From an uncultured Thermodesulfobacteriota bacterium (GTDB lineage Bacteria > Desulfobacterota > DSWW01 > CAZFWM01): a DNA stretch of 55,560 nucleotides. The position numbers and the translations under genes are program-made. Below, piece by piece: positions 1 to 55,560 of this stretch. The stretch is from the NCBI GenBank assembly GCA_964522545.1, contig CAZFWM010000002.1:22289-77848 (forward strand), read 5' to 3'. The notes beneath the pieces were generated by a model. That model had not been told where the DNA came from. It searched no databases and saw only the letters and a list, made by a program, of their open reading frames with translations. The first letter of the stretch is position 1; each line of letters begins with the position of its first letter.

Positions 1-312
1 GCGCCCGAGGAGAGCATCGAGGTCGAGAGTTCACCGGATGGGGCCGACCGGGTCGCCCCCGACGCGGCCGAGCCCGACGCGCCCGAGGAGAGCATCGAGG
101 TCGAGAGTTCACCGGATGGGGCCGACCGGGTCGCCCCCGACGCGGCCGAGACTGCGGCGGCCGAGGAGAGCATCGAGGTCGAGAGCTCACCGGATGGGGC
201 CGACCGGGTCGCCCCCGACGCGGCCGAGACTGCGGCGCCCGAGGAGAGCATCGAGGTCGAGAGTTCACCGGATGGGGCCGACCGGGTCGCCCCCGATGCG
301 AGCGAGCCCGGC
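1..312 (+). repeat. 78-bp (26-codon) tandem repeat, 4 copies visible
   Basis: Near-identical units start at 1, 79, 157 and 235 (gcg(c/g)ccgaggagagcatcgaggtcgagag...); the last unit diverges after about 297. Confidence 0.95.
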
Positions 313-600
313 ATCGCTTACGAAACGACTGAAGAAGATACCCTCTGGGATCAAGACGAACAGGAAGGAGACGGCCAAGGAGACCTGCCCGACACCCCGG
401 CAAGCCAAGCACCAGCGCAGCCGTCCCCCGGTTCTCCGGATGGTGAAAACCTCGCAGGAGAGACCGAAGAGAGCGGGGATGAAGAACCCGGCTCGGACAG
501 GAATGACACAAAAAGCAACAAATCATACGTTCCGGACGAGGACCTGGATTACGAAGTCCTGGAGATCACCTTGCCAGGAGACGAAAGTAACACTCCTTGA
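1..600 (+). CDS. 3' part of an acidic, repeat-containing protein (5' end outside window)
   Basis: Frame +1 is open from base 1 to TGA at 598-600 and reads APEESIEVESSPDGADRVAPDAAE... to ...DEDLDYEVLEITLPGDESNTP. Third codon positions are GC-rich like the neighbouring genes. The 38..613 ORF in the track is an Arg/Pro-rich shadow frame. Confidence 0.7.
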   Translation, partial: APEESIEVESSPDGADRVAPDAAEPDAPEESIEVESSPDGADRVAPDAAETAAAEESIEVESSPDGADRVAPDAAETAAPEESIEVESSPDGADRVAPDASEPGIAYETTEEDTLWDQDEQEGDGQGDLPDTPASQAPAQPSPGSPDGENLAGETEESGDEEPGSDRNDTKSNKSYVPDEDLDYEVLEITLPGDESNTP

Positions 601-644
601 GATCGGAGCTTGAGACCTAAGCTTGAGATAAGAGGTTGGTTAAT

Positions 645-1487
645 ATGAGTTTGGACATCGATTTTAAAATGGACGATCTCCCGTCAATGCCGCCTATCGC
701 GGCCAAGATCCTGGAGCTGCTATCCGACGAGGAGACTTCGGCCGGCCAGCTCAACCAGGTCATTACGCGGGACCCATCACTCACAACAAAGCTCTTGAAG
801 ATCTCCAACTCGGCCTTTTACGGCCACTCACGAGAGATCAAGACACTCACGGCGGCGATCATGGTCCTGGGCTTCCGCACGATCAAGGATCTGGTGCTGG
901 CCGTCTCACTGAGAGACTACACGAAGAGATTCGGGCTCACGGAAAAGATGCTCTGGGAGCACTCGGTGGGAACGGCCATTGCCGCCCACATGACGGCAAA
1001 GGAGCTTAAACTCGACGACTGGGAAGAGGCGTTCATTTCAGGGCTCCTGCACGACATCGGAAAACTGGCACTCAATATGCTCAAATCGAATGAGTTCACC
1101 ATGGTGATGCAGCTCGTGTACAACAAGGGCATCCCATTCATCGATGCCGAGCGAAAGGTGCTGGGTTACGACCACTCTCTGATAGGGGCCGAGCTGATCA
1201 GGCAGTGGAAGCTGCCGACAAAACAGGAATACGTGGCAGCGTACCATCACAACCTGGAGAGAGCGCACTCCCACGGGGGGAGTGACTCCGACCTGATCCT
1301 CCTGGTGAATTTCGCAGACCTTGTCAGCCACTACCTGGGATTCGGGCAGAGATCCCCCGAGAGCGAGGTCGACCTAATGGGCTCGGCCCTGGCCCGGAAG
1401 TACTCCCTGGAAGCAGAGCAGATCGACCGGTTCACGGATGAGATCCAGACTGCATTCCAACAGGAGCGTTCTATCTTCGGTGCTTGA
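645..1487 (+). CDS. HDOD domain protein
   Basis: LPSMP, DPSLTTKLLKISNSAFYG, LWEHS and GLLHDIGKL motifs; AGAGG RBS before ATG 645. Confidence 0.92.
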   Translation: MSLDIDFKMDDLPSMPPIAAKILELLSDEETSAGQLNQVITRDPSLTTKLLKISNSAFYGHSREIKTLTAAIMVLGFRTIKDLVLAVSLRDYTKRFGLTEKMLWEHSVGTAIAAHMTAKELKLDDWEEAFISGLLHDIGKLALNMLKSNEFTMVMQLVYNKGIPFIDAERKVLGYDHSLIGAELIRQWKLPTKQEYVAAYHHNLERAHSHGGSDSDLILLVNFADLVSHYLGFGQRSPESEVDLMGSALARKYSLEAEQIDRFTDEIQTAFQQERSIFGA

Positions 1488-1492
1488 CGGCC

Positions 1493-2281
1493 ATGAGAGA
1501 AAACCAGCGTGAGACATACTGGGTCCAGAATACCACAGGGGCCTGGATCCTCCCGGAAGAGGCGAGAAGTAGGCTCATCCTGGACTATGCGCCCCACATC
1601 CGTCAGATCATCTACCGGATCAGCCCGCGCCTACCCCCCTCGATCGATCTGGAGGATCTCGAGAATTCGGGAATCCTGGGCTTGATGGACGCCATCGAGA
1701 AGTTCGATCCCACCAAAGGGATCCTGTTCAAGACCTATGCAGAATACAGAGTACGGGGCGCCATACTCGACGAGCTCAGGGCCCTCGACTGGGTCTCGCG
1801 TTCGACGCGAAAGAAGATCAACCGGCTCAGTCAGGCCTATGCGGATATCGAGCAGGAACTAGGCAGGGCAGCCACCGAGGAAGAGGTGATGGGGGCCCTG
1901 GGGGTGGACGAAGAAGAATTTTATTCGATGCTCGCCCAGGTCAGCTCGGTGACTCTCATAAGCCTGGACGATCTCAAAGATCCTCTCATGCTGAAAAATC
2001 TGAGCCTTTATAGTGAATCCTCGACTCTGAGCGCTCGGGACATCATCGAGTCGATCGACTTCAACACACTCAGGGCCCTCGTTATCGAAGCCATCGAGGG
2101 ACTGCCCGAGCGGGAGAGGCTCGTTATCGTCCTCTATTATCAAGAGGACCTGAACATGAAGGAGATCGGTGAGGTGATGGATATCACCGAATCGAGGGTC
2201 TCTCAAATCCATACAAGCGCCATCCTTCGGCTCAGGGGCCGGACGAGGCGCCGCCTTATGGGCGAGGGGAGAGAGATATGA
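1493..2281 (+). CDS. fliA: RNA polymerase sigma-28 factor FliA/WhiG
   Basis: GILGLMDAIEKFDP, FKTYAEYRVRGAILDELRALDWV and EIGEVMDITESRVSQIH; flagellar context. Start could be TTG 1484. Confidence 0.95.
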   Translation: MRENQRETYWVQNTTGAWILPEEARSRLILDYAPHIRQIIYRISPRLPPSIDLEDLENSGILGLMDAIEKFDPTKGILFKTYAEYRVRGAILDELRALDWVSRSTRKKINRLSQAYADIEQELGRAATEEEVMGALGVDEEEFYSMLAQVSSVTLISLDDLKDPLMLKNLSLYSESSTLSARDIIESIDFNTLRALVIEAIEGLPERERLVIVLYYQEDLNMKEIGEVMDITESRVSQIHTSAILRLRGRTRRRLMGEGREI

Positions 2282-2547
2282 CGTCGCCGACAGACCGGGT
2301 GAACCCGGCTACTGTCCCTCAAATCTCGATTCCGAGAACACAGCGTATCTCGAAGGACAAGCACCAGGGGTCGAACCCGAAACGCCAGTTCGACCTAGCC
2401 GACGCAGAGGGTGAGGAAGAGGCCTTGGAGACAGGGCCTCAATCCAAGGAGCCGGAATCTCCTCCTCCGGAGGAGCAGGAGGCGGGGGACCGCAAAAAGG
2501 CGGACCCCGACAGCAAGATCGGACGTATCATCGATGTGAAGGTATAG
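2278..2547 (+). CDS. Small hypothetical protein coupled to fliA
   Basis: ATGA overlap with the fliA stop; low-complexity body and C-terminal GRIIDVKV, a G-x-x-I-D-V tail seen in small flagellar-locus proteins. Confidence 0.65.
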   Translation: MTSPTDRVNPATVPQISIPRTQRISKDKHQGSNPKRQFDLADAEGEEEALETGPQSKEPESPPPEEQEAGDRKKADPDSKIGRIIDVKV

Positions 2548-2579
2548 AGGCGCCGCATAAACATATGCGGCGCCTCTAT
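2544..2579. terminator. 16-bp stem-loop, probable terminator
   Basis: atagaggcgccgcata-aaca-tatgcggcgcctctat directly at the stop of 2278..2547. Confidence 0.6.
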
Positions 2580-2802
2580 TGAGCAAATGAATACTTTCAT
2601 GTTTCAAGGGTTTTTGGACATTTTTTTAATGATAGGACTGTACGAATACTGGATAACAATTTAGCAAAAATGTCGTTCAGAATTTTTCAAGCTTTTTAGA
2701 TTTACGCCCAATTCAGGTTCTATGAGATCCACAAGCGAGGTCATTATGAAAAATTTCATGCTCCAAACTCCGGTCCGCAACATGAAAGAATTCATTTGCC
2801 GT

Positions 2803-2844
2803 ATATAACTGGCGCATGAATTATAATTCATGCGCCAGTTATAT
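2803..2844. repeat. Perfect 42-bp palindrome with no spacer
   Basis: atataactggcgcatgaatta|taattcatgcgccagttatat. Confidence 0.95.
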
Positions 2845-2859
2845 GAGGTGCAGGTCACC

Positions 2860-3414
2860 ATGATCACCATGTGGACAGGAATCCAGATCGCTATCGATGT
2901 GCTGCTGGGCGGTGCAATCATCGCCATGCTCCTGCGCACCCGATCAAAGACTGCCCCAAACAAGGGGGGCGCTTCCCCCATGCCCGAGGAGATCGCCGAG
3001 CTTTTGGACACCCTCTATCACCTGATCAGGGAGCTCGAGGCGTGGGACCGCCGTCTCTCTGAGGGAATCGAGGACAAGGAGGATCGCATCAAGACCCTCA
3101 TGAAGGAGCTCGACGCAAAGAGGACCATGCTGGAGCCGATGCTCGGCCGGGCCGAGAAGGCTATTCCCTCCGGTAAGCCGAATTCCGGCGGGGAGCAGAG
3201 CCCCGGCAAGGCCGGCCCCGGCGAAAAACGCGGCCATGACCGTGGGGATCGGACCGGCACCCGTGACAGCGGGGAAGATCGCTACGGGCAAGTGTTGCGC
3301 CTGGCCGGGGAAGGCCTGAGTGTCGATGAAATCGCCTCGCAGGTCCGGATGAGCCGGGAGGAGATCTCCCTGATCCTCGATCTCATGCGCAAAAAGAGGA
3401 AAAAGCCGGGTTGA
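2860..3414 (+). CDS. Membrane-anchored coiled-coil protein with C-terminal HTH-like motif (DUF2802/DUF6115-like)
   Basis: N-terminal TM helix, coiled coil and C-terminal YGQVLRLAGEGLSVDEIASQVRMSREEISLIL; GAGGTG upstream of ATG 2860. Confidence 0.7.
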   Translation: MITMWTGIQIAIDVLLGGAIIAMLLRTRSKTAPNKGGASPMPEEIAELLDTLYHLIRELEAWDRRLSEGIEDKEDRIKTLMKELDAKRTMLEPMLGRAEKAIPSGKPNSGGEQSPGKAGPGEKRGHDRGDRTGTRDSGEDRYGQVLRLAGEGLSVDEIASQVRMSREEISLILDLMRKKRKKPG

Positions 3415-3438
3415 CCCTAACGTTGCGGCGTCTTTGTT

Positions 3439-4629
3439 ATGGAAAGAATCTTATTTCTGATCGTCGACCCTGTTCCCGGCATGCGACGCGCCATACGGAG
3501 CATGCTCTGGAGCATTGGGTGTAAGAGGGTCCTTGATGCCCCTGACGGCCAGACAGCCTGGCGGCTCTTGAACAGGGAAGGAACTGTGGGCTTCATCGTC
3601 GCAGACTGGACGCCCCCCAGCAATATGGCCATAGAGCTGCTGGATCGGGTGCGAAAGGAGCCGATGTTCAGCTCCATCCCTTTCCTCCTCCTCGTGGGTG
3701 CCGTGAGCCCTACAATCGTGGCCAGGGCGGCCGAGACCGAGGTTGACGGCTGCATCATCAAGCCTTTTATATTAAAGACTCTCGAGGAGAAGATCACAAC
3801 CATACTCAACCGGAGAGAGAAACCCGGGCCGGCTGAAGACCACATTCGTCGCGGCGAGATCTTTATCGCCGGGCATCTCTATTCCGAGGCGCTCCATGAG
3901 TTCAAAACGGCGCTGGCTCTCTTCCCGAACAGCGCCCGGATCCGCACGCGCATCGGCCAGATCTATGAAAAGATCGGCTTCGATACGGAAGCGAGGCGGC
4001 AATATATAGAAGCGACGGAGAAGAATCCCAAGTATGTGAAGGCGCATCAGACCCTCGGCGATTTCTACGAAAAGCTTCACCGGCACGATGACGCCATCGT
4101 CGCGCTGGAGCGGGCGAGCCGGATCAGCCCGCAAAATCCGGATCGCCAGATGCAGCTTGGGAAGGCCTACCTCGAGATCGGACTGATCGAGGAAGCGGAG
4201 CAGCGATTTGAAAAGGCTGTCGAGCTTGACCCTGCCAATATGGATCGCAAGATAGACATTGCCGAAGCCTACTATGAAAAGGACTATACTTATCAGGCCA
4301 TCAATGCATTCAAGGCATCCCTCCAGACGGGCCGCGTGCCCGCCCACCTGTACAACCGGATCGGAATCGCCCTGCGCCGAGAAGGTAACTTGGAGGAGGC
4401 CATTCACTTTTACAACAATGCGATCCGGCTATCACCCGGGGACGAAGTGATTCACTATAATCTCGCCCGGGCCTACATGGAGAACGATGAGCGTAGTCTG
4501 GCCCTGAAATCGCTTCAAAAGGCACTGCATCTCCGCCCTGATTTCGATGAAGCCAAGGCAATGATGAGCCGCCTCACACAGGATGAGAGTGACCATGGAA
4601 AAGCAGAAAGCAGAAATCGACAAGACTGA
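3439..4629 (+). CDS. CheY-like receiver domain + TPR repeat protein
   Basis: Receiver motifs (LIVD, IVADW, IIKPF) followed by many TPR motifs (e.g. YNRIGIALRREG, HYNLARAY). Confidence 0.88.
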   Translation: MERILFLIVDPVPGMRRAIRSMLWSIGCKRVLDAPDGQTAWRLLNREGTVGFIVADWTPPSNMAIELLDRVRKEPMFSSIPFLLLVGAVSPTIVARAAETEVDGCIIKPFILKTLEEKITTILNRREKPGPAEDHIRRGEIFIAGHLYSEALHEFKTALALFPNSARIRTRIGQIYEKIGFDTEARRQYIEATEKNPKYVKAHQTLGDFYEKLHRHDDAIVALERASRISPQNPDRQMQLGKAYLEIGLIEEAEQRFEKAVELDPANMDRKIDIAEAYYEKDYTYQAINAFKASLQTGRVPAHLYNRIGIALRREGNLEEAIHFYNNAIRLSPGDEVIHYNLARAYMENDERSLALKSLQKALHLRPDFDEAKAMMSRLTQDESDHGKAESRNRQD

Positions 4630-5206
4630 GCTGCCGGATGACATCCACGCCGTGGAGGAAGACGCCGGCAAGGACGAAGCGCAATCGGCGGCGATGCACC
4701 CGCTTATACGCAGGGATCTCATCCTGATAGCATGCCTGGTCCTTTCAGGCATGGCGGGCGGAGTCGCCTTTGGGGTCCTGCACCCCAGGCTCTCGCCCCC
4801 CGTTGCTGCTCCATCCCCCGAATCCACAACGCCGGCGGTGGGCGAGGATGTCTTCTCGATGGAAGGGCCGGATCAAATCATGCCCTGCATCCTCGAGCCC
4901 TTCTTGCTCGCTTCCGAAGACGCTTTTTTCAGGGTACAATTTACCATGGAGCTGGAATCGGAGGTGGTCCTTTCAGAGGTCCGAGACAGGAAGACTGAGA
5001 TAAGAGCCGAGATCTACCGGCTTCTCAAGGATAGCGAGCCGATCGATGTGATCAGCCGCGATCGCTCGCTCAAGAGCAGGCTCCTGGATGCGGTGAACCA
5101 GAGCCTCAGGAGCGGCCAAGCTCTCAGAGTCGATTTCAACATCCTCCACGATCAGGAACAGGCGCCGCTAGATCCTCTTCTCACCCCTGGGGCCGTGGGC
5201 GAGTAG
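4595..5206 (+). CDS. fliL: Flagellar basal body-associated FliL family protein
   Basis: Single TM helix, then LEPFLL...FFRVQFTMEL...EIRAEIYRLL...LKSRLLDAVN, the FliL pattern. Confidence 0.75.
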   Translation: MEKQKAEIDKTELPDDIHAVEEDAGKDEAQSAAMHPLIRRDLILIACLVLSGMAGGVAFGVLHPRLSPPVAAPSPESTTPAVGEDVFSMEGPDQIMPCILEPFLLASEDAFFRVQFTMELESEVVLSEVRDRKTEIRAEIYRLLKDSEPIDVISRDRSLKSRLLDAVNQSLRSGQALRVDFNILHDQEQAPLDPLLTPGAVGE

Positions 5207-5347
5207 GAATTCGCGCATGGCCTCGAGAGCCAGCGTCCGTGAGGTGCGATCCTTGCTAAAGATCCGCCGTGCCTCTACCATGAAGGTTTCGTTCAACTCT
5301 TTGATGGTGAGGGAGATCGGCCTGCTCCCGTTGACGTAGATGATCAT
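5168..5347 (-). CDS. 59-aa hypothetical protein downstream of a sigma28-type promoter
   Basis: GGAGGTG RBS before ATG 5347; MIIYVNGSRPISLTIKELNETF...; overlaps the fliL 3' end convergently. Confidence 0.5.
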   Translation of the reverse strand: MIIYVNGSRPISLTIKELNETFMVEARRIFSKDRTSRTLALEAMREFLLAHGPRGEKRI

Positions 5348-5442
5348 GAATCCTTCACCTCCCAACGTATCGTAACCCCCTAAATAAATAGACACCCGAC
5401 CGGCTCTCCTCATTACAAAAGAGACTGTGGTCCCTACTCTAT

Positions 5443-5469
5443 TTATCGGAATTTCAGTGGGGATCTTGA
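5443..5469 (-). promoter_or_regulatory. Sigma28-type promoter
   Basis: Minus strand TCAA-N15-TCCGATAA versus consensus TAAA-N15-GCCGATAA. Confidence 0.6.
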
Positions 5470-5576
5470 GTCCGACTTGGTCCTTGCGGCTTTTATCCCT
5501 ATGTAGCTTTCCAAATAATAAGCGGGACGTGCGGGGATATCTCGAGATGAAGTTAATGAATTCAGGAAGAAAAGGG

Positions 5577-5596
5577 TGTTGAACTGTTAGTTGGGC
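5577..5596 (-). other. Truncated attC (R''-spacer-L'' half only)
   Basis: Minus strand GCCCAAC-TAACA-GTTCAACA; R'' is complementary to the cassette start GTTGGGC at 7459; no L'/R' follows. Confidence 0.6.
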
Positions 5597-5819
5597 TTTC
5601 CTGCCCTCGCGTCCTCAATGTCACTCGGGAGTCGTCTATGTCCTTCTCCTCGGGCCCGTTTCGCGCCTAGTTCAGGACAGACGCGGATTTTGGGCCAACA
5701 TGGCCCGATGGATGGCCCGATTACCGTTGTTACGCTATCCTGGTCCGAGAATCGGGCCGTTTCGGCCCGTTGAATGGCCCGATCTAAGAAAGGGCGTAGG
5801 CCAACCGATCCTTCCGTCG

Positions 5820-7304
5820 TCATGGGCGGATCACCTCATACCGAGTTGCCCTGCCGGCACCGGTCATCTTTAGCAATCCCAGTTTGGTCAGCTTCCGGAT
5901 ATGGTTCTTGGCTGTCCGATTGGGAAGCTTCATTGCCTTCTCGTATTCGGCGGTCGCCACCGAGTTGCGCTTCGAAATCCACTTCCAGCCGACGAGCTCG
6001 GATTTGTTGAGCTGTTCCCGGATTTCGCTGGGCAACGTGGAGACTGCCGATTCTCGGCTCCGGTAGATCGTAAGCACGAGGTAGTCGCCGGCCAGGGCGA
6101 AAGTCGGCAGGGGAAGGTTAAGCCTCTGCGCCTGGCCCTTCAGGCTCTTCTCCAAGCCGAATCCCTGCTCCTCGGCCATCCCCATGCGGGCGAACGTGTA
6201 ATGCAGAACAGGATTCCGGCTCTTCATCGGCGCCGTAAACGACTGGAGTTCTTCAAGAGTGACCGGTGGAATTGGCCCACCGGGACTCTTGACTGTAATA
6301 GTATCCGCGTTCACCACGAGCTGGCATTTCTGCCCGGCGAGGTCATAGTCGCGATGGATCAGTGCATTGACCACGGCCTCGCGGATCATGTCGAACGGCA
6401 AATCCACTTCCTCCTTCCGTTCCATGCGGCGCCGGTCGATGGTGCTTGGAAGCACAGTGTTCAGCCACTTTTCCAGGAGGTCTGGAATGAGCACCAGGGC
6501 CTGACCGAATTCCTTCCGCGACGACGATCCATCCGGCAAATCCGCCCGCGCCAGCAGCCCGGCCTGCGGCATGGCGTTGCGCGCCTGCTTGCCGAACAGG
6601 AGCAACCCAAAGCCGCTGGGCGTCGCCGCGTCGCCGTCGCCCACGAGCACTCCCTGCTGTCGGAGCATTCGCAAGAACTCATGCGAGCCCACCTCTGGAA
6701 TCAGTTTTGCTTTCGAACGATAGCGTTTCAGCGCTTGCCGGGAGAGATCCTCCAGAGCCACCGCCGTCATTGGGTCTTCGTACATCGAGAGCTTGATCGG
6801 CTCCTCTTTTGGCCTCGCCGGTTGCAGCCGCGTCCATGCGAAAAACTCCTGATTCTCTGCCAGAATCTCGTCCTGAAGGTCGCGGTCGAACATGTGGACT
6901 GTCACACCGTGGCGGCGGAGGTGCTCGATGCCCTTCCCCGCCACGCGCGGGTTGTCGTCCTCGAGACCCACATAGACCTCCTTGATGCGAGCGCTGACGA
7001 TGTGTCGCGCGCAGCCACGTTTGGGCTCGTTGCGGTCGAGACAGGGCTCGAGAGTTGTAAAGAGTGCGCAACCATCCAGCCGTTCTCCAGGGCACTTACG
7101 CTCAAGCAGAATGAACTCGGCATGATCGCCATCGCGCAGTTCCCCCCGCGCCGCCGTCACAACCGAACCGTCCGGCCGCACCAGCACGGCACCCACCGAC
7201 GGACTCGGCGACCCGTCAGGCCGGTGTTCAGGCACCGACTGGCGCATAACCTCAATCGCCTTCTTCATCATCGAGCGCGAATCGATCTTCCCTTTCGCTG
7301 GCAT
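5820..7304 (-). CDS. RibD-like Zn-dependent deaminase fused to HATPase_c_4 (RecG C-terminal-like) and winged HTH
   Basis: PSVGAVLV, DHAEF and TLEPCLDRNEPKRGC (deaminase); REAVVNALIHRDY, SPGG, RNPVL and EEQGFG (HATPase_c_4); RTAKNHIRKLTKLGLLKMTGAGRATRY (wHTH). No RibD reductase domain. Confidence 0.85.
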   Translation of the reverse strand: MPAKGKIDSRSMMKKAIEVMRQSVPEHRPDGSPSPSVGAVLVRPDGSVVTAARGELRDGDHAEFILLERKCPGERLDGCALFTTLEPCLDRNEPKRGCARHIVSARIKEVYVGLEDDNPRVAGKGIEHLRRHGVTVHMFDRDLQDEILAENQEFFAWTRLQPARPKEEPIKLSMYEDPMTAVALEDLSRQALKRYRSKAKLIPEVGSHEFLRMLRQQGVLVGDGDAATPSGFGLLLFGKQARNAMPQAGLLARADLPDGSSSRKEFGQALVLIPDLLEKWLNTVLPSTIDRRRMERKEEVDLPFDMIREAVVNALIHRDYDLAGQKCQLVVNADTITVKSPGGPIPPVTLEELQSFTAPMKSRNPVLHYTFARMGMAEEQGFGLEKSLKGQAQRLNLPLPTFALAGDYLVLTIYRSRESAVSTLPSEIREQLNKSELVGWKWISKRNSVATAEYEKAMKLPNRTAKNHIRKLTKLGLLKMTGAGRATRYEVIRP

Positions 7305-7452
7305 GATCAGGTCTCCCCGGCGATTACCGTACTCCGATCGTCATCATCATTACCATCATCATTGTCGTCACCGCTACTATGGTCGTTGCTATCACCGTCA
7401 CCTAGCCCTCCCCCGCCGCGTAATCGCACCATTCTTTGCAGCATCACTTCCA

Positions 7453-7508
7453 GCCCAACGACTCGCGTCACCGGCGCGCGAATAGCGCGTACAGTGCACG
7501 CGTTATGC
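7453..7508 (-). other. attC site with shortened R''-L'' spacer
   Basis: Minus strand GCATAAC-G-CGTGCACT...GGTGACG-CGAGTC-GTTGGGC; L''/L' pair with an extrahelical G; spacer is 1 nt instead of the usual 5. Confidence 0.75.
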
Positions 7509-7548
7509 GATACTTATGCATGTCCAATCGCTAACTGTTTACTTCCGA

Positions 7549-10500
7549 CTACTTCAGCGGGCCGATCTTATCTGCCTCGATCGGCAATGCTGTCAAGTAC
7601 ATCATTGGTACGTGCGTGTTGGTTACAAGCCTATCATCAATGCGGGCCGGATCCGGCACGAATCTGACAATACGTTGGAGACCCGTGGGGTTGGCCCTTA
7701 TCCAGTTAATTCGCCGGACATGCTTATCTAACTCATCCTTCGCCTCTCCTCGGAAGCGGCGGCAGATTTCGGCGACCTCGGCAACTGTCCGGGCAAGTTG
7801 CAAGCGCTTGCACTCGATGAGCTGAATTTCTCCACTAGTCTTCCACGCCAAGACATCGATATCACCGAGCTCGGCGGAACCACCCAGTTCAGTCATCTTT
7901 ACTTCATTACGCGCCTCCCATCCTTTCTCGCGCAGTTGATTAGCAACTGACCGAGCAAAGGCATAACCCCTCTCGCTGTTTACCGTTCCGATGTATTGTC
8001 TAATCTTCTGCGAAGTGAAGAACTCTTGTGGTAAATGCCCTTGTTCAGACCTCTCCAGCAGGTACCTGACTCCAAGCCTGAGTGCACCGGCCCCATAGAA
8101 TACCTTGTCATCGTCTTCCTTACCGAAGACAAGAATAGGTCTGGCTGTTGCGGAGAGCCTACGACGGAATCGCCAGGGATAAAGGTCTCTATTCCTGAAC
8201 CCCGGTGGCGGCCTCTCCCAGGCAGTACGATGGAAAATGCTAAAAGTTCGAATAAACGCTTCGCTGACATCAAGCGACAGGCTACGGGCTGTAGTCAGCA
8301 TCGTTTTGAGATCGCCTAGCGTTGTCTGCACAACAACGCTGTCGCATTCAACCGCTAAATCCAATAGCTCCGCCAACCCTTCAATCGCCTCGTCCGGCGT
8401 TAAACCAAACTCATTCTGAAATGCCCGAATGAAATCGGCAGAGAATGACTCGTCAGCTCGCGCTCGTTCACTGGGACGCTTGCTTTGATACAATTTGCTA
8501 TAGTCTCCTGCCGCAGCTTCGAATTTTTCGCGGAAGTAGCCAGTTAAGAACGGCTTGATGACGGTATCATAGAAACCACGCTTGATGGTGTACTCGCCAT
8601 TCGGATGTAGGTCGATTCGGGGTTCAATCAGATCGCTGTTGACCGCGTCAGAGTCCATTGCAACCTCGACTAGCAGTGCTGCTTTGGCCAGCAGTTCATC
8701 CAGTCCCCACCGAGAAAGCTGGCGGCCACCTGCCTCTGGACACTCACAGATGGCCATTTCTAGGATTGTGCGAGTGGGTAAAGAAACATTGTCCCGATCG
8801 GATTCCCGCTGCTGCGCGACCGTGAGGACGTCCTCCTCCGGCGCATACAAGGCAAGCACTGCCTGTGCGGTTCTGCGCCAGTGGTCACGGTCTTGGATAA
8901 CGGCTTCATGTACACCAAGGGCCTCACGGATCACCGACGCCCTATCGAGTTGCTGCAACAGTTCCCGGAGCTGGTTCCAGACCTTGTCTACAACCTTGTG
9001 CAGGAATTCATTGCACTCGGACTTTGACGCGCTACTGGTACCAAGCCGCGCTGCCGTACAACCTTCGGACAGCCTGAGCTTGGAGAAGACAAAATCCTCA
9101 TGAGCCAGAAAGATCGGCTTCTGACCTTGCCGCGCCAGCAAGTGCTCAATGGGGTAATACGTACGAAAGCGATGAATAACACGCATACCCGAGACACCGA
9201 TCACCCTGCTCATTAGGTCATCGAGGGCGATCTCGTCAACATCCCCCGTCACACCTTGATGCAGGCTAACAAGGCCTTTCGCAATGCCGTGCAGAACCAA
9301 CCTCTCACCTGTATTCTGAGGCTGCTGGAAATGCATGAGGAAATCAGATGGAAACTTGACCTCAGCGGTTCGCTGGTCGAGGTTGACAGCAACTTCTGGC
9401 TCGCCGATCGGAACGTCCGGCTGGGGTTCTACGTAGTCCACAGATACAACGACTTCGCCAAAGTTGAGGCGAATCTCTATTGCGCCGGCTGGCGCCTTTG
9501 GGTAAAGAGCTTCGACCTCGAACACTAGCCTGTCGTACAAGCCAATGAACCCAGACCACATCTCGTAGAGGAGGCGCCGGCTCTGCTCGTCACCCTCCCG
9601 TGGCTCTACCAGGAGCCAGCTTGGGCCGCGAGGTGTCTCCACCGCGCCTGCCAGCACGCCCGCCCGCAAATGACCCAGGCTTGCGTATATCGGGCGACCT
9701 TGCATGGACTTGAAGTACGCGTCCCTGCCGAACCGCATGACAGGTGAATATGAACCGGCTGTTGTCTGAAGGACATGGCGGTCCACCAGGTTTCTCACCT
9801 CCTCCCGGACAGGCAGGACCATGTCGTTACCAATGGAAAGCATAGAGCCTTGATCAACGGGCAGGTCACGCGGCACTAGCTGGTAGTGCAGGCGACGCCA
9901 GAAGCAATAGAAGTTGTAGTCACCATTAATATTCTGGAAGTAGACGCCCTCCCCCGTTGCCCATTCCTTCTGCTTGATGCATTTGAGGTAGCGTGTGATT
10001 GGTCGGTGGAACTCACCAGCTAACATGAGGAGGTCCGATATTCGAATAACCGACAAGCGCCACTGATCCGGCCAATCCTTGAAGCCCAGAGCAAACCCGC
10101 GGCCGAGGCCGCCCATCACCAGCAGCGTCATTCCTTCGGCGAAGTCTGGTAACGACCGACAGTGACTGGATGCTTTGCTCAGATATTCCTCGAGTCCTGC
10201 CCTTAGTTCCTCCGGGTACTCCATAAAACTGGAAAGGCCCTGGGCATCCAGCCAATCCATCCTGTCATGCAGTAGGACAACATGGAGATACTTGTTGATA
10301 TCGTACTTGAGCAACCAAGCGTGCAGTGAAGGCACTTTTCCGTCCGGTACTGGCGGCTCAAGAGAGTCGGTCTCCCCTTTCAACTCCCAGAGCCCTTCTC
10401 TCTCAACTTGGCGCGCCTGGCGGTTGGCGAGCGCGTCTGCGAACGTCTGAAGGTAGCCCATCCGCCCTAATTCAAATAGAACAAAGCGCCTGATTGCAGG

Positions 10501-11232
10501 ACTGACTGCGTGAGGCAAAGCAAGGACCAGTTCACCACCGAAGTCGACGAGAGGGCGTCTCTCCAGGGACGAGTGTCCGGTCGACTCCTCCGCGAGTGCT
10601 TGCTTGTCTTCATCCCGCAGGATAAACGGCTCCAATACCTGACGATTGATACCCAGCGCATCAAGTTCGCTGACTGTGAAGGTTATCGCGCGGGCCCGGT
10701 CTGCCACCTGGGTTGCCGGTGCCAATCTAATCGTACTTTTTGGGGTCGAAGACTCGATGTGCCATCTCCGCAGGTCGACCCGTTCGGCAACGCAGTCGCT
10801 TAGTTTCAGCAATGCAAATGCGGGAACCAACTGATCCCGCCATTTCTGTGGAGCCCTGCGGCTGCCCAGGGTTTCGAGGACTACCTGAACGAAGTAATCA
10901 TTTGATTCCCAGATACCTTCGAATACCCGCCGATTTCCTTCGGGAGTCTCTACATTGGTGACGTGGACGTCTTCGACAGGATCCTCGAGCAATGCAATCT
11001 GGGTTTTGCCGAGCTGCCTGTTCAGCCAGTGACCAATTTCAGTTAAGCCAGGCTTACGACGTCCGTGGCAGTGTGCCACGGCCAGGTGAACGAGGGTCTC
11101 TATACGGATTGTATTGGCCTGTAGGGCAGACGCTGTCAGTAGGCCTCCGAGTTGCGATACAGTAGACTTTAGATGGTACTTTCCAAGGAATCCTGCAATG
11201 CGTTTCAGCTCAAGAGCATTGAGTGGAACCAT
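7549..11232 (-). CDS. 1227-aa protein with C-terminal PD-(D/E)xK (NERD-like) nuclease domain
   Basis: Long uninterrupted ORF; C-terminal GDIDVLAW...IQLIECKRL motif; the N-terminal ~1080 aa are not recognisable by eye. Confidence 0.8.
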   Translation of the reverse strand: MVPLNALELKRIAGFLGKYHLKSTVSQLGGLLTASALQANTIRIETLVHLAVAHCHGRRKPGLTEIGHWLNRQLGKTQIALLEDPVEDVHVTNVETPEGNRRVFEGIWESNDYFVQVVLETLGSRRAPQKWRDQLVPAFALLKLSDCVAERVDLRRWHIESSTPKSTIRLAPATQVADRARAITFTVSELDALGINRQVLEPFILRDEDKQALAEESTGHSSLERRPLVDFGGELVLALPHAVSPAIRRFVLFELGRMGYLQTFADALANRQARQVEREGLWELKGETDSLEPPVPDGKVPSLHAWLLKYDINKYLHVVLLHDRMDWLDAQGLSSFMEYPEELRAGLEEYLSKASSHCRSLPDFAEGMTLLVMGGLGRGFALGFKDWPDQWRLSVIRISDLLMLAGEFHRPITRYLKCIKQKEWATGEGVYFQNINGDYNFYCFWRRLHYQLVPRDLPVDQGSMLSIGNDMVLPVREEVRNLVDRHVLQTTAGSYSPVMRFGRDAYFKSMQGRPIYASLGHLRAGVLAGAVETPRGPSWLLVEPREGDEQSRRLLYEMWSGFIGLYDRLVFEVEALYPKAPAGAIEIRLNFGEVVVSVDYVEPQPDVPIGEPEVAVNLDQRTAEVKFPSDFLMHFQQPQNTGERLVLHGIAKGLVSLHQGVTGDVDEIALDDLMSRVIGVSGMRVIHRFRTYYPIEHLLARQGQKPIFLAHEDFVFSKLRLSEGCTAARLGTSSASKSECNEFLHKVVDKVWNQLRELLQQLDRASVIREALGVHEAVIQDRDHWRRTAQAVLALYAPEEDVLTVAQQRESDRDNVSLPTRTILEMAICECPEAGGRQLSRWGLDELLAKAALLVEVAMDSDAVNSDLIEPRIDLHPNGEYTIKRGFYDTVIKPFLTGYFREKFEAAAGDYSKLYQSKRPSERARADESFSADFIRAFQNEFGLTPDEAIEGLAELLDLAVECDSVVVQTTLGDLKTMLTTARSLSLDVSEAFIRTFSIFHRTAWERPPPGFRNRDLYPWRFRRRLSATARPILVFGKEDDDKVFYGAGALRLGVRYLLERSEQGHLPQEFFTSQKIRQYIGTVNSERGYAFARSVANQLREKGWEARNEVKMTELGGSAELGDIDVLAWKTSGEIQLIECKRLQLARTVAEVAEICRRFRGEAKDELDKHVRRINWIRANPTGLQRIVRFVPDPARIDDRLVTNTHVPMMYLTALPIEADKIGPLK

Positions 11233-11331
11233 CCCCGCACCTAACGATGTCTTATGGTGACCTGGAGAGCGCTTGGGCGACCTCCTCTGACCAAAAGGAG
11301 GTATTCAAGTAATCGCCGCGTTACTCGAACC

Positions 11332-11394
11332 GCATAACGTCCTGGGCGATCAGCAGCGACGCGAAGCGTCGTCGACTGCATCGCCGGGTTGGGC
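11332..11394 (-). other. attC site
   Basis: Minus strand GCCCAAC-CCGGC-GATGCAGT-(gacgc ttc gcgtc stem)-GCTGATC-gcccaggac-GTTATGC. Confidence 0.85.
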
Positions 11395-12174
11395 AGCACG
11401 CCCGTCAGTCTCAAGAGACGGTACCGATCGAGGGTTGTCAGATCCGTACCGGTAACACAAGTGCTGCATAGTAAAGCCCTCAAGTTCCGCGAACTGATAA
11501 GGATTTGTATGAATACCCCCCGGGATCTCAAGCCACTTCCGAACTGTCTGGATGAATACTGACAGGCTCTTCGCCTTTGGGCTACCGCTCTCTTCGATTG
11601 GATAGTGGCCGTACGGACGACGCCCCTTCTCCGGCAGGAATTCGAACGCTCCTTGGGCCAGGGAGACAACTAGAAGTGGATACTCGAGCTGTTCATCACG
11701 AAGGCCCACGTCGCGATACCAACGGCCGAGGAGCCCTGGCGTCAGCTTTGGCGAGTCGAACGCAAATAAAAACGTTGCAACGTAACTGTTGCGCGCCGTA
11801 GCTGCCTTCTTGAACGATTGCAGGTTCGTCAGCCCTTCCCTGAACGCTCGCTTGTCAAGAATGGTCTTGACCTCAATGACGCGCTTCAGCGCCTCTGGCT
11901 GGACGACGACCAGGTCTCCCAACCGAAAGAGGTAAGGCGCTGGATAGTGTTCATCGACAAAGAGTATGTCGCCTTGCTTCGACACGAACCCATCGGGGCA
12001 GTATGCGAATCCCGTACGAAGTGAGTGCCTCCCGGACAGCATCGGGCGGAGAGACTCCCTCAGTATCTGCTCATGATGCTCGCCAATTGACGGGTTGTGA
12101 TGTGTGAACTCGCGCAACCTCTCAAGCTGGGAGAGCATCTCCCTCGCCATTCCCTCGTAGAGCTTTGCGTTCAC
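11350..12174 (-). CDS. DUF6602 / NucC-like restriction-endonuclease-fold protein
   Basis: HNPSIGEHHEQILRESL...TGF...SKQGDILFVD...VIEVKT pattern; stop lies inside the attC. Start taken as GTG 12174 (AGGTGA RBS); the track gives GTG 12213. Confidence 0.75.
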   Translation of the reverse strand: MNAKLYEGMAREMLSQLERLREFTHHNPSIGEHHEQILRESLRPMLSGRHSLRTGFAYCPDGFVSKQGDILFVDEHYPAPYLFRLGDLVVVQPEALKRVIEVKTILDKRAFREGLTNLQSFKKAATARNSYVATFLFAFDSPKLTPGLLGRWYRDVGLRDEQLEYPLLVVSLAQGAFEFLPEKGRRPYGHYPIEESGSPKAKSLSVFIQTVRKWLEIPGGIHTNPYQFAELEGFTMQHLCYRYGSDNPRSVPSLETDGRAAQPGDAVDDASRRC

Positions 12175-12577
12175 GCTTTCACCTGTCTGCCCTAGTCCAT
12201 ATCGAGTTTCCACGTATGAGCCTTTTATCTTCCTTCCAGCTATATATAGCTCCAGAGCCGTTTAGTCAACTAATCAAAATTACAATATATTCCAGAGAAT
12301 TGAACCCACACTTCGGGGTTATAGGTAGTTTCTACTTAACTCCAATGGGTGATATAAATCAAATTTTATCCACCGGGCTGCGTACACCTTTGCCTCCCCT
12401 GTTTAGCACGTGAATGAAAATTATCATTCTCTGCGCCTCTGCGCGAGGTCCAGATCTTTCGTTCAATCTCTCTCATTTCGACCGCTTCCTACTGAGATTT
12501 CAACCGGAAGGAGAAATCGTACATGAATCAGAATCAGACGACCGCCGGCGGCGAGCCGGTGGTCGTCTGATTCTGAT

Positions 12578-12594
12578 TGGGCAATTTCTGCCCA
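12578..12594. promoter_or_regulatory. Candidate sigma54-activator binding site (copy 1)
   Basis: Palindrome TGGGCA-atttc-TGCCCA starting 147 bp upstream of the -24 GG. Confidence 0.5.
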
Positions 12595-12722
12595 GGATCC
12601 GGCAAAGGGCCGAACGGATATTTCCCTTACAGTTAAAACCGGCCCGGGAGGTGACTTTTAAAATAGTCTTGAATTACAGTTGGTTGCATCTGTTTTGCCC
12701 ACCCTTCTGACTCCCTGCAAGC

Positions 12723-12739
12723 TTGGCATACTGATTGCT
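12723..12739 (+). promoter_or_regulatory. Sigma54 promoter (duplicated flgF promoter)
   Basis: TTGGCATACTGATTGCT, GG-N10-GC. Confidence 0.8.
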
Positions 12740-12821
12740 CAGGACTCTCTGTGGATTTCAGATTAAAGATGACCTAAAGACCGGGGGTCTCCCCCCTCTC
12801 CTCTTCCGGAGGGATAGCTGA

Positions 12822-14018
12822 ATGGACAACGGAATCTATGCCGCACTCACCGGATACCTGGCCCAAGCAAGGCGCCTCGACCTGATGTCGAACAACCTTG
12901 CGAACGCCAATACGGCCGGCTTCAAAGATGAAAAATTATTTTTTAATGGTATTGTGATGTTGGGTATTGATAAATTAAGAACTCAAGATCAGAATCCGAA
13001 TAAATCTAAATGTCTAGAAAAAGGATTTGATATATTTAATAAATCAATCCAAGACACGCCACATTATAAGTTGGTGAAGGAATTTTGTGAAAGTCCTGAT
13101 TTTAATATTGAAGATAGTGAATATTGCAAGCTTGTTGATTTTGTATTATCTATAAGTAAGAAGCCATATATACATAATGAGCGTGAAATAATAGAATCTG
13201 GGTTAAAAAGAGCAAAAGATTATCTTGACTTATATAAGCGGATGAAGTTAGACAAGAAAGTTGAGCCGATAAAAGTAAAAGCACTGTTTAATGGAGATTA
13301 CATAATTACAGATGGTTTGCATAGGGTTGCTATAGCATTGGTTATGGGGCATGAGACTGTACCTGTAGAGATAATTGAAGTTGATGATCAGATAAATGCA
13401 ATGCTAGAAAGGCTTATGACAGAATATCCTGTTGGAAGAAGATTATATATCCCAATAGAGCATCCAATATTTAGCAATTGGAAACTTCTGAGAGATGATA
13501 CAAGATGGAAATTGATGTCTAGTGCATTTGATTGGAAGGGTAAAAAAGTATTGGATATTGGTTGTTATACAGGATATTTTTCGCATAAAATTGCAAAAAA
13601 AGGGGGAATTGTTATCGGAGTAGAGACAGATGTAACTAAATTAAGGGTAGCTAAAGAAGAAAATAGTCTGTTAAAATTAGATGTAGAGTTTATTCTTGGA
13701 AGTTTTGATACGTATATCAAAGGAAAACAATTTGACTGTGTCATATTCTTCAGTGTATTGCACTGGATACTTAAGGATAAAGGGATTGAAGGAGTTAAAG
13801 AATCTTTAACATTAATATCAGTTTCCTCACCAGTCATGTTTTTTGATATGGGCCAAAATAATGAGGAAAAGATGAGAACTGAAGAATGGAACCATGGAAT
13901 GACAATTGACAAAGATACAATACCTGGATTAATTATAGGAAATTCAGGCTATACAGATTTCAAACATTTAGGCACAAGCGACTCAGGAAGAGATGTTTTT
14001 AAATTTTGGAGAAGATGA
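12822..14018 (+). CDS. Chimera: FlgF N-terminus (35 aa) + ParB/Srx-like domain + class I SAM methyltransferase
   Basis: MDNGIY...[13 protein letters not shown], then an abrupt switch to AT-rich DNA; PIKV...YIITDGLHR (ParB/Srx) and KVLDIGCYTGYFS (SAM motif I). Confidence 0.8.
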   Translation: MDNGIYAALTGYLAQARRLDLMSNNLANANTAGFKDEKLFFNGIVMLGIDKLRTQDQNPNKSKCLEKGFDIFNKSIQDTPHYKLVKEFCESPDFNIEDSEYCKLVDFVLSISKKPYIHNEREIIESGLKRAKDYLDLYKRMKLDKKVEPIKVKALFNGDYIITDGLHRVAIALVMGHETVPVEIIEVDDQINAMLERLMTEYPVGRRLYIPIEHPIFSNWKLLRDDTRWKLMSSAFDWKGKKVLDIGCYTGYFSHKIAKKGGIVIGVETDVTKLRVAKEENSLLKLDVEFILGSFDTYIKGKQFDCVIFFSVLHWILKDKGIEGVKESLTLISVSSPVMFFDMGQNNEEKMRTEEWNHGMTIDKDTIPGLIIGNSGYTDFKHLGTSDSGRDVFKFWRR

Positions 14019-14501
14019 ATAAATAGGTGGTTAGTAAATGGGTCATGTAATTGATGAAAGATTAAACAAGCACGTCAGGCCTACAGCCGATTTGTTCAAA
14101 CCGTCCTTGACCGAACAGAACCCCTGGCCAAAGCCTTATAGATAGGGTACTCTTGATCCAGGACACTCAAATTGCCAAAATAGCGGACAGAATTTCTGAG
14201 ACGCGATACTAGACTGCTCATGAGCCAAAATTCTCCAATGGCTGAATCCAAAACAATCCACCGGAATTTCTTGGACGTTTTGTTCCTGCTCTCCATCTCG
14301 GGCATATAGTACTTAATACGGCGGAGCAGCAACCGGACAATTTTCCCTCATTCTCTGAGCCTCTGCTCGAGGTCCAGATCTTCCGTTCAATCTCTCTCAT
14401 TTCGACCGCTTCCTACTGAGATTTCAACCGGAAGGAGAAATCGTACATGAATCAGAATCAGACGACCGCCGGCGGCGAGCCGGTGGTCGTCTGATTCTGA
14501 T

Positions 14502-14518
14502 TGGGCAATTTCTGCCCA
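14502..14518. promoter_or_regulatory. Candidate sigma54-activator binding site (copy 2)
   Basis: TGGGCAATTTCTGCCCA, identical to copy 1. Confidence 0.5.
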
Positions 14519-14646
14519 GGATCCGGCAAAGGGCCGAACGGATATTTCCCTTACAGTTAAAACCGGCCCGGGAGGTGACTTTTAAAATAGTCTTGAATTC
14601 CAGCAAGTTACATCTGTTTTGCCCGCCTCTCTAACTCCCTGCAAGC

Positions 14647-14663
14647 TTGGCATACCGATTGCT
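14647..14663 (+). promoter_or_regulatory. Sigma54 promoter of the flgF operon
   Basis: TTGGCATACCGATTGCT, GG-N10-GC. Confidence 0.85.
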
Positions 14664-14745
14664 CAGGACTCTCTGTGGATTTCAGATAAAAAATGACCTA
14701 AAGACCGGGGGGCTCCCCCCTCTCCTCTTCCGGAGGGATAGCTGA

Positions 14746-15528
14746 ATGGACAACGGAATCTATGCTGCACTCACCGGATGCCTGGCCCAGGTAAGGCGCC
14801 TCGACCTGATGTCGAACAACCTTGCAAACGCCAACACGGCCGGCTTTAAAGTAGACACGCCGGTGTTCGAGCAGTTCAATACACCGAAACCGGCCACGGT
14901 TCAAGGTCCCTTCGTGGCCGAATCCATGAATGAGGCCTATGTCATGGGAGCAACGCCACGCCAGAACCAGTACGCCGCCTGCGCGGGGACGATCACCGAT
15001 CACTCCCCCGGCCCTTTGAATGAGACCGGAGGGAGCCTCGATATGGCAATCAAGGGGAAGGGATTTTTCGCGATCGAGACCCCGGGGGGGGAGCGTTACA
15101 CACGCAATGGATGCTTCAGCCGCAGCTCGGAAGGGGATCTCGTCACGGCCGAGGGCCACGCCGTCCTGAACACCAACGGGGAGCGCATCAACCTGTCTGA
15201 ATCCGGAGAGGTGATTGTTCAGAAAGACGGGCTGATCCTTCAGGACGACAATCCTGTCGGCTCCCTCCGGATCGTGGACTTCCCCGACAAGTTGGTCTTG
15301 GAGAAAGAGGGGGACAATTGCTTCAAATACAACGGGAATACCCCCCCCGCCGGTCCCGATGAGATCCACGTGCTCCAGGGCTGCTATGAGCGCTCCAATG
15401 TCAACGTGGTTAAAGGGATCGTGACCATGATCGAGGTGACCCGCCAGTTCGGGGCATACCAGAAGGTCATCTCCTTTCTGAAGAACGCCGAGTCCCGCTG
15501 TATCAATGAAGTAGGAAAGCTCGCATGA
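14746..15528 (+). CDS. flgF: Flagellar basal-body rod protein FlgF
   Basis: [32 protein letters not shown] and ERSNVN; precedes flgG. Confidence 0.93.
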
Positions 15529-15556
15529 TCCATCCAGCAACAAGGAGGTCCGTAAA

Positions 15557-16342
15557 ATGATACGCGCCTTATTCACCGCCGCCACCGGAATGGAAGCGGA
15601 ACAGACCAAGATAGACAATATCTCCCACAACCTGGCCAACGTGAACACGGCCGGCTACAAACGGGGCCGGGTCGACTTTCAGGACCTTCTCTACGAGACG
15701 ATCAAGATGCCCGGTCTCACCGCATTCGTCGGATCCGAGAATCCCACGGGGATCCAGATCGGCCAGGGCACCCGGGTCGTGGCGATCAGCAAAATCCACA
15801 GCCAGGGCGGGTTCCACGAGACCCAGAACGAGCTCGACCTCGCCGTCGAGGGGGACGGACTCTTCCAGATCACTTTGCCCGACGGGACGATCGCCTACAC
15901 CCGGTCCGGAAGCTTCAAGATCAACAGCACCGGCACGATCGTCAACTCCGACGGCTATACCCTGGATCCCGCCGTCACCATCCCGGACGACACGCTGCGC
16001 ATCAACATCGGCTCCGACGGCACGGTCTCGGTCCTGACGGCTGGAACGGAAACCCCCACCGAGGTGGGGAACATCGAGCTGGTGAAGTTCATCAATCCCG
16101 CGGGGCTCAGGGCCGTGGGGCGGAACCTCTTCCTCCCCACCCAGGCATCCGGCACACCGGTTCCCGGCACGCCGGGCGAGACCGGGCTCGGCACCATCGC
16201 CCAGGGATTTCTCGAGAACTCCAACGTCAACATCGCCGAGGAGATGGTCAACATGATCATCGCCCAGCGGGCCTACGAGACGAACTCCAAGGTGATCCAG
16301 TCGGCCAATGAGATGCTGCAGACCGCGAATCAGTTGAGATAG
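15557..16342 (+). CDS. flgG: Flagellar distal rod protein FlgG
   Basis: [44 protein letters not shown]. Confidence 0.97.
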
Positions 16343-16359
16343 GGCGGGCCGTGCCCGCC
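16340..16359 (+). repeat. REP-like element TAGGGCGGGCCGTGCCCGCC
   Basis: The same 20-mer occurs at 33576..33595 (minus) and 39234..39253; a variant is at 32035..32054. Confidence 0.75.
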
Positions 16360-16410
16360 AAGGCTTGAGGCCTGTGGCTTGAGGCATGGGGCCTGAGAAA
16401 CACGAGAAAC

Positions 16411-17463
16411 ATGATGAAGAACACGATATCCGGATTTACAATCGCTCTCATAATCGCTGTTTTCTCCATGGGCCTGCAGATCCCGGCGATGGCGGCGTCC
16501 CCCGGCGTCGGCCCCTCTGACACCGAGGTGCAGACCATGGCATCGACCGGAAACGAGGTGTCGGCCCGGGCGAAGCTGGTAGTGAATCCGGCGAGCCATG
16601 TCTCGGGTGACAAGATACTGCTGGGCGATATCGCCAAGCTCTCGGGGGACGACGCAGACCTGATCGAGAAGGTGCGGGACGTCTACATCGCAAAAACCCC
16701 CAGGCCCGGGAAGGAAGTACGGCTCACGAAGTCTTTTCTGACGAGCCGCATCAGTGCGCACAGGATCGACCTGGACGCTGTTGATATCTCCGCACCCGAG
16801 CAAATCCTTGTCTCTCGCAACTCGATAGAGATCCCCGGCGAGGACCTGGTCGGGCTGGCAAGGCGCTATGTGCTCGAACACCTCCCCTACGACCCGAAAA
16901 AAGCGGGAATCTTCACACGCTACGCACCGGAGAGCGTCTTCGTCCAGGAGGGAAAGGTGACCTTCGCCGTCTCTCCCCGACCGAAAGAGGACTACCTCGG
17001 GCTGGTACCGATACAGGTCGTCATCAAGGTGGACGGCCATGAGGAGAAGCGGGTCTGGGTGCGACTGGACGTGGAGATGCCGGTGCCGGTGGTGCTGGCA
17101 CGGCGGCGGATCGAGCCCGACACCGTGATCCGGGCGGGAGATCTCTATGTGACGGAAAAGGACCTGGCCCGGCTTGCGGGAGGCGCCGTGACCGACCCGG
17201 CCCAGGTCGTCGGGATGAGGGCCAGGCGCCCCATCGCGCCGAACGCCGTGCTTCGGGCCGACATGGTCGAGGCCGCCCTCATTCTCAAGCGCGGCGATAT
17301 CATCACCCTGGTGGCCGGCTCCGGAAATCTGATCGCCACGGCCAGGGGAGAGGCGCAGGAGAAGGGGCGAACAGGGGACTGGATCAAAGTCCGCAACATC
17401 TCATCCCACCGGATCATATACGGCCGCGTGGTCGACTCGAACACGGTGAGGGTGGAGTTTTAG
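16411..17463 (+). CDS. flgA: P-ring formation chaperone FlgA
   Basis: Signal peptide, SAF-like region and KRGDIITL...GEAQEKG...IKVRNISS; lies between flgG and flgH. Confidence 0.9.
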   Translation: MMKNTISGFTIALIIAVFSMGLQIPAMAASPGVGPSDTEVQTMASTGNEVSARAKLVVNPASHVSGDKILLGDIAKLSGDDADLIEKVRDVYIAKTPRPGKEVRLTKSFLTSRISAHRIDLDAVDISAPEQILVSRNSIEIPGEDLVGLARRYVLEHLPYDPKKAGIFTRYAPESVFVQEGKVTFAVSPRPKEDYLGLVPIQVVIKVDGHEEKRVWVRLDVEMPVPVVLARRRIEPDTVIRAGDLYVTEKDLARLAGGAVTDPAQVVGMRARRPIAPNAVLRADMVEAALILKRGDIITLVAGSGNLIATARGEAQEKGRTGDWIKVRNISSHRIIYGRVVDSNTVRVEF

Positions 17464-17478
17464 GAGTCGGGTGAGAAA

Positions 17479-18258
17479 ATGGCACAACGACACAGAGGCA
17501 AAAAGGCACAAAGGGAAGTATGGGAAACCGCTCTTCCGGGCAAGTGGATCGCAATCGTCGTTCTGGCGCTGTTCCTGGGCACCTCCGGCTGCGGAACGCT
17601 CATGTTCTGGACAAAGGAGGAGCCTGAGGATTCGCCGGAGCTGGAGATCCCTGCCATAGTGGAGCTGGCCGGGTCTCCGACAGCCTCGACCACCACCGAA
17701 GGATCGCTCTGGGATGAGCACGCGTCCAACTTCCTCTTCCGGGATAACAAGGCCCAGAAAGTGGGCGACCTGGTGACGATCCTGATCACCGAGTCTTCGA
17801 GCGCGAGCAACAAGGCCACCACGGACCTGGACCGGGAGTCGACCTTCCAGGCGGGGATCGACAGCTTCTGGGGGCTCGAGACCAGGCTCACGAAGCACAA
17901 TGAGGAGATCATCCCTTCAACGCTGATGAAAGCCTCCTCAAAGAACGAGTTCTCGGGATCCGGCTCCACGACCCGGTCCGACAAGCTCACATCCACCATG
18001 ACCGCCATGGTCGTGGAGGTCCTGCCGAACGAGAACCTCGTGATCGAGGGGAACAAGGTCGTCAAGGTGAACTCGGACGTGCAGAAGATGAAGCTCCGCG
18101 GGGTCATCCGCCCCGACGACATCGCCTCGAACAACACGTGTCTCTCCACCTCGATCGCCAATGCTGAGATCAGCTACCACGGGCGAGGCGGGGTGCTCCA
18201 CGACAAGCAGCATCCCGGGTGGTTCGCGAGGCTCTTCGACTGGATCTGGCCTTTTTAA
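17479..18258 (+). CDS. flgH: L-ring lipoprotein FlgH
   Basis: Lipobox TSGC, GSLW, KVGDLVTILITE, VLPNENLVIEG and GVIRPDDI. Confidence 0.95.
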   Translation: MAQRHRGKKAQREVWETALPGKWIAIVVLALFLGTSGCGTLMFWTKEEPEDSPELEIPAIVELAGSPTASTTTEGSLWDEHASNFLFRDNKAQKVGDLVTILITESSSASNKATTDLDRESTFQAGIDSFWGLETRLTKHNEEIIPSTLMKASSKNEFSGSGSTTRSDKLTSTMTAMVVEVLPNENLVIEGNKVVKVNSDVQKMKLRGVIRPDDIASNNTCLSTSIANAEISYHGRGGVLHDKQHPGWFARLFDWIWPF

Positions 18259-18333
18259 AGAGAGGTACCAAGAGCGGCGAAGCCGCAACCAAATTAGCGA
18301 AATATTGCAAAGTCAATACGAAATTGAGCTCTT

Positions 18334-18400
18334 AGTCGACAGTCAACAGTTTATAGTCGAGAGTTACATGCTTCTCACTGTCGACTGTAAACTGTAAACT
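18334..18400. repeat. Inverted arrays of degenerate heptamer repeats
   Basis: agtcgac-agtcaac-agtttat-agtcgag ... actgtcg-actgtaa-actgtaa-act. Confidence 0.65.
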
Positions 18401-18472
18401 CTCTCGGCCCATTTACATTGAGCCCACATCCGCGCAAGCCGCGTAGATGTCTCGATGAAAGGCTCTATTACG

Positions 18473-19582
18473 ATGAAGTCCAACTCCCCCATCCTGTTGA
18501 CGGCAATTGCCCTGGTCATGCTCCTGGCCGCATCCCCGGCCGGCGCGATCCGGATCAAGGATATGGCGGACATTCAGGGCGTGCGCAGCAACCAGCTCGT
18601 GGGCTACGGGCTCGTGATCGGGCTCGACGGGACCGGGGACAAGCAGCAGACCCAGTTCACCACTCAGTCCCTGGCCAGCATGCTCGAGCGGCTCGGGGTC
18701 AAGGTGAGCGACCCGACGAAGATCAAGGTGAAAAACGTGGCCGCCGTGATGGTCACCGCCACCCTCCCCCCATTCTCCAGGGCGGGGAGCCGGATCGACG
18801 TCATGGTCTCCTCGGTGGGAGACGCAGGGAGCCTCCAGGGGGGCACACTGCTGCTGACGCCGCTTCGCTCGGCAAACGGTGAGATCTATGCCGTGGCCCA
18901 GGGGGCAATCTCCATCGGAGGCTTTGCCGCTGCAGCCGGGGGCGCCTCCATGCAGAAGAACCACCCCACGGTGGGAAAGATCGCCAACGGGGCCCTGATC
19001 GAGCGGGAGGTCCCGCACAATTTCGGAGATAACGGCAAGATCACCCTTACCCTCAGGGAGCCCGACTTCACAACGGCGACGAGGGCCGTGGATGCTATCA
19101 ACCGGGCATTCGACACGCAGGCGGCCAGAGCCGGGGATGCCAGCACCGTCATCGTGGAGCTCCCCGTCACGGAGGATGTCAGCGTCGTGGAGATGGTCTC
19201 CATGATCGAGAGGCTCGAGGTCAGGCCGGACATGCCGGCCAAGGTAATCCTGAACGAGCGGACAGGGACCGTGGTGATAGGTGAGAATGTCAGGATCTCC
19301 ACAGTGGCCGTCACGCACGGGAGCCTGAGCATCCAGGTGAAAGAGGAGATCGAGGTCTCCCAGCCCGCCCCGTTCGGCGCGGGCGAGACCGTGGTAGTCC
19401 CGCAGAAGGAGATCTTCGTCCAGGAAGAGGGCGACAACCTGACTCTCATCCCGTCCAGAGTGAAGATAGGCGACCTCGTCCAGGCGCTGAACTCACTCGG
19501 TGTGACGCCACGGGATATGATCGCCATACTGCAGGCGATCAAAGCGGCCGGCGCTCTCCAGGCCGAGCTGGAGATCATTTAG
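18473..19582 (+). CDS. flgI: P-ring protein FlgI
   Basis: RIKD...GVRSNQLVGYGLVIGLDGTGD and LQAIKAAGALQAEL. Alternative start 18455. Confidence 0.97.
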   Translation: MKSNSPILLTAIALVMLLAASPAGAIRIKDMADIQGVRSNQLVGYGLVIGLDGTGDKQQTQFTTQSLASMLERLGVKVSDPTKIKVKNVAAVMVTATLPPFSRAGSRIDVMVSSVGDAGSLQGGTLLLTPLRSANGEIYAVAQGAISIGGFAAAAGGASMQKNHPTVGKIANGALIEREVPHNFGDNGKITLTLREPDFTTATRAVDAINRAFDTQAARAGDASTVIVELPVTEDVSVVEMVSMIERLEVRPDMPAKVILNERTGTVVIGENVRISTVAVTHGSLSIQVKEEIEVSQPAPFGAGETVVVPQKEIFVQEEGDNLTLIPSRVKIGDLVQALNSLGVTPRDMIAILQAIKAAGALQAELEII

Positions 19583-19608
19583 CGACATTCTTCGAACGAG
19601 ACTACACA

Positions 19609-20394
19609 ATGGCCGACGCAATAAGCCCCATACAGCTTCCATGGCAGCAGATCTCCTCAGAGGGGAAGCTGAACACCCTCGAGGGGCGGCTTGCCGGCCG
19701 GAGCGGTCCGGATGCAGGCCGAGAAAAGATCATCGACGCGGCCCGCGAGTTCGAATCTTTCGTCATCGAGTACATGTTCAAGGCCATGGAGGAAACGGTA
19801 GAGCGTAACGACATGTTCGGGGGGGGGCACGCCGAAGCGATCAGTCGGTCCATGCTCTATGAGGAGTACGCAAAGAGCGCCGCCCAGGCCGGGGGCCTCG
19901 GCCTTGCCGACGCCATAAAAGATCAGCTCATCCCTGCGGACAATGTGCCCGGCCTGAGCACGGCCGACTTCAGGAGCCCGATGGAGGGGGTCATGAGCTC
20001 GGACTTCGGGTACCGCGCGGATCCGTTCAGCGGCAAGAGGTCTTTTCACAGCGGAATCGACATCGCCAGACCCGACGGTACGGCGATACGCTCCGCAGCA
20101 GCGGGCAAGGTCACCTTCAGCGGCGTCCGCGGAGACCTGGGCAATATTGTGGAGATCGATCACGGTCAGGGATACACCACTTGCTATGCCCACAACTCCG
20201 AGAATCGGGTCCGGCCGGGGGAGACCGTGCGACAGGGCCAGGTCATCGCCCTGGTGGGAATGACAGGGCGTGCAACCGGACCCCACCTCCACTTCGAGAT
20301 CAGGCGCGATGGCGTGGCAATCGACCCGGAAATTTTTCTCGGCTCAGGTGAAAATAATGCTAAAGTTATTCATTCAGCTGCCGATAACAGATGA
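19609..20394 (+). CDS. flgJ: FlgJ-like rod-binding protein with M23 peptidase domain
   Basis: AAREFESFVIEYMFKAM (rod-binding), then HSGID, YAH and GPHLHFE (M23). Confidence 0.8.
   Translation: MADAISPIQLPWQQISSEGKLNTLEGRLAGRSGPDAGREKIIDAAREFESFVIEYMFKAMEETVERNDMFGGGHAEAISRSMLYEEYAKSAAQAGGLGLADAIKDQLIPADNVPGLSTADFRSPMEGVMSSDFGYRADPFSGKRSFHSGIDIARPDGTAIRSAAAGKVTFSGVRGDLGNIVEIDHGQGYTTCYAHNSENRVRPGETVRQGQVIALVGMTGRATGPHLHFEIRRDGVAIDPEIFLGSGENNAKVIHSAADNR
20361..20387 (+). promoter_or_regulatory. Sigma28 promoter for flgMN
   Basis: Perfect TAAA-N15-GCCGATAA. Confidence 0.9.
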
Positions 20395-20526
20395 TGAGAA
20401 GGAATGTTTTAAGAAAATAGGCTCTCAATCCATGCAGAGAGCGTTGGACGAAGCCTAACTCACTGAAAAGAGGGCACAATAGATAATACTACAGTGAACC
20501 GGGCAAGAATATAGGGAGACGGGAAA

Positions 20527-20829
20527 ATGAAGATTATCGATGGGATACCGATCGATCTGCTCAAATGGTCCGAAAAGATCGACGGAAGTAAGCAGAAGGC
20601 CGACAAGCGTGGGAAGCCGAAGGAGGGCCCTACCGGTGAAAAAGTCGACATCTCCCAGGCAGCCAAGGACATCTCCCAGGCCAAAGAGGAGATGACCGGG
20701 GTGCCCGAGGTCAACATCGCTCGGGTCGATGAGGTCCGGGATGCCTTGAAGAATGGAAAGATCGAGGTCGACACCCTCGAGCTGGCCGAAAAACTCATCC
20801 GGGAGCATTTGCTCGAGGATATTCTGTAA
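20527..20829 (+). CDS. flgM: Anti-sigma28 factor FlgM
   Basis: EKVDIS and RVDEVRDALKNG...LAEKLI; position in the operon. Confidence 0.88.
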   Translation: MKIIDGIPIDLLKWSEKIDGSKQKADKRGKPKEGPTGEKVDISQAAKDISQAKEEMTGVPEVNIARVDEVRDALKNGKIEVDTLELAEKLIREHLLEDIL

Positions 20830-20895
20830 TATCGTCTCCAGGAGACATCCACATCCACGACGGAACGTGACCGATCGAAAGCAAGGAGAGCTACA

Positions 20896-21399
20896 GTGAA
20901 CGAGATCATTCAGGAGCTGATTGCCATCCTCGACAAGGAGCTGGCCCTTTACAGGCGTCTCCTCCAGCTGCTGCGCGAGGAGAAGAAAATCATGGTGGAC
21001 TACTCGATCGACGATCTCGGCAGGAGCAACATGGAGAAGGAGACCATAGGCTTGAAGCTCCGTCTCCTCGAGGAGTCCCGTTTGATGCTCATGAAGCGGC
21101 TCAGCCCTTACATCGATAAAGAGCCGGAGGAGATCACCCTCGATGACCTGTGCGAGAAGGCCGAAGATCCTTTGGCTTCGGAGATCGCTGCCCGGCGCAC
21201 TGCCCTCAAGGCGGAGATCGCCGGAGTGAGGGAGCACAACGAGCGCAACAGAGCCCTTGCTCTGCACTCGCTGAGCCACATCCAGGGTATGATCAATCTG
21301 ATTCGCGCGATGAATTCAGGGTCGCCGACCTACGAGCCGACGGGCAGCATCAAACCGCCCGAGAACCGGCTTGGAAGGGTCGTGCGGCAGGAATTATAA
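20896..21399 (+). CDS. flgN: Flagellar export chaperone FlgN
   Basis: Helical protein with NERNRAL and TY motifs between flgM and flgK; GTG start with GGAG RBS. Confidence 0.85.
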   Translation: MNEIIQELIAILDKELALYRRLLQLLREEKKIMVDYSIDDLGRSNMEKETIGLKLRLLEESRLMLMKRLSPYIDKEPEEITLDDLCEKAEDPLASEIAARRTALKAEIAGVREHNERNRALALHSLSHIQGMINLIRAMNSGSPTYEPTGSIKPPENRLGRVVRQEL

Positions 21400-21562
21400 A
21401 ATCGAAGCCTGAATGGAATTCATGCTTCGATTTTATTCAGTGCTTATGTAAAAGCTGTTCATTCACATCAGAGAAACAGAAAAAATAGATCGAATTTCAT
21501 TATTCGGAGCAATTGAAAATCCCCTTCGTGCTCTCGGTGACGTATGGGATTGATTAAATAAT

Positions 21563-21589
21563 TAAAAAGAATCTTAGTATATCAGATAA
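21563..21589 (+). promoter_or_regulatory. Possible sigma28 promoter for flgK
   Basis: TAAA-N15-TCAGATAA (two mismatches in the -10 box). Confidence 0.3.
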
Positions 21590-21731
21590 CCCGGTCCCGA
21601 TACTTGCCCTAGATTCGGCAGACCGGGCGGATGATAGAGCCCCCCTCGCCGGCACTTGCCGAGGGCCTGACCGGAGAATCCGAAGCCTTCGCCGGCCGTG
21701 GGGATCGTGGGGATGAATAGAGAGGGAAGCT

Positions 21732-23129
21732 ATGCCTGGGATCTTTAGTGTCCTGCACATAGGGGCGTCCGCCCTGAATGCGCAGCAGGCCGCACTGGCC
21801 GTCGTCGGCCACAACATAGCCAACGTAAACACGCCCGGCTTTGCGCGCCAGGTGCCCACCTTCATTACCACCGTACCGGAGCTCACAAATATCGGCCCCA
21901 TGGGGACCGGGGTAAATGTATCCCAGGTACTCGGGATGCGTGACCGGTACATTGAAAAAACGATCTATTTCGAAATGACGTCCCTGGGAGACTACCGGGC
22001 CAGACAATCCATCTATTCAACGGTGGAGCCCCTGTTCGACGAGTCCGAGGAGATCGGCATCGGGGCGGCCCTCAACGACTTCTTCGCCAGCGTCCAGGAC
22101 CTGGCCGGCAATCCGGCCGGGATGGCCGAACGCGAGTCGCTCCGCTCCATAGCCCTTTCATTGATCAGCCACTTCAACCAGACCGCCGCGGATCTCACAA
22201 GGCTCAGGGAAGATGTGGACCGCCAGATTCAGGACGATGTCATCCAGATCAACGATCTTACCACCGAGATCGCCGCTCTCAACTTCAACATCCACGAAAT
22301 GACGACGACGGGCGGCACACCCAATGACCTGATCGACCAGCGCAACGAGCTCATTCAGCAGCTCTCCCAATTGGTAGACATCAACGTCCTGGAGGGCTCT
22401 TACAATACGGTATCCATACTCGCCGGCGGCTCGGCCCTGCTCGTCGACGGCGACGACCATTACGACCTCAGCTCCGGTGTGGACCCGGATACCGACATGA
22501 TGTCCATCTACATCGTCGACCACCACGGTGACCGGCTCGACATCACCTCGATCCTGGGCGGGGGAGAAATTTACGGCTACCTCCAGGAGCGCGATGTCAA
22601 TATTCCCGACCTCCAGCAGCGGCTGGACGAGCTCGCTTACGAGTTCGCCACCCAGGTCAACGCCATCCACATCACCGGGATCAACCTGAACGGCACGAGC
22701 AACTTCTTCTTCGCGGATCTTGCGGATGTAGAGGGGGCGGCCCTGGCGATCTCGCTGAGCGACGAGGTGGCCGAAGACGCGGGCAACATCGCTGCCGGCG
22801 CTTCCGGCGCGCCCGGCGACAACTCGATCGCCCTGGCCCTAGCCGATCTGCAGACCGCCATGACCATGGACGGCGGCTCAGAGACCTTTTCCGGCTTCTA
22901 CCGGCAGATGGTGACCGACGTGGGCGTGCAGATGCGCAACATAGAGACCTCCTACGAGCATCAGATCGACATCGTCACGCAGCTCCTCAACCGAAGAGAG
23001 CAGGTCTCTGGAGTTTCCATCGACGAAGAGATGACCTGGATGATCATGTACCAGAACGCTTACGAAGCGGCCGCGCGCCTTATAAGCGTGGTGGATGAGA
23101 CCATGGATGCCCTGATCGGCATATTATAG
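21732..23129 (+). CDS. flgK: Hook-associated protein FlgK
   Basis: GHNIANVNTPGFARQ, NDLIDQR and SGVSIDEEM...YQNAYEAAAR. Confidence 0.96.
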   Translation: MPGIFSVLHIGASALNAQQAALAVVGHNIANVNTPGFARQVPTFITTVPELTNIGPMGTGVNVSQVLGMRDRYIEKTIYFEMTSLGDYRARQSIYSTVEPLFDESEEIGIGAALNDFFASVQDLAGNPAGMAERESLRSIALSLISHFNQTAADLTRLREDVDRQIQDDVIQINDLTTEIAALNFNIHEMTTTGGTPNDLIDQRNELIQQLSQLVDINVLEGSYNTVSILAGGSALLVDGDDHYDLSSGVDPDTDMMSIYIVDHHGDRLDITSILGGGEIYGYLQERDVNIPDLQQRLDELAYEFATQVNAIHITGINLNGTSNFFFADLADVEGAALAISLSDEVAEDAGNIAAGASGAPGDNSIALALADLQTAMTMDGGSETFSGFYRQMVTDVGVQMRNIETSYEHQIDIVTQLLNRREQVSGVSIDEEMTWMIMYQNAYEAAARLISVVDETMDALIGIL

Positions 23130-23180
23130 TAGGGGCGGGCTTTACTCCCGCCCGCGGGAGGGGATAAACCCCTCCCCTAT
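23129..23180. repeat. GTAG-type REP-like hairpin between flgK and flgL
   Basis: gtaggggcgggctttactcccgccc...ggggataaacccctcccctat. Confidence 0.6.
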
Positions 23181-23196
23181 ATTAAAGAGGTAGAGA

Positions 23197-24117
23197 ATGG
23201 CGATTCGAGTAACGATGCACACGACGGCAAACCTGGTGAACTTTTACATCAACCGGAACTACAAAAAGCTTGAGGACATCTATGAGGTCGTAGCCTCCAA
23301 CAAGAGAATAAACCGCCCCTCGGACGACCCGACCGGGGCGGGCAAGGTCCTCGACTACCGGGAGTACATCGCACGGGCGGACCAGTTCTTGCGGAACACC
23401 CAAAACGGGCTGTCCCCGTTGAGCACGGTTGAATCAACCCTGAGCCAGTCGTCCGATATCCTCGTCCAAGCCAAGGAGACCGCCCTCGAGATGTCATCGG
23501 GGACCATGACCGAGGATGAACGCGAGACCGCCGCCACGGAGATAGAGACTCTCATCCATCAGCTCCTCGGGCTGGCCAATTCCCAGCACCTGGACAACTA
23601 CCTCTTCTCCGGCACCGAGGTGACCACGGCCCCCTTCGAGCTCGACGACACGGGCCCGGTATGGACCGTGACCTTCATGGGCGACAACGAGGCGATCGAT
23701 ATCCAGATCAACGATGCATTGACCCAGACCATCAACATCGACGGTGAGGAGGTCTTTATGGGCTCGGTCGGCGGCGCGACAACAGGCACCGACCTCTTCG
23801 AGACCCTGATCAACCTAAGAGACGCCCTCCTGGCCGACGACATCGAGGCGGTCCAGGCCGAGATCGACAACCTCGACGCCGGGCACAACCAGCTGCTCAA
23901 TGCCCGGGCCGACGTGGGGCTGCGCATCAACAATCTCAACCAGAACGGCGACCGGCTCGAACTCTACATCATCAATCTCACGGAGCAGCTCTCATTTGTC
24001 GAAGATGCCGACTCGATCAAGGCGATCGAGGATCTCACGCTGGCAGAGGTCACAATGCAGGCAACCCTGCAGACGGCGACCCTGATTTCGCAGATCACGA
24101 TTCTGAATTACCTGTAG
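23197..24117 (+). CDS. flgL: Hook-associated protein FlgL
   Basis: KRINRPSDDP, YLFSG and C-terminal TILNYL. Confidence 0.95.
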   Translation: MAIRVTMHTTANLVNFYINRNYKKLEDIYEVVASNKRINRPSDDPTGAGKVLDYREYIARADQFLRNTQNGLSPLSTVESTLSQSSDILVQAKETALEMSSGTMTEDERETAATEIETLIHQLLGLANSQHLDNYLFSGTEVTTAPFELDDTGPVWTVTFMGDNEAIDIQINDALTQTINIDGEEVFMGSVGGATTGTDLFETLINLRDALLADDIEAVQAEIDNLDAGHNQLLNARADVGLRINNLNQNGDRLELYIINLTEQLSFVEDADSIKAIEDLTLAEVTMQATLQTATLISQITILNYL

Positions 24118-24307
24118 GATTGATGTCCATGTAAAAAGTCGAAACCGATCTCGCGGAGCGGATGATTTCGATCAAATAGGCCGAGATGAAAGTCGAAATG
24201 TGGCGTTCGGTGATTGCCCTGCTGACTTTTTACGAAATCATCAGGATTGAACAGAGGAACGAGGACGGGGACGATTACTTTTCAAATTCATCGCCAGGGA
24301 GAATGTG

Positions 24308-24571
24308 ATGCTGGTCCTGACACGGAAGTCGGGTGAGAGTGTAAAGATAGGGGATGAGATCCGGATCATCGTTATGGAGGTCAAGGGGCGCCAAGTCCGC
24401 CTCGGCGTGGAGGCACCGGCCTCGATCTCCATCCACAGAGAAGAGATTTACAACCGGATCCAAAAAGAGAACCTAATGGCCGCCTCTATGAGGTCGGGAG
24501 ACCTTGCCCCGCTGTCCAAACTCCTGGACAACGCGAAACCGGGGGCGAGAAGGAAGGAGAAGGAGCCGTGA
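24308..24571 (+). CDS. csrA: Carbon storage regulator CsrA
   Basis: [18 protein letters not shown]...[13 protein letters not shown], with the C-terminal extension typical of FliW-paired CsrA. Confidence 0.96.
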
Positions 24572-25113
24572 TTATCAATACGAGTCGTTTCGGTAAGGTA
24601 AAGATCAATAAGGAGGACATCATCTTCATGCCGGACGGCGTGATCGGCTTCCATGACGAGAAGCGCTTCGCCGTGATCGAGCGTGTCCAGGAGCTGCCGT
24701 TCCTCTGGTTTCAGGCGGTCGACTCCCACGAGCTCGCCTTCATCATCGTGGATCCTCGCCTCTTCATCCCGGATTACCGTCCGGAGGTGAGCAAAGCGGA
24801 CCTCACGGTGCTCAAAGCGAAGGATGCGGAGCAGATCGAGTTCTATGCGATCATCACCGTGCCGGAGAACCCGGAGGAGATGACCGCCAATCTGATCGCC
24901 CCGCTCTGCATCAACATAGAGACGCGCCTGGCCAAGCAGGTCATCCTCACCGACCCGCGATACGGCACCAGGCACCCCATCATCGAAGAGATGGAGAGCA
25001 ACCTCCCTCACACGGAGAAGCCAAAAGAAAAGAAACGGAGCGGCAAAGAGAAGACGATCCCGGCGGCAGGACCGGCCACACCCTCCGATCCGATCGAGGT
25101 CAGGGCCTTGTAG
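24568..25113 (+). CDS. fliW: Flagellar assembly factor FliW
   Basis: [18 protein letters not shown] and MTANLIAPL. Confidence 0.95.
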
Positions 25114-25164
25114 CCCTGGTGTGAGAGCGCCGAAAAAAAATAAGAATAGAAAAAGGATACCGCA

Positions 25165-26241
25165 ATGCGTATTGGAGCCAACAGTTTTGTTTCGCCCCAA
25201 GCTATCGTAGAACAACCCGATCACATTTTTATTGGCAGCAATGTTCAAATCAAAGAGGGCGTTGTGCTGCGCCCGGAAAATGGATGGATATCCATTGGGA
25301 ACAACGTGGTCATAAACCACTATACCGCTATCCATGCAAAAGGGGGCGTGGAGATTGGAGATTGGAGCATCCTTGCTCCGAATTGCGGCATTTACGCGCA
25401 AAATCATTCTTTCAGCTCCTTCGACATGCCGATAACGAAGCAGCCCAATACAGGCGTCGGGATTACCTTGATGGGAGACAACTTGTTGGGCGGTGGCGCC
25501 ATCATTCTGGATGGAGTGACCCTGGGCAAAGGTACGGTAGTAGGGGCGGGATCTGTAGTCACCAAATCATTTTCAATGGCCAAAATCATTGCGGGAAATC
25601 CCGCCAGGATACTAAAAGACCGGGCCCCGACGGATGTCTGGGAATTTAAAAAAGCCGAGCGGTGTTCTTTGTATTTAACGCCTGAAAAATACTGGCCCTT
25701 CATAAACAAGCGAGCAGAGATTGCTCTGAAATATATAGAGCCGGAAGACACTGTCTTGGACATCGGCTGTGGTGAAGGCTACATCACAAATCAGGCCAAG
25801 GATCACTGCAAGAAGATCGTTGGAATCGATTACTCAGATGACGCACTGAAGACGGCCAGAGAAAGATATGATCTTGAATGCTATCACATGAGTAGTACGA
25901 ATCTGGTCTTTGAACAGGGGTCATTCGACAAGGTACTCTGTTTTGAACTGATTGAGCACCTTACACGAATTCAAGCGATTAAAATGTTGGCAGAGGTCCA
26001 AAAGGTCCTAAAACCCGGAGGGATTATAATCGGGTCAACTCCAATAAGGCAGACACCGTTCTCGGCACCCGCTACCTATTCTCACATCCATGAATACTCT
26101 GAACCTGAACTGCGAAAGCTGTTTGAGAATTTCTTGGAGCTAGGAATGTCCGGAGGTTTCTTTATTGCCAGAAATGGCGTGAAGGCCAGCATGAAAGGGG
26201 TCCCACGGTATGAGACCAGAGGATCGATTCTATCTTATTAA
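25165..26241 (+). CDS. Hexapeptide (LbH) acyltransferase fused to class I SAM methyltransferase
   Basis: IGSNVQI, IGNNVVI, VVGAGSVVTK and AGNPAR, then VLDIGCGEG and FELIEHL; lower GC than the flagellar genes. Confidence 0.85.
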   Translation: MRIGANSFVSPQAIVEQPDHIFIGSNVQIKEGVVLRPENGWISIGNNVVINHYTAIHAKGGVEIGDWSILAPNCGIYAQNHSFSSFDMPITKQPNTGVGITLMGDNLLGGGAIILDGVTLGKGTVVGAGSVVTKSFSMAKIIAGNPARILKDRAPTDVWEFKKAERCSLYLTPEKYWPFINKRAEIALKYIEPEDTVLDIGCGEGYITNQAKDHCKKIVGIDYSDDALKTARERYDLECYHMSSTNLVFEQGSFDKVLCFELIEHLTRIQAIKMLAEVQKVLKPGGIIIGSTPIRQTPFSAPATYSHIHEYSEPELRKLFENFLELGMSGGFFIARNGVKASMKGVPRYETRGSILSY

Positions 26242-26376
26242 ACAGCTCAAGAAGTACTCCGTGCAGGGACCTGTTTTGGACAGCTGCGCCGGGCCTTCAA
26301 AGCTTTGGCATAAAATTTCGACTGGTATTTACGTCGCATCTAAAAAAATCTAAATAAAGTAACAGCGAAGGTTATT

Positions 26377-29300
26377 ATGGCTGAAAGAGCGCATCCCGAA
26401 GATCCAGGCTTTAGTGAGGGAAGTCCATATAGAACACAATTATTGCAACGTTATCATTTTGCTAGACAGTCTTTGAAAGGTGAAATAATTGTTGATATTC
26501 CATGCGGTGTTGGATGGGGATCCAGTTTATTGAAAGCCGAGAAGGTTATAGGAATAGATATTTCTCAAGAAGGTATCCAATATGCAAAAACTCATTATCC
26601 TAATTGCTTTTTTCTAGTAGGCGATATGGAAAAAATTCCATTGCCATCTGGAAAGATTGACACTGTTGTATGTCTGGAAGGATTAGAGCACGTTCCTAAA
26701 AATGTTGGTCTATCTTTTTTAGGGGAAGTAGAAAGAACTCTTAAAAAGAGCGGAACATTGATCTTAACAGTTCCAGTTATCTTACCAGGCGGCAAACATT
26801 CTGGAAATTCATACCATTGTTACGAATACCCCCTCCGTGAACTTAAAGAAATTCTTTGTAAATTTTTCAAATTAAGCTTATTTGAGCTTCGAAGGGGACC
26901 GGATTGTCCTATAGTCTATGTTGTTGCTACAAAGATTCCCTTAGCATTCAATAAAACAATAGTTCCCCAATATAACGACAGGGTCGATATAATCCAAGAT
27001 CCGGAGGAACGAAAAAGCTTGCCGCACTCGGGTACATATAACCAGGCACAAATGAGGGAAGAAGGAAAAAGGAAAATGAATCAGCCCAAAACGGTAGTCC
27101 TCACAACGTCGGCCGCGCCGGAGATCTCCCCCTTCTCCACGATCGAGAAGCTCCCTCCCTTGGGCATGGGATCGCTCATGTCTATACTCAGGGGGGCCGG
27201 ACATAAAATAGCCTTTGTAGACAATTTCCTCCGGCCGACTGGATTTCCAGGATCGCTCCGCCTGGCTGACCACTCGGTCGATTTTGTGGGCATCCACGCC
27301 AATACAATCTGTCTGCGCGACACGCTCCGCATGATCGAAGCCCTAGAGACGCAACGAAAGGAGGGGTGGAAGGGTAAGATCCTGGTAGGCGGCCCCCATG
27401 CCAAGGTCGCCTTGGAGACTCTGCCAGAGGGAGTCGACCACATCGTGGTCGGCGAGGGGGAGGAGGTAATCCTCGATATCGTCGAAGGTCGGATCGAAGA
27501 CCGGATCATACGGACTCCCCGAATTAAGGATCTTGACGACATCCCCATCCGCCCATGGGACCTATTTGCAAAACTGCCGTACCCCTTCTCAGTACCTTGG
27601 TTTCCCGAAAAGCCGGTCTTCCCGATGAACACCTCCAGGGGGTGCCCCTTTCAGTGCTTCTTCTGCTCGGTCGGAACGCTCTGGGACCACAAATATACAT
27701 ATATGAGTGCTGAACGCATCGTCGAAGAAATAAGCCACTTGGTCTCCAGCTACGGTGTGCGCGGCATCTACTTCCGCGAGGACAACTTCACCGTGCGACG
27801 GGATCGGGTCGAGGCCTTCTGCGAGCTCGTGAAGAGAAAAGGCCTTGACATCAAGTGGGTTTGCGAGACCCGGGTGAGCGCCCTGGACCGCGAGCTCATT
27901 CAAACCATGTATGAGGCCGGGTGCCGGGCCTACTACCTCGGTGTGGAAAGCGGGAGCCAGCGCGTGCTGGACTTCCTCCAGAAAAAGCTCACCGTCGGCC
28001 AGATCCGGGAGGTCTTTGCCGGGTGTCGTGAGATCGGGATGCGCACGGCGGCCAGTTTAGTAGTGGGCGTGCCGACCGAGACACCAGACGAGCTCTCTGA
28101 AACCATCCGCCTCAGTAAAGAGATACGACCCGACACCTGCTGGTGGAATATCTTCGTAGGTCTCCCGACGAGCGGACTCTATCACTACGTCCTGGAGAAC
28201 AACCTCCACGAGCACATCGACGACCGGGGTCTCGTCTATCTCAAGGGCCACAACGAGCGGGTCGACCGCTTCTACAACGGCCTCCCGTCGGCCAAGATCC
28301 CGGCCCCCTCCCTTAATGCGGCAAAGCCGCAAGCTATCAGCTATCAGCCTTCAGCTGTCAGCTCCCCCAATCCTCGCCCCACAGAGAATTCTCGAAAGAT
28401 CTCCGGAAAGGATCCCAAAGTGAGCGTGGTCATGAGCGTGCACAACGGGGAAAAATATCTGGCCGGAGCGACCCACAGCATCCTGGCGCAGACCTTCGCC
28501 GACTTCGAATTCATCATCATCGACGACGGCTCCACCGACGGGAGCCGGGCCATTGTACAGAGCCTCGAGGCCCCCCGCATCCGCCTCATCGCCCAGGAGA
28601 ACCGGGGGCTTGCGGCGGCCCTGAACCGGGGGATCGGGCTCGCCCGGGGGGCCTACATCGCCCGCATGGACGCCGACGACATCTCGGCGCCCACCCGGCT
28701 GGCCGAGCAGGTCGACTTCCTGGACGCCCACACCGAGATCGGCATGGTCGGATCGAGCTTCCACCAGATCGACGAGGCGGGCAGGATCACGGCCCTCACC
28801 CCTGTGCTCACATCCAACGAGGAGATCCAGGCACACCTCCTCGAGCAAAACTGGTTCTGCCACGGCTCGATGATGGTGAGGCGCGAGTGCATCGAGGAGA
28901 CGGGCGGCTATGACGAGACCTTCACGAGCGCCCAGGACTATGACCTGTGGCTGCGCATCTCGGAGTCCTATCAGGTGGCCAATCTCTCAAAGCCCCTCTA
29001 CCAGTGGCGCCTGAGCCCGGAGGGGATCACGGTGAAGCGCAAGGCCGAGCAGGACCGCTGCGCCCGGCTCGCCCGGGAGCGGGCGGTCGAGCGGCGGGGA
29101 TCGGGCAAGAGCCTGCCGGCCCAGGCGGCTCCGGCGGATCCGGCGGATCCGGACCCTCCTCCGGCCATGACGCAGCCTTCCGGTCCGGACGTCTCCGCTG
29201 CGCGGCTCGTGGCCGAGGCGCAATCGGCCCGGAGCCCTAAGGTGAGTGTCATCGTGCCCACCCACAACCGGCCGGACATGCTCACCGAGACGCTGCGGAG

Positions 29301-32037
29301 CATCCTGGCCCAGACCTACCGGGACTTCGAGATCATCGTCGTGAACGACGCCGGCATGGAGGTGGACTCCCTACTGAAATGGATCGACACGGAAGGCCGG
29401 ATCACCTATGTGCGCCACGCGAAGAACCAGGGCCTCGCCGCCGCCCGCAATACGGGACTGAGGCTGGCCCGCGGCGCCTACATGGCCTACCTGGACGACG
29501 ACGACGTGATGTACCCCAACCACCTGGCCACCCTGGTCGAGGCCATCGAGGAGGGACCCTGCAAGGTGGTCTATTCCGACGCCCACATGGCGATACAGCA
29601 GAAAGAGGGCTACCGGCACGTCACGGTCAAACGAACTGTGGCCTACTCTCAAGATTTCAACCGGGACCTCTTCCTGGTGACCAATTATATCCCGGTCCTC
29701 TGCTTCCTCCACGCACGAGAGTGTATAGAGAAGACCGGAGGATTCGATGAAAGCCTCCCGGTGCATGAGGACCACGATCTCTGGATCCGTATGTCACGGC
29801 ACTACGACTTCCACCACATCAAGAAGGTCACCTCCGAGTTCCGGATGCGCTCGGACAAGTCCAACATGTCCACGGCCCTCGAGCCCGAATTCCTCACAAC
29901 CATCGAGCAAATCTACAAGAAGTACGCCCACCTGACAAAGGACCGGCCCGTTCTCGTCGCGGCCCAGGGGCGCTACCTGAAACAGCTCCGCGAGCGGATC
30001 CAACAGTCTCAGTCCGGGCTGCCCGGGAGTGCCCCCGAGAACGTTCAGGTGGATAGTTCCGCTCCTTCCGAGGGCCCTTCGCCGTCTCCGGCCCCGACGT
30101 CCGGACCCGCCGTCGCCGAATCGCCCGAGGTTCCGACCGAGGCGCAGCCGACCGCCGAGCGCGTGAGTGTGTCCGAACCGGCAACGCAAGCGGGCCGGGA
30201 AGGACCGGTATGCTCGATCATCATCCCCGTGTTCAACCAGCTCGAGCACACGAGTCGCTGCCTCGAAGCGATAGAGCGGAACACCAGCGAAACCGACTGC
30301 GAGATCATCGTCGTGGACAACGCTTCATCGGACGGGACGGCGGACTACCTGGAAAAGATCAAGCGCCATGTGCGGACCGTCACCAACACCGAGAACCTCG
30401 GCTTTTCCAAGGCCAACAACCAGGGAGCCGGGATCGCGCGCGGCGAGTTTCTCGTCTTCCTGAACAACGACACCGTGCCCCAGCCGGGCTGGCTCGAGGC
30501 CATGGTCGATTCGGCCCGCTCCCGGCCCGACGTGGCCGTGGTGGGGGCCAAGCTCCTCTACCCTGACGACACGGTCCAGCACGCCGGCGTGGTTTTCAAC
30601 GAAAGACGATGCTCTCCCTATCACGTATACCAAGGCCTGCACCGCGACCACCCGGCGGCAAACCGCGAGCGGGAGTTTCCGGTGGTAACCGGCGCCTGCA
30701 TGCTCGTGCGGCGTTCGGTATTCCAGGAAGTGAACGGCTTCGACGAAAGCTATGTCAACTGTTTCGAGGACGTGGACCTCTGCCTCAAGGTCCGCGAGAG
30801 GGGCCACAAGGTCCTCTACACCCCGCGCAGTGTGGCCTATCACTTCGAGGGGCAGAGCGAGGGGCGGAGAGACGCGGTCCTAAAGAGCGGCCAGATCCTG
30901 GCGATAAAATGGGGGGACAAGCTGCCCCTCGACGAAGAGAAGCGCATCCTGGACGAGGATGGGTTCAAGGTGACTTACACCGAGGAGGGTAAGATCATGA
31001 TCAAAACGAAAAACGGAGATGAAGTCGGACGTCTGGCCGAGGCGCACAGCCACGAGGAGAAGGGCCTGTTCGATCTGGCGATGGGCTGTTATCAGTCGAT
31101 CCTGAAAGCGAAGCCGGACTGTGCAGAAGCCCTCCACGGCCTGGGCCGCATCCACCAGATGATGAACCGGTTCAAGGAGGCGGAGGAGTGCTTTACGAAC
31201 CTCGTAAAGCTGGAGCCCAAGATCGACCATTACCTCGCGCTGGCAAAGCTCCACATAAAACAGGGGAAGATCATCCGGGCCATCGAGAGCCTCGATCTGG
31301 CCCGCTCCCTCAACGGCCACAAGGATGCCGTCGCCTTCGAGATATACACTTCACTGGGCGACTGCTACGTAAAGACCGGCCACCTCGAGGCGGCCCAGAA
31401 GAGCTATTCTCACGCCGAGGAGTGCGATATCGAATCCGAAAAGCCGTTCCTGGGATATGGCTCGATCGCCATGCTCAGCGGCGACTTTCTCACGGCACGG
31501 AAACGCTTCTCCAAGGCCCTCGGAATAAACCGGCGCAGCGACAAGGCCCTCTGCGGGCTCGGGATATCCTGCATGGAGTCCGGAGACGGCGAGGCCGGAT
31601 TCCAGTACATCTGCGACGCCCTGTCGGTCAATCCCGACAACCTCACGGCACTGTTCAGCATCATCAAGGTCGCCTACGCTCTGGACCGGCTCGAGGTCGC
31701 CGAGGAGCACATGAAAAAGTACCTGGCTCTGCACCCGGCCAACATCGATGTGCTCTACAGCCTCGGCGGCGTCTGCTTCAAGCAGAGCAAGTATGCCGAA
31801 GCACGGGAGATGGCTGAGAAGGTTCTCATATTCAATCCCGATCACGAGGGCGCCCGGGAGATCCTGTCGGCCTTGTCCCAGGCCGGGCACGGTGAGTCAG
31901 ACGTCCTGAAGGAAAAGGAGGCCGCCGCGAGGAGAGCGGCACAAGGGAGCGAAGCGAAGCCGACGGCCGAGGCCCAAGAGAGTCCCCTCGTGAAAAGGCC
32001 GCAAGAGGGCCAGGCAAGAGTGAACGAATTGGCATAG
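26377..32037 (+). CDS. 1886-aa multidomain protein: SAM MTase + B12-binding radical SAM + 3x GT2 + TPR
   Basis: VDIPCGVGWG (MTase); VGGPH, GEGE and SRGCPFQCFFC (B12/radical SAM); three GT2 modules (VSVVMSVHN/DDGSTD/MDADD; VSVIVPTHN/LDDDD; SIIIPVFN/DNASSD/LNND); TPRs at the C-terminus. Confidence 0.9.
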   Translation: MAERAHPEDPGFSEGSPYRTQLLQRYHFARQSLKGEIIVDIPCGVGWGSSLLKAEKVIGIDISQEGIQYAKTHYPNCFFLVGDMEKIPLPSGKIDTVVCLEGLEHVPKNVGLSFLGEVERTLKKSGTLILTVPVILPGGKHSGNSYHCYEYPLRELKEILCKFFKLSLFELRRGPDCPIVYVVATKIPLAFNKTIVPQYNDRVDIIQDPEERKSLPHSGTYNQAQMREEGKRKMNQPKTVVLTTSAAPEISPFSTIEKLPPLGMGSLMSILRGAGHKIAFVDNFLRPTGFPGSLRLADHSVDFVGIHANTICLRDTLRMIEALETQRKEGWKGKILVGGPHAKVALETLPEGVDHIVVGEGEEVILDIVEGRIEDRIIRTPRIKDLDDIPIRPWDLFAKLPYPFSVPWFPEKPVFPMNTSRGCPFQCFFCSVGTLWDHKYTYMSAERIVEEISHLVSSYGVRGIYFREDNFTVRRDRVEAFCELVKRKGLDIKWVCETRVSALDRELIQTMYEAGCRAYYLGVESGSQRVLDFLQKKLTVGQIREVFAGCREIGMRTAASLVVGVPTETPDELSETIRLSKEIRPDTCWWNIFVGLPTSGLYHYVLENNLHEHIDDRGLVYLKGHNERVDRFYNGLPSAKIPAPSLNAAKPQAISYQPSAVSSPNPRPTENSRKISGKDPKVSVVMSVHNGEKYLAGATHSILAQTFADFEFIIIDDGSTDGSRAIVQSLEAPRIRLIAQENRGLAAALNRGIGLARGAYIARMDADDISAPTRLAEQVDFLDAHTEIGMVGSSFHQIDEAGRITALTPVLTSNEEIQAHLLEQNWFCHGSMMVRRECIEETGGYDETFTSAQDYDLWLRISESYQVANLSKPLYQWRLSPEGITVKRKAEQDRCARLARERAVERRGSGKSLPAQAAPADPADPDPPPAMTQPSGPDVSAARLVAEAQSARSPKVSVIVPTHNRPDMLTETLRSILAQTYRDFEIIVVNDAGMEVDSLLKWIDTEGRITYVRHAKNQGLAAARNTGLRLARGAYMAYLDDDDVMYPNHLATLVEAIEEGPCKVVYSDAHMAIQQKEGYRHVTVKRTVAYSQDFNRDLFLVTNYIPVLCFLHARECIEKTGGFDESLPVHEDHDLWIRMSRHYDFHHIKKVTSEFRMRSDKSNMSTALEPEFLTTIEQIYKKYAHLTKDRPVLVAAQGRYLKQLRERIQQSQSGLPGSAPENVQVDSSAPSEGPSPSPAPTSGPAVAESPEVPTEAQPTAERVSVSEPATQAGREGPVCSIIIPVFNQLEHTSRCLEAIERNTSETDCEIIVVDNASSDGTADYLEKIKRHVRTVTNTENLGFSKANNQGAGIARGEFLVFLNNDTVPQPGWLEAMVDSARSRPDVAVVGAKLLYPDDTVQHAGVVFNERRCSPYHVYQGLHRDHPAANREREFPVVTGACMLVRRSVFQEVNGFDESYVNCFEDVDLCLKVRERGHKVLYTPRSVAYHFEGQSEGRRDAVLKSGQILAIKWGDKLPLDEEKRILDEDGFKVTYTEEGKIMIKTKNGDEVGRLAEAHSHEEKGLFDLAMGCYQSILKAKPDCAEALHGLGRIHQMMNRFKEAEECFTNLVKLEPKIDHYLALAKLHIKQGKIIRAIESLDLARSLNGHKDAVAFEIYTSLGDCYVKTGHLEAAQKSYSHAEECDIESEKPFLGYGSIAMLSGDFLTARKRFSKALGINRRSDKALCGLGISCMESGDGEAGFQYICDALSVNPDNLTALFSIIKVAYALDRLEVAEEHMKKYLALHPANIDVLYSLGGVCFKQSKYAEAREMAEKVLIFNPDHEGAREILSALSQAGHGESDVLKEKEAAARRAAQGSEAKPTAEAQESPLVKRPQEGQARVNELA

Positions 32038-32151
32038 GGCAGGCAGTGCCCGCCGGTAATTTAGGGCCGAAATCCTGAGTCCTTTGATTGAACTTATCGC
32101 CCTTCGGGCGGACTTTTGATCTCTGACAATTCAAACCTTTCGTTATATAAA

Positions 32152-32224
32152 TTCACCACAGAGGAAGAAGGATTTTAATTCCATTGATTCTCTCTCTGTG
32201 ACCTCTGTGTCCTCTGTGGTTGAA
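32152..32224. repeat. ACCACAGAG...CTCTGTGGT palindromic intergenic repeat
   Basis: ttcaccacagagg...ctctgtgacctctgtgtcctctgtggttgaa, between convergent genes. Confidence 0.55.
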
Positions 32225-32316
32225 AAAATCTTTTTCACATGCTCCACGAATTTTTTCTCTGCGTCTCTGCGTTAAAATCCTTAAACGGAAAAAATTGGAT
32301 TTCTTATTCAGTTGAA

Positions 32317-32640
32317 TTACTCCGAGAACATCTCTTGTAAGACTGCGAGCACCTCGGATGCAGTCTTGGGAGTTATTTTCCCTAATTTACGAACAAGACG
32401 AACCGAATCCACAGTCCAGATCTGGTCCAAAACGATTTGTCCTGACTTCCCTTTGAACCTACAAGGAATCCTCGTAGGATAGGACCGCCCTTTCATCGTC
32501 ATGGGCGCGACGATAACAGTGCGAATATGATGATTCATCTCATCCGGTGAAACGACCAGGCACGGACGCATCTTTTTTATTTCATGCCCGACCGTAGGGT
32601 CCAGATTAACGAGATGGACCTCGAAACGGTTGATCACCAT
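32317..32640 (-). CDS. mazF: PemK/MazF family toxin
   Basis: VNLDPTVGHEIKKMRPCLVVSPDEMN and IVLDQIWTVD. Confidence 0.92.
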   Translation of the reverse strand: MVINRFEVHLVNLDPTVGHEIKKMRPCLVVSPDEMNHHIRTVIVAPMTMKGRSYPTRIPCRFKGKSGQIVLDQIWTVDSVRLVRKLGKITPKTASEVLAVLQEMFSE

Positions 32641-32888
32641 TCCCACTCGCCCTCTTCCCACTCCGTTGGAATTCGTTGGTCACTTTCAGGCAAAACATCA
32701 TCACCCATTTGAGCCATCTTTTGAAACGCCACAGCCCATCCGGCACGCGGTCGAGCTCCCGGAGCAATGATGAGGCGATTCCCATCCACTTGGATCTCTA
32801 CCTCCTCGCCGAGTCCTGTCTGTTCGATCATTGGCTTGGGAATACGAACGCCCTGAGAGTTGCCGATTTTTACGATTCTTGATTTCAT
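32634..32888 (-). CDS. mazE: AbrB/MazE family antitoxin
   Basis: MKSRIVKIGNSQGVRIPK with an EWEW tail; GGAGGTG RBS; overlaps the toxin start. An upstream palindrome TGTAATTACA (32906-32915) is a possible operator. Confidence 0.92.
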   Translation of the reverse strand: MKSRIVKIGNSQGVRIPKPMIEQTGLGEEVEIQVDGNRLIIAPGARPRAGWAVAFQKMAQMGDDVLPESDQRIPTEWEEGEWEW

Positions 32889-33041
32889 AGTAACACACCT
32901 CCTATTGTAATTACATTGTAACCACTCCAGAAGTTCTGTCAAGATCCATACCGGCTTTGGGGCCTGCCCCCGCGAAAGCGGGGGGGCCGCGCAACGTCCC
33001 TCAATCAGGTCTGCATCGAAGATGCGATTTTGTTCCGTGTG

Positions 33042-33071
33042 TTGACAACTTCGCACAAGCTCTTATATACT
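33042..33071 (+). promoter_or_regulatory. Sigma70-type promoter
   Basis: TTGACA-N18-TATACT. Confidence 0.7.
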
Positions 33072-33096
33072 TTTATTGATAATGCGTTTCAATAAA
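33072..33096. promoter_or_regulatory. Fur box
   Basis: TTTATTGA-TAATGCGTT-TCAATAAA palindrome just downstream of the -10 box of the fur-feo operon. Confidence 0.8.
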
Positions 33097-33120
33097 TACG
33101 GAGCAAGGAGGGAAGGTAAA

Positions 33121-33561
33121 ATGAAAGAGGCTGAATCGATTTTCCGGAGCCGTCTGAAAGAGAAGGGTTTCCGCTGGACTCCGGAGCGCAGGCTGATCCT
33201 CGATGAGATCCTTTCCTACAAGGGGCACTTCGACGTGGACGACCTCCACTTCCGATTGAAAAAGAAAAACGGGAAGATCTCCCGGGCATCGATCTACCGG
33301 ACCCTCCCTCTGTTGGTCGAGTGCGGGCTGGTCAAGGAGATCGTGGACGGCCAGGACCACGCGCACTATGAAAGTGCCTATGGACGGGAGCACCATGACC
33401 ACCTCGTCTGCAAGGAGTGCGGGAGGATGATCGAGTTTCTCGAAGAAAAGATCGAGGGCCTCCAGGAGAAAATTTGCAGGAAACACAATTTCTCCGCCAC
33501 TCGCCACTTCATGGTCATCGAGGGAATTTGTTCCCGGTGTCGGAAGGGGCAAAAGAAATAG
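33121..33561 (+). CDS. fur: Fur family transcriptional regulator
   Basis: TPERRLIL, SRASIYRTL, HHDHLVCKECG and CSRC. Confidence 0.92.
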   Translation: MKEAESIFRSRLKEKGFRWTPERRLILDEILSYKGHFDVDDLHFRLKKKNGKISRASIYRTLPLLVECGLVKEIVDGQDHAHYESAYGREHHDHLVCKECGRMIEFLEEKIEGLQEKICRKHNFSATRHFMVIEGICSRCRKGQKK

Positions 33562-33628
33562 GGCGGACCCCGTTCGGCGGGCACGGCCCGCCCTATCTAA
33601 TTCGACAAGACACATCCGGAGAAGTCAA

Positions 33629-34702
33629 ATGGCCGATCCTCACGATAAATTGAAGGGGCAGTTCCTCTCGCTCTTCCATCACGACGGCCGGGGCGTGGCC
33701 GAAGACAGGGCCTTCGTTCTCGACACCTTTCTCGAGTTCGACTCTCACATTACCGTGGGAGAGCTCCTTCAGCGGGTCGAGGAAAAGGGGATGTCCCTCG
33801 GCGAACCGTTCATCCGGGAGAGCCTCGATCTCTTCCTACGCTATGGAATCGCACATGCCACCCACTTCGAGGGCCAGGAGACCCGCTACGAGCATCTCCA
33901 CCTGGACGAGCACCACGACCACTTCGTCTGCGTGCGCTGCGGCAAGATCATCGAGTTCCGCGATCCCAGGATCGAGGCGCTCCAACTCGACATGGCCGGG
34001 GCCCACGGATTCTACAGCCTCCGCCACCGCATGGAGGTCTACGGCCTCTGCCCCCGATGCCGGGGCAGGGAGGAGGAGGCGATCCCCCTCTCTTCTGTCC
34101 CGAATGGCGGCCGCTGCCGAGTCATGCGCTTCGAGTGCGGGCCCGATGAGGAGCGCCAGCTCGTGGAGCTGGGTCTCCCCGTAGGGACCGTCGTGGAGGT
34201 GATCCAGAACGCCCCGCCCGGCCCGCAGGTAGTGGCCGTGCGGGGAATGCGCGTCGGGATCGACTGCCGCCTGGTATCCACGATCATGGTATCGATGGTC
34301 GAGGACTCACTCCGGTACGAGACAGGCGATCGGAACGAGGCCCCGGAGGGCGCCGGGGTGAGGGAGCCGCCGAGACCGGGGCCGTCCGATTTGCCCGGAC
34401 CACCCCGCCGCCGCCGCTGGGGGTGGGGCCGCCGGAAGGGGTACGGCCGGAAAGCGAAGGGAGAGCAGCCCGGCTTCGGCCGCCGCCTGAGCGAGTACCG
34501 GGAGGGCGAGACCGGCCGAGTAAAAAAGCTCATGGGCAGGGGCCGTTTCCGCCACCGCCTGATCGAGATGGGATTCACCGAAGGGACCGAGGTCCACGTC
34601 GAGAAATACGCCCCGCTCCGTGACCCGATCGAGCTCGTGATCAAGGGCTACCACGTCAGTCTCCGCCGCGATGAGGCAGACGAGATCATCATGGAGATCT
34701 AG
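33629..34702 (+). CDS. Fur-like domain fused to two FeoA domains
   Basis: HHDHFVCVRCG...CPRC; FeoA1 (RQLVELGLPVG); Arg/Gly/Pro-rich linker; FeoA2 (RLIEMGFTEG...APLRDPI...SLRRDEA). Confidence 0.88.
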   Translation: MADPHDKLKGQFLSLFHHDGRGVAEDRAFVLDTFLEFDSHITVGELLQRVEEKGMSLGEPFIRESLDLFLRYGIAHATHFEGQETRYEHLHLDEHHDHFVCVRCGKIIEFRDPRIEALQLDMAGAHGFYSLRHRMEVYGLCPRCRGREEEAIPLSSVPNGGRCRVMRFECGPDEERQLVELGLPVGTVVEVIQNAPPGPQVVAVRGMRVGIDCRLVSTIMVSMVEDSLRYETGDRNEAPEGAGVREPPRPGPSDLPGPPRRRRWGWGRRKGYGRKAKGEQPGFGRRLSEYREGETGRVKKLMGRGRFRHRLIEMGFTEGTEVHVEKYAPLRDPIELVIKGYHVSLRRDEADEIIMEI

Positions 34703-34703
34703 C

Positions 34704-36740
34704 GTGTCGAAGAAGATAACCATCGCGCTGGCCGGGAACCCGAACTCGGGCAAGACCACCATCTTCAACAACATCACCGGGGCCCGGCAGAAGGTGGGTA
34801 ACTGGCCCGGCGTCACCGTGGAGAAGAAGGAGGGGGCGGTGCGCCATAATGGATATAAGCTCACCGTTGTCGACCTTCCGGGCACGTACAGCCTCTCGCC
34901 TTACTCCATTGAAGAGCTCGTGGCCAGGAACTTCATCGTGGACCAGAGCCCGGACGTCGTGATCGATGTGATCGACGCGGCCAATCTCGAGCGAAACCTG
35001 TACCTTGCAACTCAGCTCATCGAGATGGGAGTCCCCCTGGTCCTGGCCCTGAACATGTCCGACGTGGCCAGGTCGCGGGGCTACCGGATGGATGGAGCGC
35101 GGCTCGGGCGGATGCTGGGCGTACCCCTGGTCTTCACCGTGGGGACCCGAAACGAGGGGACCAACGACCTGCTGCGCCAGGCGATCGAGGTGGCCGAGGA
35201 GCGGAGCCCCACAAGACGCCACATCCACATCGGATACGGCCGGGAGATCGAAGAGGAGATCCACGCCATCCAGCAGGTGCTGCGGAAGCAGGCGGACAGC
35301 GGGATTCCCTATTCGACGCGCTGGCTCTCCGTGAAGCTCCTGGAGGGGGACGAGGAGATCGACAGGCGCCTCCGCCTGGAGGAGATCGGCGGCCCGGAGC
35401 TCGAGGCCCAGACGGAAAAGAGCCGCACTCACATAAGCTCCCTCTTCGATGAGGCTCCGGAGGTCATCATCTCGGACCAGCGGTACGGGTTCATCAGCGG
35501 CGCCCTGCGCGAGGTGCTCCAGTACCCGCCCGCGGACCGGCGCTATCTCTCCGACCAGGTGGACACGGTCCTCACCAACCGTTTCCTCGGGCTCCCGCTC
35601 TTCATCTTCCTCGTCTGGGCCATGTTCCAGCTCACATTCAACGTGGGCGCCCTCCCGATGGGCTGGATCGAGCACGGCGTGGGGTGGCTCGGCGAGGCGC
35701 TCGCCTCTCGAATGGGCGAGGGAATTCTCCGGGATCTCCTGGTGGACGGCGTGATCGGAGGGGTGGGCGGGGTCATCGTCTTTCTCCCGAACATCTTCAT
35801 CCTCTTCTTTTGCATCGCCCTGTTCGAAGACACAGGCTATATGGCCCGCGCAGCGTTTCTCATGGACAAGGTGATGCACACCCTCCGACTCCACGGAAAG
35901 TCCTTCATACCGATGATCATGGGCTTCGGGTGCAATGCCCCGGCCATCATGGCCACGCGGACCCTGGAGAGCGAACGCGACCGCCTCCTCACCATGCTGA
36001 TCAACCCCCTTGTGAGCTGCAGCGCCAGGCTCCCGGTCTACATCCTCATTGCCGGCACCTTTTTCGCCGAGAGGGCGGGCACCGTGATCTTCTCGATCTA
36101 TCTGATCGGAATCGTCCTCGCCATCCTGGTGGGCCAGGTGCTGGCGCGCACCCTGTTCCGGGGCGAGGTGGCCCCCTTCGTCATGGAGCTCCCCCCCTAC
36201 AGGATGCCGACGCTCAAGGGCACGCTGATCCACATGTGGGAGCGAGGCTCCATCTTCATCAAGAAGATGGGGACCGTGATCCTGGCCGGCTCGGTCATCA
36301 TCTGGTTCCTCAGCTCCTTTCCCGCCGGGTCGCGGAGCGTGGACGAGACCTACCTGGGAAGAACCGGGCGGGCCATTGCGCCGGTCTTCGAGCCCCTCGG
36401 GCTCTCATGGCGCGACAGCGTGGCCATCCTCACCGGGTTCGTGGCCAAAGAAATCGTGGTGAGCACCTACGGGGTCCTCTACCAGGTCGGCGATGAAGAG
36501 GGCGCAGAGAACGAGTCCCTAAGGGAAGCTCTCCGGGCCTCGGGCATGACGCCCCTCGTGGCCTTTGCCATCATGGTCTTCGTGCTCACCTACACGCCCT
36601 GCCTTGCCACACTGGCCGCGATCCGGAGGGAGAGCGGTTCGTGGCGCTGGACCGCCTTTTCCATAGGCTATCAGACCGTACTGGCCTGGACCCTGGCCTT
36701 TTCGATCGTCCAGGGCGGGCGGCTCATCGGACTCGGGTGA
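34704..36740 (+). CDS. feoB: Ferrous iron transporter FeoB
   Basis: GNPNSGKT, GNWPGVTVE, DLPG, GFGC, SCSARLP and YTPC; GTG start 34704. Confidence 0.97.
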   Translation: MSKKITIALAGNPNSGKTTIFNNITGARQKVGNWPGVTVEKKEGAVRHNGYKLTVVDLPGTYSLSPYSIEELVARNFIVDQSPDVVIDVIDAANLERNLYLATQLIEMGVPLVLALNMSDVARSRGYRMDGARLGRMLGVPLVFTVGTRNEGTNDLLRQAIEVAEERSPTRRHIHIGYGREIEEEIHAIQQVLRKQADSGIPYSTRWLSVKLLEGDEEIDRRLRLEEIGGPELEAQTEKSRTHISSLFDEAPEVIISDQRYGFISGALREVLQYPPADRRYLSDQVDTVLTNRFLGLPLFIFLVWAMFQLTFNVGALPMGWIEHGVGWLGEALASRMGEGILRDLLVDGVIGGVGGVIVFLPNIFILFFCIALFEDTGYMARAAFLMDKVMHTLRLHGKSFIPMIMGFGCNAPAIMATRTLESERDRLLTMLINPLVSCSARLPVYILIAGTFFAERAGTVIFSIYLIGIVLAILVGQVLARTLFRGEVAPFVMELPPYRMPTLKGTLIHMWERGSIFIKKMGTVILAGSVIIWFLSSFPAGSRSVDETYLGRTGRAIAPVFEPLGLSWRDSVAILTGFVAKEIVVSTYGVLYQVGDEEGAENESLREALRASGMTPLVAFAIMVFVLTYTPCLATLAAIRRESGSWRWTAFSIGYQTVLAWTLAFSIVQGGRLIGLG

Positions 36741-36751
36741 GGGAATTAGTA

Positions 36752-36937
36752 ATGAGCGGATGGCTGCAGGGACTCATCGTCGGCGGGATCGTTTGCTGGG
36801 CCGTGGTCTTTTTCCTGCGCCGGACCGCACGCTCCCTGAAGGGGGAGCCCGAGTGTGACGGCTGTCCCGGTGACGGGTCTTGCGACGGAGTGGACAGGGA
36901 TAATCCATGCCCTGAGCCCCGGTCCGGGGGTGATTGA
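36752..36937 (+). CDS. FeoB-associated Cys-rich small membrane protein
   Basis: TM helix followed by CDGCPGDGSC...C, directly after feoB. Confidence 0.75.
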   Translation: MSGWLQGLIVGGIVCWAVVFFLRRTARSLKGEPECDGCPGDGSCDGVDRDNPCPEPRSGGD

Positions 36938-36960
36938 CAAATTCGAATCTGATGACAACT

Positions 36961-36987
36961 GTAGGGGCACGGCATGCCATGCCCCTG
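36961..36987. repeat. GTAG-type REP-like palindrome
   Basis: gtaggggcacggcatgccatgcccctg, followed by ggg(g/a)tca-like heptamers (36991-37018). Confidence 0.6.
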
Positions 36988-37034
36988 TTAGGGATCAGGT
37001 TTCAGGGGTCAGGGGTCTGGAGATGGGAGCGGAG

Positions 37035-38312
37035 ATGAAAATGGTTTCAGCGTATCGTGCTCGACGAGGCAATGGCTGGATCGTCCGACTTGCAGCACTC
37101 TCGGCGGCCTTATTCCTCGCACCGCTTCTTCTCGATGGGTGTACCCGTAAACATGGAGGCCCCTACCCGTCCCTCATCATGACCCTGGCCCAGTTCAAAA
37201 AGAGCAAGGGGCCGGACGGAAAGCTCAAGATGACTCCGGGTCCGGCCAAGCTCGTCCTGCTGCGCAAAACCGGCGGGGACTGGCAGAGGATCACGGTGGA
37301 GGACCCGGAGAGCAACGTCTTTCACAAGGCGCTCCCCCTCGACCTCGATGAAGGGGGGACGGGAATCCTCACGATCGGGGCCATGAAGGCCGCCCTCAAG
37401 ATCTGGAGCTGGGACGGGAGTGCGTGGACCGACCGGGCGATCTGGGCGCCCACCTTCGGCGGCAAGTGGGACCGGCTGCGCGACGCCGAGATCGGCGACG
37501 TCACAGGAGACGGCACCGACGAGATCGTCATAGCCACTCACGATCAGGGAGTGGTGGCCGTGGCGGTGAAGGAGGGCGGGGGCTGGCGGATCGACGAGAT
37601 GGGCCGGGCGCCCGGGACCTTTGTCCATGAGGTCGAGATCGGAGACGCCGACGGCGACGGACTGAAGGAGTTCTTCGTGACCCCATCGGAGCCGAACCGG
37701 GCCACCATGGAGTCCCAGCCGGGTCGGGTCGACATGTACAAGTGGAACGGCAGCGTTTTCGACCGGACCGAGGTCGACACATTCGAGAAGAGCCACGCAA
37801 AGGAGATCCTCGCCGTGGACCTGGAGGGACGGGGCAGGGCCACCCTGTTCGCGGTCGTGGAGGCGGAGACGAGGAAGCAGGGCCGGGAGACGATCGTGGT
37901 GCGGCCCGTCACCATAAAGCAGTACAGCTTCGACGCGGCGGGGGGGATAACCTCGCGGGTCGTGGCCACACTGAAGGACAGCCAGTGCCGCTTCCTCTCC
38001 CCGGGAGACCTGGACGGCGACGGGTCGACGGACCTGGTCGCAGCGGCTATGAAATCGGGCCTCTGGATACTTCGCGCCCAGCCCGACGGAACATGGAGGC
38101 CCTCTCTGATCGACGCCCGCTCATCGGGCTATGAGCACACGACCCTGGTGTGCGATCTCGAGGGGGACGGACGGCCCGAGATCTACGTGGCGGCCGACGA
38201 TCAGCAGGAGGTGAGGCGGTATGACTGGAAAGAAGGCAGATTCGAAAAGCGGGTCATCGCGAAAATCGACCCCAACGACATCACGTGGAACCTCACGGCC
38301 GGCAGCTTCTAA
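37035..38312 (+). CDS. FG-GAP/VCBS-repeat putative lipoprotein
   Basis: Lipobox LLDGC; repeats GDVTGDG, GDADGDG, GDLDGDG and DLEGDG. Start uncertain. Confidence 0.75.
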   Translation: MKMVSAYRARRGNGWIVRLAALSAALFLAPLLLDGCTRKHGGPYPSLIMTLAQFKKSKGPDGKLKMTPGPAKLVLLRKTGGDWQRITVEDPESNVFHKALPLDLDEGGTGILTIGAMKAALKIWSWDGSAWTDRAIWAPTFGGKWDRLRDAEIGDVTGDGTDEIVIATHDQGVVAVAVKEGGGWRIDEMGRAPGTFVHEVEIGDADGDGLKEFFVTPSEPNRATMESQPGRVDMYKWNGSVFDRTEVDTFEKSHAKEILAVDLEGRGRATLFAVVEAETRKQGRETIVVRPVTIKQYSFDAAGGITSRVVATLKDSQCRFLSPGDLDGDGSTDLVAAAMKSGLWILRAQPDGTWRPSLIDARSSGYEHTTLVCDLEGDGRPEIYVAADDQQEVRRYDWKEGRFEKRVIAKIDPNDITWNLTAGSF

Positions 38313-39189
38313 GCGACGCCGGGCTCCCGAGGCACACACCCGAGCCGCGAGGGGGCGTAGCGACGAAACATTCCCGTCTCCTCCCAAGCTCACCAAGTCA
38401 TACAGGAACATCCCCTTCCTCGAGAGCCGCGACGCCCGGGTGCTCAGGATCCTCTCCGAGTATCTCGAGCCGCTGTGGCGGTTCCGCAGGGAGCGGGTGA
38501 GGAACACCATCGTCTTCTTCGGCTCCTCCCGGGCCCTGCCGAGAGATGTCGCCGCGGAGCACCTGAAGGATCTCCGATCGGACGCGAACAAGGCCGGAGA
38601 CGCGAGCGCGGAGCTCCGGAAGGCGATCCAGGATGCCAGGGTCGACCTGAAGATGTCGCGCTTCTACGAGGACGCGATGAAGCTCGCCTCCATGATCACG
38701 AAGTGGTCCAAGCAAGTGGAGAGGAGCAAACAGTTCATCGTCTGTTCGGGGGGCGGACCCGGGATCATGGAGGCGGCGAACCGGGGCGCGGCCGAGGCGG
38801 GCGGAAAATCGGTCTCCCTGGGGATCAGCCTCCCCTTCGAATCCCCCAACATCTATAACTACCCGGACCTCTCATTCGAGTTCCACTACTTCTTCATGCG
38901 CAAGTTCTGGTTCGCCTACCTGGCCAAGGTGCTCGTCGTGTTCCCGGGCGGCTTCGGCACCCTGGACGAGTGCATGGAGACGCTGACCCTGGTCCAGACC
39001 AAAAAGCTGGAGAAGGAGCTCCCCATCGTCCTCTACGGGCGGAGCTACTGGAAGAAGGTCCTGAACTTCGACGCCCTGGTCGATCACCGGGTGCTGGATC
39101 CCGCCGACCTGAATCTATTCACCTACTGCGACACCCCCAAAGAGGCCTTCGACACGATCAAGACGGAGCTGCAGCGGATCTATCCGTAA
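38221..39189 (+). CDS. LOG family (TIGR00730-like) Rossmann-fold protein
   Basis: SGGGPGIMEAANRGA, FHYFFMRKFWF and FPGGFGTLDE; GGAGGTG RBS before ATG 38221. Confidence 0.92.
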   Translation: MTGKKADSKSGSSRKSTPTTSRGTSRPAASKRRRAPEAHTRAARGRSDETFPSPPKLTKSYRNIPFLESRDARVLRILSEYLEPLWRFRRERVRNTIVFFGSSRALPRDVAAEHLKDLRSDANKAGDASAELRKAIQDARVDLKMSRFYEDAMKLASMITKWSKQVERSKQFIVCSGGGPGIMEAANRGAAEAGGKSVSLGISLPFESPNIYNYPDLSFEFHYFFMRKFWFAYLAKVLVVFPGGFGTLDECMETLTLVQTKKLEKELPIVLYGRSYWKKVLNFDALVDHRVLDPADLNLFTYCDTPKEAFDTIKTELQRIYP

Positions 39190-39412
39190 GGCCGTAGAAC
39201 GGCAACTTCCAAAAACAATTCGGGCCATTTCCATAGGGCGGGCCGTGCCCGCCAAATGGGGCGGCCCCATGTGTCCGCTCTTCCGGACGCGATGAATCAC
39301 GCCCCTTCAATCGAATTGGACTTTTCAGGACTTTTGTATTATAATAGAAAAGTTGGAATACGTCCGAATTGATTTCTTGTTGCACCGTATCCTTTCCCAA
39401 GGAGAGCACCTC

Positions 39413-41590
39413 ATGAAGTATTCAAGAATTTTGCCCCTGATAGCGACCGTCGCCCTCGTACTGGCAGGTACAACCACGGCCCTGGCCGCGGATGAATCCC
39501 GGGCCGCTAAGCTCGAGGAGATCCGTGCCGCCATCGTCGAAAAGGGGGCTCAGTGGACGGCCGATGAAAACCCGATCTTCAACATGCCGCGCGAAAAGCG
39601 TCGCGCCATGCTCGCCCCCTTCGTGGACGAAATACCCCTGCCCGACTCTATCCCCTTCACGCCCTCAGCCCGGACCCTCCCGACCCACTTCGACTGGCGG
39701 GACAAGGACGGACACAACTGGGTGACCCCGGTCCGCTACCAGGCGGACTGCGGGAGCTGCTGGTCCTTCTCCGTAACCGGTCCCTTCGAGGTACTCATCC
39801 GCATCGCCACGGATAATCCCTACCTCGACGTAGACCTGAGCGAGCAGTACATCGTCTCCTGCGCCTTCGGAGGCTGTTATGGCGGGTCCATCTCCACGGC
39901 GGTGAGCTTCCTCCAGAATGCGGGCACCGTGGACGAGGATTGCTTCCCCTATGCGGCGTCCGACCTGCCCTGCGGCGACCGGTGCGACGACTGGGAAGAA
40001 CGACTTCACAAGACTATCGGCCACTCTCACATCACCTCGTCCACCACCGCCATCAAAGAGGCGATCGCCCAGGGACCGGTGACCAGCTCCATGAAGATCT
40101 ACGAGGATTTCGACGCCTATTCGGGCGGGATCTACGAGCACACCTCGGGCGCCTTCGACGGGTGGCATGCCGTGCACCTGATCGGCTGGGACGATGCCGA
40201 GCAGTACTGGATCGCCAAGAACAGCTGGTCCGAGTACTGGGGTGAGAACGGCTTCTTCCGGATCCGGTGGGGCGAGGTGGACATCGGCACGAACGTATAC
40301 CTCATGTACTACACGGATCCCTGTATCGACGAGGACGAAGACGGGTACGGAGATCCCGGGCATGATTTCTGTGAATACCCCGAGGGGGACTGTGACGACA
40401 CCGACCCGGACGTCCACCCCTGCACGATAGAGATCTGCGGAAACGGGATCGACGAAGACTGCACCGGGGGCGACCGGCCCTGCACCGGGATACAGGAGGC
40501 CGAGCCGAACGAGACGCCGGCCCAGGCCACCGGTCTCGGCGTCCTCTCGGCCTCCATCAGCGCCGCAGGGAATCTCTGTCCCCTCGGATTCGACGGGTAC
40601 CAATACACCGGGGACCAGGACTACTTCCGATTCACCATGTCGGGCTCGCTCGACAGCGTCTCGGCGATGATCTCTCTCGACTGGAGCGGCGCCACCGGCG
40701 ACAGCGACTTCGACATGCGCCTCTACCAGGCCGACGGCGTAACCCTCATCAAGGGCGACTATGTAGGCAAACCCCGGGTGATCGAGAGCGTGCTTGATCC
40801 GGGTACGGACTATGTATTGCTGGTGGCTGGCAGGGAGGGGGCCCCCGGAGACTACTCCCTCACCCTCAGCACGGGGAGCTGCTGGGATGACGACGGCGAC
40901 GGGTACCAGGACGAGGCGTGCGGCGGAGACGACTGCGACGACGCCGACCCCGCGATCAATCCGGGCACGGCTGAGGACTGCGACGACGGGATCGACAACG
41001 ACTGTGACGGCAAGGTTGACTGGGCGGACCTGGAGTGTGCCTGCTGGGACGACGATGGCGACGGGTACGAGGACGAGGCGTGCGAAGGAGACGACTGCGA
41101 TGACGCCGACCCGGGCGTAAACCCCGGAGCCGACGAGATCTGTGCGGACGGGATCGACAACGACTGCTCCGGCGCCGAGGACGACAAGGATATCGACGGT
41201 GACGGCTACTTCGACAAGGACTGTCCCGGTGGAAACGACTGCGATGATGATGACCTCTCGACCCACCCCTATGCCCCGGAGCTGTGCGACGGAAAGGACA
41301 ACAACTGCTCCGGCTCACCCGGCTCGGATGAAGTGGACCTCGACGCTGACGGTTACATGGTCTGCGAAGGCGACTGCAACGACTTTCAGCCCCTCGCCCA
41401 TCCCGGGATGCAGGAGATCCCTGGCGATGGAATAGACAACGACTGCGACGGCCTGGTCGACGAGGGGGCCGGCACCTGCTCCATCGACAAAGACGGAAAG
41501 GCCATCGGGATCGGCGGAATCTTTTTATTGCTACTTTCTGTGCCCACGACGGTCGCCATACTGGTCAGGCGGCGTTCGTCGGGCAAGTGA
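39413..41590 (+). CDS. Secreted C1A (papain-like) cysteine protease with PPC-like domain, five MopE-like metal-binding repeats and a C-terminal sorting/TM tail
   Basis: Signal peptide; FDWR, QADCGSCWSF, WHAV and KNSW catalytic motifs; D-x-DGDGY...GIDNDCDG repeats; C-terminal Cys-TM-RRR. Confidence 0.9.
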   Translation: MKYSRILPLIATVALVLAGTTTALAADESRAAKLEEIRAAIVEKGAQWTADENPIFNMPREKRRAMLAPFVDEIPLPDSIPFTPSARTLPTHFDWRDKDGHNWVTPVRYQADCGSCWSFSVTGPFEVLIRIATDNPYLDVDLSEQYIVSCAFGGCYGGSISTAVSFLQNAGTVDEDCFPYAASDLPCGDRCDDWEERLHKTIGHSHITSSTTAIKEAIAQGPVTSSMKIYEDFDAYSGGIYEHTSGAFDGWHAVHLIGWDDAEQYWIAKNSWSEYWGENGFFRIRWGEVDIGTNVYLMYYTDPCIDEDEDGYGDPGHDFCEYPEGDCDDTDPDVHPCTIEICGNGIDEDCTGGDRPCTGIQEAEPNETPAQATGLGVLSASISAAGNLCPLGFDGYQYTGDQDYFRFTMSGSLDSVSAMISLDWSGATGDSDFDMRLYQADGVTLIKGDYVGKPRVIESVLDPGTDYVLLVAGREGAPGDYSLTLSTGSCWDDDGDGYQDEACGGDDCDDADPAINPGTAEDCDDGIDNDCDGKVDWADLECACWDDDGDGYEDEACEGDDCDDADPGVNPGADEICADGIDNDCSGAEDDKDIDGDGYFDKDCPGGNDCDDDDLSTHPYAPELCDGKDNNCSGSPGSDEVDLDADGYMVCEGDCNDFQPLAHPGMQEIPGDGIDNDCDGLVDEGAGTCSIDKDGKAIGIGGIFLLLLSVPTTVAILVRRRSSGK

Positions 41591-41616
41591 ACCTTCTTCC
41601 TCATCCTTCTCAGTTG

Positions 41617-41657
41617 AAACGGGGGATCGCCTTGGCTGGCCGATCCCCCGTTTTTTT
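41617..41657 (+). terminator. Rho-independent terminator
   Basis: aaacgggggatcg...cgatcccccg followed by T7. Confidence 0.85.
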
Positions 41658-41671
41658 CTCGTTTTGAATCG

Positions 41672-41733
41672 CTACAACGTTGCGGATCAGCGGCCGATCG
41701 TCAGCGAGGTCCGACTGAATCCGCTTGTTCTGC
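41672..41733 (-). other. Canonical attC site
   Basis: Minus strand GCAGAAC-AAGCG-GATTCAGT...GCTGATC-CGCAAC-GTTGTAG. Confidence 0.88.
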
Positions 41734-42240
41734 GTCCTCTCCGTCCAGACTGAGCTCCAGCTTCTCCGTCTTGGGACGGAATCCGCGGTCAACGTAGAAG
41801 CTTCTCGCTCTGCTGTTTTCTATCCACACGCTGGTCTGGACGGATGTCAAACCCTTCACTCTGACCCACGCAATGGCTGCATCGAATAGCGCTGTGCCAA
41901 TGCCTTGATCGCGGTGGGCCTTGTCGACCACGGCGTTCTCAATCATCGCGAAATGGTGTGGCTTGAACATCGGGAAAGGCGGATGCGATCGCTTCTCGAC
42001 GTTCACGAATCCGACTATCTCCCCGTCCCGCTCTGCTACAAGGTAGTCAGCGTCTTCATCTGTGATGAACTTGGCGAGCGCATCCGGAGCGCGTGCGTCT
42101 CCATCGACGGGTTGAAAGACGTCAGGGAGGAGCTCGGCGTGATAGTGATCCAACTGCCGATAGAGACGTTGGATCTCCTCGATGTCATCCGGTGTCGCCG
42201 TGCGTATGGTCATTTCACTCATCGTCTTTGTCCGCAGAAC
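41678..42240 (-). mobile_element. Solo integron-type gene cassette (GNAT)
   Basis: Starts with GTTCTGCG (42240), complementary to its own attC R''; the ATG follows 18 nt later. Confidence 0.8.
41701..42222 (-). CDS. GNAT family acetyltransferase
   Basis: TIRTAT, VVDKAHRDQGIGTALF and NSRARSFYVDRGF. Confidence 0.92.
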   Translation of the reverse strand: MSEMTIRTATPDDIEEIQRLYRQLDHYHAELLPDVFQPVDGDARAPDALAKFITDEDADYLVAERDGEIVGFVNVEKRSHPPFPMFKPHHFAMIENAVVDKAHRDQGIGTALFDAAIAWVRVKGLTSVQTSVWIENSRARSFYVDRGFRPKTEKLELSLDGEDAEQADSVGPR

Positions 42241-42555
42241 TATTAAGTAGACAGTCTAAAAAAGTAAACAAAACTGCGAGCTTCGTCAACATATTCCGAA
42301 TGAAAATCCACATCAAGAAATGTAAGGTTTTGTTATATTATCAAAGAGTTGTACGCGCTGCAATTTGGAATGTAGTGCAGACAAACACTGCGAATCTTGC
42401 AGCCTATCTCCTTCCGGAATATGCAGCGAGTTCGCAGCCTAATCAAACCATTTTCCCGATCTCGGTAGGTCCGTAACGCAGGAAAGACCGATCTGATAAA
42501 CAAACGATTTCCCTGTTTGCCGGCCGGTGACCAGCGTTACGGCAGGACTCCTACC

Positions 42556-42572
42556 TGGGAAAATTTTGCCCA
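42556..42572. promoter_or_regulatory. Candidate sigma54-activator binding site
   Basis: TGGGAAAATTTTGCCCA starting 146 bp upstream of the -24 GG; resembles the flgF site. Confidence 0.5.
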
Positions 42573-42699
42573 TTACCCCGAAGGCCGAGATGTCGCTTTT
42601 TTCCTTTTCCGGTTCCCTCCGACACAGATAAAACTACAATTACAATCCTCAACCTATTGTATTTCATGACATTTTAGCATCGCCCCTCACAGAGCCGAC

Positions 42700-42716
42700 A
42701 TGGCATGGCCGTTGCA
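42700..42716 (+). promoter_or_regulatory. Sigma54 promoter of the glycosylation operon
   Basis: ATGGCATGGCCGTTGCA, GG-N10-GC. Confidence 0.75.
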
Positions 42717-42980
42717 AATCCAACGGTTCATCCTGGTGGTATATCCGCCAATGCCAGCGGCGGAACGCTCGGCCTCCGTCCGACTTGCCTCCCGTCCATC
42801 GACGGGAACGGACGTAAGGTCGGTCCGCCGTACCCCCTCACCCCTTATCGCTTCCAGGGGAGGGGGGGAAAGGGAAGAGGTGAGAGGGATGTGCTATGCC
42901 CTTCAGTCTTCATCTGGGAGCCGGGGAGAGTCGTTGTTCTCTCCCCGGCTCTCCCCCTTTCCCTGTCCAGTGAAAAACTG

Positions 42981-44633
42981 ATGAAAAAGATACTCGTCAT
43001 ACAAATCGCGCGTCTCGGAGACCTCCTCCAGAGCACGCTCTTCCTTCGCGCTCTCAGAGAGCACGATCCAGGGGCTTTGATCACCGTCGTCGTGAACGAG
43101 CATCTAAGGCCGGTACTGGAATCCAATCCGTGTGTGGATGAAGTGATCGGGCTCGACCTGGAGGCTCTCACCAGGCAGGTGGGCGACCGGCGCTCTTCCC
43201 TGGCCAGCCGCTACACGCAGGTGCGAAATAGAATCGGAGACCTGCTCGGGGCTCGATTCAGCGATGTCTACAACCTCAACTACGCACCGGCGGCACTCTA
43301 CCTGGCCTCCACGGTGCCCGCCGCACGGAGAGGCGGCTACTGGCTCCGCAACAGGCCCGGCCGGGATGGTCTGGATGAGGCGGTCGTCCGCGACCCCTGG
43401 CTCGACTGCCTCTTTGCAAGCATATCGTGCCGCAGGATGAGCCGCATAAACCTTGTCGATGTCTATGGGGGCTGCGCACCGGGTCCGCCTCGACGGCGCT
43501 CCCTCTCGTTTCCGGTCGGCCCTGAAGATCAGGCTCGTGCGGAAGACCTTCTCTGCCGGCTCGGCCTGAAAGGCCGCTCCCCTCTGGTCGGGCTCCAGGT
43601 CGGCTCCAGGAGTACGGTTCGGCGCTGGCCCCCTGCCTCATTTGCCCGGCTGGCCGATCGCCTGATCCAAAGATTTGGCGCATCGATCGTACTGCTCGGG
43701 GCCGGGGACGAAAAGGGCCTGGCCGAAGCCGTCCTCCGAGGCGTGAACGAAAAGAGGATCGTGCGAGAGAAGGGAATGGTCGCGAATGCGGTCGGCACTA
43801 CAGGGCTGAGAGATCTCGCCGCCCTGCTCGGGCGCTGCCGACTTCTCGTGACGACCGACACGGGGGCGATGCACGTGGCAGCCGCCGTCGGAACACCCGT
43901 GGCGTCTCTCTTCTTCGCCTCGGCGGACTGTCACACGACCGGCCCTTATGGGTCAGGCCATTATGTCATCCAGACCGACCTCCCCTGCCACCCATGTGAC
44001 GAGGAAGCCCCCGGCTGCGCCGGGGTTCTGTGCCGCGAGCTGATCACCCCGGACTCTGTCTGCGAAGCCGCGAAGCTGCTTCTCGAGGGCGAAGAATCCA
44101 GCACGGTTTCAGAAAGGGCCGACTTCAGCGGCGGCCTGACCCTCTACCGGTCCTCTATCAGTGCGCGGGGAGTGCGATACGATCCGGTCGCCGGTGACCG
44201 GCTCCCGCCGGAGCATGATGTCGCGGTCCTCTACAGGAAGGCCTGGTGGTCGATCCTGAACCGCGGGCGACAGAGCGTCGGCGAAGCAGAGCCTGCCTCC
44301 ATGCTGAGCGATGAAGCCCTGGCCTTGCGGTTCGGCCGGCTTCGACTCCTCTTTGAACAGGGCCTCGAGGCGGCGGGCCCGCCTGCGGATCGGAACGAGG
44401 AGGCCGTGCGGCATGAGGCCGACCGGATCGAGACACGCTGCACAGAAGAGGCGGAGGGCACTCCCCTGCTGGTCCCGATGGTACAGTACCTGAAATTCGC
44501 CGGGCAGAGCGCCCGCAGCCGGGCCAATGGGTCCTGGCCGGGGTCGATGCACACGATCTATGAAGGACTCGCCCGCGGGGCACGGATCATGGAGGAAGGG
44601 CTGGGGAACCATGAATATATTGGGAATCACTAA
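42981..44633 (+). CDS. Glycosyltransferase family 9 protein
   Basis: MKKILVIQIARLGDLLQ, RRWP, TDTGAMHVAAAVG, TGPYG and CHPC. Confidence 0.9.
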   Translation: MKKILVIQIARLGDLLQSTLFLRALREHDPGALITVVVNEHLRPVLESNPCVDEVIGLDLEALTRQVGDRRSSLASRYTQVRNRIGDLLGARFSDVYNLNYAPAALYLASTVPAARRGGYWLRNRPGRDGLDEAVVRDPWLDCLFASISCRRMSRINLVDVYGGCAPGPPRRRSLSFPVGPEDQARAEDLLCRLGLKGRSPLVGLQVGSRSTVRRWPPASFARLADRLIQRFGASIVLLGAGDEKGLAEAVLRGVNEKRIVREKGMVANAVGTTGLRDLAALLGRCRLLVTTDTGAMHVAAAVGTPVASLFFASADCHTTGPYGSGHYVIQTDLPCHPCDEEAPGCAGVLCRELITPDSVCEAAKLLLEGEESSTVSERADFSGGLTLYRSSISARGVRYDPVAGDRLPPEHDVAVLYRKAWWSILNRGRQSVGEAEPASMLSDEALALRFGRLRLLFEQGLEAAGPPADRNEEAVRHEADRIETRCTEEAEGTPLLVPMVQYLKFAGQSARSRANGSWPGSMHTIYEGLARGARIMEEGLGNHEYIGNH

Positions 44634-44639
44634 AGAACA

Positions 44640-46124
44640 ATGATGCAGACTGAAACGCTATACGAACTCAACCTCCGGTCTCTGGCTGCCCGCTTTCCCG
44701 GGGTCGCCGCCAGGCTTGCCCGAATCCGCCGGCGGCATGTGAGCTCACAAAGGGACGGACCGGGCACAAATGAGATCGAGATCCTAGCTGCCTCGAAGGG
44801 GGGGGCCAAAACGGCCAGGTGCAGATCTAGCGGCGTTCTGGTGCACAGCCGGGTCGATCCTCTCGCCGAAGCCCGGCGCATTGCCCGGCAAGTCCTGGAC
44901 ACAGGCGCCCGGCGCTTTCTCATCTTCGGCTTCGGCCTCGGCCATCACGTCCGGGCGATCCTTACCGCCTCTGGCGGGGATGTAGAGGCGGTGACCGTCT
45001 TCGAGTTCAGTCCTTCCTTGCTTGTGGCCGCGATGCGCGCCTCGGACCTCACGGGTCTCATGGAGGACCCCCGAGTGAGCCTCCACCTTCCTCGCTCCAC
45101 CCTGGAGTTCGCGAAGGCGATCATGGAGCTCGAGCACGTGTACTACCGGCACTTCTACCATCGGCCCTCCCTACGCATTGCATCCGGATCGATGAAGGAA
45201 GCGGTGGACATCGTGGAGGGCCTCTCTGTAGAGCAGATCAATACGGATCGGCGCCTGCGCGAGATGGAAGAGAACAGGGAGCGCAACCGGACCGCCGTGG
45301 CGTCCGCCCCCGGCGTCGAGACCCTCTTCGGACGGGGACGGGGAAGAGGGGCCGTGATCGTTGCCGCCGGCCCATCCCTGGACACTACGATGCCCCACCT
45401 CCACAGCCTTAACGGAAACGCGGCCGTCATCGCCGTGAACGCCGTCTTTCGCAAGCTCACGACCTCGGGCATACGGCCGGACGCTGTGGTCTGCATTGAA
45501 TCGCGGCCCGAAATCATGGGTGACTTCGAGGGGCTCTGGGAGAGCGACGTGCCTCTCATCTTTCTACCGACAACTCAGTACCGCGTCGTGGCCAGGTATG
45601 GAGGGCCTAAGATCGTTGCCTATCCGGAGGGGGACCTGGCCACGAACGCCTTTGCCCGGGAATTCCCGAAGGGGAGACTGGCGAGCGGCCTGGGCTCGGC
45701 CGCCGGAAGCGCAATCGACCTGGCCATAAGGATGGACGCCAACCCGATCCTATTCACTGGGCTCGACCTTGCCTTCACCGGCCGGCGCCCGTACTGCGAC
45801 GACGTCGAGACCGGCGAAAGCTTACGGGCCACCGGAGGTCCTTTCGCGAGAAACGTTCCGGCCGTCGGGGGGGGGCGGGTGCCGACCAGCCCCGCCTTTT
45901 ACCACGCCCTGCAGGCAATCAAGCGTCTCATCCTCGAGGAGAAACAACGCTGTATAGACCGGCTCTTCATCGACGCCACCGGAGGGGGGGCCCGGATCGA
46001 CGGAACCCGGATCATACCGCTCGAAGAGATAGCGACTTTTCTCGGCAGTGAAACAGCGAAACCGCAGGCAAACATAACACCCAAGAGCACAAAGGATGAA
46101 CAAATTTTTTCTTTGCATATGTGA
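44640..46124 (+). CDS. Motility-associated factor (Maf/DUF115) putative flagellin glycosyltransferase
   Basis: NLRSL, HSRVDP, FGFGLG, AVIVAAGPSLD, GLDLAF and IDATGGGARIDG. Confidence 0.88.
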   Translation: MMQTETLYELNLRSLAARFPGVAARLARIRRRHVSSQRDGPGTNEIEILAASKGGAKTARCRSSGVLVHSRVDPLAEARRIARQVLDTGARRFLIFGFGLGHHVRAILTASGGDVEAVTVFEFSPSLLVAAMRASDLTGLMEDPRVSLHLPRSTLEFAKAIMELEHVYYRHFYHRPSLRIASGSMKEAVDIVEGLSVEQINTDRRLREMEENRERNRTAVASAPGVETLFGRGRGRGAVIVAAGPSLDTTMPHLHSLNGNAAVIAVNAVFRKLTTSGIRPDAVVCIESRPEIMGDFEGLWESDVPLIFLPTTQYRVVARYGGPKIVAYPEGDLATNAFAREFPKGRLASGLGSAAGSAIDLAIRMDANPILFTGLDLAFTGRRPYCDDVETGESLRATGGPFARNVPAVGGGRVPTSPAFYHALQAIKRLILEEKQRCIDRLFIDATGGGARIDGTRIIPLEEIATFLGSETAKPQANITPKSTKDEQIFSLHM

Positions 46125-46128
46125 GATT

Positions 46129-46187
46129 CCTCTGAGGAACCCATGAACCCAGGAACTCTTTTCCTGGTTTCCTGGGTTCCTCAGAGG
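46129..46187. repeat. Intergenic inverted repeat / hairpin
   Basis: cctctgaggaaccca...tgggttcctcagagg. Confidence 0.7.
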
Positions 46188-46260
46188 CCCACTTTCACTT
46201 TTTGACTGGTTAGTACTGCTAATCCGACTTAGCTGAACCTCGTATGTGCGGGGAAAGGAA

Positions 46261-48180
46261 ATGACCCTCTTCGAAAAGAATCTCTCGGCTCTGAGGCTCT
46301 CCGACCCGGGGCTTGCCGAACAGGTCCTGGACACCACGGTGCCGGAGGACTTCGCGGTCGCCACGGATAGAGAGGGCCTTCCCGGGCTGCGGGTGGGGAC
46401 GGTGACCCTCCACAGCCGCTACAATGCGGCCGCCGAAGCCGAGGCTCTCGTGCAGTCCTTTGCCCCTCATGGTGCGGCCGAGGGAGGGGGGGGACCGAAG
46501 CGCATGATGGTCATGGGCCTCGGGCTCTGCCACCACGTCCGAAGTCTCGCCGACCGGTTTCCCGATGCGCGCATCGTGGTCGTTGAGCCCCGGGTGGAGA
46601 TGCTCCGCTGTGCCATGGAGAACGTGGACATGACCGGGCTCCTGAAAAGGGCCGAGCTCGTGGTGGAGGCCGACCCGGCCCGCGCCGCCGGCCACCCGGC
46701 CCTTCGATCCGGGAGCTGGATACCGTTGCGCCCTGCGGCCGGCGAGGAAGCGAACAACAGCGAACGCGAAGAGGACGGGATCTACGAAGGTGAAAGGATC
46801 GTCGAGCATCCCCCTTCTCTGCGTCTCTGGGGGGATTTCTACGAGCGGTTCCGGCGACACCTGGAGCGGTCCGAGGTGAGCACAACCGGAGGCAAGCTCA
46901 AAATCCTCGTCGTGGGCCCCATGTACGGGGGCTCGCTCCCTATAGCCCGATACTGTGTCGAAGCCTTCACCGCCCTGGGCCACGAGGTGATCTTTGCCGA
47001 CCACTCTCCCTTCTATGAACCCTTCGGGGCCATAGACGAGATGACGCCGAACAAGCAGCACCAGAACCAGCTGCGCGGGATGTACTCCACCTTCCTCGGC
47101 GACGGGGTCGTGGCGCGCTGCATCTCGGAAAAACCCGACCTCCTCTTTGCCCTGGCCCAGGCACCGATGCTGCCGGAGACCTTGGAGAAGGTCCGCAAGC
47201 TCGACATTCCCACGGCCTACTGGTTCGTGGAGGATTACCACCAGATGACGTATTGGAAGGAAGTGGCGCCCCTCTATGACTTTTTCTTCACCATCCAGCA
47301 GGGCCGCTTTTTTGAGGAGCTGGAGGCGGCCGGCGTGTACCACCACCACTACCTCCCGCTGGCCGCCGACCCGGCCGTGCACCGCCCGCTGGACCTGGAG
47401 CCCGAGGAGCGTGATGAGCTCGGGAGCGATGTCTCCTTTGTCGGGGCCGGCTATTACAACCGGACCCAGTTCTTCCTCGGCCTGCTCGACTTCGACTTCA
47501 AGATCTGGGGGACCGAGTGGAACCTTTACACCGCGCTCGGCGGCCTGGTCCAGCGCTGTGGGGATCGGATCTCCACCGAGGAGTGCGTGAAGATCTTCAA
47601 CGCGTGCCCCATCAATGTGAACCTCCACTCCTCTACCTACCACCGGGGCGTCCCTCCGGACGGCGACTTCGTGAATCCCCGCACCTTTGAGCTGGCCGCG
47701 GCCGGGGCCTTCCAGCTCGCCGACGAGCGCGCCGAGCTCCCCGCCTTGTTCGAGCCGGGTCGGGAGATCATAACCTTCAGGGACATCGATGACCTGAGGG
47801 CCAAGATACACTACTACCTGGACCGGCCCGACGAACGCTGCGCCGTGGCCGAAGCCGCCCGGGCGCGGGCGCTGCGGGACCACACGTATACAGGGCGGAT
47901 GGCCTCCATGCTCGATCGGGTCTTTTCTCAGGACGCACGGCTGGCCAAGCGGGCCGAATTCCACGACGGCGTAGCCGAGCTGCTCGCCGAATCCGAAGGG
48001 GCCCCGGAGCTCCATGCCTTCTTGAGCCGGTTTCAGGGGCACGAGAAGCTGGCATTGACCGATGTGGTCCGTGAGATCCAGTCTCACAAGGGGGAAGAGA
48101 TGACGGAGACAGAGGGGATCTTCCTCCTCATGGGGGAAGTATGGACCTGGGCCAAAGAGAAACAGTGTGTAGGATTATGA
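46261..48180 (+). CDS. Maf-like N-terminus + CgeB/DUF3880-family glycosyltransferase
   Basis: FEKNLSAL and LHSRY, then YGGSLP, WFVED, YLPLAADP, SFVGAGYYNR, VNPRTFE and HTY. Confidence 0.85.
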   Translation: MTLFEKNLSALRLSDPGLAEQVLDTTVPEDFAVATDREGLPGLRVGTVTLHSRYNAAAEAEALVQSFAPHGAAEGGGGPKRMMVMGLGLCHHVRSLADRFPDARIVVVEPRVEMLRCAMENVDMTGLLKRAELVVEADPARAAGHPALRSGSWIPLRPAAGEEANNSEREEDGIYEGERIVEHPPSLRLWGDFYERFRRHLERSEVSTTGGKLKILVVGPMYGGSLPIARYCVEAFTALGHEVIFADHSPFYEPFGAIDEMTPNKQHQNQLRGMYSTFLGDGVVARCISEKPDLLFALAQAPMLPETLEKVRKLDIPTAYWFVEDYHQMTYWKEVAPLYDFFFTIQQGRFFEELEAAGVYHHHYLPLAADPAVHRPLDLEPEERDELGSDVSFVGAGYYNRTQFFLGLLDFDFKIWGTEWNLYTALGGLVQRCGDRISTEECVKIFNACPINVNLHSSTYHRGVPPDGDFVNPRTFELAAAGAFQLADERAELPALFEPGREIITFRDIDDLRAKIHYYLDRPDERCAVAEAARARALRDHTYTGRMASMLDRVFSQDARLAKRAEFHDGVAELLAESEGAPELHAFLSRFQGHEKLALTDVVREIQSHKGEEMTETEGIFLLMGEVWTWAKEKQCVGL

Positions 48181-49982
48181 AGATCCTGATCGTGAACATG
48201 ACCCGCATGGGCGACCTCATCCAGACCACGCCCCTGATCACCGGCCTGAAGGCCGCACATCCCGGATGCCGGGTGGCCCTGCTGGCGAACCAGAGCTTCG
48301 TGGAGATATGCAGGTTGATCCCCCACCTGGACGCCCTGTACACCTTCGATTTCGACCGGACGATCCGCGAGATCATTGACGAGAGCTTCTCCCTGGTGGA
48401 TAACTTCCACTCCTGCAAGGACCTCATCGACCGGCTCAACGCAGAGCACTTCGACATGGTCATCAATCTCACCCACTCGAAGGTGAGCGCCGTGCTGGTC
48501 TCTCTGCTGAACGCACCCGATGTGCGGGGCCTCGCCCTCTCCAGCGACGGCTACCGCGTGATCCGCCATCCCTGGCTCAACTACTTTTTCAACGCCACGC
48601 TGAACCGCGAGATCAACCGGTTCAACCTGGTCGACATCTACTCGTGCAGCGGAGACGTGAGGGACAACGGGGGCCGCCTGTTGCTCGAGGTCCCCGACGA
48701 GGACCGGGCTTTTGCGGCAGACCTTTTCGGCCGTGCGGGCGTGAAGGAGGGAGACTGGGTCGTCGGCTTCCAGCCGGGGGCGAGCCGATCCGACCGCCTC
48801 TGGCCCACGGAGCGCTTTGCCGCGCTGGGTGATTTGCTCGCGGAGCGCTACAGGGCCAAAATCGTGCTCTTCGGGGCGCCGGGCGAAAAGCCGCTGGGTC
48901 AGGCGATCCGCTCCGGCATGCGTAGTGAGGTCATCGACGCCATCGGCCGGACCAACCTCGGCCAGCTCGCGGCACTCACGGAGCGGTGCTCCGTACTGGT
49001 GACCAACGACACCGGCACGATGCACATCGCAACGGCCATGGGAGCCAAAATCCTGGGACTTTTTCTGGCCACGGCACGGTGCGAGGAGACCGGTCCCTAT
49101 GGAGAAGGGCACATCGTGATCGAGCCGGAGATCCCGTGCAGGCCCTGCAGCCATCAGGTGGAATGCATCGACCCGGTGTGCCTCGACTACGTGACGGTCG
49201 ATCACGTCCTTGCGGGAATCGAGGCTTTGCGATGCTCCGAGAGGCACGAGCCTCCCCGGATCGGTGCCGGGGATTTCAGCCGGGTGAGATTCTTGTGGTC
49301 GGCCTTCGATGAACAGGGACTTCTCGAGTTCATCCCCTTGCTCGCCAAGGCGATCACCAAGTGGGACTTCTTCTTCGACCTCTACCGGGCCATGTGGCTG
49401 AGGACGCTCAAGGGGGAAGAGATCCCCCAATCGCCGGAGCCCTGCACGGCCGAAGAGCTGGCCGCGGCGGGCCGGTACGTGGCGGAGCGTCTCGGCCAGC
49501 GCTACGACTGCTCGGACAGGCAGGCGATCGAGTCTGCCATCGTCCCCGATCTCGAGGCATTTTCCGCTTTGGAGGGGCTCGCCCGGCATGGGGCCTCGAT
49601 GAGCAGCGACCTCCTTCAGATGGCCATGGAAATGAAGCCCCCTGTGGCCGCCATGAAGCAGATCGGCGATGCCCTCCTAAGCAACGATGACAAGATACGC
49701 AACTACGGCCTCATCCATGCGGCGTTGCGGCCCATCACCATGAAATTCATCTTTGGCAAGGAGAACCTGGAGGGAAACGAGATCGTGCCCCTGACCATGA
49801 GGACTTTGGGCCTGTACCAGAGCCTTCAAAGGGAGTCTGAATTCATGGTGGAAGCCGGCCGTGAGGTCTTACTGTCGATAGGTGCAGTAGATAGCTCGGA
49901 CAGGAGCTTGAAGCTCCAGGTCCATGGAGACGAACCGATGAGGATGGAGATCGATAACAGGGGAATCGCACTATCGCCATAG
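48177..49982 (+). CDS. Glycosyltransferase family 9 protein
   Basis: MKILIVNMTRMGDLIQT, FQPGAS, VTNDTGTMHIA and ETGPYG; ATGA coupling to the upstream gene. Confidence 0.92.
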   Translation: MKILIVNMTRMGDLIQTTPLITGLKAAHPGCRVALLANQSFVEICRLIPHLDALYTFDFDRTIREIIDESFSLVDNFHSCKDLIDRLNAEHFDMVINLTHSKVSAVLVSLLNAPDVRGLALSSDGYRVIRHPWLNYFFNATLNREINRFNLVDIYSCSGDVRDNGGRLLLEVPDEDRAFAADLFGRAGVKEGDWVVGFQPGASRSDRLWPTERFAALGDLLAERYRAKIVLFGAPGEKPLGQAIRSGMRSEVIDAIGRTNLGQLAALTERCSVLVTNDTGTMHIATAMGAKILGLFLATARCEETGPYGEGHIVIEPEIPCRPCSHQVECIDPVCLDYVTVDHVLAGIEALRCSERHEPPRIGAGDFSRVRFLWSAFDEQGLLEFIPLLAKAITKWDFFFDLYRAMWLRTLKGEEIPQSPEPCTAEELAAAGRYVAERLGQRYDCSDRQAIESAIVPDLEAFSALEGLARHGASMSSDLLQMAMEMKPPVAAMKQIGDALLSNDDKIRNYGLIHAALRPITMKFIFGKENLEGNEIVPLTMRTLGLYQSLQRESEFMVEAGREVLLSIGAVDSSDRSLKLQVHGDEPMRMEIDNRGIALSP

Positions 49983-50036
49983 ATCATTACAGAATAAGAC
50001 CACGCATTCATTCAAGAAAAGGGAAGGAGACACATC

Positions 50037-50654
50037 ATGGCACAAATCTTTATCGACGGTCAGGAGCGCCGGTTGGACCTCACCGACACCAGGACGCTGG
50101 GCGACATCTTCTCCCGGATCGCCGAGGTCGTGGAGGACACGGGGCGCTTATTGGCTACAGCGATCCTGGACGGGAGTACGCTGTCCGAGGAAGAGACCAA
50201 GGAGCAAATGGAGCTTCCCGCTGATTCAGTGAGCCGGATCGAGGTAGGCACTATGAGCCGCGAGGACCTGGCCATTGACACACTGGATACCATGTCCGAA
50301 TACCTCGGCCGCCTCAATCCCGAGCTCCTCAGGATTGCCGGTCTCTGGAGAGTGGGGAACGACATCCAGGCCAATGAGGCCTTTGTTTTTTGTGTAGAAG
50401 GTCTGCGCTGGTTCAGGCACTCCGTCGATCTTTCACGTCAGGTCCTCCCCAATGATTTCGAGCGGATCACGGACAGCGGCCGGCCCCTCTACGCACTGGA
50501 GGAGCAATTCGACCGAACCGTAGACGACATGCTCTCGGCCCAGTCAGAGGCGGACTGGATCCTGATGGCCGATCTGGTAGAGTACGAGCTCTATCCCCAT
50601 CTGGAGTTGTGGAAGGGGGAGATCAACAAAATCACGGCGGAGAACGCAGCGTGA
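50037..50654 (+). CDS. Conserved hypothetical protein of flagellar glycosylation loci
   Basis: Strong AAGGAG RBS; IFIDG N-terminus; DWILMADLVEYEL C-terminal motif. Confidence 0.75.
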   Translation: MAQIFIDGQERRLDLTDTRTLGDIFSRIAEVVEDTGRLLATAILDGSTLSEEETKEQMELPADSVSRIEVGTMSREDLAIDTLDTMSEYLGRLNPELLRIAGLWRVGNDIQANEAFVFCVEGLRWFRHSVDLSRQVLPNDFERITDSGRPLYALEEQFDRTVDDMLSAQSEADWILMADLVEYELYPHLELWKGEINKITAENAA

Positions 50655-51055
50655 GAACAGGAGGGCATCAGAAGGGTTCCTCTGCGACCCCGGCCACCCT
50701 GTCCATGCTGGCGGATCTGGTCACGCTCGCCGAAAAACAGCACCGGGCCATCCGGATCGGAGACCTGGAAGTCGCGAAGGCGTTGATTCGGAAAAAAGAG
50801 GAGCTGGCTCGGGAGATCATGACGATCAGGGACAGGCAGGACTCTCTTTCTGCCGGAGCGGCCTGGCGGACGGAGGAGGCGAAGCTGCTGCTGGAACGCT
50901 ACCTGGCGCTCGAGTCAGAGTCCCTGGCTTTGCTCTCGACTGAGCGCGACGATGTGTGCCGAAAACGAAAGAAGGTAGGAAGCGGACGCAAGGCCCTGCG
51001 AGGATACCGGCCACAAGGCGGAGGAGGACCGCGATTCTGCGATAGACAAGCGTAG
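50651..51055 (+). CDS. Helical FliT/FlgN-like hypothetical protein
   Basis: GTGA coupling; coiled coil ending ALRGY...RFCDRQA. Confidence 0.55.
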   Translation: MRTGGHQKGSSATPATLSMLADLVTLAEKQHRAIRIGDLEVAKALIRKKEELAREIMTIRDRQDSLSAGAAWRTEEAKLLLERYLALESESLALLSTERDDVCRKRKKVGSGRKALRGYRPQGGGGPRFCDRQA

Positions 51056-51058
51056 AGA

Positions 51059-51140
51059 GGCTTGGGGTATGAGGCTTGCGGCTTGAGGGAGATGGGTGCT
51101 GATTGAAATTCCTCCTCAAGCCCCAGGCCTCAAGTCCCTG
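51059..51140. repeat. Inverted GGCTTGA-type heptamer arrays
   Basis: ggcttgg-ggtatga-ggcttgc-ggcttga ... cctcaag-ccccagg-cctcaag; the same unit occurs five times at 16362-16396. Confidence 0.6.
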
Positions 51141-51411
51141 AAAACTCCCTCCGGCAGAGTGGGCAGGAGAGCATCTCGTCCAGAAGGGCCACCCTGACCC
51201 AGAGTGGCGCCCTGTCGATGGCCGGCTCCCCGATCAGCGGCGCAGCATTCGATTCCGGCGAGCACACACCTGCCGATGCAAGTCCGCTCATCTCCTCCAG
51301 GGCCGCGATCTTTTCCTTATAGAGGTTGAGCAGGACCTCCTCGGGAAGGTTTCTGAAAGAGGAAGTGATGTGCACTTTTCCACTCTTCGTGCTGCTCAAT
51401 TTCGTCTCCAT
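51130..51411 (-). CDS. Small hypothetical protein with C-terminal CxxC
   Basis: METKLSS...CPLCRREFSGT; lies downstream of a sigma54 motif; RBS weak and start uncertain. Confidence 0.35.
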   Translation of the reverse strand: METKLSSTKSGKVHITSSFRNLPEEVLLNLYKEKIAALEEMSGLASAGVCSPESNAAPLIGEPAIDRAPLWVRVALLDEMLSCPLCRREFSGT

Positions 51412-51571
51412 GCGGGACTGGAGTTGAAATGCCCCCAGGGGAGGGGCCACGGGCCAAGTGGAGCCCGACCGGGCTCCTTCACCATGCGCCTCGACCCCTG
51501 TTCCACTTACTGGTTCCATGGCCCGTGGGCCCCTACCCCTGAAAGCCCCAGCCCCATGCCCCGGGATTACT

Positions 51572-51587
51572 AGCATCTTCCGTGCCA
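51572..51587 (-). promoter_or_regulatory. Sigma54-type promoter
   Basis: Minus strand TGGCACGGAAGATGCT, GG-N10-GC. Confidence 0.55.
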
Positions 51588-51834
51588 GCCGATCGGCCTT
51601 ACACAGGGCGGCACCTTCATGAACTCGAAAGGCCCGCATGGCACAAGGGAATTCACTTCAGGGAGCACCTTTGCTCAGACCTGACTTTCACCGGTTCGCC
51701 GACCTTGCCTGTTTCCTATTGTTTACGCTTCGGAAATTTCAACGCTCGAGAAGTGGACACGTAGGGGGGATTTGCCATGAAGGCCTCAAGGCCGTCGAGA
51801 ATGAATGAACGTTCGCACATGGGGTGCCGGCTCT

Positions 51835-53815
51835 CTACTTTGTCTCTATAGCCTCCTTGATGGCCTGAAGGAATGTAACGGTCTCATACGGTTTCTGTAC
51901 AAAGGGAAACCCTCTCTCACGAATTACGGTCCATTGCGATCTTGCATCCGTGTAGCCGGAGCATAGAAGAATTTTCAGCTTCGGTTTTCGCATCAGGATC
52001 TGTTCGGCCAGATGAAGGCCGGACTCATCGGGGAGGACCACATCCGAAAGGACCAGGTGGAAATCTCCCTTTTCCCTGTCAAAGATCTCCAGCGCCTCTT
52101 TCGAATTTTTAGCTTTGAATACGATATAGCCATTCTGATCGAGCAATCTGGCACTGAATTCAAGGACCGGCTCTTCATCCTCCACCATTAAAATCCTCTC
52201 GCCCCTGCCCCTGAGCTCTTGAGATAAAATTTTCTTTTCGACTTCATCTCCCGGAGCTTCAGAAACGGCGGGCAGATAAATCCTGAACGACGAGCCCTGC
52301 CCGGACTCGCTGTAAACGTTGATCCACCCATCGTGCTGTTTGACAATACCGTAGACGACGGAGAGGCCCAGGCCGGTCCCTTCAGCCATCCCCTTGGTCG
52401 TGAAAAAGGGCTCGAAGATTCTATCGACTATGGACTCATCCATCCCGATTCCGGAGTCCTCGACAGAGAGGCAGACGAACTTGCCCGGACGCGCATAGGA
52501 GTATTCCCTGCAGTAGTCATCGTCCACGACGACGTTCTCGGTCCGGATGGTGAGGCTGCCGCCCAAGGGCATGGCGTCGCGGGCGTTGACTACCAGGTTC
52601 ATGATGACCTGCTCGGTCTGCCCCGAGTCGATCTTCACTCTCTCCAGATCCGGAGCGAGGGCCGAGACCAGGACCATGTCCTCCCCGATGAGGCGGCGAA
52701 GCATCTTGTCCATATTGGCGACAAGGGAATTCAGGTCCCTCACCTCCGATCGAAGTCTCTGCTTTCGGCCGTATGCCAGAAGCTGGTGGGTCAGAGCCGC
52801 GGCGCGCAAGGTGGACTTTTTTATCTCTTTTAGGTCCGACATCCTTGGATCGTCAAGGCTGAATTCTTCCAGCAGCATCTCTGTATATCCCGAGATGACC
52901 TGCAGGATGTTGTTGAAGTCATGGGCCACACCGCCGGCCAGCTGGCCCACCGATTCCAACCTTTGCGCGAGGTGGAGCTGCTCCTCGCTCTTCCTCAACG
53001 TCTCCTCGGTCCTCTTGCGTTCGGTAATATTCGCGGGATATCCCCAGTATCCCGATAGGCTGATCTTCCCGGTCGCGCAAAAGACTCATTTTCACCTCAA
53101 CCCACACGGTAGAGCCATCCTTACATTTCATCTCTACCTCCATTGTCTTCGATTGGGATAAGTCCTTTTTATCCTGGCACGCCACGGCCAGTCCCTCTAG
53201 TAGCGCTTTCCTCGAAACTTCGGCGGAGGCGGCGGTCATATTTTCATCGATTGTCTGGGCCATGGCCTCTTCAACAGTAAATCCCCGCAATTTCTCTACT
53301 GAGGGGCTGAGATATGTAAGCTTGAGATTCATGTCTCTGACCCAAATGACATCCGAGGCGTTCTCGGCCAGTAATCGGTAGCGCTTTTCGCTCTCCCGCA
53401 GCGCCTCCTCGGCCTGCTTGCGATCCGTTATGTCTATGTGTGTCGAGAGGCTGTGGATCGGATGACCGCTGGGATCGAAGATGATGTCGGCGTTCAAAAG
53501 GACATCTTTGATTTCGCCCTGCTTTGTGATGATCTGCAGCTCCTCGTTTCTCAGCTTCCCCTCTTTCTTCCATCTTTCGATGAGCTGCCCTGCTTTTTTC
53601 CGCGACGAGGGCGCATAGATTGTGGATATGAGAGGCCTTCCGATCAGTTCATCCTTGCCGGCATAGCCCAGCATCTGCACCGCCACATTATTGCAGTTGA
53701 TTATCCTGCCATCCCGGTCGATATTGTATGCGGGGATCGGTAGTCTTTCGAAATACTGTCCTGATTCGAATTTTTCAGGATTATGCTTCTTCTGTCCCAT
53801 CCTTTTCCTCGACAC
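51835..53815 (-). pseudogene. PAS-PAS hybrid histidine kinase-receiver split by a +1 frameshift near 53030
   Basis: 52919..53815 encodes two PAS/PAC domains; 51835..52998 encodes AGGVAHDFNN, the HATPase boxes and a receiver. Removing one base from cgcgaatattaccgaa restores R-D-I-T-E-R-K. Confidence 0.8.
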
Positions 53816-54401
53816 ATTCAGGGTAGTATTTCTTCAGGCATTCGGGGCAGAGACCGTGGCTGAATTTCGCGTCCGAGCGCTCTTGAATGTAGACCTCCAT
53901 CCGGTGCCACAGTTCCCGGTCATCACGGATCTTATGACAATACATGCAGATGGGAATCAGGCCCTCCAGTGTCTTTATTTGGGAAAGGGCCTCCTGAAGC
54001 TCCTCGACGCGATCCGCCAGGGCGGACTGGAGCTCCACCACCCGCTGACCGACCTGGACGCGTGCACGCAGCTCCTCCTTATGAAAGGGCTTGGCCACGT
54101 AGTCATCGGCACCGGATTCGAGGCCTGTCACAATGTCCTCTTTGCGGTCCAGTGCGGTGAGAATAATGATATACGTCGGATTCGGCGTGTCCTGCTCGCG
54201 AACCTTGCGGCAGATATCGACACCGTCCATTCCGGGCATCATCCAGTCGAGGATGGCAAGTCTGGGCGCGTCCTCGGCCTGAAACGCGGCCCACGCCTCA
54301 TTCCCGTCACAGGTGGAGACCACCTCGTATCCCCACTGTTTCAGCACGGATTCCAAAAGCAGACGTGAAGTCGGATCATCTTCTGCGATAAGTATTTTCA
54401 T
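53781..54401 (-). CDS. Response regulator with C-terminal Cys/His (CxxC...HGLCPEC) domain
   Basis: MKILIAEDD, LDWMMPG, GADDYVAKPF and LIPICMYCHKIRD; AGGAG RBS. Confidence 0.92.
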   Translation of the reverse strand: MKILIAEDDPTSRLLLESVLKQWGYEVVSTCDGNEAWAAFQAEDAPRLAILDWMMPGMDGVDICRKVREQDTPNPTYIIILTALDRKEDIVTGLESGADDYVAKPFHKEELRARVQVGQRVVELQSALADRVEELQEALSQIKTLEGLIPICMYCHKIRDDRELWHRMEVYIQERSDAKFSHGLCPECLKKYYPECVEEKDGTEEA

Positions 54402-54553
54402 CGAACTCCTCCTGAGAGAGTGGCAACAGCTTGAGCATCCCCTTTTTCGAACGCAAAACACATCCACCTCGACGAGTGGACCCGCCTCTCTGTTCTTACT
54501 ATGAAAGCATACTTGATTACAACTGATTTGCTTTGATGGAGCAGGAACCAGAG

Positions 54554-55558
54554 CTAGCTCGCCCCTTCACCGATCAGGACGACAGGGATGGTTTTCAACA
54601 GAATCTTGAAGTCGAGAGCGAGCGACCAGTTATCGATGTATTCAAGATCGAGCTTCATCCACTGGTCGAAGTCGACCTTGTTCCGTCCATTGCACTGCCA
54701 GAGGCATGTGATGCCCGGCTTCACGCTCAGCCGGCGTCGCTGCCATCGCTCGTACTGGCTCACTTCGGAGGGCACCGGGGGCCTGGGCCCGACCAGGCTC
54801 ATATTTCCGGTGAGCACATGGTAGAGCTGGGGGAACTCGTCCAGGCTGTACTTCCTCAGAAATCGACCGATCCGGGTCACCCTTGGATCGTTTTTGATCT
54901 TGAAGACCGGGCCGGACATCTCGTTGAGGTGCTTGAAGCGCTCCTGGATCTTGTCCGCATTCTGCACCATTGTGCGGAATTTGTAGAACTTGAAGACCCG
55001 GCCGTTCAGGCCGCACCGGTCCTGGGAGTATAAGATCGGGCCGGAGGAGGTCACCTTGATCAGGAGCCCGATGAGAGCGAAGACCGGAAGCAACACCGCT
55101 AGGGCGATCGAGGAGACGACCACGTCGATGACCCGCTTGATGAGGAGACGATTGAGATTATCCGGTGTGGTTGAGAGTGTGAGCATGGGGGAGTCCCCGA
55201 TTCGCTCGATGTTCGGCTTAGCCACTTTTGGCTCGAAAAAATCGATCATGGTCCGCGATTTCACGCCCAGCTCCTCGCAGATACCGATGAGCCGCGAAAG
55301 CTCCTTCATGTAGATTATCGGGAGGGAGAAGATCACCTCGTCGATGGGCTGAGTCCAAAGGATCTCCTGAAAGCGATCCGTTGTACCCAGCACCTCCACA
55401 CCGTTGATCTCCCGGCCCAGGCGGTCGGGATCGAGCGTGAGACACCCTGCGATCTTGTACCCCCTGGTGTGATTACGCTGGAACTGCTCGATGATTTGCC
55501 GCGTCCGACCGTCGGCCCCGACAAAGAGAATCGTGCGAAGGTTGTATTCCTTACTTCG
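54554..55558 (-). CDS. Polyprenyl-phosphate sugar phosphotransferase (WcaJ/CpsE-like), 5' end outside window
   Basis: KRVIDV, YKFRTM, DPRVTRIGRFLRKYSLDE, MSLVGPRP and KPGIT; the frame stays open to the window edge. Confidence 0.95.
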   Translation of the reverse strand, partial: RSKEYNLRTILFVGADGRTRQIIEQFQRNHTRGYKIAGCLTLDPDRLGREINGVEVLGTTDRFQEILWTQPIDEVIFSLPIIYMKELSRLIGICEELGVKSRTMIDFFEPKVAKPNIERIGDSPMLTLSTTPDNLNRLLIKRVIDVVVSSIALAVLLPVFALIGLLIKVTSSGPILYSQDRCGLNGRVFKFYKFRTMVQNADKIQERFKHLNEMSGPVFKIKNDPRVTRIGRFLRKYSLDEFPQLYHVLTGNMSLVGPRPPVPSEVSQYERWQRRRLSVKPGITCLWQCNGRNKVDFDQWMKLDLEYIDNWSLALDFKILLKTIPVVLIGEGAS

Positions 55559-55560
55559 CC

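Follow-up and report, generated by a model that had tools for sequence, protein, structure and literature searches.

Positions 5590 to 12191 on the minus strand of the window (the whole 55,560-nucleotide stretch of DNA that was analyzed) very probably form a CALIN of three gene cassettes that were once joined by an integron integrase at G|TT recombination points. Read along the minus strand, the block consists of a DUF6602 nuclease gene (cassette 3), attC site A, a Upx gene (cassette 2), attC site B, a deaminase gene (cassette 1), a repeat element and a truncated attC. As described by Cury et al. (2016, PMC4889954), a CALIN contains two or more attC sites spaced by under 4 kb on a single strand, and intI is absent from the vicinity. 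Here, 3824 nt lie between sites A and B, which share a strand of a contig that lacks intI: no match to the integrase model TIGR02249 was found at E ≤ 0.001 on the whole 77.9-kb contig, the ends of which lie at least 27 kb from the array. An earlier note, made from the sequence alone, had read this region as an integron array inside the flagellar cluster, with three co-oriented genes of nuclease or deaminase type and no integrase in the window. The attC model matches, the placement of all three genes on the minus strand and their Pfam and PADLOC matches bear this out, and the absence of intI extends to the entire contig.

The attC scores come from a surrogate covariance model, not IntegronFinder's own, and the E-values are rough. 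The first version of the model (R1) drew on 27 attC sites, and 35 went into the refined version (R2); all lie beside TIGR02249-positive intI genes in eight other genomes of the phylum; the window and its own genome were excluded from the training. With R1 at E ≤ 10, the 55.6-kb window gave three attC matches, all on the minus strand. Two of these are site B, the attC of cassette 2, at 7453 to 7508 (R1 30.4 bits, E 2e-6; R2 30.6 bits) and site A, the attC of cassette 3, at 11332 to 11394 (R1 29.2 bits, E 5e-6; R2 32.4 bits). Thus, a model trained on foreign sites returned identical coordinates to those first claimed, on the strand of the genes. When R2 was run unfiltered on the window, the three matches scored 30.6, 32.4 and 22.9 bits, ahead of a next best at 15 bits; in the array region, neither version of the model found an attC beyond A and B. 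Site A, which covers the final 45 nt of the cassette 3 gene, has the boxes R'' GCCCAAC and R' GTTATGC, and site B has R'' GCATAAC and R' GTTGGGC. Measured against the textbook consensus (R'' RYYYAAC, R' GTTRRRY), both sites have the AAC and the GTT, and each departs at one position, site A in R' and site B in R''. Comparable departures are also seen in the intI-adjacent arrays used for the surrogate model.

On sequence evidence, the two internal junctions are integrase-made. An 8-nt core match connects the end of site A (GTTATGCG) with the start of site B (CGCATAAC), and a second connects the end of site B (GTTGGGCT) with positions 5589 to 5596 (AGCCCAAC). The first bases of cassettes 2 and 1 are complementary to their own R'' at 8 of 8 nt each, which is the match that the earlier note had seen. 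In intI-adjacent arrays, a core chain of this kind (6 of 6 nt) is present in 12 of 27 adjacent site pairs, versus 42 of 1225 pairs compared all against all. Moreover, cassette 1 recurs on a metagenome contig (L107), at 92% protein identity. Homology of L107 to the window begins at ...CG|TTGGGC (7458) and ends directly after GCCCAAC (5590), so that one break falls at the G|TT and the other where R'' ends. The neighbors are different: the attC upstream of cassette 1 is not the same in L107 as in the window, and in L107 the downstream breakpoint is followed by a full attC (33.1 bits). Because the homology stops after GCCCAAC and a full attC continues there, the "half site" previously placed at 5577 to 5596 is a truncated attC, of which only the R'' box at 5590 to 5596 (minus strand; GCCCAAC, complementary to TTGGGC at 7458 to 7453) is a remnant of the cassette 1 site; 5577 to 5589 is unrelated flank. 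Among metagenome loci with deaminase homologues, attC at E ≤ 0.001 flanks the gene in 7 of 80. In one metagenome run, consisting of short contigs of mixed organisms, other sequence was joined inside attC B with a loose end at 7465, no more than a hint that this site varies.

Could the hairpins instead be terminators, a genome-specific palindromic repeat, or transposon-like inverted repeats around Upx, with core matches that arose by chance? Sites A and B do have their end heptamers in common, with the order inverted between the two sides of Upx; the genome has many AAC...GTT hairpins; and the folding of single sites is unremarkable, the energies not differing significantly from those of shuffled sequences (z −0.7 to −2.3). 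However, the foreign-trained model selects exactly these sites and this strand, and cassette 1 recurs elsewhere with its breakpoints at the recombination point. Nor is there a transposon at hand: positions 5200 to 14750 showed no IS element, transposase or other recombinase, and whole-genome comparison shows the island to be single-copy. We consider all of these alternatives very improbable. A search of 4500 to 15000 against Rfam returned nothing at E ≤ 1. A heuristic scan for AAC...GTT hairpins with RYYY/RRRY scoring, which gave 194 matches genome-wide, was dropped as evidence because decoys pass similarly (27 of 1179 pairs for AAC, 53 of 2203 for ACA). One of its candidates, "site X" at 5693 to 5775, is not an attC; it consists of the deaminase repeat modules described below.

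An integrase is available within the genome bin. Contig C75 carries an intact intI (485 bits versus a cut-off of 265), and contig C95 a fragment; the intact copy may belong to another organism, because the genome is a bin of 669 contigs with 5.2% contamination. In the first 20 kb of each of these two contigs, no attC was found beside the intI, and the joint presence of intI, attI and array that defines a complete integron was not seen. Across the phylum, intI scores above the cut-off in 103 of 301 genomes, the present one included. A search of the genome with the attC model gave at least six matches among the 150 candidates scored of 5128, and the window's own sites are not among these matches. 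For about half of the CALINs described in PMC4889954, IntI is encoded elsewhere in the genome. The present block resembles them in being small, in having at least two attC less than 4 kb apart and in having IntI elsewhere; it is unlike them in that its last attC is reduced to an R'' box and that one of its cassettes is 3.9 kb long. This cassette is the reason that the attC spacing of 3824 nt is barely below the 4-kb clustering limit of IntegronFinder, near the size at which standard integron software would divide the array.

The block lies within an insertion of about 9 kb in the flagellar cluster, with fliA...fliL-like genes on one side and flgF-flgG-flgA on the other. The earlier note had suggested looking in relatives for an empty fliL-flgF interval. 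Indeed, fliA and flgF are about 2.2 kb apart in all three relatives examined, versus 12.5 kb here, but this is weak evidence for an empty site because the nearest relatives compared belong only to the same class. Adjoining the block is a second, unrelated insertion, a methyltransferase gene of 32% GC between direct duplications (504 to 505 bp) of the start of flgF; the fliL-flgF interval has therefore been struck repeatedly. The outer ends of the block are not those of ordinary cassettes. At the 3' end, the last attC is cut after R''. At the 5' end, no GTTGGGC core precedes cassette 3, the best match being 6 of 8 nt at 12188 to 12195, and the region upstream of this cassette (12192 to 12333, minus strand) is 80% identical to the region upstream of a restriction-modification cassette on another contig of the genome (C88), which also ends in an attC (29.6 bits). 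We considered the C88-like junction as a decayed 5' core of cassette 3, but the core is not found and this would be over-interpretation. With the last attC cut and the 5' core missing, either both outer ends have been remodeled or the block arrived in some other way.

A single cassette elsewhere on the contig provides a useful comparison. Thirty kilobases from the array, positions 41672 to 42240 (minus strand) hold a SALIN with a GNAT acetyltransferase gene (42222 to 41701; Pfam Acetyltransf_1, 6e-18) and the third attC of the window (41733 to 41672; R'' GCAGAAC; R1 23.9 bits, R2 22.9 bits). All 7 nt of its 5' core, GTTCTGC at 42240 to 42234, are complementary to the R'' of the same cassette. 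Insertion outside att sites therefore happens in this genome. According to Loot et al. (bioRxiv 10.1101/2022.09.11.507474), IntI inserts cassettes at GWT sites genome-wide, and small CALINs and SALINs, they propose, originated in this way. The GNAT cassette agrees with their description of a SALIN, being a lone cassette, outside any array, whose attC is intact and whose 5' junction is at G|TT.

Since the internal junctions of the three-cassette block are integrase-made and its outer ends are non-canonical, the block would either have been cut from a larger array and moved by other recombination, or have been built in place and then eroded. Building in place would mean successive insertions at attG by an integrase encoded elsewhere, followed by decay of the ends. 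The reported insertion at GWT sites, the GNAT cassette with exactly the attG signature on the same contig and the intact intI in the bin all speak for this. However, such insertion predicts that a whole attC closes the 3' end and that G|TTGGGC opens the 5' end, and unlike the attG insertions described, the block has neither; the upstream region that cassette 3 has in common with the C88 locus further suggests a common platform or later recombination. We regard assembly in place as possible but somewhat doubtful. The other account takes the block as a piece of some larger array, which may have belonged to this organism or to a different one; the piece would have been moved into a variable flagellar spot without an integrase and would have lost part of its last attC in the move. 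It accommodates the two non-canonical ends and has a parallel in the neighboring methyltransferase insertion with its flgF-start duplication; rearrangement is, moreover, one of the sources of CALINs named by Cury et al. (PMC4889954). Against it stand the lack of any recombination machinery between 5200 and 14750 and the position of the cut, which, falling exactly at the end of R'', could indicate an integrase-related event. On balance, we find the case for a moved fragment evenly poised. The earlier note had proposed a mini-island built in trans by an integrase. The cassette array, the C75 intI and the GNAT insertion agree with that proposal, and assembly in trans by an integrase elsewhere in the genome is plausible; its weaker part is assembly at this very spot, to which the non-canonical outer ends are opposed.

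The largest cassette, at 3879 nt (11337 to 7459), carries a gene for a 1227-aa Upx homologue (7549 to 11232, minus strand; PADLOC Upx, 3e-167). Its score against NCBIfam NF042954 is 618 bits, under the equivalog cut-off of 1900, so we take it to be a divergent member. Homology is nonetheless full length across the NTD, MD and CTD: PDB entry 9wuf_A aligns over residues 19 to 1188 (E 4e-101), and the D-E-K triad of the C-terminal PD-(D/E)xK domain is intact (3 of 3). Of the N-terminal catalytic residues, D122, D127, R129, E147 and D173 in the numbering of the solved Upx align to E, N, R, E and D. The cassette protein is therefore like the solved Upx in being colinear nearly end to end and in retaining the C-terminal triad, and unlike it in having Asn in place of D127 and in scoring below the equivalog cut-off. 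Upx is an experimentally validated family (Zhou et al. 2026, PMC13099982; Evans et al. 2026, PMC13601566), and the available text of these two reports makes no mention of an integron cassette setting. Close relatives of the protein sit in other contexts: the surrogate model found no attC near those at 62 to 81% identity (13 loci, many phyla) or beside close relatives at 27 loci, although this model may favor the sites of its own phylum. Elsewhere in the phylum, one genome has a distant Upx that is followed by an attC (40.8 bits).

Upstream of site A, the cassette 3 gene (11350 to 12213, minus strand) encodes a DUF6602 protein (Pfam, 2.5e-17) of the PD-(D/E)xK nuclease type, similar to NucC. 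Translation likely starts at the GTG at 12174, for a protein of 274 aa. PADLOC models match it as PD_DExK (1e-19) and NucC (3e-11), the PDB match is Serratia NucC (1e-5), and a search of 400 other genomes of the phylum returned no homologue at E ≤ 1e-8. A single cassette gene combining DUF6602, PD_DExK and CBASS endonuclease matches is, at the level of domains only, the signature of Damona, a defense cassette from the integron of Vibrio cholerae (Darracq et al., bioRxiv 10.1101/2024.07.02.601686). Compared with Damona cassettes by description only, cassette 3 is alike in its single-gene, anti-phage-type cargo and its matching domain signature; Damona, in contrast, belongs to a Vibrio superintegron, and the present gene to an orphan array of an uncultured marine bacterium. 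The same preprint describes integron defense genes as shorter than usual, whereas the Upx here is full length, at 1227 aa versus 1240 to 1272.

The third gene, in cassette 1 (5820 to 7304, minus strand; 494 aa), encodes an N-terminal zinc deaminase (Pfam dCMP_cyt_deam_1, 6e-13) in which the HAE and PC...C motifs are kept, followed by a middle domain, a HATPase_c_4 domain (5e-14) and a C-terminal winged helix-turn-helix (wHTH). Its 5' untranslated part (7305 to 7458) begins with TTGGGC at the recombination point. The nearest named models are RibD-type deaminase domains, all scoring under their cut-offs. The dCTP deaminase or AvcD defense deaminases have an N-terminal kinase-like domain. The cassette 1 protein does not belong with these: Pfam finds no P-loop domain in it, and the PADLOC dCTPase match (E 4e-6) covers only the 39 residues from 73 to 111, so that homology does not go beyond the zinc motif. 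The family is large, with at least 1904 proteins at E ≤ 1e-10 among the 8000 scored, and identity is about 70% even between distant phyla. Genes for type I restriction-modification, AAA_13 and ABC-3C proteins are found near the homologues. We found no published description of the deaminase-HATPase_c_4-wHTH family in the full-text literature, a search that is a weak basis for calling it undescribed.

Downstream of the gene, a conserved non-coding region of about 225 nt (5597 to 5819, minus strand) contains two repeat modules, at 5747 to 5787 and 5685 to 5725. Each has the 9-mer ATCGGGCCA twice in direct orientation, 12 nt apart, and once inverted. The two-module layout 3' of the deaminase gene is present in 73 of 77 sources (module score of at least 21 of 27), with the top two modules exactly 62 nt apart in 48 of the 77, and the repeat sequence co-varies between clades with residues of the wHTH recognition helix, residues 462 and 466 in the cassette 1 protein. 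The region does not behave as coding: its 78-codon open reading frame (5587 to 5823) is broken by indels in L107 and in a further locus, L109. The repeats likewise show no distinctive footprint of deamination, transitions making up 126 of 212 copy-to-copy differences, and no clear modules lie 3' of an AlbA_2-HATPase_c_4 paralogue (L115) or of a tandem deaminase paralogue (L123). From these sequence patterns, the wHTH of the deaminase protein probably binds the six predicted cognate sites 3' of the protein's own gene. The unit of deaminase plus repeats is possibly new. Like the AvcID type III toxin-antitoxin system, as described in PMC10511110, it pairs a likely effector, a zinc deaminase with the dCMP/CDA fold, with an adjacent conserved non-coding element; unlike AvcID, it has HATPase_c_4 and wHTH domains, and the element is 3' of the gene and resembles protein-binding DNA repeats rather than an upstream RNA antitoxin.

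Taken at face value, the cargo would amount to three independent anti-phage effectors: Upx as a terminase-sensing dual nuclease, the DUF6602 protein as a Damona-like nuclease, and a deaminase protein that may be held or regulated at its own 3' sites until infection. Because no Pc promoter is in view, expression would come from cassette-borne promoters or read-through. The earlier suggestion of defense cargo thus holds as to type, given a validated family for Upx, the Damona signature of the DUF6602 protein and defense genes near the deaminase homologues, and the functions themselves are predicted. That each cassette is a single-gene system needs one rider, for cassette 1, which also carries the repeat element. 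In its gene content, the array is a further case of a known pattern, orphan cassettes that stockpile anti-phage genes, and it brings an uncultured marine lineage and a full-length Upx into that pattern. The more useful result is the deaminase cassette, since it reveals a large, conserved and unnamed family with co-evolving predicted binding repeats. It is conceivable, if on present evidence unlikely, that this family is a widespread, mobile single-gene module of immune or toxin-like character, in which the gene's own DNA sites or transcript hairpins would restrain the deaminase until infection in the manner of an antitoxin. The unit offers a way into the question of how such a deaminase effector might be restrained, and the family may supply matched pairs of protein and DNA site with differing specificity.

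Near the start of the window, which spans 22289-77848 of contig C2, three minus-strand genes interrupt the flagellar cluster: gene 1 (5820-7304, 494 aa), gene 2 (7549-11232, 1227 aa) and gene 3 (11350-12213, 287 aa; it probably starts at 12174). The block is flanked by a group comprising fliA, a DUF2802 gene, a response-regulator gene and a weakly FliL-like gene (22.7 bits, under the Pfam cut-off of 24.6), and by flgF-flgG-flgA. Rfam returned no match on the array region, and the folding of the single attC sites was unremarkable. A scan for AAC...GTT hairpins was dropped as attC evidence because decoy motifs passed just as often. As an independent test, we collected sites beside integron integrases (TIGR02249) in other genomes of the phylum, where such integrases score above the cut-off in 103 of 301 genomes, the source bin G000 included. 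The DNA beside 20 intI genes was inspected, and eight showed obvious arrays, yielding 27 attC sites from which the covariance model R1 was built, with its R/L-box structure set by hand; R2 is a refinement of R1 on 35 attC sites, none from G000.

R1 gave only three matches in the window at E<=10, every one on the minus strand: site B at 7453-7508 (30.4 bits; 30.6 bits with R2 run without filters), site A at 11332-11394 (29.2 and 32.4 bits) and a third at 41672-41733 (23.9 and 22.9 bits). Sites A and B thereby match, to the base, the two attC sites that an earlier note had marked from the sequence alone. The window's sites share the inner motif ...TGCAG.CGAC...GCTGAT... with the attC sites of the phylum. 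On the minus strand the outer boxes read GCCCAAC...GTTATGC at site A and GCATAAC...GTTGGGC at site B, and a further GCCCAAC lies at 5596-5590. The 8-nt complementarity between a cassette's start and its own R'' box, also pointed out in that note, is indeed present for cassettes 1 and 2; in real arrays the same core chain links 12 of the 27 pairs of adjacent sites, whereas an all-against-all comparison finds it in 42 of 1225. Beyond the three sites, the best unfiltered R2 match reaches 15 bits. A weak match of 15 bits (E 0.24) at 3415-3442, minus strand, consists of the R'' and R' boxes CCATAAC...GTTAGGG with almost no interior; it sits between the DUF2802 and response-regulator genes and may be an attC scar or a product of chance.

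The decisive evidence for the borders of cassette 1 comes from metagenome relatives of the deaminase gene (gene 1). In one metagenome contig, L107, the relative has 92% protein identity and attC matches on both sides. Homology with the window starts at ...CG|TTGGGC, upstream of which the two attC sites differ, spans gene 1 and a 224-nt 3' region, and ends right behind AGCCCAAC, beyond which L107 completes its attC and the window passes into unrelated sequence. Since homology breaks at these two points, cassette 1 is a real cassette whose attC is truncated after R''. Accordingly, of the half site that the earlier note had placed at 5577-5596, positions 5590-5596 are attC and the remainder is not. 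With two complete sites 3824 nt apart on one strand and no intI on the entire contig by TIGR02249 search (its absence had been noted for the window), the array is a CALIN, an attC cluster without an integrase, under the definition as given in PMC4889954. The note's observation is borne out, and its interpretation was correct in the main; as an orphan array of defence cassettes, this is a further case of a known type.

Elsewhere in G000, contig C75 carries an intact intI (485 bits) and C95 a broken one with one stop (216 bits); the model found no attC beside either within the first 20 kb of each contig. As G000 is a 669-contig bin (95% complete, 5.2% contamination), linkage of an intI to the array's chromosome is not certain. 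Other attC matches fall on C386 (two, adjoining a C-terminal intI fragment), C149 (two), C457 (one) and C88 (one), and several cassette clusters seem to be scattered across the genome. On C88, a gene pair encoding an N4/N6 methylase and a NotI-like endonuclease (7646-9825 of locus L021) is followed by an attC of 29.6 bits, just past which the contig stops. The window's third attC, 22.9-23.9 bits, closes a 562-nt GNAT acetyltransferase cassette (41672-42240, minus strand) 30 kb away from the array. All 7 nt at the 5' end of this cassette, GTTCTGC, can pair with its R'' box, GCAGAAC, which makes it a textbook example of a lone cassette (SALIN) outside att sites, of the kind described by Loot et al. 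(bioRxiv 10.1101/2022.09.11.507474). The inverted repeat GAGGAACCCAGGAACCCAGG also recurs in G000, as a palindromic repeat family of its own. On C75 it flanks both sides of a 124-codon ORF adjacent to intI (L009 1884-2320), and contig C2 carries three more copies (8375-8501, 20810-20932 and 68422-68470), one falling within the window at about 46134-46182.

One possible route of the block into the flagellar cluster, insertion at a G|WT site of the genome, would leave a full 3' attC and a 5' G|TTGGGC; both are absent from the block. The spacing between fliA and flgF is about 2.2 kb in the three class-level relatives examined, distant ones with FlgG about 56% identical, versus 12.5 kb here. A 140-nt stretch immediately before gene 3 shares 80% identity with the sequence that precedes the methylase/endonuclease pair on C88. 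Directly beside the block is an unrelated insertion of 32% GC (12929-14347), whose gene encodes a SAM-methyltransferase domain with a DGLHR motif close to its start and is joined in frame with a 107-nt copy of the beginning of flgF. The insertion lies between direct duplicates of 504-505 bp, about 95% identical (12424-12928 and 14348-14852), which comprise the region upstream of flgF and its first 107 nt. This insert looks like the product of a Campbell-type or similar insertion; an assembly artefact seems unlikely given that the copies diverge by roughly 5%. Two short sequences here recur on many other G000 contigs as 50-70 nt copies of 78-91% identity, 14206-14276 in about 18 copies and 12464-12521/14388-14445 in about six; they may be a small repeat family or shared regulatory sequence.

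Gene 3 encodes a DUF6602/PD-(D/E)xK nuclease with weak NucC similarity, and no homologue was found in 400 genomes of the phylum. The same domain signature is reported for Damona of the V. cholerae integron (Darracq et al., bioRxiv 10.1101/2024.07.02.601686), a likeness at the domain level alone. Gene 2 encodes a Upx homologue (PADLOC 3e-167; PDB 9wuf_A, E 4e-101; NCBIfam 618 bits, under the equivalog cut-off of 1900). It keeps the D...ExK triad that Zhou et al. (PMC13099982) name for the C-terminus; the five N-terminal residues comprise three identical ones, a D-to-E change and a D-to-N change. Within the phylum the lineage is rare, with members at 25-28% identity in just 2 of 400 other genomes, and relatives at 62-81% identity occur in MAGs labelled Gammaproteobacteria, Clostridia, Nitrospira, Zixibacteria and others, a distribution indicative of recent horizontal spread. 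Our own covariance model found no attC beside these 62-81% relatives. In genome G243, an attC of 40.8 bits comes directly after the gene for a distant Upx.

Gene 1 combines an intact zinc-deaminase motif, HATPase_c_4 and a C-terminal wHTH; PADLOC gave domain-level matches only, and no system. Its family is large and unusually conserved: of 8000 proteins scored, 1904 reach E<=1e-10, and the top 120 relatives are at least 67% identical under source labels from several phyla. Neighbours of its homologues include type I R-M specificity subunits, AAA_13, ABC-3C parts, RhuM and an AlbA_2-HATPase_c_4 paralogue, and RadC lies downstream in 9 of 30 ORFs scanned. Directly 3' of the stop codon lie modules built from a 9-mer of the form ATCnnnnCA, each with two direct copies at a 12-nt pitch and then one inverted. 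We surveyed 77 sources, the window plus 76 of 80 loci (in the other four the contig ends at the gene): 73 have at least one module scoring at least 21 of 27, and in 48 the two best modules are spaced by exactly 62 nt. By chance, about four such modules occur in 3.6 Mb of the genome itself.

The module core varies by clade, being GGGCC in the window and GCGAC, CGGAC, GCGCC, CCGCC or CCGAC in others. Among 66 distinct modules, whose selection by repeat score inflates the paired fraction, 93.3% of cells pair between the inverted copy and the second direct copy, and 96.5% between the inverted and the first direct copy. Covariation reaches 0.43-0.44 versus 0.12-0.14 in shuffles (0 of 500), and both sides change in 7 of 9 pairs. 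The covariation extends to all three copies, beyond hairpin partners. Eight of the 10 protein columns that best predict core type, by a measure confounded by relatedness, fall in residues 426-473, the wHTH, with the top columns at 462 and 466 in the putative recognition helix. This clustering is telling despite the confounding. We read the repeats as the gene 1 protein's own putative DNA sites, six per gene, each module being made up of a putative palindromic operator and an additional half-site. The modules may also act as RNA hairpins. Cassette 1's long 3' region is more than filler, and the deaminase-plus-repeats unit is the part most deserving attention. Behind the two cognate modules, loci L150, L161, L174, L175, L177 and others carry extra modules with other clades' cores, often preceding a RadC gene; these could reflect cross-talk within the family or be what is left of paralogues since lost.

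Relatives of the Upx and deaminase genes, 90-95% identical, also occur on contigs from two further marine studies. One contig follows the window as far as the R'' box of site B, past which it diverges, and in one metagenome run another sequence is joined inside site B, which hints at cassette-level variation.

Follow-up and report, generated by a model that had tools for sequence, protein, structure and literature searches.

The gene at positions 5820..7304 on the minus strand of the window (the whole stretch of 55,560 nucleotides that was analysed) encodes a protein in which a RibD-like zinc deaminase is followed by a GHKL-type ATP-binding module and a winged helix-turn-helix (wHTH). Its catalytic and ATP-box residues are conserved, it lies in a defence context, and the deaminase stands where related proteins have a Schlafen domain. 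On balance we favour the view that the protein is a self-contained anti-phage effector, encoded by one gene and gated by ATP, whose deaminase acts on a free ribonucleotide-like substrate, and that it belongs to an undescribed family. Its activity, substrate, trigger and phenotype we infer from these observations.

Domain organization and the deaminase

The gene is a single intact ORF that opens with ATG, and its translation contains no internal stops. The features of the gene and of its neighbours are as follows.

5820..7304, minus strand: whole gene of the deaminase-GHKL-wHTH protein (P0001), 494 aa; stop codon at 5820-5822
6810..7304, minus strand: RibD-like CDA-fold zinc deaminase domain, aa 1-165 (PF00383, with RibD sequence and structure matches)
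7116..7124, minus strand: H61-A62-E63, zinc ligand and catalytic glutamate (invariant in 33/33 aligned sequences)
7011..7046, minus strand: P87-C88 ... C98 zinc-binding loop (PCx9C) with invariant R91, P94 and K95 (alignment A1; aligns with the RibD/RibG PC...C loop)
6405..6809, minus strand: linker and middle domain, aa 166-300, common to DIP2311 and the Schlafen-GHKL proteins (3lmm structure match, BLASTP)
6051..6404, minus strand: PF13749/HATPase_c_4 GHKL-type ATP-binding module, aa 301-418 (Pfam, invariant boxes)
5823..6038, minus strand: C-terminal winged helix-turn-helix, aa 423-494 (ArsR/MarR-type wHTH structure matches, Z 9.0-9.7; weak in Pfam)
7549..11232, minus strand: neighbour, Upx, a known single-gene defence nuclease, 1227 aa (PADLOC PDLC02221)
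11350..12213, minus strand: neighbour, DUF6602 / PD-(D/E)xK NucC-like nuclease, 287 aa (Pfam and PADLOC)

Pfam placed dCMP_cyt_deam_1 (PF00383) at residues 11-113 (E 6.1e-13, 49 bits against a cut-off of 25) and HATPase_c_4 (PF13749) at residues 324-413 (E 4.6e-14, 52.6 bits against a cut-off of 26), with further matches to Inv-AAD (6.3e-8) and MafB19-deam (5.7e-6). The C-terminal HTH matched weakly, HTH_20 at residues 456-480 (E 0.01) falling under its cut-off and DIP2311-like_C being also weak. No match to PF04326 (SLFN_AlbA_2) was returned by Pfam for the 494-residue protein, and no PADLOC model spans its whole length. Prediction of a homodimer from two full-length copies with alignment A1 scored 0.00, which is evidence neither way. 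A 78-residue ORF at 5587-5823, overlapping the stop codon by four bases, was considered as a partner gene and rejected; it has no Pfam or PADLOC match and no counterpart in the 56 loci of the family, and is probably no real gene. A scan of 5100-12800 for promoters and terminators gave no signal above that of shuffled sequences.

Conservation was assessed in an alignment of 33 family sequences with 52-91% identity to the query (alignment A1). H61, A62, E63, C88 and C98 are invariant in all 33, in agreement with the preliminary description, which had read the HAE motif as intact. The same description had given the zinc loop as PCx8C; nine residues in fact lie between C88 and C98 (PCx9C), and eleven in a sister clade. 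R53, E55, R57, G59, R91, P94, K95, D116, P119, K124 and G125 of the deaminase are likewise invariant in 33/33, and we take the catalytic residues to be maintained by selection.

The nearest relative of this domain in both sequence and fold is the deaminase of RibD/RibG. The best PDB sequence matches are RibD deaminase domains (2hxv, E 9.9e-16; TadA 4.4e-5), and in a structure search the AF2 model matched RibG (2b3z) with Z 20.3 and an rmsd of 2.1 over 143 residues, compared with Z 15.5 for TadA and 14.9 for dCMP deaminase. The NCBIfam RibD model TIGR00326 scored 68 bits against a cut-off of 156.35, and only its positions 16-138 of 343 were matched. The reductase domain is absent, as had been stated earlier, residues 166-494 being taken up by the middle domain, PF13749 and the wHTH. 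The TadA model NF008113 (NCBIfam) scored 21.1 bits against a cut-off of 150, and the anti-phage dCTP deaminase model NF041025 reached 12.3 bits against a cut-off of 400, covering only residues 73-111, the stretch to which the match of the PADLOC dCTPase model is also confined. The family has in common with RibD/RibG (TIGR00326; PDB 2b3z, 2hxv) the HAE and PC...C zinc site and a D-x-N-P-x-V-x-G-x-G ribose-contact motif, but differs from it in the zinc loop (PCx9C or x11, against x8 in RibD), in an invariant R-G-E-L-R-x-G-x-HAE signature of its own, and in the lack of a reductase.

Substrate-contacting residues were mapped onto RibG by sequence alignment within loops. In RibG, Asp101 and Asn103 touch the ribose 2'- and 3'-hydroxyl groups (PMC8256712, in part); their counterparts here are D116, invariant throughout, and N118, replaced by D in the sister clade. 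The conserved K95 and R91 sit in the loop where RibG has its phosphate-binding Lys79, the alignment around K79/K95 being imprecise. From this correspondence the substrate may be a free ribonucleotide-like molecule carrying a ribose 5'-phosphate.

The gene is not the housekeeping ribD. The latter was found on contigs C140 and C152 of the genome (202 and 153 bits), with its reductase part on C140, and a tblastn search with this reductase part (E<=1e-4) gave no match at any of the 56 loci, so that no member was seen in a riboflavin operon there. With a separate ribD in the genome, and with Upx and a DUF6602/NucC-like nuclease as neighbours, the earlier argument against a role in riboflavin synthesis is upheld.

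A scaffold shared with Schlafen proteins

The sequence REAVVNALIHRDY at residues 308-320 (R308-E309-A-V-V-N313-A-L-I-H317-R318-D-Y320) fits the REAxxNAxxHRDY pattern of HATPase_c_4 that had been picked out at the start. The GHKL boxes comprise an N-box (R308 E309 ... N313), S340-P341-G342, and N364 ... G375, E378 E379 G381 G383; E309, N313, S340-P341-G342, G375, G381 and G383 are invariant in the 33 aligned sequences. The presumed ATP lid, residues 355-383, has low pLDDT in the AF2 model. The winged HTH of the preliminary description is found in this model too, residues 423-494 matching an ArsR-type wHTH with Z 9.7 and an rmsd of 3.0 over 72 residues. Residues 169-418 are matched by 3lmm (DIP2311) with Z 16.3.

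Thousands of bacterial proteins carry a Schlafen tRNA nuclease on a scaffold of middle domain, PF13749 and wHTH. Three Schlafen-HATPase_c_4-HTH proteins of the present genome are encoded within type I restriction-modification (R-M) operons. Residues 178-492 of the deaminase protein align by BLASTP with residues 129-453 of a Schlafen-HATPase_c_4-HTH protein of this genome (E 6e-15). The alignment begins just past the Schlafen domain and continues to the C-terminus. Because the homology of the scaffold starts just behind the Schlafen domain, the deaminase occupies the Schlafen effector slot.

Schlafen-HisKinase(-HTH) proteins are the commonest prokaryotic Schlafen architectures in section 6 of PMC13056530, which treats Schlafen as the effector and describes the versions on the PF13749 scaffold as effector-sensor fusions. 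The two systems protecting E. coli in that account are DUF262 and Ig-like fusions, not of the HisKinase type, and the scaffold therefore lacks a direct defence phenotype outside the Argonaute fusions. In a Schlafen-Argonaute, PF13749 binds ATP via E314/N318, and this binding drives tetramerization (preprint 10.64898/2026.05.29.728809, in part); E309 and N313 have the same E-x3-N spacing. Like the Schlafen-GHKL(-HTH) proteins ('Schlatpase' in the preprint, 'pSlfn-HisKinase-HTH' in PMC13056530), our protein has the middle domain, the E/N ATP box of PF13749 and a C-terminal wHTH, and the family and the Schlafen versions share the type I R-M niche. The difference lies at the N-terminus, a zinc deaminase here and a Schlafen/AlbA_2 nuclease there. 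The word deaminase does not occur in the running texts of these two sources, to which the count applies.

Distribution and genomic neighbourhoods of the family

The best 120 database matches are 67-92% identical and come from many phyla, and PF13749 and PF00383 occur together in 119 of them, so the architecture read from a single protein is beyond chance. Among the 76 scaffold relatives nearest to the protein, which reach down to 27% identity, 62 have a deaminase and none (0/76) has AlbA_2. The preliminary description had proposed that the effector slot was swapped for a deaminase. As regards position this stands; but since the deaminase is so widespread among these relatives and AlbA_2 absent from them, the fusion is an old, large clade, neither a singular case nor of recent date. 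At E<=1e-30 a search with the scaffold returned 114 clusters (50% identity), with the deaminase in most of the near ones checked. Within a sample of 300 other genomes of the phylum the gene was detected at E<=1e-30 in two, and at full length in only one; among the best matches, the closest relatives belong to other phyla. In plasmids, phage genomes and IMG/VR only scaffold relatives were found and no full-length member, the one plasmid match to the deaminase part being an annotated ribD.

Databases label the family only as 'ATP-binding protein', 'RecG helicase' or 'RibD family'. A match to a system already described was sought, and the literature search returned no paper in which HATPase_c_4 appears together with a deaminase and no description of the deaminase-GHKL architecture. 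The family is unnamed and uncharacterized, large and strongly conserved.

At the 56 loci, 36 copies are intact single ORFs, nine are broken at different sites and five are internal remnants; we read such sporadic decay as the pattern often seen in costly accessory genes. The split appearance of the copies at loci L014 and L015, and of the genome's own paralogue on contig C457, had raised the idea of a programmed frameshift or readthrough at the junction of deaminase and scaffold. This was rejected because the breaks in the nine disrupted copies differ in position and 36 copies are intact.

In the window, the deaminase-GHKL gene, Upx and the DUF6602 nuclease form a three-gene insert on the opposite strand within a flagellar cluster. 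The mobile cassette proposed earlier is only partly borne out by this insert, and no integrase or transposase was seen there. Upx is full length (PADLOC PDLC02221, E 3.3e-167, residues 16-1214 on model positions 44-1251 of 1271), and the product of 11350..12213 matches PF20247 (2.5e-17) and the PADLOC models PD_DExK (1.3e-19) and NucC (3.3e-11). Upx was considered as a conserved partner and discarded: no Upx relative clustered among the neighbours at the 56 loci, and the two genes therefore share an island, not a system. A flanking FliL-like protein was matched, weakly, in only 2 of 20 relatives.

Elsewhere many relatives lie in a type I R-M operon. At 20 of the 56 loci the gene is preceded by hsdM/hsdS and/or followed by hsdR, all in one orientation, and six further loci have MTase-S fusion and/or ResIII R-M genes. 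The homologues of Blastopirellula marina DSM 3645 (L033) and Synechococcus sp. Cruz-7E5 (L022) each belong to an operon of the order hsdMS-X-hsdR. Cargo in the R-M loci includes Abi_C, AAA_13, SIR2_2, Fic, RhuM and DUF4268. The identity of HsdR co-varies with that of the deaminase-GHKL protein (r 0.66, 45 pairs, 10 loci), which points to an old, co-diverging association with one type I R-M lineage. As the gene has diverged together with a single HsdR lineage, its 20 R-M loci do not count as separate events, and hitch-hiking in a hotspot for cargo could account for the association. The copy in the window has no adjacent R-M, and the HsdR proteins of its genome are at most 40% identical to the lineage that accompanies the relatives. 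Other members away from R-M have SIR2-HerA, HEC-01, PD-T4-6 or HipA-like candidates nearby. PADLOC (E<=1e-12) matched 32 of the 133 neighbour ORFs scanned, out of 360, with at least one match in 18 of 21 loci; in a control drawn from a single window, the present one, 2 of 36 ORFs outside the island matched. Relatives of the gene are found in R-M operons and defence islands alike.

The anticodon nucleases PrrC and RloC are encoded inside type I R-M operons. In a similar manner the gene of the relatives lies between hsdS and hsdR, and AAA_13 (PrrC-like) genes occupy the same cargo slot at L025, L026, L042 and L053. By analogy, the shared slot hints at an effector held in reserve and coupled to the R-M complex. 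The effector chemistry and regulatory domain differ from those of PrrC/RloC, and the window copy is without an adjoining R-M.

A possible mechanism and its alternatives

In the mechanism we propose, the deaminase would be kept inactive in the resting state. On infection, binding of ATP by the GHKL module would drive oligomerization, the trigger possibly being a partner type I R-M system, where there is one, that fails or is inhibited, or else a cue read by the wHTH. Oligomerization would build active deaminase oligomers, and these would deaminate a free nucleotide-like substrate bearing a ribose 5'-phosphate. The nucleotide pool would be corrupted or depleted and phage replication would stop, possibly at a cost to the cell.

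Among known defence deaminases, dCTP deaminase carries a kinase-like domain and AvcD is regulated by an RNA antitoxin; here, by contrast, the regulatory module is a GHKL ATPase with a wHTH. The anti-phage dCTP deaminase (NF041025; preprint 10.1101/2021.04.26.441389) and AvcD (PMC10511110) resemble our protein in being CDA-fold zinc deaminases found in defence islands, with a proposed logic of altering the nucleotide pool upon infection. The present protein is unlike the former in lying outside the NF041025 family, its nearest deaminase clade being RibD and not dCMP deaminase.

A more specific proposal, which we put forward only tentatively, is that the family is a new class of immune effector, a RibD-derived nucleotide deaminase gated by a GHKL ATPase. 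It might convert GTP/GMP to xanthine nucleotides by attacking guanine-type 2-amino groups, in the way RibD acts on a GTP-derived substrate. It would serve for retaliation, tied to one particular type I R-M lineage and set off once the R-M complex is knocked out by phage anti-restriction; in defence islands it would function by itself as well. If so, it would parallel the Schlafen-GHKL tRNases, with a deaminase in place of the nuclease, and the PF13749-wHTH scaffold would be a general, exchangeable immune switch.

Both pool-attacking deaminases and Schlafen-GHKL nucleases have joined the known repertoire of bacterial immunity recently, and the family would unite a nucleotide-pool deaminase with the Schlafen-type GHKL scaffold. 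If active, it would bring a new effector chemistry to PF13749, provide a tractable case of a GHKL ATP switch gating an enzyme, and perhaps reveal a nucleotide deamination so far unseen in defence. The stable hsdS-hsdR position in one R-M lineage also makes it possible to test a model in which restriction systems are guarded by a second line of defence.

Three other readings were weighed against the pool-directed effector. The deaminase could instead edit a polymer, the wHTH and middle domain bringing it to phage DNA, RNA or tRNA so as to mutate or inactivate it by C-to-U or A-to-I conversion, much as APOBEC, TadA or DddA do. That, too, would be defence, and the DNA-binding wHTH, the Inv-AAD and MafB19-deam matches, the good structural match to TadA and a slot otherwise held by a tRNA nuclease (BLASTP alignment; PMC13056530, in part) all speak for it. 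We nevertheless regard it as unlikely. RibD/RibG is clearly closer than TadA in both sequence and structure, the score with the NCBIfam TadA model is far under its cut-off, and the RibG contacts to the 2'- and 3'-hydroxyls of a free ribose are retained (D116, N/D118); the retained 3'-OH contacts oppose a polymer substrate because there is no free 3'-OH inside a polymer.

Less probable again is a ligand-responsive transcription factor or accessory regulator of R-M, whose wHTH would sit on an operator while the deaminase-like and GHKL parts sensed or processed a metabolite to tune the adjacent operon, with no direct antiviral role. Such a role would suit the ArsR/MarR-type wHTH, the Pfam naming of the DIP2311-like scaffold as a transcriptional regulator and the stable position within one R-M operon lineage. 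Yet a pure sensor need not keep HAE, both cysteines and the GHKL ATP boxes invariant across 33 sequences, the gene also occurs where there is no R-M at all, and the Schlafen versions on the same scaffold are effector-sensor fusions (PMC13056530, in part). Finally, the top named family match is RibD, and relatives are sometimes called 'RibD family protein', as would befit a stand-alone pyrimidine or riboflavin-pathway deaminase or salvage enzyme fused by chance to a regulatory module. We consider this highly improbable, given the RibD score far under cut-off, the missing reductase domain here and in the 56 loci, and the separate ribD of the genome; moreover the gene is rare and patchy in the phylum sample, and its neighbours are R-M and defence genes.

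Architecture of the deaminase fusion and its place on the scaffold

The gene at 5820-7304 (minus strand) is a single intact open reading frame (ORF) encoding 494 amino acids. Its domains and motifs, and the three parts resolved in an AF2 model (mean pLDDT 80), are as follows.

aa 11-113: dCMP_cyt_deam_1 (Pfam E = 6.1e-13)
aa 324-413: HATPase_c_4, PF13749 (Pfam E = 4.6e-14)
H61-A62-E63: deaminase motif, read from the translation
P87-C88-x9-C98: Cys-loop motif, read from the translation
R308-E-A-V-V-N-A-L-I-H-R-D-Y320: motif of the PF13749 region, read from the translation
aa 5-161: model part best superposed on RibG/RibD 2b3z (Z 20.3, rmsd 2.1 Å over 143 residues)
aa 169-418: model part matching DIP2311 (3lmm; Z 16.3)
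aa 423-494: model part matching ArsR/MarR-type winged helices (Z 9-9.7)

The ORF, the Pfam matches and the motifs bear out the combination of deaminase and HATPase_c_4 reported in the preliminary description. Its zinc-deaminase motif is correct for HAE; the Cys loop, given there as x8, is x9. Pfam matches to HTH domains were sub-threshold only. After RibG/RibD, the closest structural matches of aa 5-161 are Rib2 (Z 16.3), TadA (15.5), yeast cytosine deaminase (15.3) and dCMP deaminase (14.9). The presumed ATP lid (aa 355-383) is modeled with low confidence.

The NCBIfam RibD model aligns with the deaminase part only (positions 16-138 of 343), scoring 68 bits (cut-off 156.35), in agreement with the reported lack of a reductase domain. 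The TadA model gave 21 bits (cut-off 150) and that for the anti-phage dCTP deaminase 12 bits (cut-off 400); the protein is not a member of the latter family. It resembles RibD, yet falls below the cut-off, lacks the reductase domain and lies outside a riboflavin context. The source assembly (8.0 Mb, 669 contigs) has its RibD split across two contig ends (reductase part on C140, 202 bits; deaminase part on C152, 153 bits). The window gene is distinct from this housekeeping ribD, in line with the earlier argument against riboflavin synthesis.

It had been proposed that the deaminase occupies the effector slot of a Schlafen protein. BLASTP aligned aa 178-492 with aa 129-453 of a SLFN_AlbA_2-HATPase_c_4-HTH_24 protein from the same genome (25% identity, E = 6e-15), the Schlafen domain of which spans aa 3-107; homology begins behind that domain, and the deaminase occupies exactly the position of the Schlafen domain, as the proposal implies. 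The top PADLOC match of the 494-aa protein is a SIR2-bearing Argonaute-associated model (aa 134-386), and thus the same scaffold region also stands behind other effectors. Searching aa 161-494 (scaffold only) against 1.84 billion cluster representatives gave 5396 matches at E ≤ 1e-3, 845 at E ≤ 1e-10 and 114 at E ≤ 1e-30. Of the best 150 matches, the 76 representatives that reach 330 aa were examined with Pfam. Both the deaminase domain and PF13749 were present in 59 of the 76, the deaminase alone in 3 and PF13749 alone in 12 (330-481 aa), with single cases of PF13749 joined to an Rce1-like domain and to a TatD fragment; AlbA_2 was found in none of the 76. Judged from these sequences the fusion is old, and the idea of a one-off swap is not upheld.

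Size, spread and conservation of the family

Of 8000 candidates scored in a word-indexed search, 1927 matched at E ≤ 1e-3. The best 120 of these, one being the query itself, are 466-548 aa long and 67-92% identical to the query; 119 contain both PF13749 and PF00383, and the only names given are "ATP-binding protein", "ATP-dependent DNA helicase RecG" and "hypothetical". In the ESM Atlas this pair of domains recurs in several clusters, whose automatic names are "ATP-binding", "RibD family" or "hypothetical". The family is large, conserved and without a name.

A scan of species-representative genomes provided 56 loci with a family gene, from Planctomycetota (including Blastopirellula marina DSM 3645 and Kuenenia), Cyanobacteria (Synechococcus), Acidobacteriota, Verrucomicrobiota, Spirochaetota, Ignavibacteria, Gammaproteobacteria, Actinomycetes and others. 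Sampling 300 other genomes from the phylum of the source genome gave only two with a match at E ≤ 1e-30, one of them full length (40% identity). Searches of 72,556 plasmids, 50,697 phage records and IMG/VR returned no full-length member. Among 33 aligned members (52-91% identity to the query, mean column identity 68%), the zinc ligands, the catalytic Glu, further deaminase residues and the GHKL boxes are invariant.

Intact single ORFs make up 36 of the 56 copies; another 9 carry disrupting stops, frameshifts or deletions, 5 are internal remnants and 6 are truncated by contig ends. The disrupted copies break at differing sites, which together with the 36 intact ORFs rules out programmed recoding and indicates sporadic decay. 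A second, diverged deaminase-PF13749 gene lies on contig C457 of the source genome (L003), in two overlapping frames (1372-2004, plus strand, 210 aa, deaminase; 1916-2938, plus strand, 340 aa, scaffold). It is flanked by an aminoglycoside-nucleotidyltransferase-like gene and an ADP-ribosylglycohydrolase gene. Possible explanations are a frameshifted pseudogene, a split gene and an error of the metagenome-assembled genome.

Genomic company in the window and elsewhere

In the window, three minus-strand genes, with the deaminase gene last, are flanked on both sides by plus-strand flagellar genes.

1484-2281, plus strand: fliA (upstream flank)
4583-5206, plus strand: FliL-like gene (upstream flank)
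7549-11232, minus strand: Upx (PADLOC E = 3.3e-167)
11350-12213, minus strand: DUF6602/NucC-like PD-(D/E)xK nuclease
from 14746, plus strand: flgF/G/A/H/I (downstream flank)

Upx is a published single-gene defense nuclease (PMC13099982, PMC13601566). The "mobile cassette" suggested before is seen as this opposite-strand island among flagellar genes; neither integrase nor transposase was seen within its three genes.

Other features of the window may be recorded here. A repeat of at least 300 bases (12424-12723 and 14348-14647, 96% identity, 1924 bases apart) encloses a low-GC (32%) segment encoding a SAM methyltransferase (ORF 12822-14018, plus strand), the first ~40 residues of which duplicate the FlgF N terminus (Flg_bb_rod); the real flgF starts at 14746. 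The arrangement across 12424-14647 reflects either an assembly artefact or an insertion event in which the 5′ end of flgF was copied. At 26377-32037 (plus strand), within low-GC DNA that follows flgK, a flagellin-like gene and fliW, a single ORF of 1886 aa joins a methyltransferase, a B12-binding radical-SAM domain, three GT2 glycosyltransferase domains and TPR repeats. It adjoins a hexapeptide-methyltransferase gene (25165-26241, plus strand), and the region may be a flagellin-glycosylation locus. The open-ended first ORF (1-600, plus strand) encodes tandem acidic repeats with a unit of ~25 aa (PEESIEVESSPDGADRVAPDAAE...), upstream of a putative HDOD-like ORF, judged from its sequence, and of fliA.

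For the 56 loci, ORFs were called and clustered; representatives were named by Pfam and the remainder by BLAST against these. At 20 loci hsdM/hsdS lie upstream and/or hsdR downstream, always on the same strand, and the deaminase gene often immediately precedes hsdR. The same slot also holds genes for Abi_C, AAA_13 (PrrC-like), SIR2_2, Fic, RhuM or DUF4268. An MTase-S fusion occurs at six more loci, either alone or accompanied by a ResIII-type R subunit. Lying between hsdS and hsdR, the gene resembles PrrC in EcoprrI, a parallel that may bear on its trigger; as the window copy shows, the deaminase gene also occurs without a restriction-modification (R-M) system. The source genome itself encodes three SLFN_AlbA_2-HATPase_c_4 proteins within type I R-M operons (C14, L007; C56, L008 and L009), located directly upstream of hsdR, between hsdM and hsdS, and upstream of hsdM; these genes occupy the same R-M niche as the deaminase relatives. 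At L025, L032, L060 and L068, RhuM-family genes (PF13310) separate short HsdR-like fragments from the full hsdR, as if inserted into the hsdR 5′ end.

Across 10 loci, adjacent HsdR proteins have a mean identity of 65%, compared with 66% for the deaminase proteins, and the two co-vary (r = 0.66, 45 pairs). The link with R-M is thus long-standing and stable, yet does not represent 20 independent events. The HsdR proteins of the source genome are at most 40% identical to the deaminase-linked lineage. In a sister clade (~52-55% identity), a RadC-like JAB gene (PF04002 + UPF0758_N) lies downstream on the same strand at nine loci (L038, L039, L040, L041, L045, L046, L051, L061, L065) and is a possible partner there; it is absent from the window.

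A PADLOC scan of 133 of the 360 neighbor ORFs within 6 kb (loci L033 to L053) gave 32 matches at E ≤ 1e-12, with at least one in 18 of the 21 loci: type I and III R-M, SIR2-HerA, HEC-01, PD-T4-6 and the candidates PDC-M66, M68, S05 and S06. Among 36 non-island ORFs of this one window, used as control, two matched, both generic methyltransferases. At L047 (4814-7947) the deaminase gene is immediately preceded, on its own strand, by a SIR2-HerA pair, and on the short contig of L049 (172-2016) by HerA alone.

The feature is real, and its genomic context argues strongly for defense. With R-M systems, Upx and PADLOC matches as neighbors, the defense effector first proposed is a moderately probable reading of the protein.

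Putative mechanism and substrate

The PF13749 module of a Schlafen-Argonaute is reported to be a genuine GHKL ATPase, where E314 and N318 bind the γ-phosphate and Mg, and ATP binding brings about the tetramerisation by which the active nuclease forms; the module, mostly accompanied by a C-terminal HTH, occurs in 60,692 of 103,533 prokaryotic Schlafen proteins (10.64898/2026.05.29.728809). The commonest architectures are Schlafen-HisKinase (34.0%) and Schlafen-HisKinase-HTH (19.2%), in which Schlafen is taken to be the effector and the domains fused to it to be sensors; the two fusions reported there to protect E. coli are not of the HisKinase type (PMC13056530). The word "deaminase" does not occur in the main texts of these two papers, and targeted searches of the full-text literature yielded no description of the deaminase-PF13749 architecture. 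We regard the protein as a putative new effector carried by an immune scaffold already known. It may be likened in its working to the Schlafen-GHKL-HTH proteins, of which it is not a member since it has no Schlafen domain.

In the 33-member alignment E309 and N313 (spaced as E314/N318) and the glycine boxes are invariant. Together with the Schlafen-Argonaute precedent this suggests an ATP-gated oligomerisation switch, which would control the deaminase.

B. subtilis RibG binds the phosphate of its substrate through Lys79, and the ribose 2′- and 3′-OH through Asp101 and Asn103 (PMC8256712). By HMMER alignment Asp101 corresponds to the invariant D116 and Asn103 to N118 (D in the sister clade), and Lys79 falls within two residues of the invariant K95. 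These matches favor a free nucleotide-like substrate with a ribose 5′-phosphate over a base in a polymer, an assignment held with lower confidence than the defense reading. Because RibD removes the guanine-type 2-amino group from a GTP-derived substrate, a guanine nucleotide might, speculatively, be a candidate.

Follow-up and report, generated by a model that had tools for sequence, protein, structure and literature searches.

The window (the whole stretch of DNA analysed, 55.5 kb) belongs to a Desulfobacterota-like marine MAG (669 contigs, 5.2% contamination) and contains a low-GC enzyme gene between a defence island (Upx, NucC-like nuclease) and the flgF operon (Table 1). The FlgI of the host has its best named matches in Desulfosarcinaceae and Deltaproteobacteria MAGs (58-61% identity), and the FlgF proteins of its class reach 35-37% identity only; the relatives with FlgF at least 90% identical are P0040 and P0041. 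At the DNA level, the 3.5-kb locus had matches in none of 40 other genomes (0/40), and a scan of JGI metagenomes returned four loci with 32-34%. No tRNA genes were found in the window, nor Rfam matches within 12000-15000 at E <= 1. Genes for flagellum-linked glycosylation lie further down the window.

The enzyme gene is read from a copy of the flgF 5' end, which runs in frame and without a stop into an AT-rich ORF, as the initial annotation had described. In Pfam, residues 5-35 of the product match Flg_bb_rod (PF00460; E 8.8e-8), and residues 239-327 match class I methyltransferase models (best E 3.1e-11). Compared with the flagellar rod and hook subunits (FlgF, FlgG, FlgE, FlgD), residues 1-35 of the chimera are 94% identical to the N-terminus of the host's own FlgF. 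The NCBIfam equivalog for FlgF (TIGR02490, cut-off 178.5) gives 190.1 bits for the real FlgF and 39.5 for the chimera, which has neither the D1 domain nor the C-terminal Flg_bbr_C helix (Pfam) and therefore cannot be a rod subunit. The GC content of the foreign part is 0.318 (31.8%; GC3 0.24), that of flgF 0.581 (GC3 0.751) and that of the genome 0.591. The enzyme gene, present as a single copy in the genome, is apparently a horizontal acquisition from another bacterial phylum, and its low GC3 speaks for a recent arrival.

Table 1. Features of the locus in window coordinates, with the basis of each assignment; for junctions, the bridging contigs are given.
Feature	Position	Strand	Basis
Word B, AGCACGTGA, last bases of native upstream DNA (U)	12405..12413	+	repeated at 14069-14077
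Word A1, ATGAAAATTA, left flank of R1, methyltransferase coding fragment	12414..12423	+	edit distance 1 to 12928-12938
R1, apparently the derived copy: flgF upstream region and 35 codons	12424..12927	+	repeat alignment, motif search
Chimeric ORF, 398 aa, FlgF residues 1-35 and methyltransferase	12822..14018	+	ORF, Pfam, family alignment
Word A2, GATGAAAAATTA, fusion junction, where the enzyme-family residues begin with codons 36-39 (D-E-K-L)	12927..12938	+	family homology to residue 36/37
ParB/Srx-like domain core, about residues 148-186, with DGLHR	13263..13379	+	family profile against SbnI 5uje
Class I SAM methyltransferase domain, about residues 224-357	13491..13892	+	Pfam; WbdD as best solved relatives
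Displaced native 5' end of the methyltransferase gene	14025..14064	+	reading, translation, pattern search
Word B', AGCACGTCA, right flank of AT-rich insert	14069..14077	+	word search
H, native host intergenic DNA, GC 0.477	14069..14347	+	repeat search, composition
R2, apparently the original: flgF upstream region and first 35 codons	14348..14851	+	repeat alignment; sigma-54 motif 14648-14663
Intact flgF, leads flgF-G-A-H-I-J	14746..15528	+	Pfam, NCBIfam, neighbourhood
U/R1 junction, bridged			X1 record 1, X4 record 24
R1/enzyme junction, bridged			X2 record 11 (12764-14004, 0 mismatches)
Enzyme/H junction, bridged			X1 record 3, X4 record 26
H/R2 junction, bridged			X1 record 7, X4 record 27
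R2/flgF junction, bridged			X1 record 8, X3 record 20

The duplicated flgF region and its flanking words

R1 and R2 form a gap-free direct repeat of 504 bp with 95.4% identity (23 mismatches) and a spacing of 1924 bp, and the alignment of 12424-12927 with 14348-14851 bears out the duplication initially annotated; no third copy was found in the 8.05-Mb genome. R1 includes two host dispersed repeats, a palindrome (12526-12578, stem 24 bp), a sigma-54 motif, an SD and an ATG (12822), and it is without the left part of a host dispersed repeat that R2 retains. The palindrome was also considered as a shared enhancer and rejected, the genome holding no other copy of it. The two copies are identical over a 216-bp core (12460-12675) and a further 31 bp (12733-12763), with a divergence of 8% outside the identical core. 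The 35 common codons differ at the seven sites counted earlier, of which five are synonymous (codons 7, 15, 27, 30 and 34; 5/25 synonymous sites) and two non-synonymous, the chimera having Y12 and A16 and FlgF C12 and V16.

The exact sigma-54 motif TGGCAY-N5-TTGCW is found at 12724-12739 in R1 and at 14648-14663 in R2. It occurs 41 times in the 8.05 Mb and four times on the 77.9-kb flagellar contig, preceding a motA-like gene, the R1 copy, the R2 copy and a GT9/Maf-like cluster; rpoN is present in the genome. GGAGGG lies 8 nt upstream of both ATGs (12808-12813 in R1), and the internal ATG at 12957 has no purine-rich site upstream, in agreement with the earlier remark that it lacks a clear ribosome binding site. 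An intrinsic terminator was not found downstream of the enzyme gene, and no RNA run was among those listed as containing 12200-15000. By structure, the initial reading of a chimera holds, with a complete flgF sigma-54 promoter, 5' UTR, ribosome site and start fused in frame; the direction that it gave to the event does not.

This direction is read from the short words at the boundaries. The AT-rich DNA is bounded by an 8/9-nt direct repeat of host sequence (word B; exact AGCACGTSA, two occurrences only in the window), and a paralogue of U on contig C75 is continuous through AGCACGTG and divergent after it. On either side of R1 lies word A, a 10/11-nt direct repeat that consists of methyltransferase coding sequence, for which an anchored-flank null gave 26/224,400 real-sequence pairs and 18/200,000 shuffles. 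A1 reads N-E-K-L in the enzyme frame, resembling the NDKL of family member P0045, and the exact GATGAAARATTA has two occurrences only in the window. Also, the enzyme gene has its native ribosome site, ATG and first nine codons left behind 20 nt past its stop codon, as an SD AGGTGG (14025-14030) and an ATG (14038) for M-G-H-V-I, followed by the in-frame word A3 (GATGAAAGATTA, 14053-14064, D-E-R-L); this segment is covered mismatch-free by contigs of runs X1 and X4.

R1 thus sits inside the 5' end of the foreign gene, flanked by word A, and flgF itself is intact and native, as is the region upstream of it; the alternative offered initially, an insertion into the 5' end of flgF, is therefore abandoned. 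The insert looks like the R1 copy and not the foreign gene. A single tandem duplication with a 1924-bp period was rejected as well, since only 504 bp are doubled and the DNA left of R1 is not H, which carries a dispersed repeat (14206-14276) with about 30 genome copies. No one-step path yielding three word A copies was found; to account for these copies together with the permuted gene, either a single template-switching event of several steps is required, or a circular or tandem intermediate combined with a further event. Neither a transposase nor terminal inverted repeats were seen in or around R1 or the AT-rich insert, and a search by eye gave no integron-type core sites. A tblastn search of U (12100-12440) for remnants of the enzyme N-terminus, with 32 family N-termini, returned noise (best E about 0.01, tiny database).

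Every junction is crossed by per-run Logan contigs that extend 31 nt or more to either side, all reads being from one study (depth 3-5). It is scarcely credible that the locus is an assembly artefact or has another topology, with repeat copies misthreaded, a single U-R-flgF in the chromosome, and the enzyme, H and one repeat in a 1.9-kb circle or tandem array. The MAG is of low depth, the identical 216-bp and 31-bp stretches are beyond short k-mer resolution, and one contig (X3 record 19) joins R2-type letters (14600-14656) to R1-type letters (14688-14766). However, X4 record 24 runs mismatch-free from U across the whole core into R1-specific sites, and the chimeric junction lies in unique sequence, bridged by X2 record 11. 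The fusion is also encoded in a second assembly, on an 8,898-bp ENA contig, with 397/398 residues identical, the difference being I216K at a conserved hydrophobic position. Furthermore, an assembler would not create the 9-12-nt flanking words, a 1.9-kb circle would be without a replication gene, and the fused ORF exists under this topology too.

The enzyme family and its relatives

Against the PDB, the family profile has four WbdD sequences as its top matches (E 9.4e-9 to 1.3e-8, profile positions 230-355), and it also matches the ParB-fold kinase SbnI (5uje; E 7.9e-4, profile positions 153-188). The ParB label of the initial annotation is only partly borne out for the chimera: besides this SbnI match of the family profile, Pfam ParB_N matches 16 of the 32 aligned members (best E 5.8e-7), but the chimera itself has no ParB_N match at E <= 0.01. 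Neither a Pkinase nor an APH domain was found in the chimera (Pfam), and the ParB/Srx-like domain occupies that place; the distant relative P0054 combines APH with the methyltransferase, and other distant relatives are fused to GT1/FkbM modules. The residues invariant in the family are retained in the enzyme part, which departs at 6/93 of the conserved columns (identical in at least 16/17 family members), within the range of other divergent members. A PADLOC match to 'mad2' (E 7e-15, residues 230-316) was rejected, as it covers only the generic methyltransferase core.

Close homologues were found at two loci among GTDB species genomes, both in Omnitrophota (L016, L017), one of these genes having a GC content of 0.345. 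At both loci (2/2) the homologue lies immediately 3' of ABC2_membrane and ABC_tran genes (wzm-wzt), in surroundings with Wzy_C, Poly_export and GT2 genes; this linkage is absent in the window, where the enzyme gene stands alone. The family neighbourhood and the likeness to WbdD strengthen the earlier suggestion of a surface or flagellar glycan as the target. WbdD (PDB 4azw, 4uw0, 4ax8, 4azs) is a kinase-methyltransferase that caps and terminates the E. coli O9a O-antigen, and WbdD-type enzymes act at the cytoplasmic face (PMC3482155). The enzyme looks like a member of a family joining a ParB-fold to a class I SAM methyltransferase, putatively a WbdD-type glycan terminator in which the ParB-fold domain may replace the kinase. 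Most likely it would work in the cytoplasm like WbdD, phosphorylating and/or methylating a glycan end.

As for phage carriage, a single distant match was found in IMG/VR (34%, methyltransferase part only). Among the Atlas neighbours of P0026, a homologue, there are phage-rich clusters and one cluster labelled 'O-antigen chain-terminating methyltransferase' (TM 0.51), which are leads only.

Origin and possible roles of the fusion

Here it is proposed, with moderate confidence, that the chimeric gene is real and arose by promoter capture: a horizontally acquired gene that had lost its 5' end received a new one, along with a promoter, copied from the neighbour downstream. On arrival, the foreign gene would have been silent and either permuted or decapitated; the flgF sigma-54 promoter, ribosome site and start codon would then have been supplied in frame, by templated insertion or by duplication of local sequence. 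Having gained these signals, the enzyme would be co-expressed with the rod genes and translated from 12822 as FlgF(1-35)-methyltransferase, and its target may be the glycan that the flagellum-linked glycosylation genes produce. The FlgF peptide is most likely a leader that the enzyme tolerates, because the relatives have 0 to about 45 extra N-terminal residues. In its structure, the locus has the neighbour's promoter copy ahead of a start-less gene and short repeats at the breakpoints.

A neutral by-product is possible, although unlikely: a real rearrangement whose fused ORF is young, unselected and maybe transcribed, with no useful activity in the host, and which will decay. The fusion was seen in a single lineage, and the enzyme may have no substrate here because it is alone, apart from the wzm-wzt or usual partners that flank its homologues elsewhere. 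In addition, an in-frame join by chance is one in three, the GC3 of 0.24 indicates little amelioration, and the second assembly carries I216K. The codon differences, taken initially as a sign of selection on the FlgF peptide, are not significant under the fitting null, with P(<=2 non-synonymous of 7) = 0.08 if the chimera copy alone evolves neutrally. Against neutrality, the insert gave promoter, ribosome site and start together to a start-less gene, which selection for expression yields in experiments (PMC6614815), and the family-invariant residues are retained. Also, 363 AT-rich codons are open despite the divergence between R1 and R2 outside the core and at synonymous sites. In simulations with substitutions only, such a frame stayed open in 33%, 11% and 2.5% of cases at 2.3%, 4.6% and 8% divergence, yet in 33-61% at 1-2.3%; the argument takes the foreign DNA to be as old as R1 and the two repeat copies to have diverged in place.

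The gate recognition motif of flagellar export has the consensus F-x-x-x-hydrophobic. In the flagellar type III pathway, rod and hook subunits carry two export signals, and the gate recognition motif lies at residues 36-40 in FlgD and 39-43 in FlgE (PMC8983047). Residues 2-11 of the chimera are those of FlgF, with I5, A7, A8 and L9, which is the N-terminal signal of PMC8983047 as a sequence feature only; the copy stops at codon 35, and the gate-motif position of the rod and hook subunits falls outside the copied part. The chimera has FNGIV at 41-45, of the consensus form and at the distance of the FlgD/FlgE motif. Its Phe41 had been regarded as kept from FlgF; however, the chimera DEKLFFNGIV aligns with NDKLYFDGEV of P0045, which has YFDGEV at the motif-like word, and F40/F41 originate from the enzyme family. 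As enzyme-family sequence beyond the copied codon 35, the motif-like word would be a coincidence; the host's own FlgF has FEQFN there, at odds with the consensus. Of the secretion tag suggested initially, the copied part comprises the extreme N-terminus.

It is improbable that, by its FlgF leader, the enzyme enters the flagellar type III export apparatus as a substrate or is bound to FlhB, for secretion early in flagellar assembly or action at the gate. SAM and ATP are not supplied outside the cytoplasm, and the enzyme, being SAM- and probably ATP-dependent, would be without its cofactors there. The cytoplasmic site of WbdD-type enzymes (PMC3482155) also argues against export. Non-flagellar proteins and engineered fusions can use the flagellar route (PMC2764114, PMC3595227), and the likeness lies in an N-terminal flagellar-type leader on a non-flagellar protein; these cases differ in being laboratory constructs or proteins that are secreted natively by signals of their own. 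The search recommended initially for other proteins joining Flg_bb_rod to ParB/methyltransferase domains gave none in the family clusters (0/26) and none among 15 two-stretch HMMER matches, and no natural fusion of a rod gene N-terminus to an enzyme was found in literature and sequence searches.

It is very improbable that the fusion was selected as a fusion, with the FlgF leader bringing a ParB-fold kinase/methyltransferase to or through the export gate at rod assembly, where the glycan-capping enzyme would modify flagellar parts or glycans. As the gene lies at the edge of the defence island, the flagellum as a phage receptor could be masked in this way. If true, this would be the first natural enzyme hijacking a rod subunit's type III leader.

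Comparison with known systems

In the laboratory, duplications capturing a promoter close by can activate silent transferred genes within days, and to our knowledge few natural promoter captures have readable breakpoints. The present locus preserves three stages, namely the scar of foreign DNA entry, the severed start of the enzyme and the promoter and 5' coding region inserted as a copy from the neighbour. New here are the link of the enzyme family to wzm-wzt and WbdD, R1 as the apparent insert, and the enzyme-family origin of F40/F41. The locus also offers a natural construct for asking how much of a rod-subunit N-terminus suffices for gate recognition and, as a by-product, a candidate family of WbdD-type glycan terminators with a possible ParB-fold in place of the kinase.

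The family resembles WbdD in its class I methyltransferase domain, for which WbdD is the closest solved structure by family profile (E about 1e-8), in having a second, putatively nucleotide-binding domain fused to it, and in homologues that adjoin wzm-wzt in two polysaccharide clusters. It differs in that the partner domain is apparently of the ParB/Srx fold and not a eukaryotic-type kinase, and the domain order is reversed; a long coiled coil was not detected in the enzyme, the gene in the window is without wzm-wzt neighbours, and its activity is predicted from sequence alone. The two-domain architecture appears to be that of the ParB-CTPase-fold fusions to SAM-dependent methyltransferases surveyed in PMC12704722, where ATP binding is reported for such bacterial fusions and SerK and SbnI are named as ParB-fold kinases. 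Unlike the family described here, the available text of that survey draws no link to polysaccharide (the word occurs 0 times).

Transferred genes in E. coli have been activated by deletions or tandem duplications capturing an upstream or downstream promoter, with breakpoint microhomologies of 3-12 bp, and the long-term E. coli experiment is cited there for its citrate-transporter case (PMC6614815); another experimental case is gene activation by promoter capture via local duplication (PMC11111574). The locus shares with these a copy of a neighbour's promoter, here the downstream neighbour's, before a gene without start signals, and short direct repeats at the breakpoints, 9-12 nt here against 3-12 bp there. 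In contrast to the laboratory cases, it is a natural one, from an uncultured bacterium and known from its sequence only, only one full copy of the putatively activated gene remains, this gene is permuted, its own start following its stop, and the captured piece includes 35 codons, resulting in a protein fusion.

The direct repeat and its two reading frames

A gapless direct repeat of 504 bp (95.4% identity, spacing 1924 bp) leads into two different genes, the left copy (R1) into the chimera and the right copy (R2) into flgF, which opens the gene order flgF-G-A-H-I-J, followed by flgN-K-L. The 35 codons common to both genes have five synonymous and two non-synonymous differences. The enzyme part of the chimera has a GC content of 0.318 (GC3 0.24), compared with 0.581 for flgF (GC3 0.751) and 0.591 for the genome. 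The initial annotation had described the repeat, the FlgF/methyltransferase ORF, these seven sites and the low GC correctly, and the repeat with its fused ORF is a real feature.

Coordinates and evidence for the features and junctions of the window (U and H, native DNA left and right of the AT-rich insert; X1 to X4, sequencing runs)
Feature	Position	Strand	Description or evidence
Deaminase + HATPase_c_4 protein	5820-7304	minus	weak pAgo-associated PADLOC matches
Upx-like protein, 1227 aa	7549-11232	minus	PADLOC E 3e-167; NCBIfam 618 bits, below the cut-off of 1900
DUF6602/NucC-like PD-(D/E)xK nuclease	11350-12213	minus	
R1	12424-12927		left repeat copy
R2	14348-14851		right repeat copy
Palindromes	12526-12578 (R1); 14450-14502 (R2)		perfect, 24-bp stem, -56.5 kcal/mol, z -9.9
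Dispersed repeats	12421-12521; 14206-14276; 14336-14445		
Chimera, 398 aa	12822-14018		starts within R1; Flg_bb_rod at residues 5-35; class I methyltransferase models at 239-327
H	14069-14347		native intergenic DNA
flgF	14746-15528		starts within R2; above NCBIfam FlgF equivalog cut-off
FlgJ-like protein	19609-20394		Rod-binding domain joined to Peptidase_M23, not muramidase
Glycan genes, two groups	25165-32037; 42701-49982		flank the flagellar cluster
FUR regulator domain + FeoA domains	33629-34702		directly 5' of feoB
Glycan gene			downstream of flagellar genes; hexapeptide-acyltransferase/methyltransferase fusion
Glycan gene, 1886 aa			methyltransferase, B12-radical-SAM, three GT2 domains, TPR repeats
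Glycan genes			two GT9 genes; Glyco_trans_1_2/DUF3880 protein; MptE-like gene
Junction U/R1			bridged by X1 record 1, X4 record 24
Junction R1/enzyme			bridged by X2 record 11 (12764-14004, 0 mismatches)
Junction enzyme/H			bridged by X1 record 3, X4 record 26
Junction H/R2			bridged by X1 record 7, X4 record 27
Junction R2/flgF			bridged by X1 record 8, X3 record 20

The 23 mismatches between R1 and R2 are clustered: three in 12424-12459, none in the 216 bp of 12460-12675, ten in 12676-12732, three in 12733-12821 and seven in the coding part. At the mean rate, a mismatch-free stretch of this length has a chance of 4e-5, which indicates that gene conversion, or else the assembler, has homogenised the core.

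The host genome is a MAG (669 contigs, completeness 95%, contamination 5.2%), and the stretch is present as Logan contigs at depth 3-5 in four runs, all from one marine study; these runs are probably the source of the MAG itself, so that their support is not independent. All junctions are bridged by at least one Logan contig, with at least 31 nt on either side. The initial annotation had proposed spanning reads as a check of both junctions; the spanning sequence here comes from per-run contigs, and X4 record 24 runs from U across the identical core as far as the R1-specific sites. The fusion is also encoded in a second assembly (an ENA contig of 8,898 bp), where it differs by I216K alone. The reads may alternatively be threaded as a single chromosomal copy of the repeat plus a 1.9-kb circle or array, which would likewise contain the fused ORF. 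X3 record 19 (14551-14800) is a hybrid, with R2-type letters to 14656 and R1-type letters from 14688, and the switch lies within a 31-bp stretch common to both copies, which is the length of one Logan k-mer. X1 record 2, of R1 type, has two extra differences in the core, at 12598 and 12614. Variation among strains, recombination between R1 and R2 or artefacts of the low depth may account for the hybrid and these differences.

Junction scars and the native arrangement

Homology with the enzyme family extends to the R1/enzyme junction, where N-D-K-L-Y-F-D-G-E-V of the homologue P0045 aligns with (K)-D-E-K-L-F-F-N-G-I-V of the chimera. F40 and F41 are therefore enzyme residues, and the earlier claim that Phe41 was kept from FlgF does not hold. 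A direct repeat also lies on the two sides of R1 itself (ATGAAAATTA, 12414-12423; ATGAAAAATTA, 12928-12938); a comparable anchored flank match was obtained for 26 of 224,400 pairs of real sequence and for 18 of 200,000 shuffles. In-silico excision of R1 gives the enzyme frame stop-H-V-N-E-K-L-F-F-N-G, so the left flank word is part of the enzyme's coding sequence and R1 sits within the 5' end of the enzyme gene. An exact match to GATGAAARATTA is present at just two places in the window, the R1/enzyme junction and 14053-14064. The latter copy has an in-frame ATG (14038) ahead of it, with AGGTGG 7 nt upstream, and reads M-G-H-V-I-D-E-R-L, which resembles the native ribosome site and first nine codons of the enzyme gene, left behind 20 nt past its stop codon. 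Short-form relatives in the family have their starts at comparable positions.

The AT-rich DNA is edged by AGCACGTGA (12405-12413) and AGCACGTCA (14069-14077), with no other such word in the window. A paralogue of U on another contig of the host genome continues through AGCACGTG and then diverges, so the edge word is host sequence that was duplicated at the far end of the insert. H and the repeat carry all three families of dispersed repeats, and the left part of one of these is kept in R2 and missing from R1, from which it follows that H-R2-flgF is the native arrangement. The alternative of the initial annotation, an insertion into the 5' end of flgF, is contradicted by this arrangement and by the location of R1 inside the enzyme gene. 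The dispersed repeats (~40-70 nt; ~8, 30 and 45 copies) are particular to the host genome, where they are found on many contigs; one family is a hairpin-type element, and they create spurious short ORFs.

The enzyme family and its surroundings

Among 90% clusters, 26 (225-447 aa) match chimera residues ~45-398 with 43-59% identity. Flg_bb_rod was found in none of these 26, and a methyltransferase domain in none of the 11 rod-protein matches. An exhaustive HMMER search with the chimera gave 1781 hits at E <= 0.001, of which 150 were listed; none of those listed had its best stretch within residues 1-35, and none of the 15 two-stretch matches among them, all scanned, had Flg_bb_rod. The search for other rod-methyltransferase proteins, suggested earlier, was thus negative, and by sequence comparison the fusion is unique among these clusters and listed matches. 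The enzyme's named relatives are Omnitrophota, and the gene is single-copy in the host, whose FlgI has its best named matches in Desulfosarcinaceae and Deltaproteobacteria MAGs (58-61% identity).

The close homologues at two Omnitrophota loci (L016:4940-6190 and L017:7830-9077) lie directly 3' of ABC-2 permease and ABC ATPase genes (wzm-wzt), and in these species genomes they are surrounded by Poly_export, GNVR/AAA_31, Wzy_C, hexapeptide acyltransferase, methyltransferase and GT2 genes. Against solved structures, the family profile ranks WbdD first (E ~1e-8), and its N-terminal domain matches the ParB-fold serine kinase SbnI (E 7.9e-4); ParB_N matches 16 of 32 aligned members, the window's protein not among them. 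More distant relatives combine the methyltransferase with an APH kinase or with FkbM and GT1 modules. Family-invariant residues are conserved in the window's protein, which departs at 6 of 93 near-invariant columns, within the range of divergent members. PMC3482155 describes the phosphorylation and subsequent methylation of the O9a chain end by WbdD, and ATP binding is reported for ParB-fold/SAM methyltransferase fusions in PMC12704722. The family would thus cap or modify a glycan from a pathway that depends on an ABC transporter, and its ParB-fold domain might act as a kinase. The enzyme may be a chain terminator in which such a ParB-fold kinase stands in for the eukaryotic-type kinase of WbdD.

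A defence island (5820-12213, minus strand) separates the fliA region from the flgF operon, at a site that evidently takes up foreign DNA. The last group of glycan genes lies behind the third exact sigma-54 motif of the window, at 42701; the MptE-like Pfam family presumably includes the Maf flagellin glycosyltransferases. Since glycan genes lie downstream of the flagellar genes, a flagellum-linked glycan is a plausible substrate of the enzyme.

Predicted expression, possible export and probable origin of the chimera

An exact sigma-54 motif (TGGCAY-N5-TTGCW) is present ~82 nt ahead of the ATG of both chimera and flgF. There are 41 occurrences of it in the 8.05-Mb genome, which has rpoN, and four on the 77.9-kb contig, preceding a motA-like gene, R1, R2 and a glycosyltransferase/Maf-like cluster. 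R1 retains the -24/-12 elements (with one spacer change), the 216-bp upstream core and the ribosome site. In R1 and R2 alike, the palindrome is placed ~150-200 nt 5' of the motif, with no T-run behind it; the rest of the genome has no further copy. The internal ATG at 12957 lacks a ribosome site, as had been noted, so the chimera is expected to be translated from 12822. Downstream of the enzyme gene no terminator was found, and transcripts may therefore run on into flgF.

The initial annotation had suspected selection on the peptide in the 35 codons. Their pairwise dN/dS is ~0.12 (2/80 non-synonymous and 5/25 synonymous sites), but flgF itself is constrained, and with neutral evolution of the chimera copy alone the probability of at most two non-synonymous differences among seven is 0.08, so that suspicion is not supported. 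Of the two non-synonymous sites, relatives polarise only position 16, where A is derived in the chimera and they have V, I or M. In substitution-only simulations, the 363-codon enzyme frame stayed open in 61% of trials at 1% divergence, 33% at 2.3%, 11% at 4.6% and 2.5% at 8%; the divergence between R1 and R2 is 4.6% over the whole repeat and 8% once the core is left out. The open frame is a modest hint of maintenance, assuming that the foreign DNA and R1 are of equal age and that the differences arose in place, and the low GC3 argues for youth. Family N-termini vary by ~45 residues, so a net extension of 30 residues is likely tolerated.

According to PMC8983047, rod and hook subunits have two export signals with a critical spacing between them, one being the gate recognition motif (FlgD 36-40, FlgE 39-43). 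The chimera inherits the first, N-terminal signal from FlgF, which could suggest export by the flagellar type III route or docking at the gate. However, the copied part stops short of the second signal, FNGIV at 41-45 is of enzyme origin, and an enzyme that depends on cofactors would have no use outside the cytoplasm. Export or gate docking is very improbable. The rod leader is most likely a passenger.

The simplest account would involve two steps: the insertion, between U and H, of a circular or concatemeric copy of the enzyme gene whose opening within codons 6-9 left its own start behind it, and the later placement of a copy of the downstream 504 bp in the truncated 5' end. Replication with several template switches in one event is also compatible with the structure. 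No single plain tandem duplication accounts for the arrangement. The feature most likely represents the capture of a promoter, ribosome site and start codon by a glycan methyltransferase gene that was acquired horizontally and had lost its own 5' end. The scars of every step are still legible, and the product is a natural leader fusion. In experiments described in PMC6614815, transferred genes captured up- or downstream promoters by deletion or duplication at 3-12-bp microhomologies, and promoter capture is likewise reported in PMC11111574; the outcome at the flgF locus matches that reported in the laboratory.
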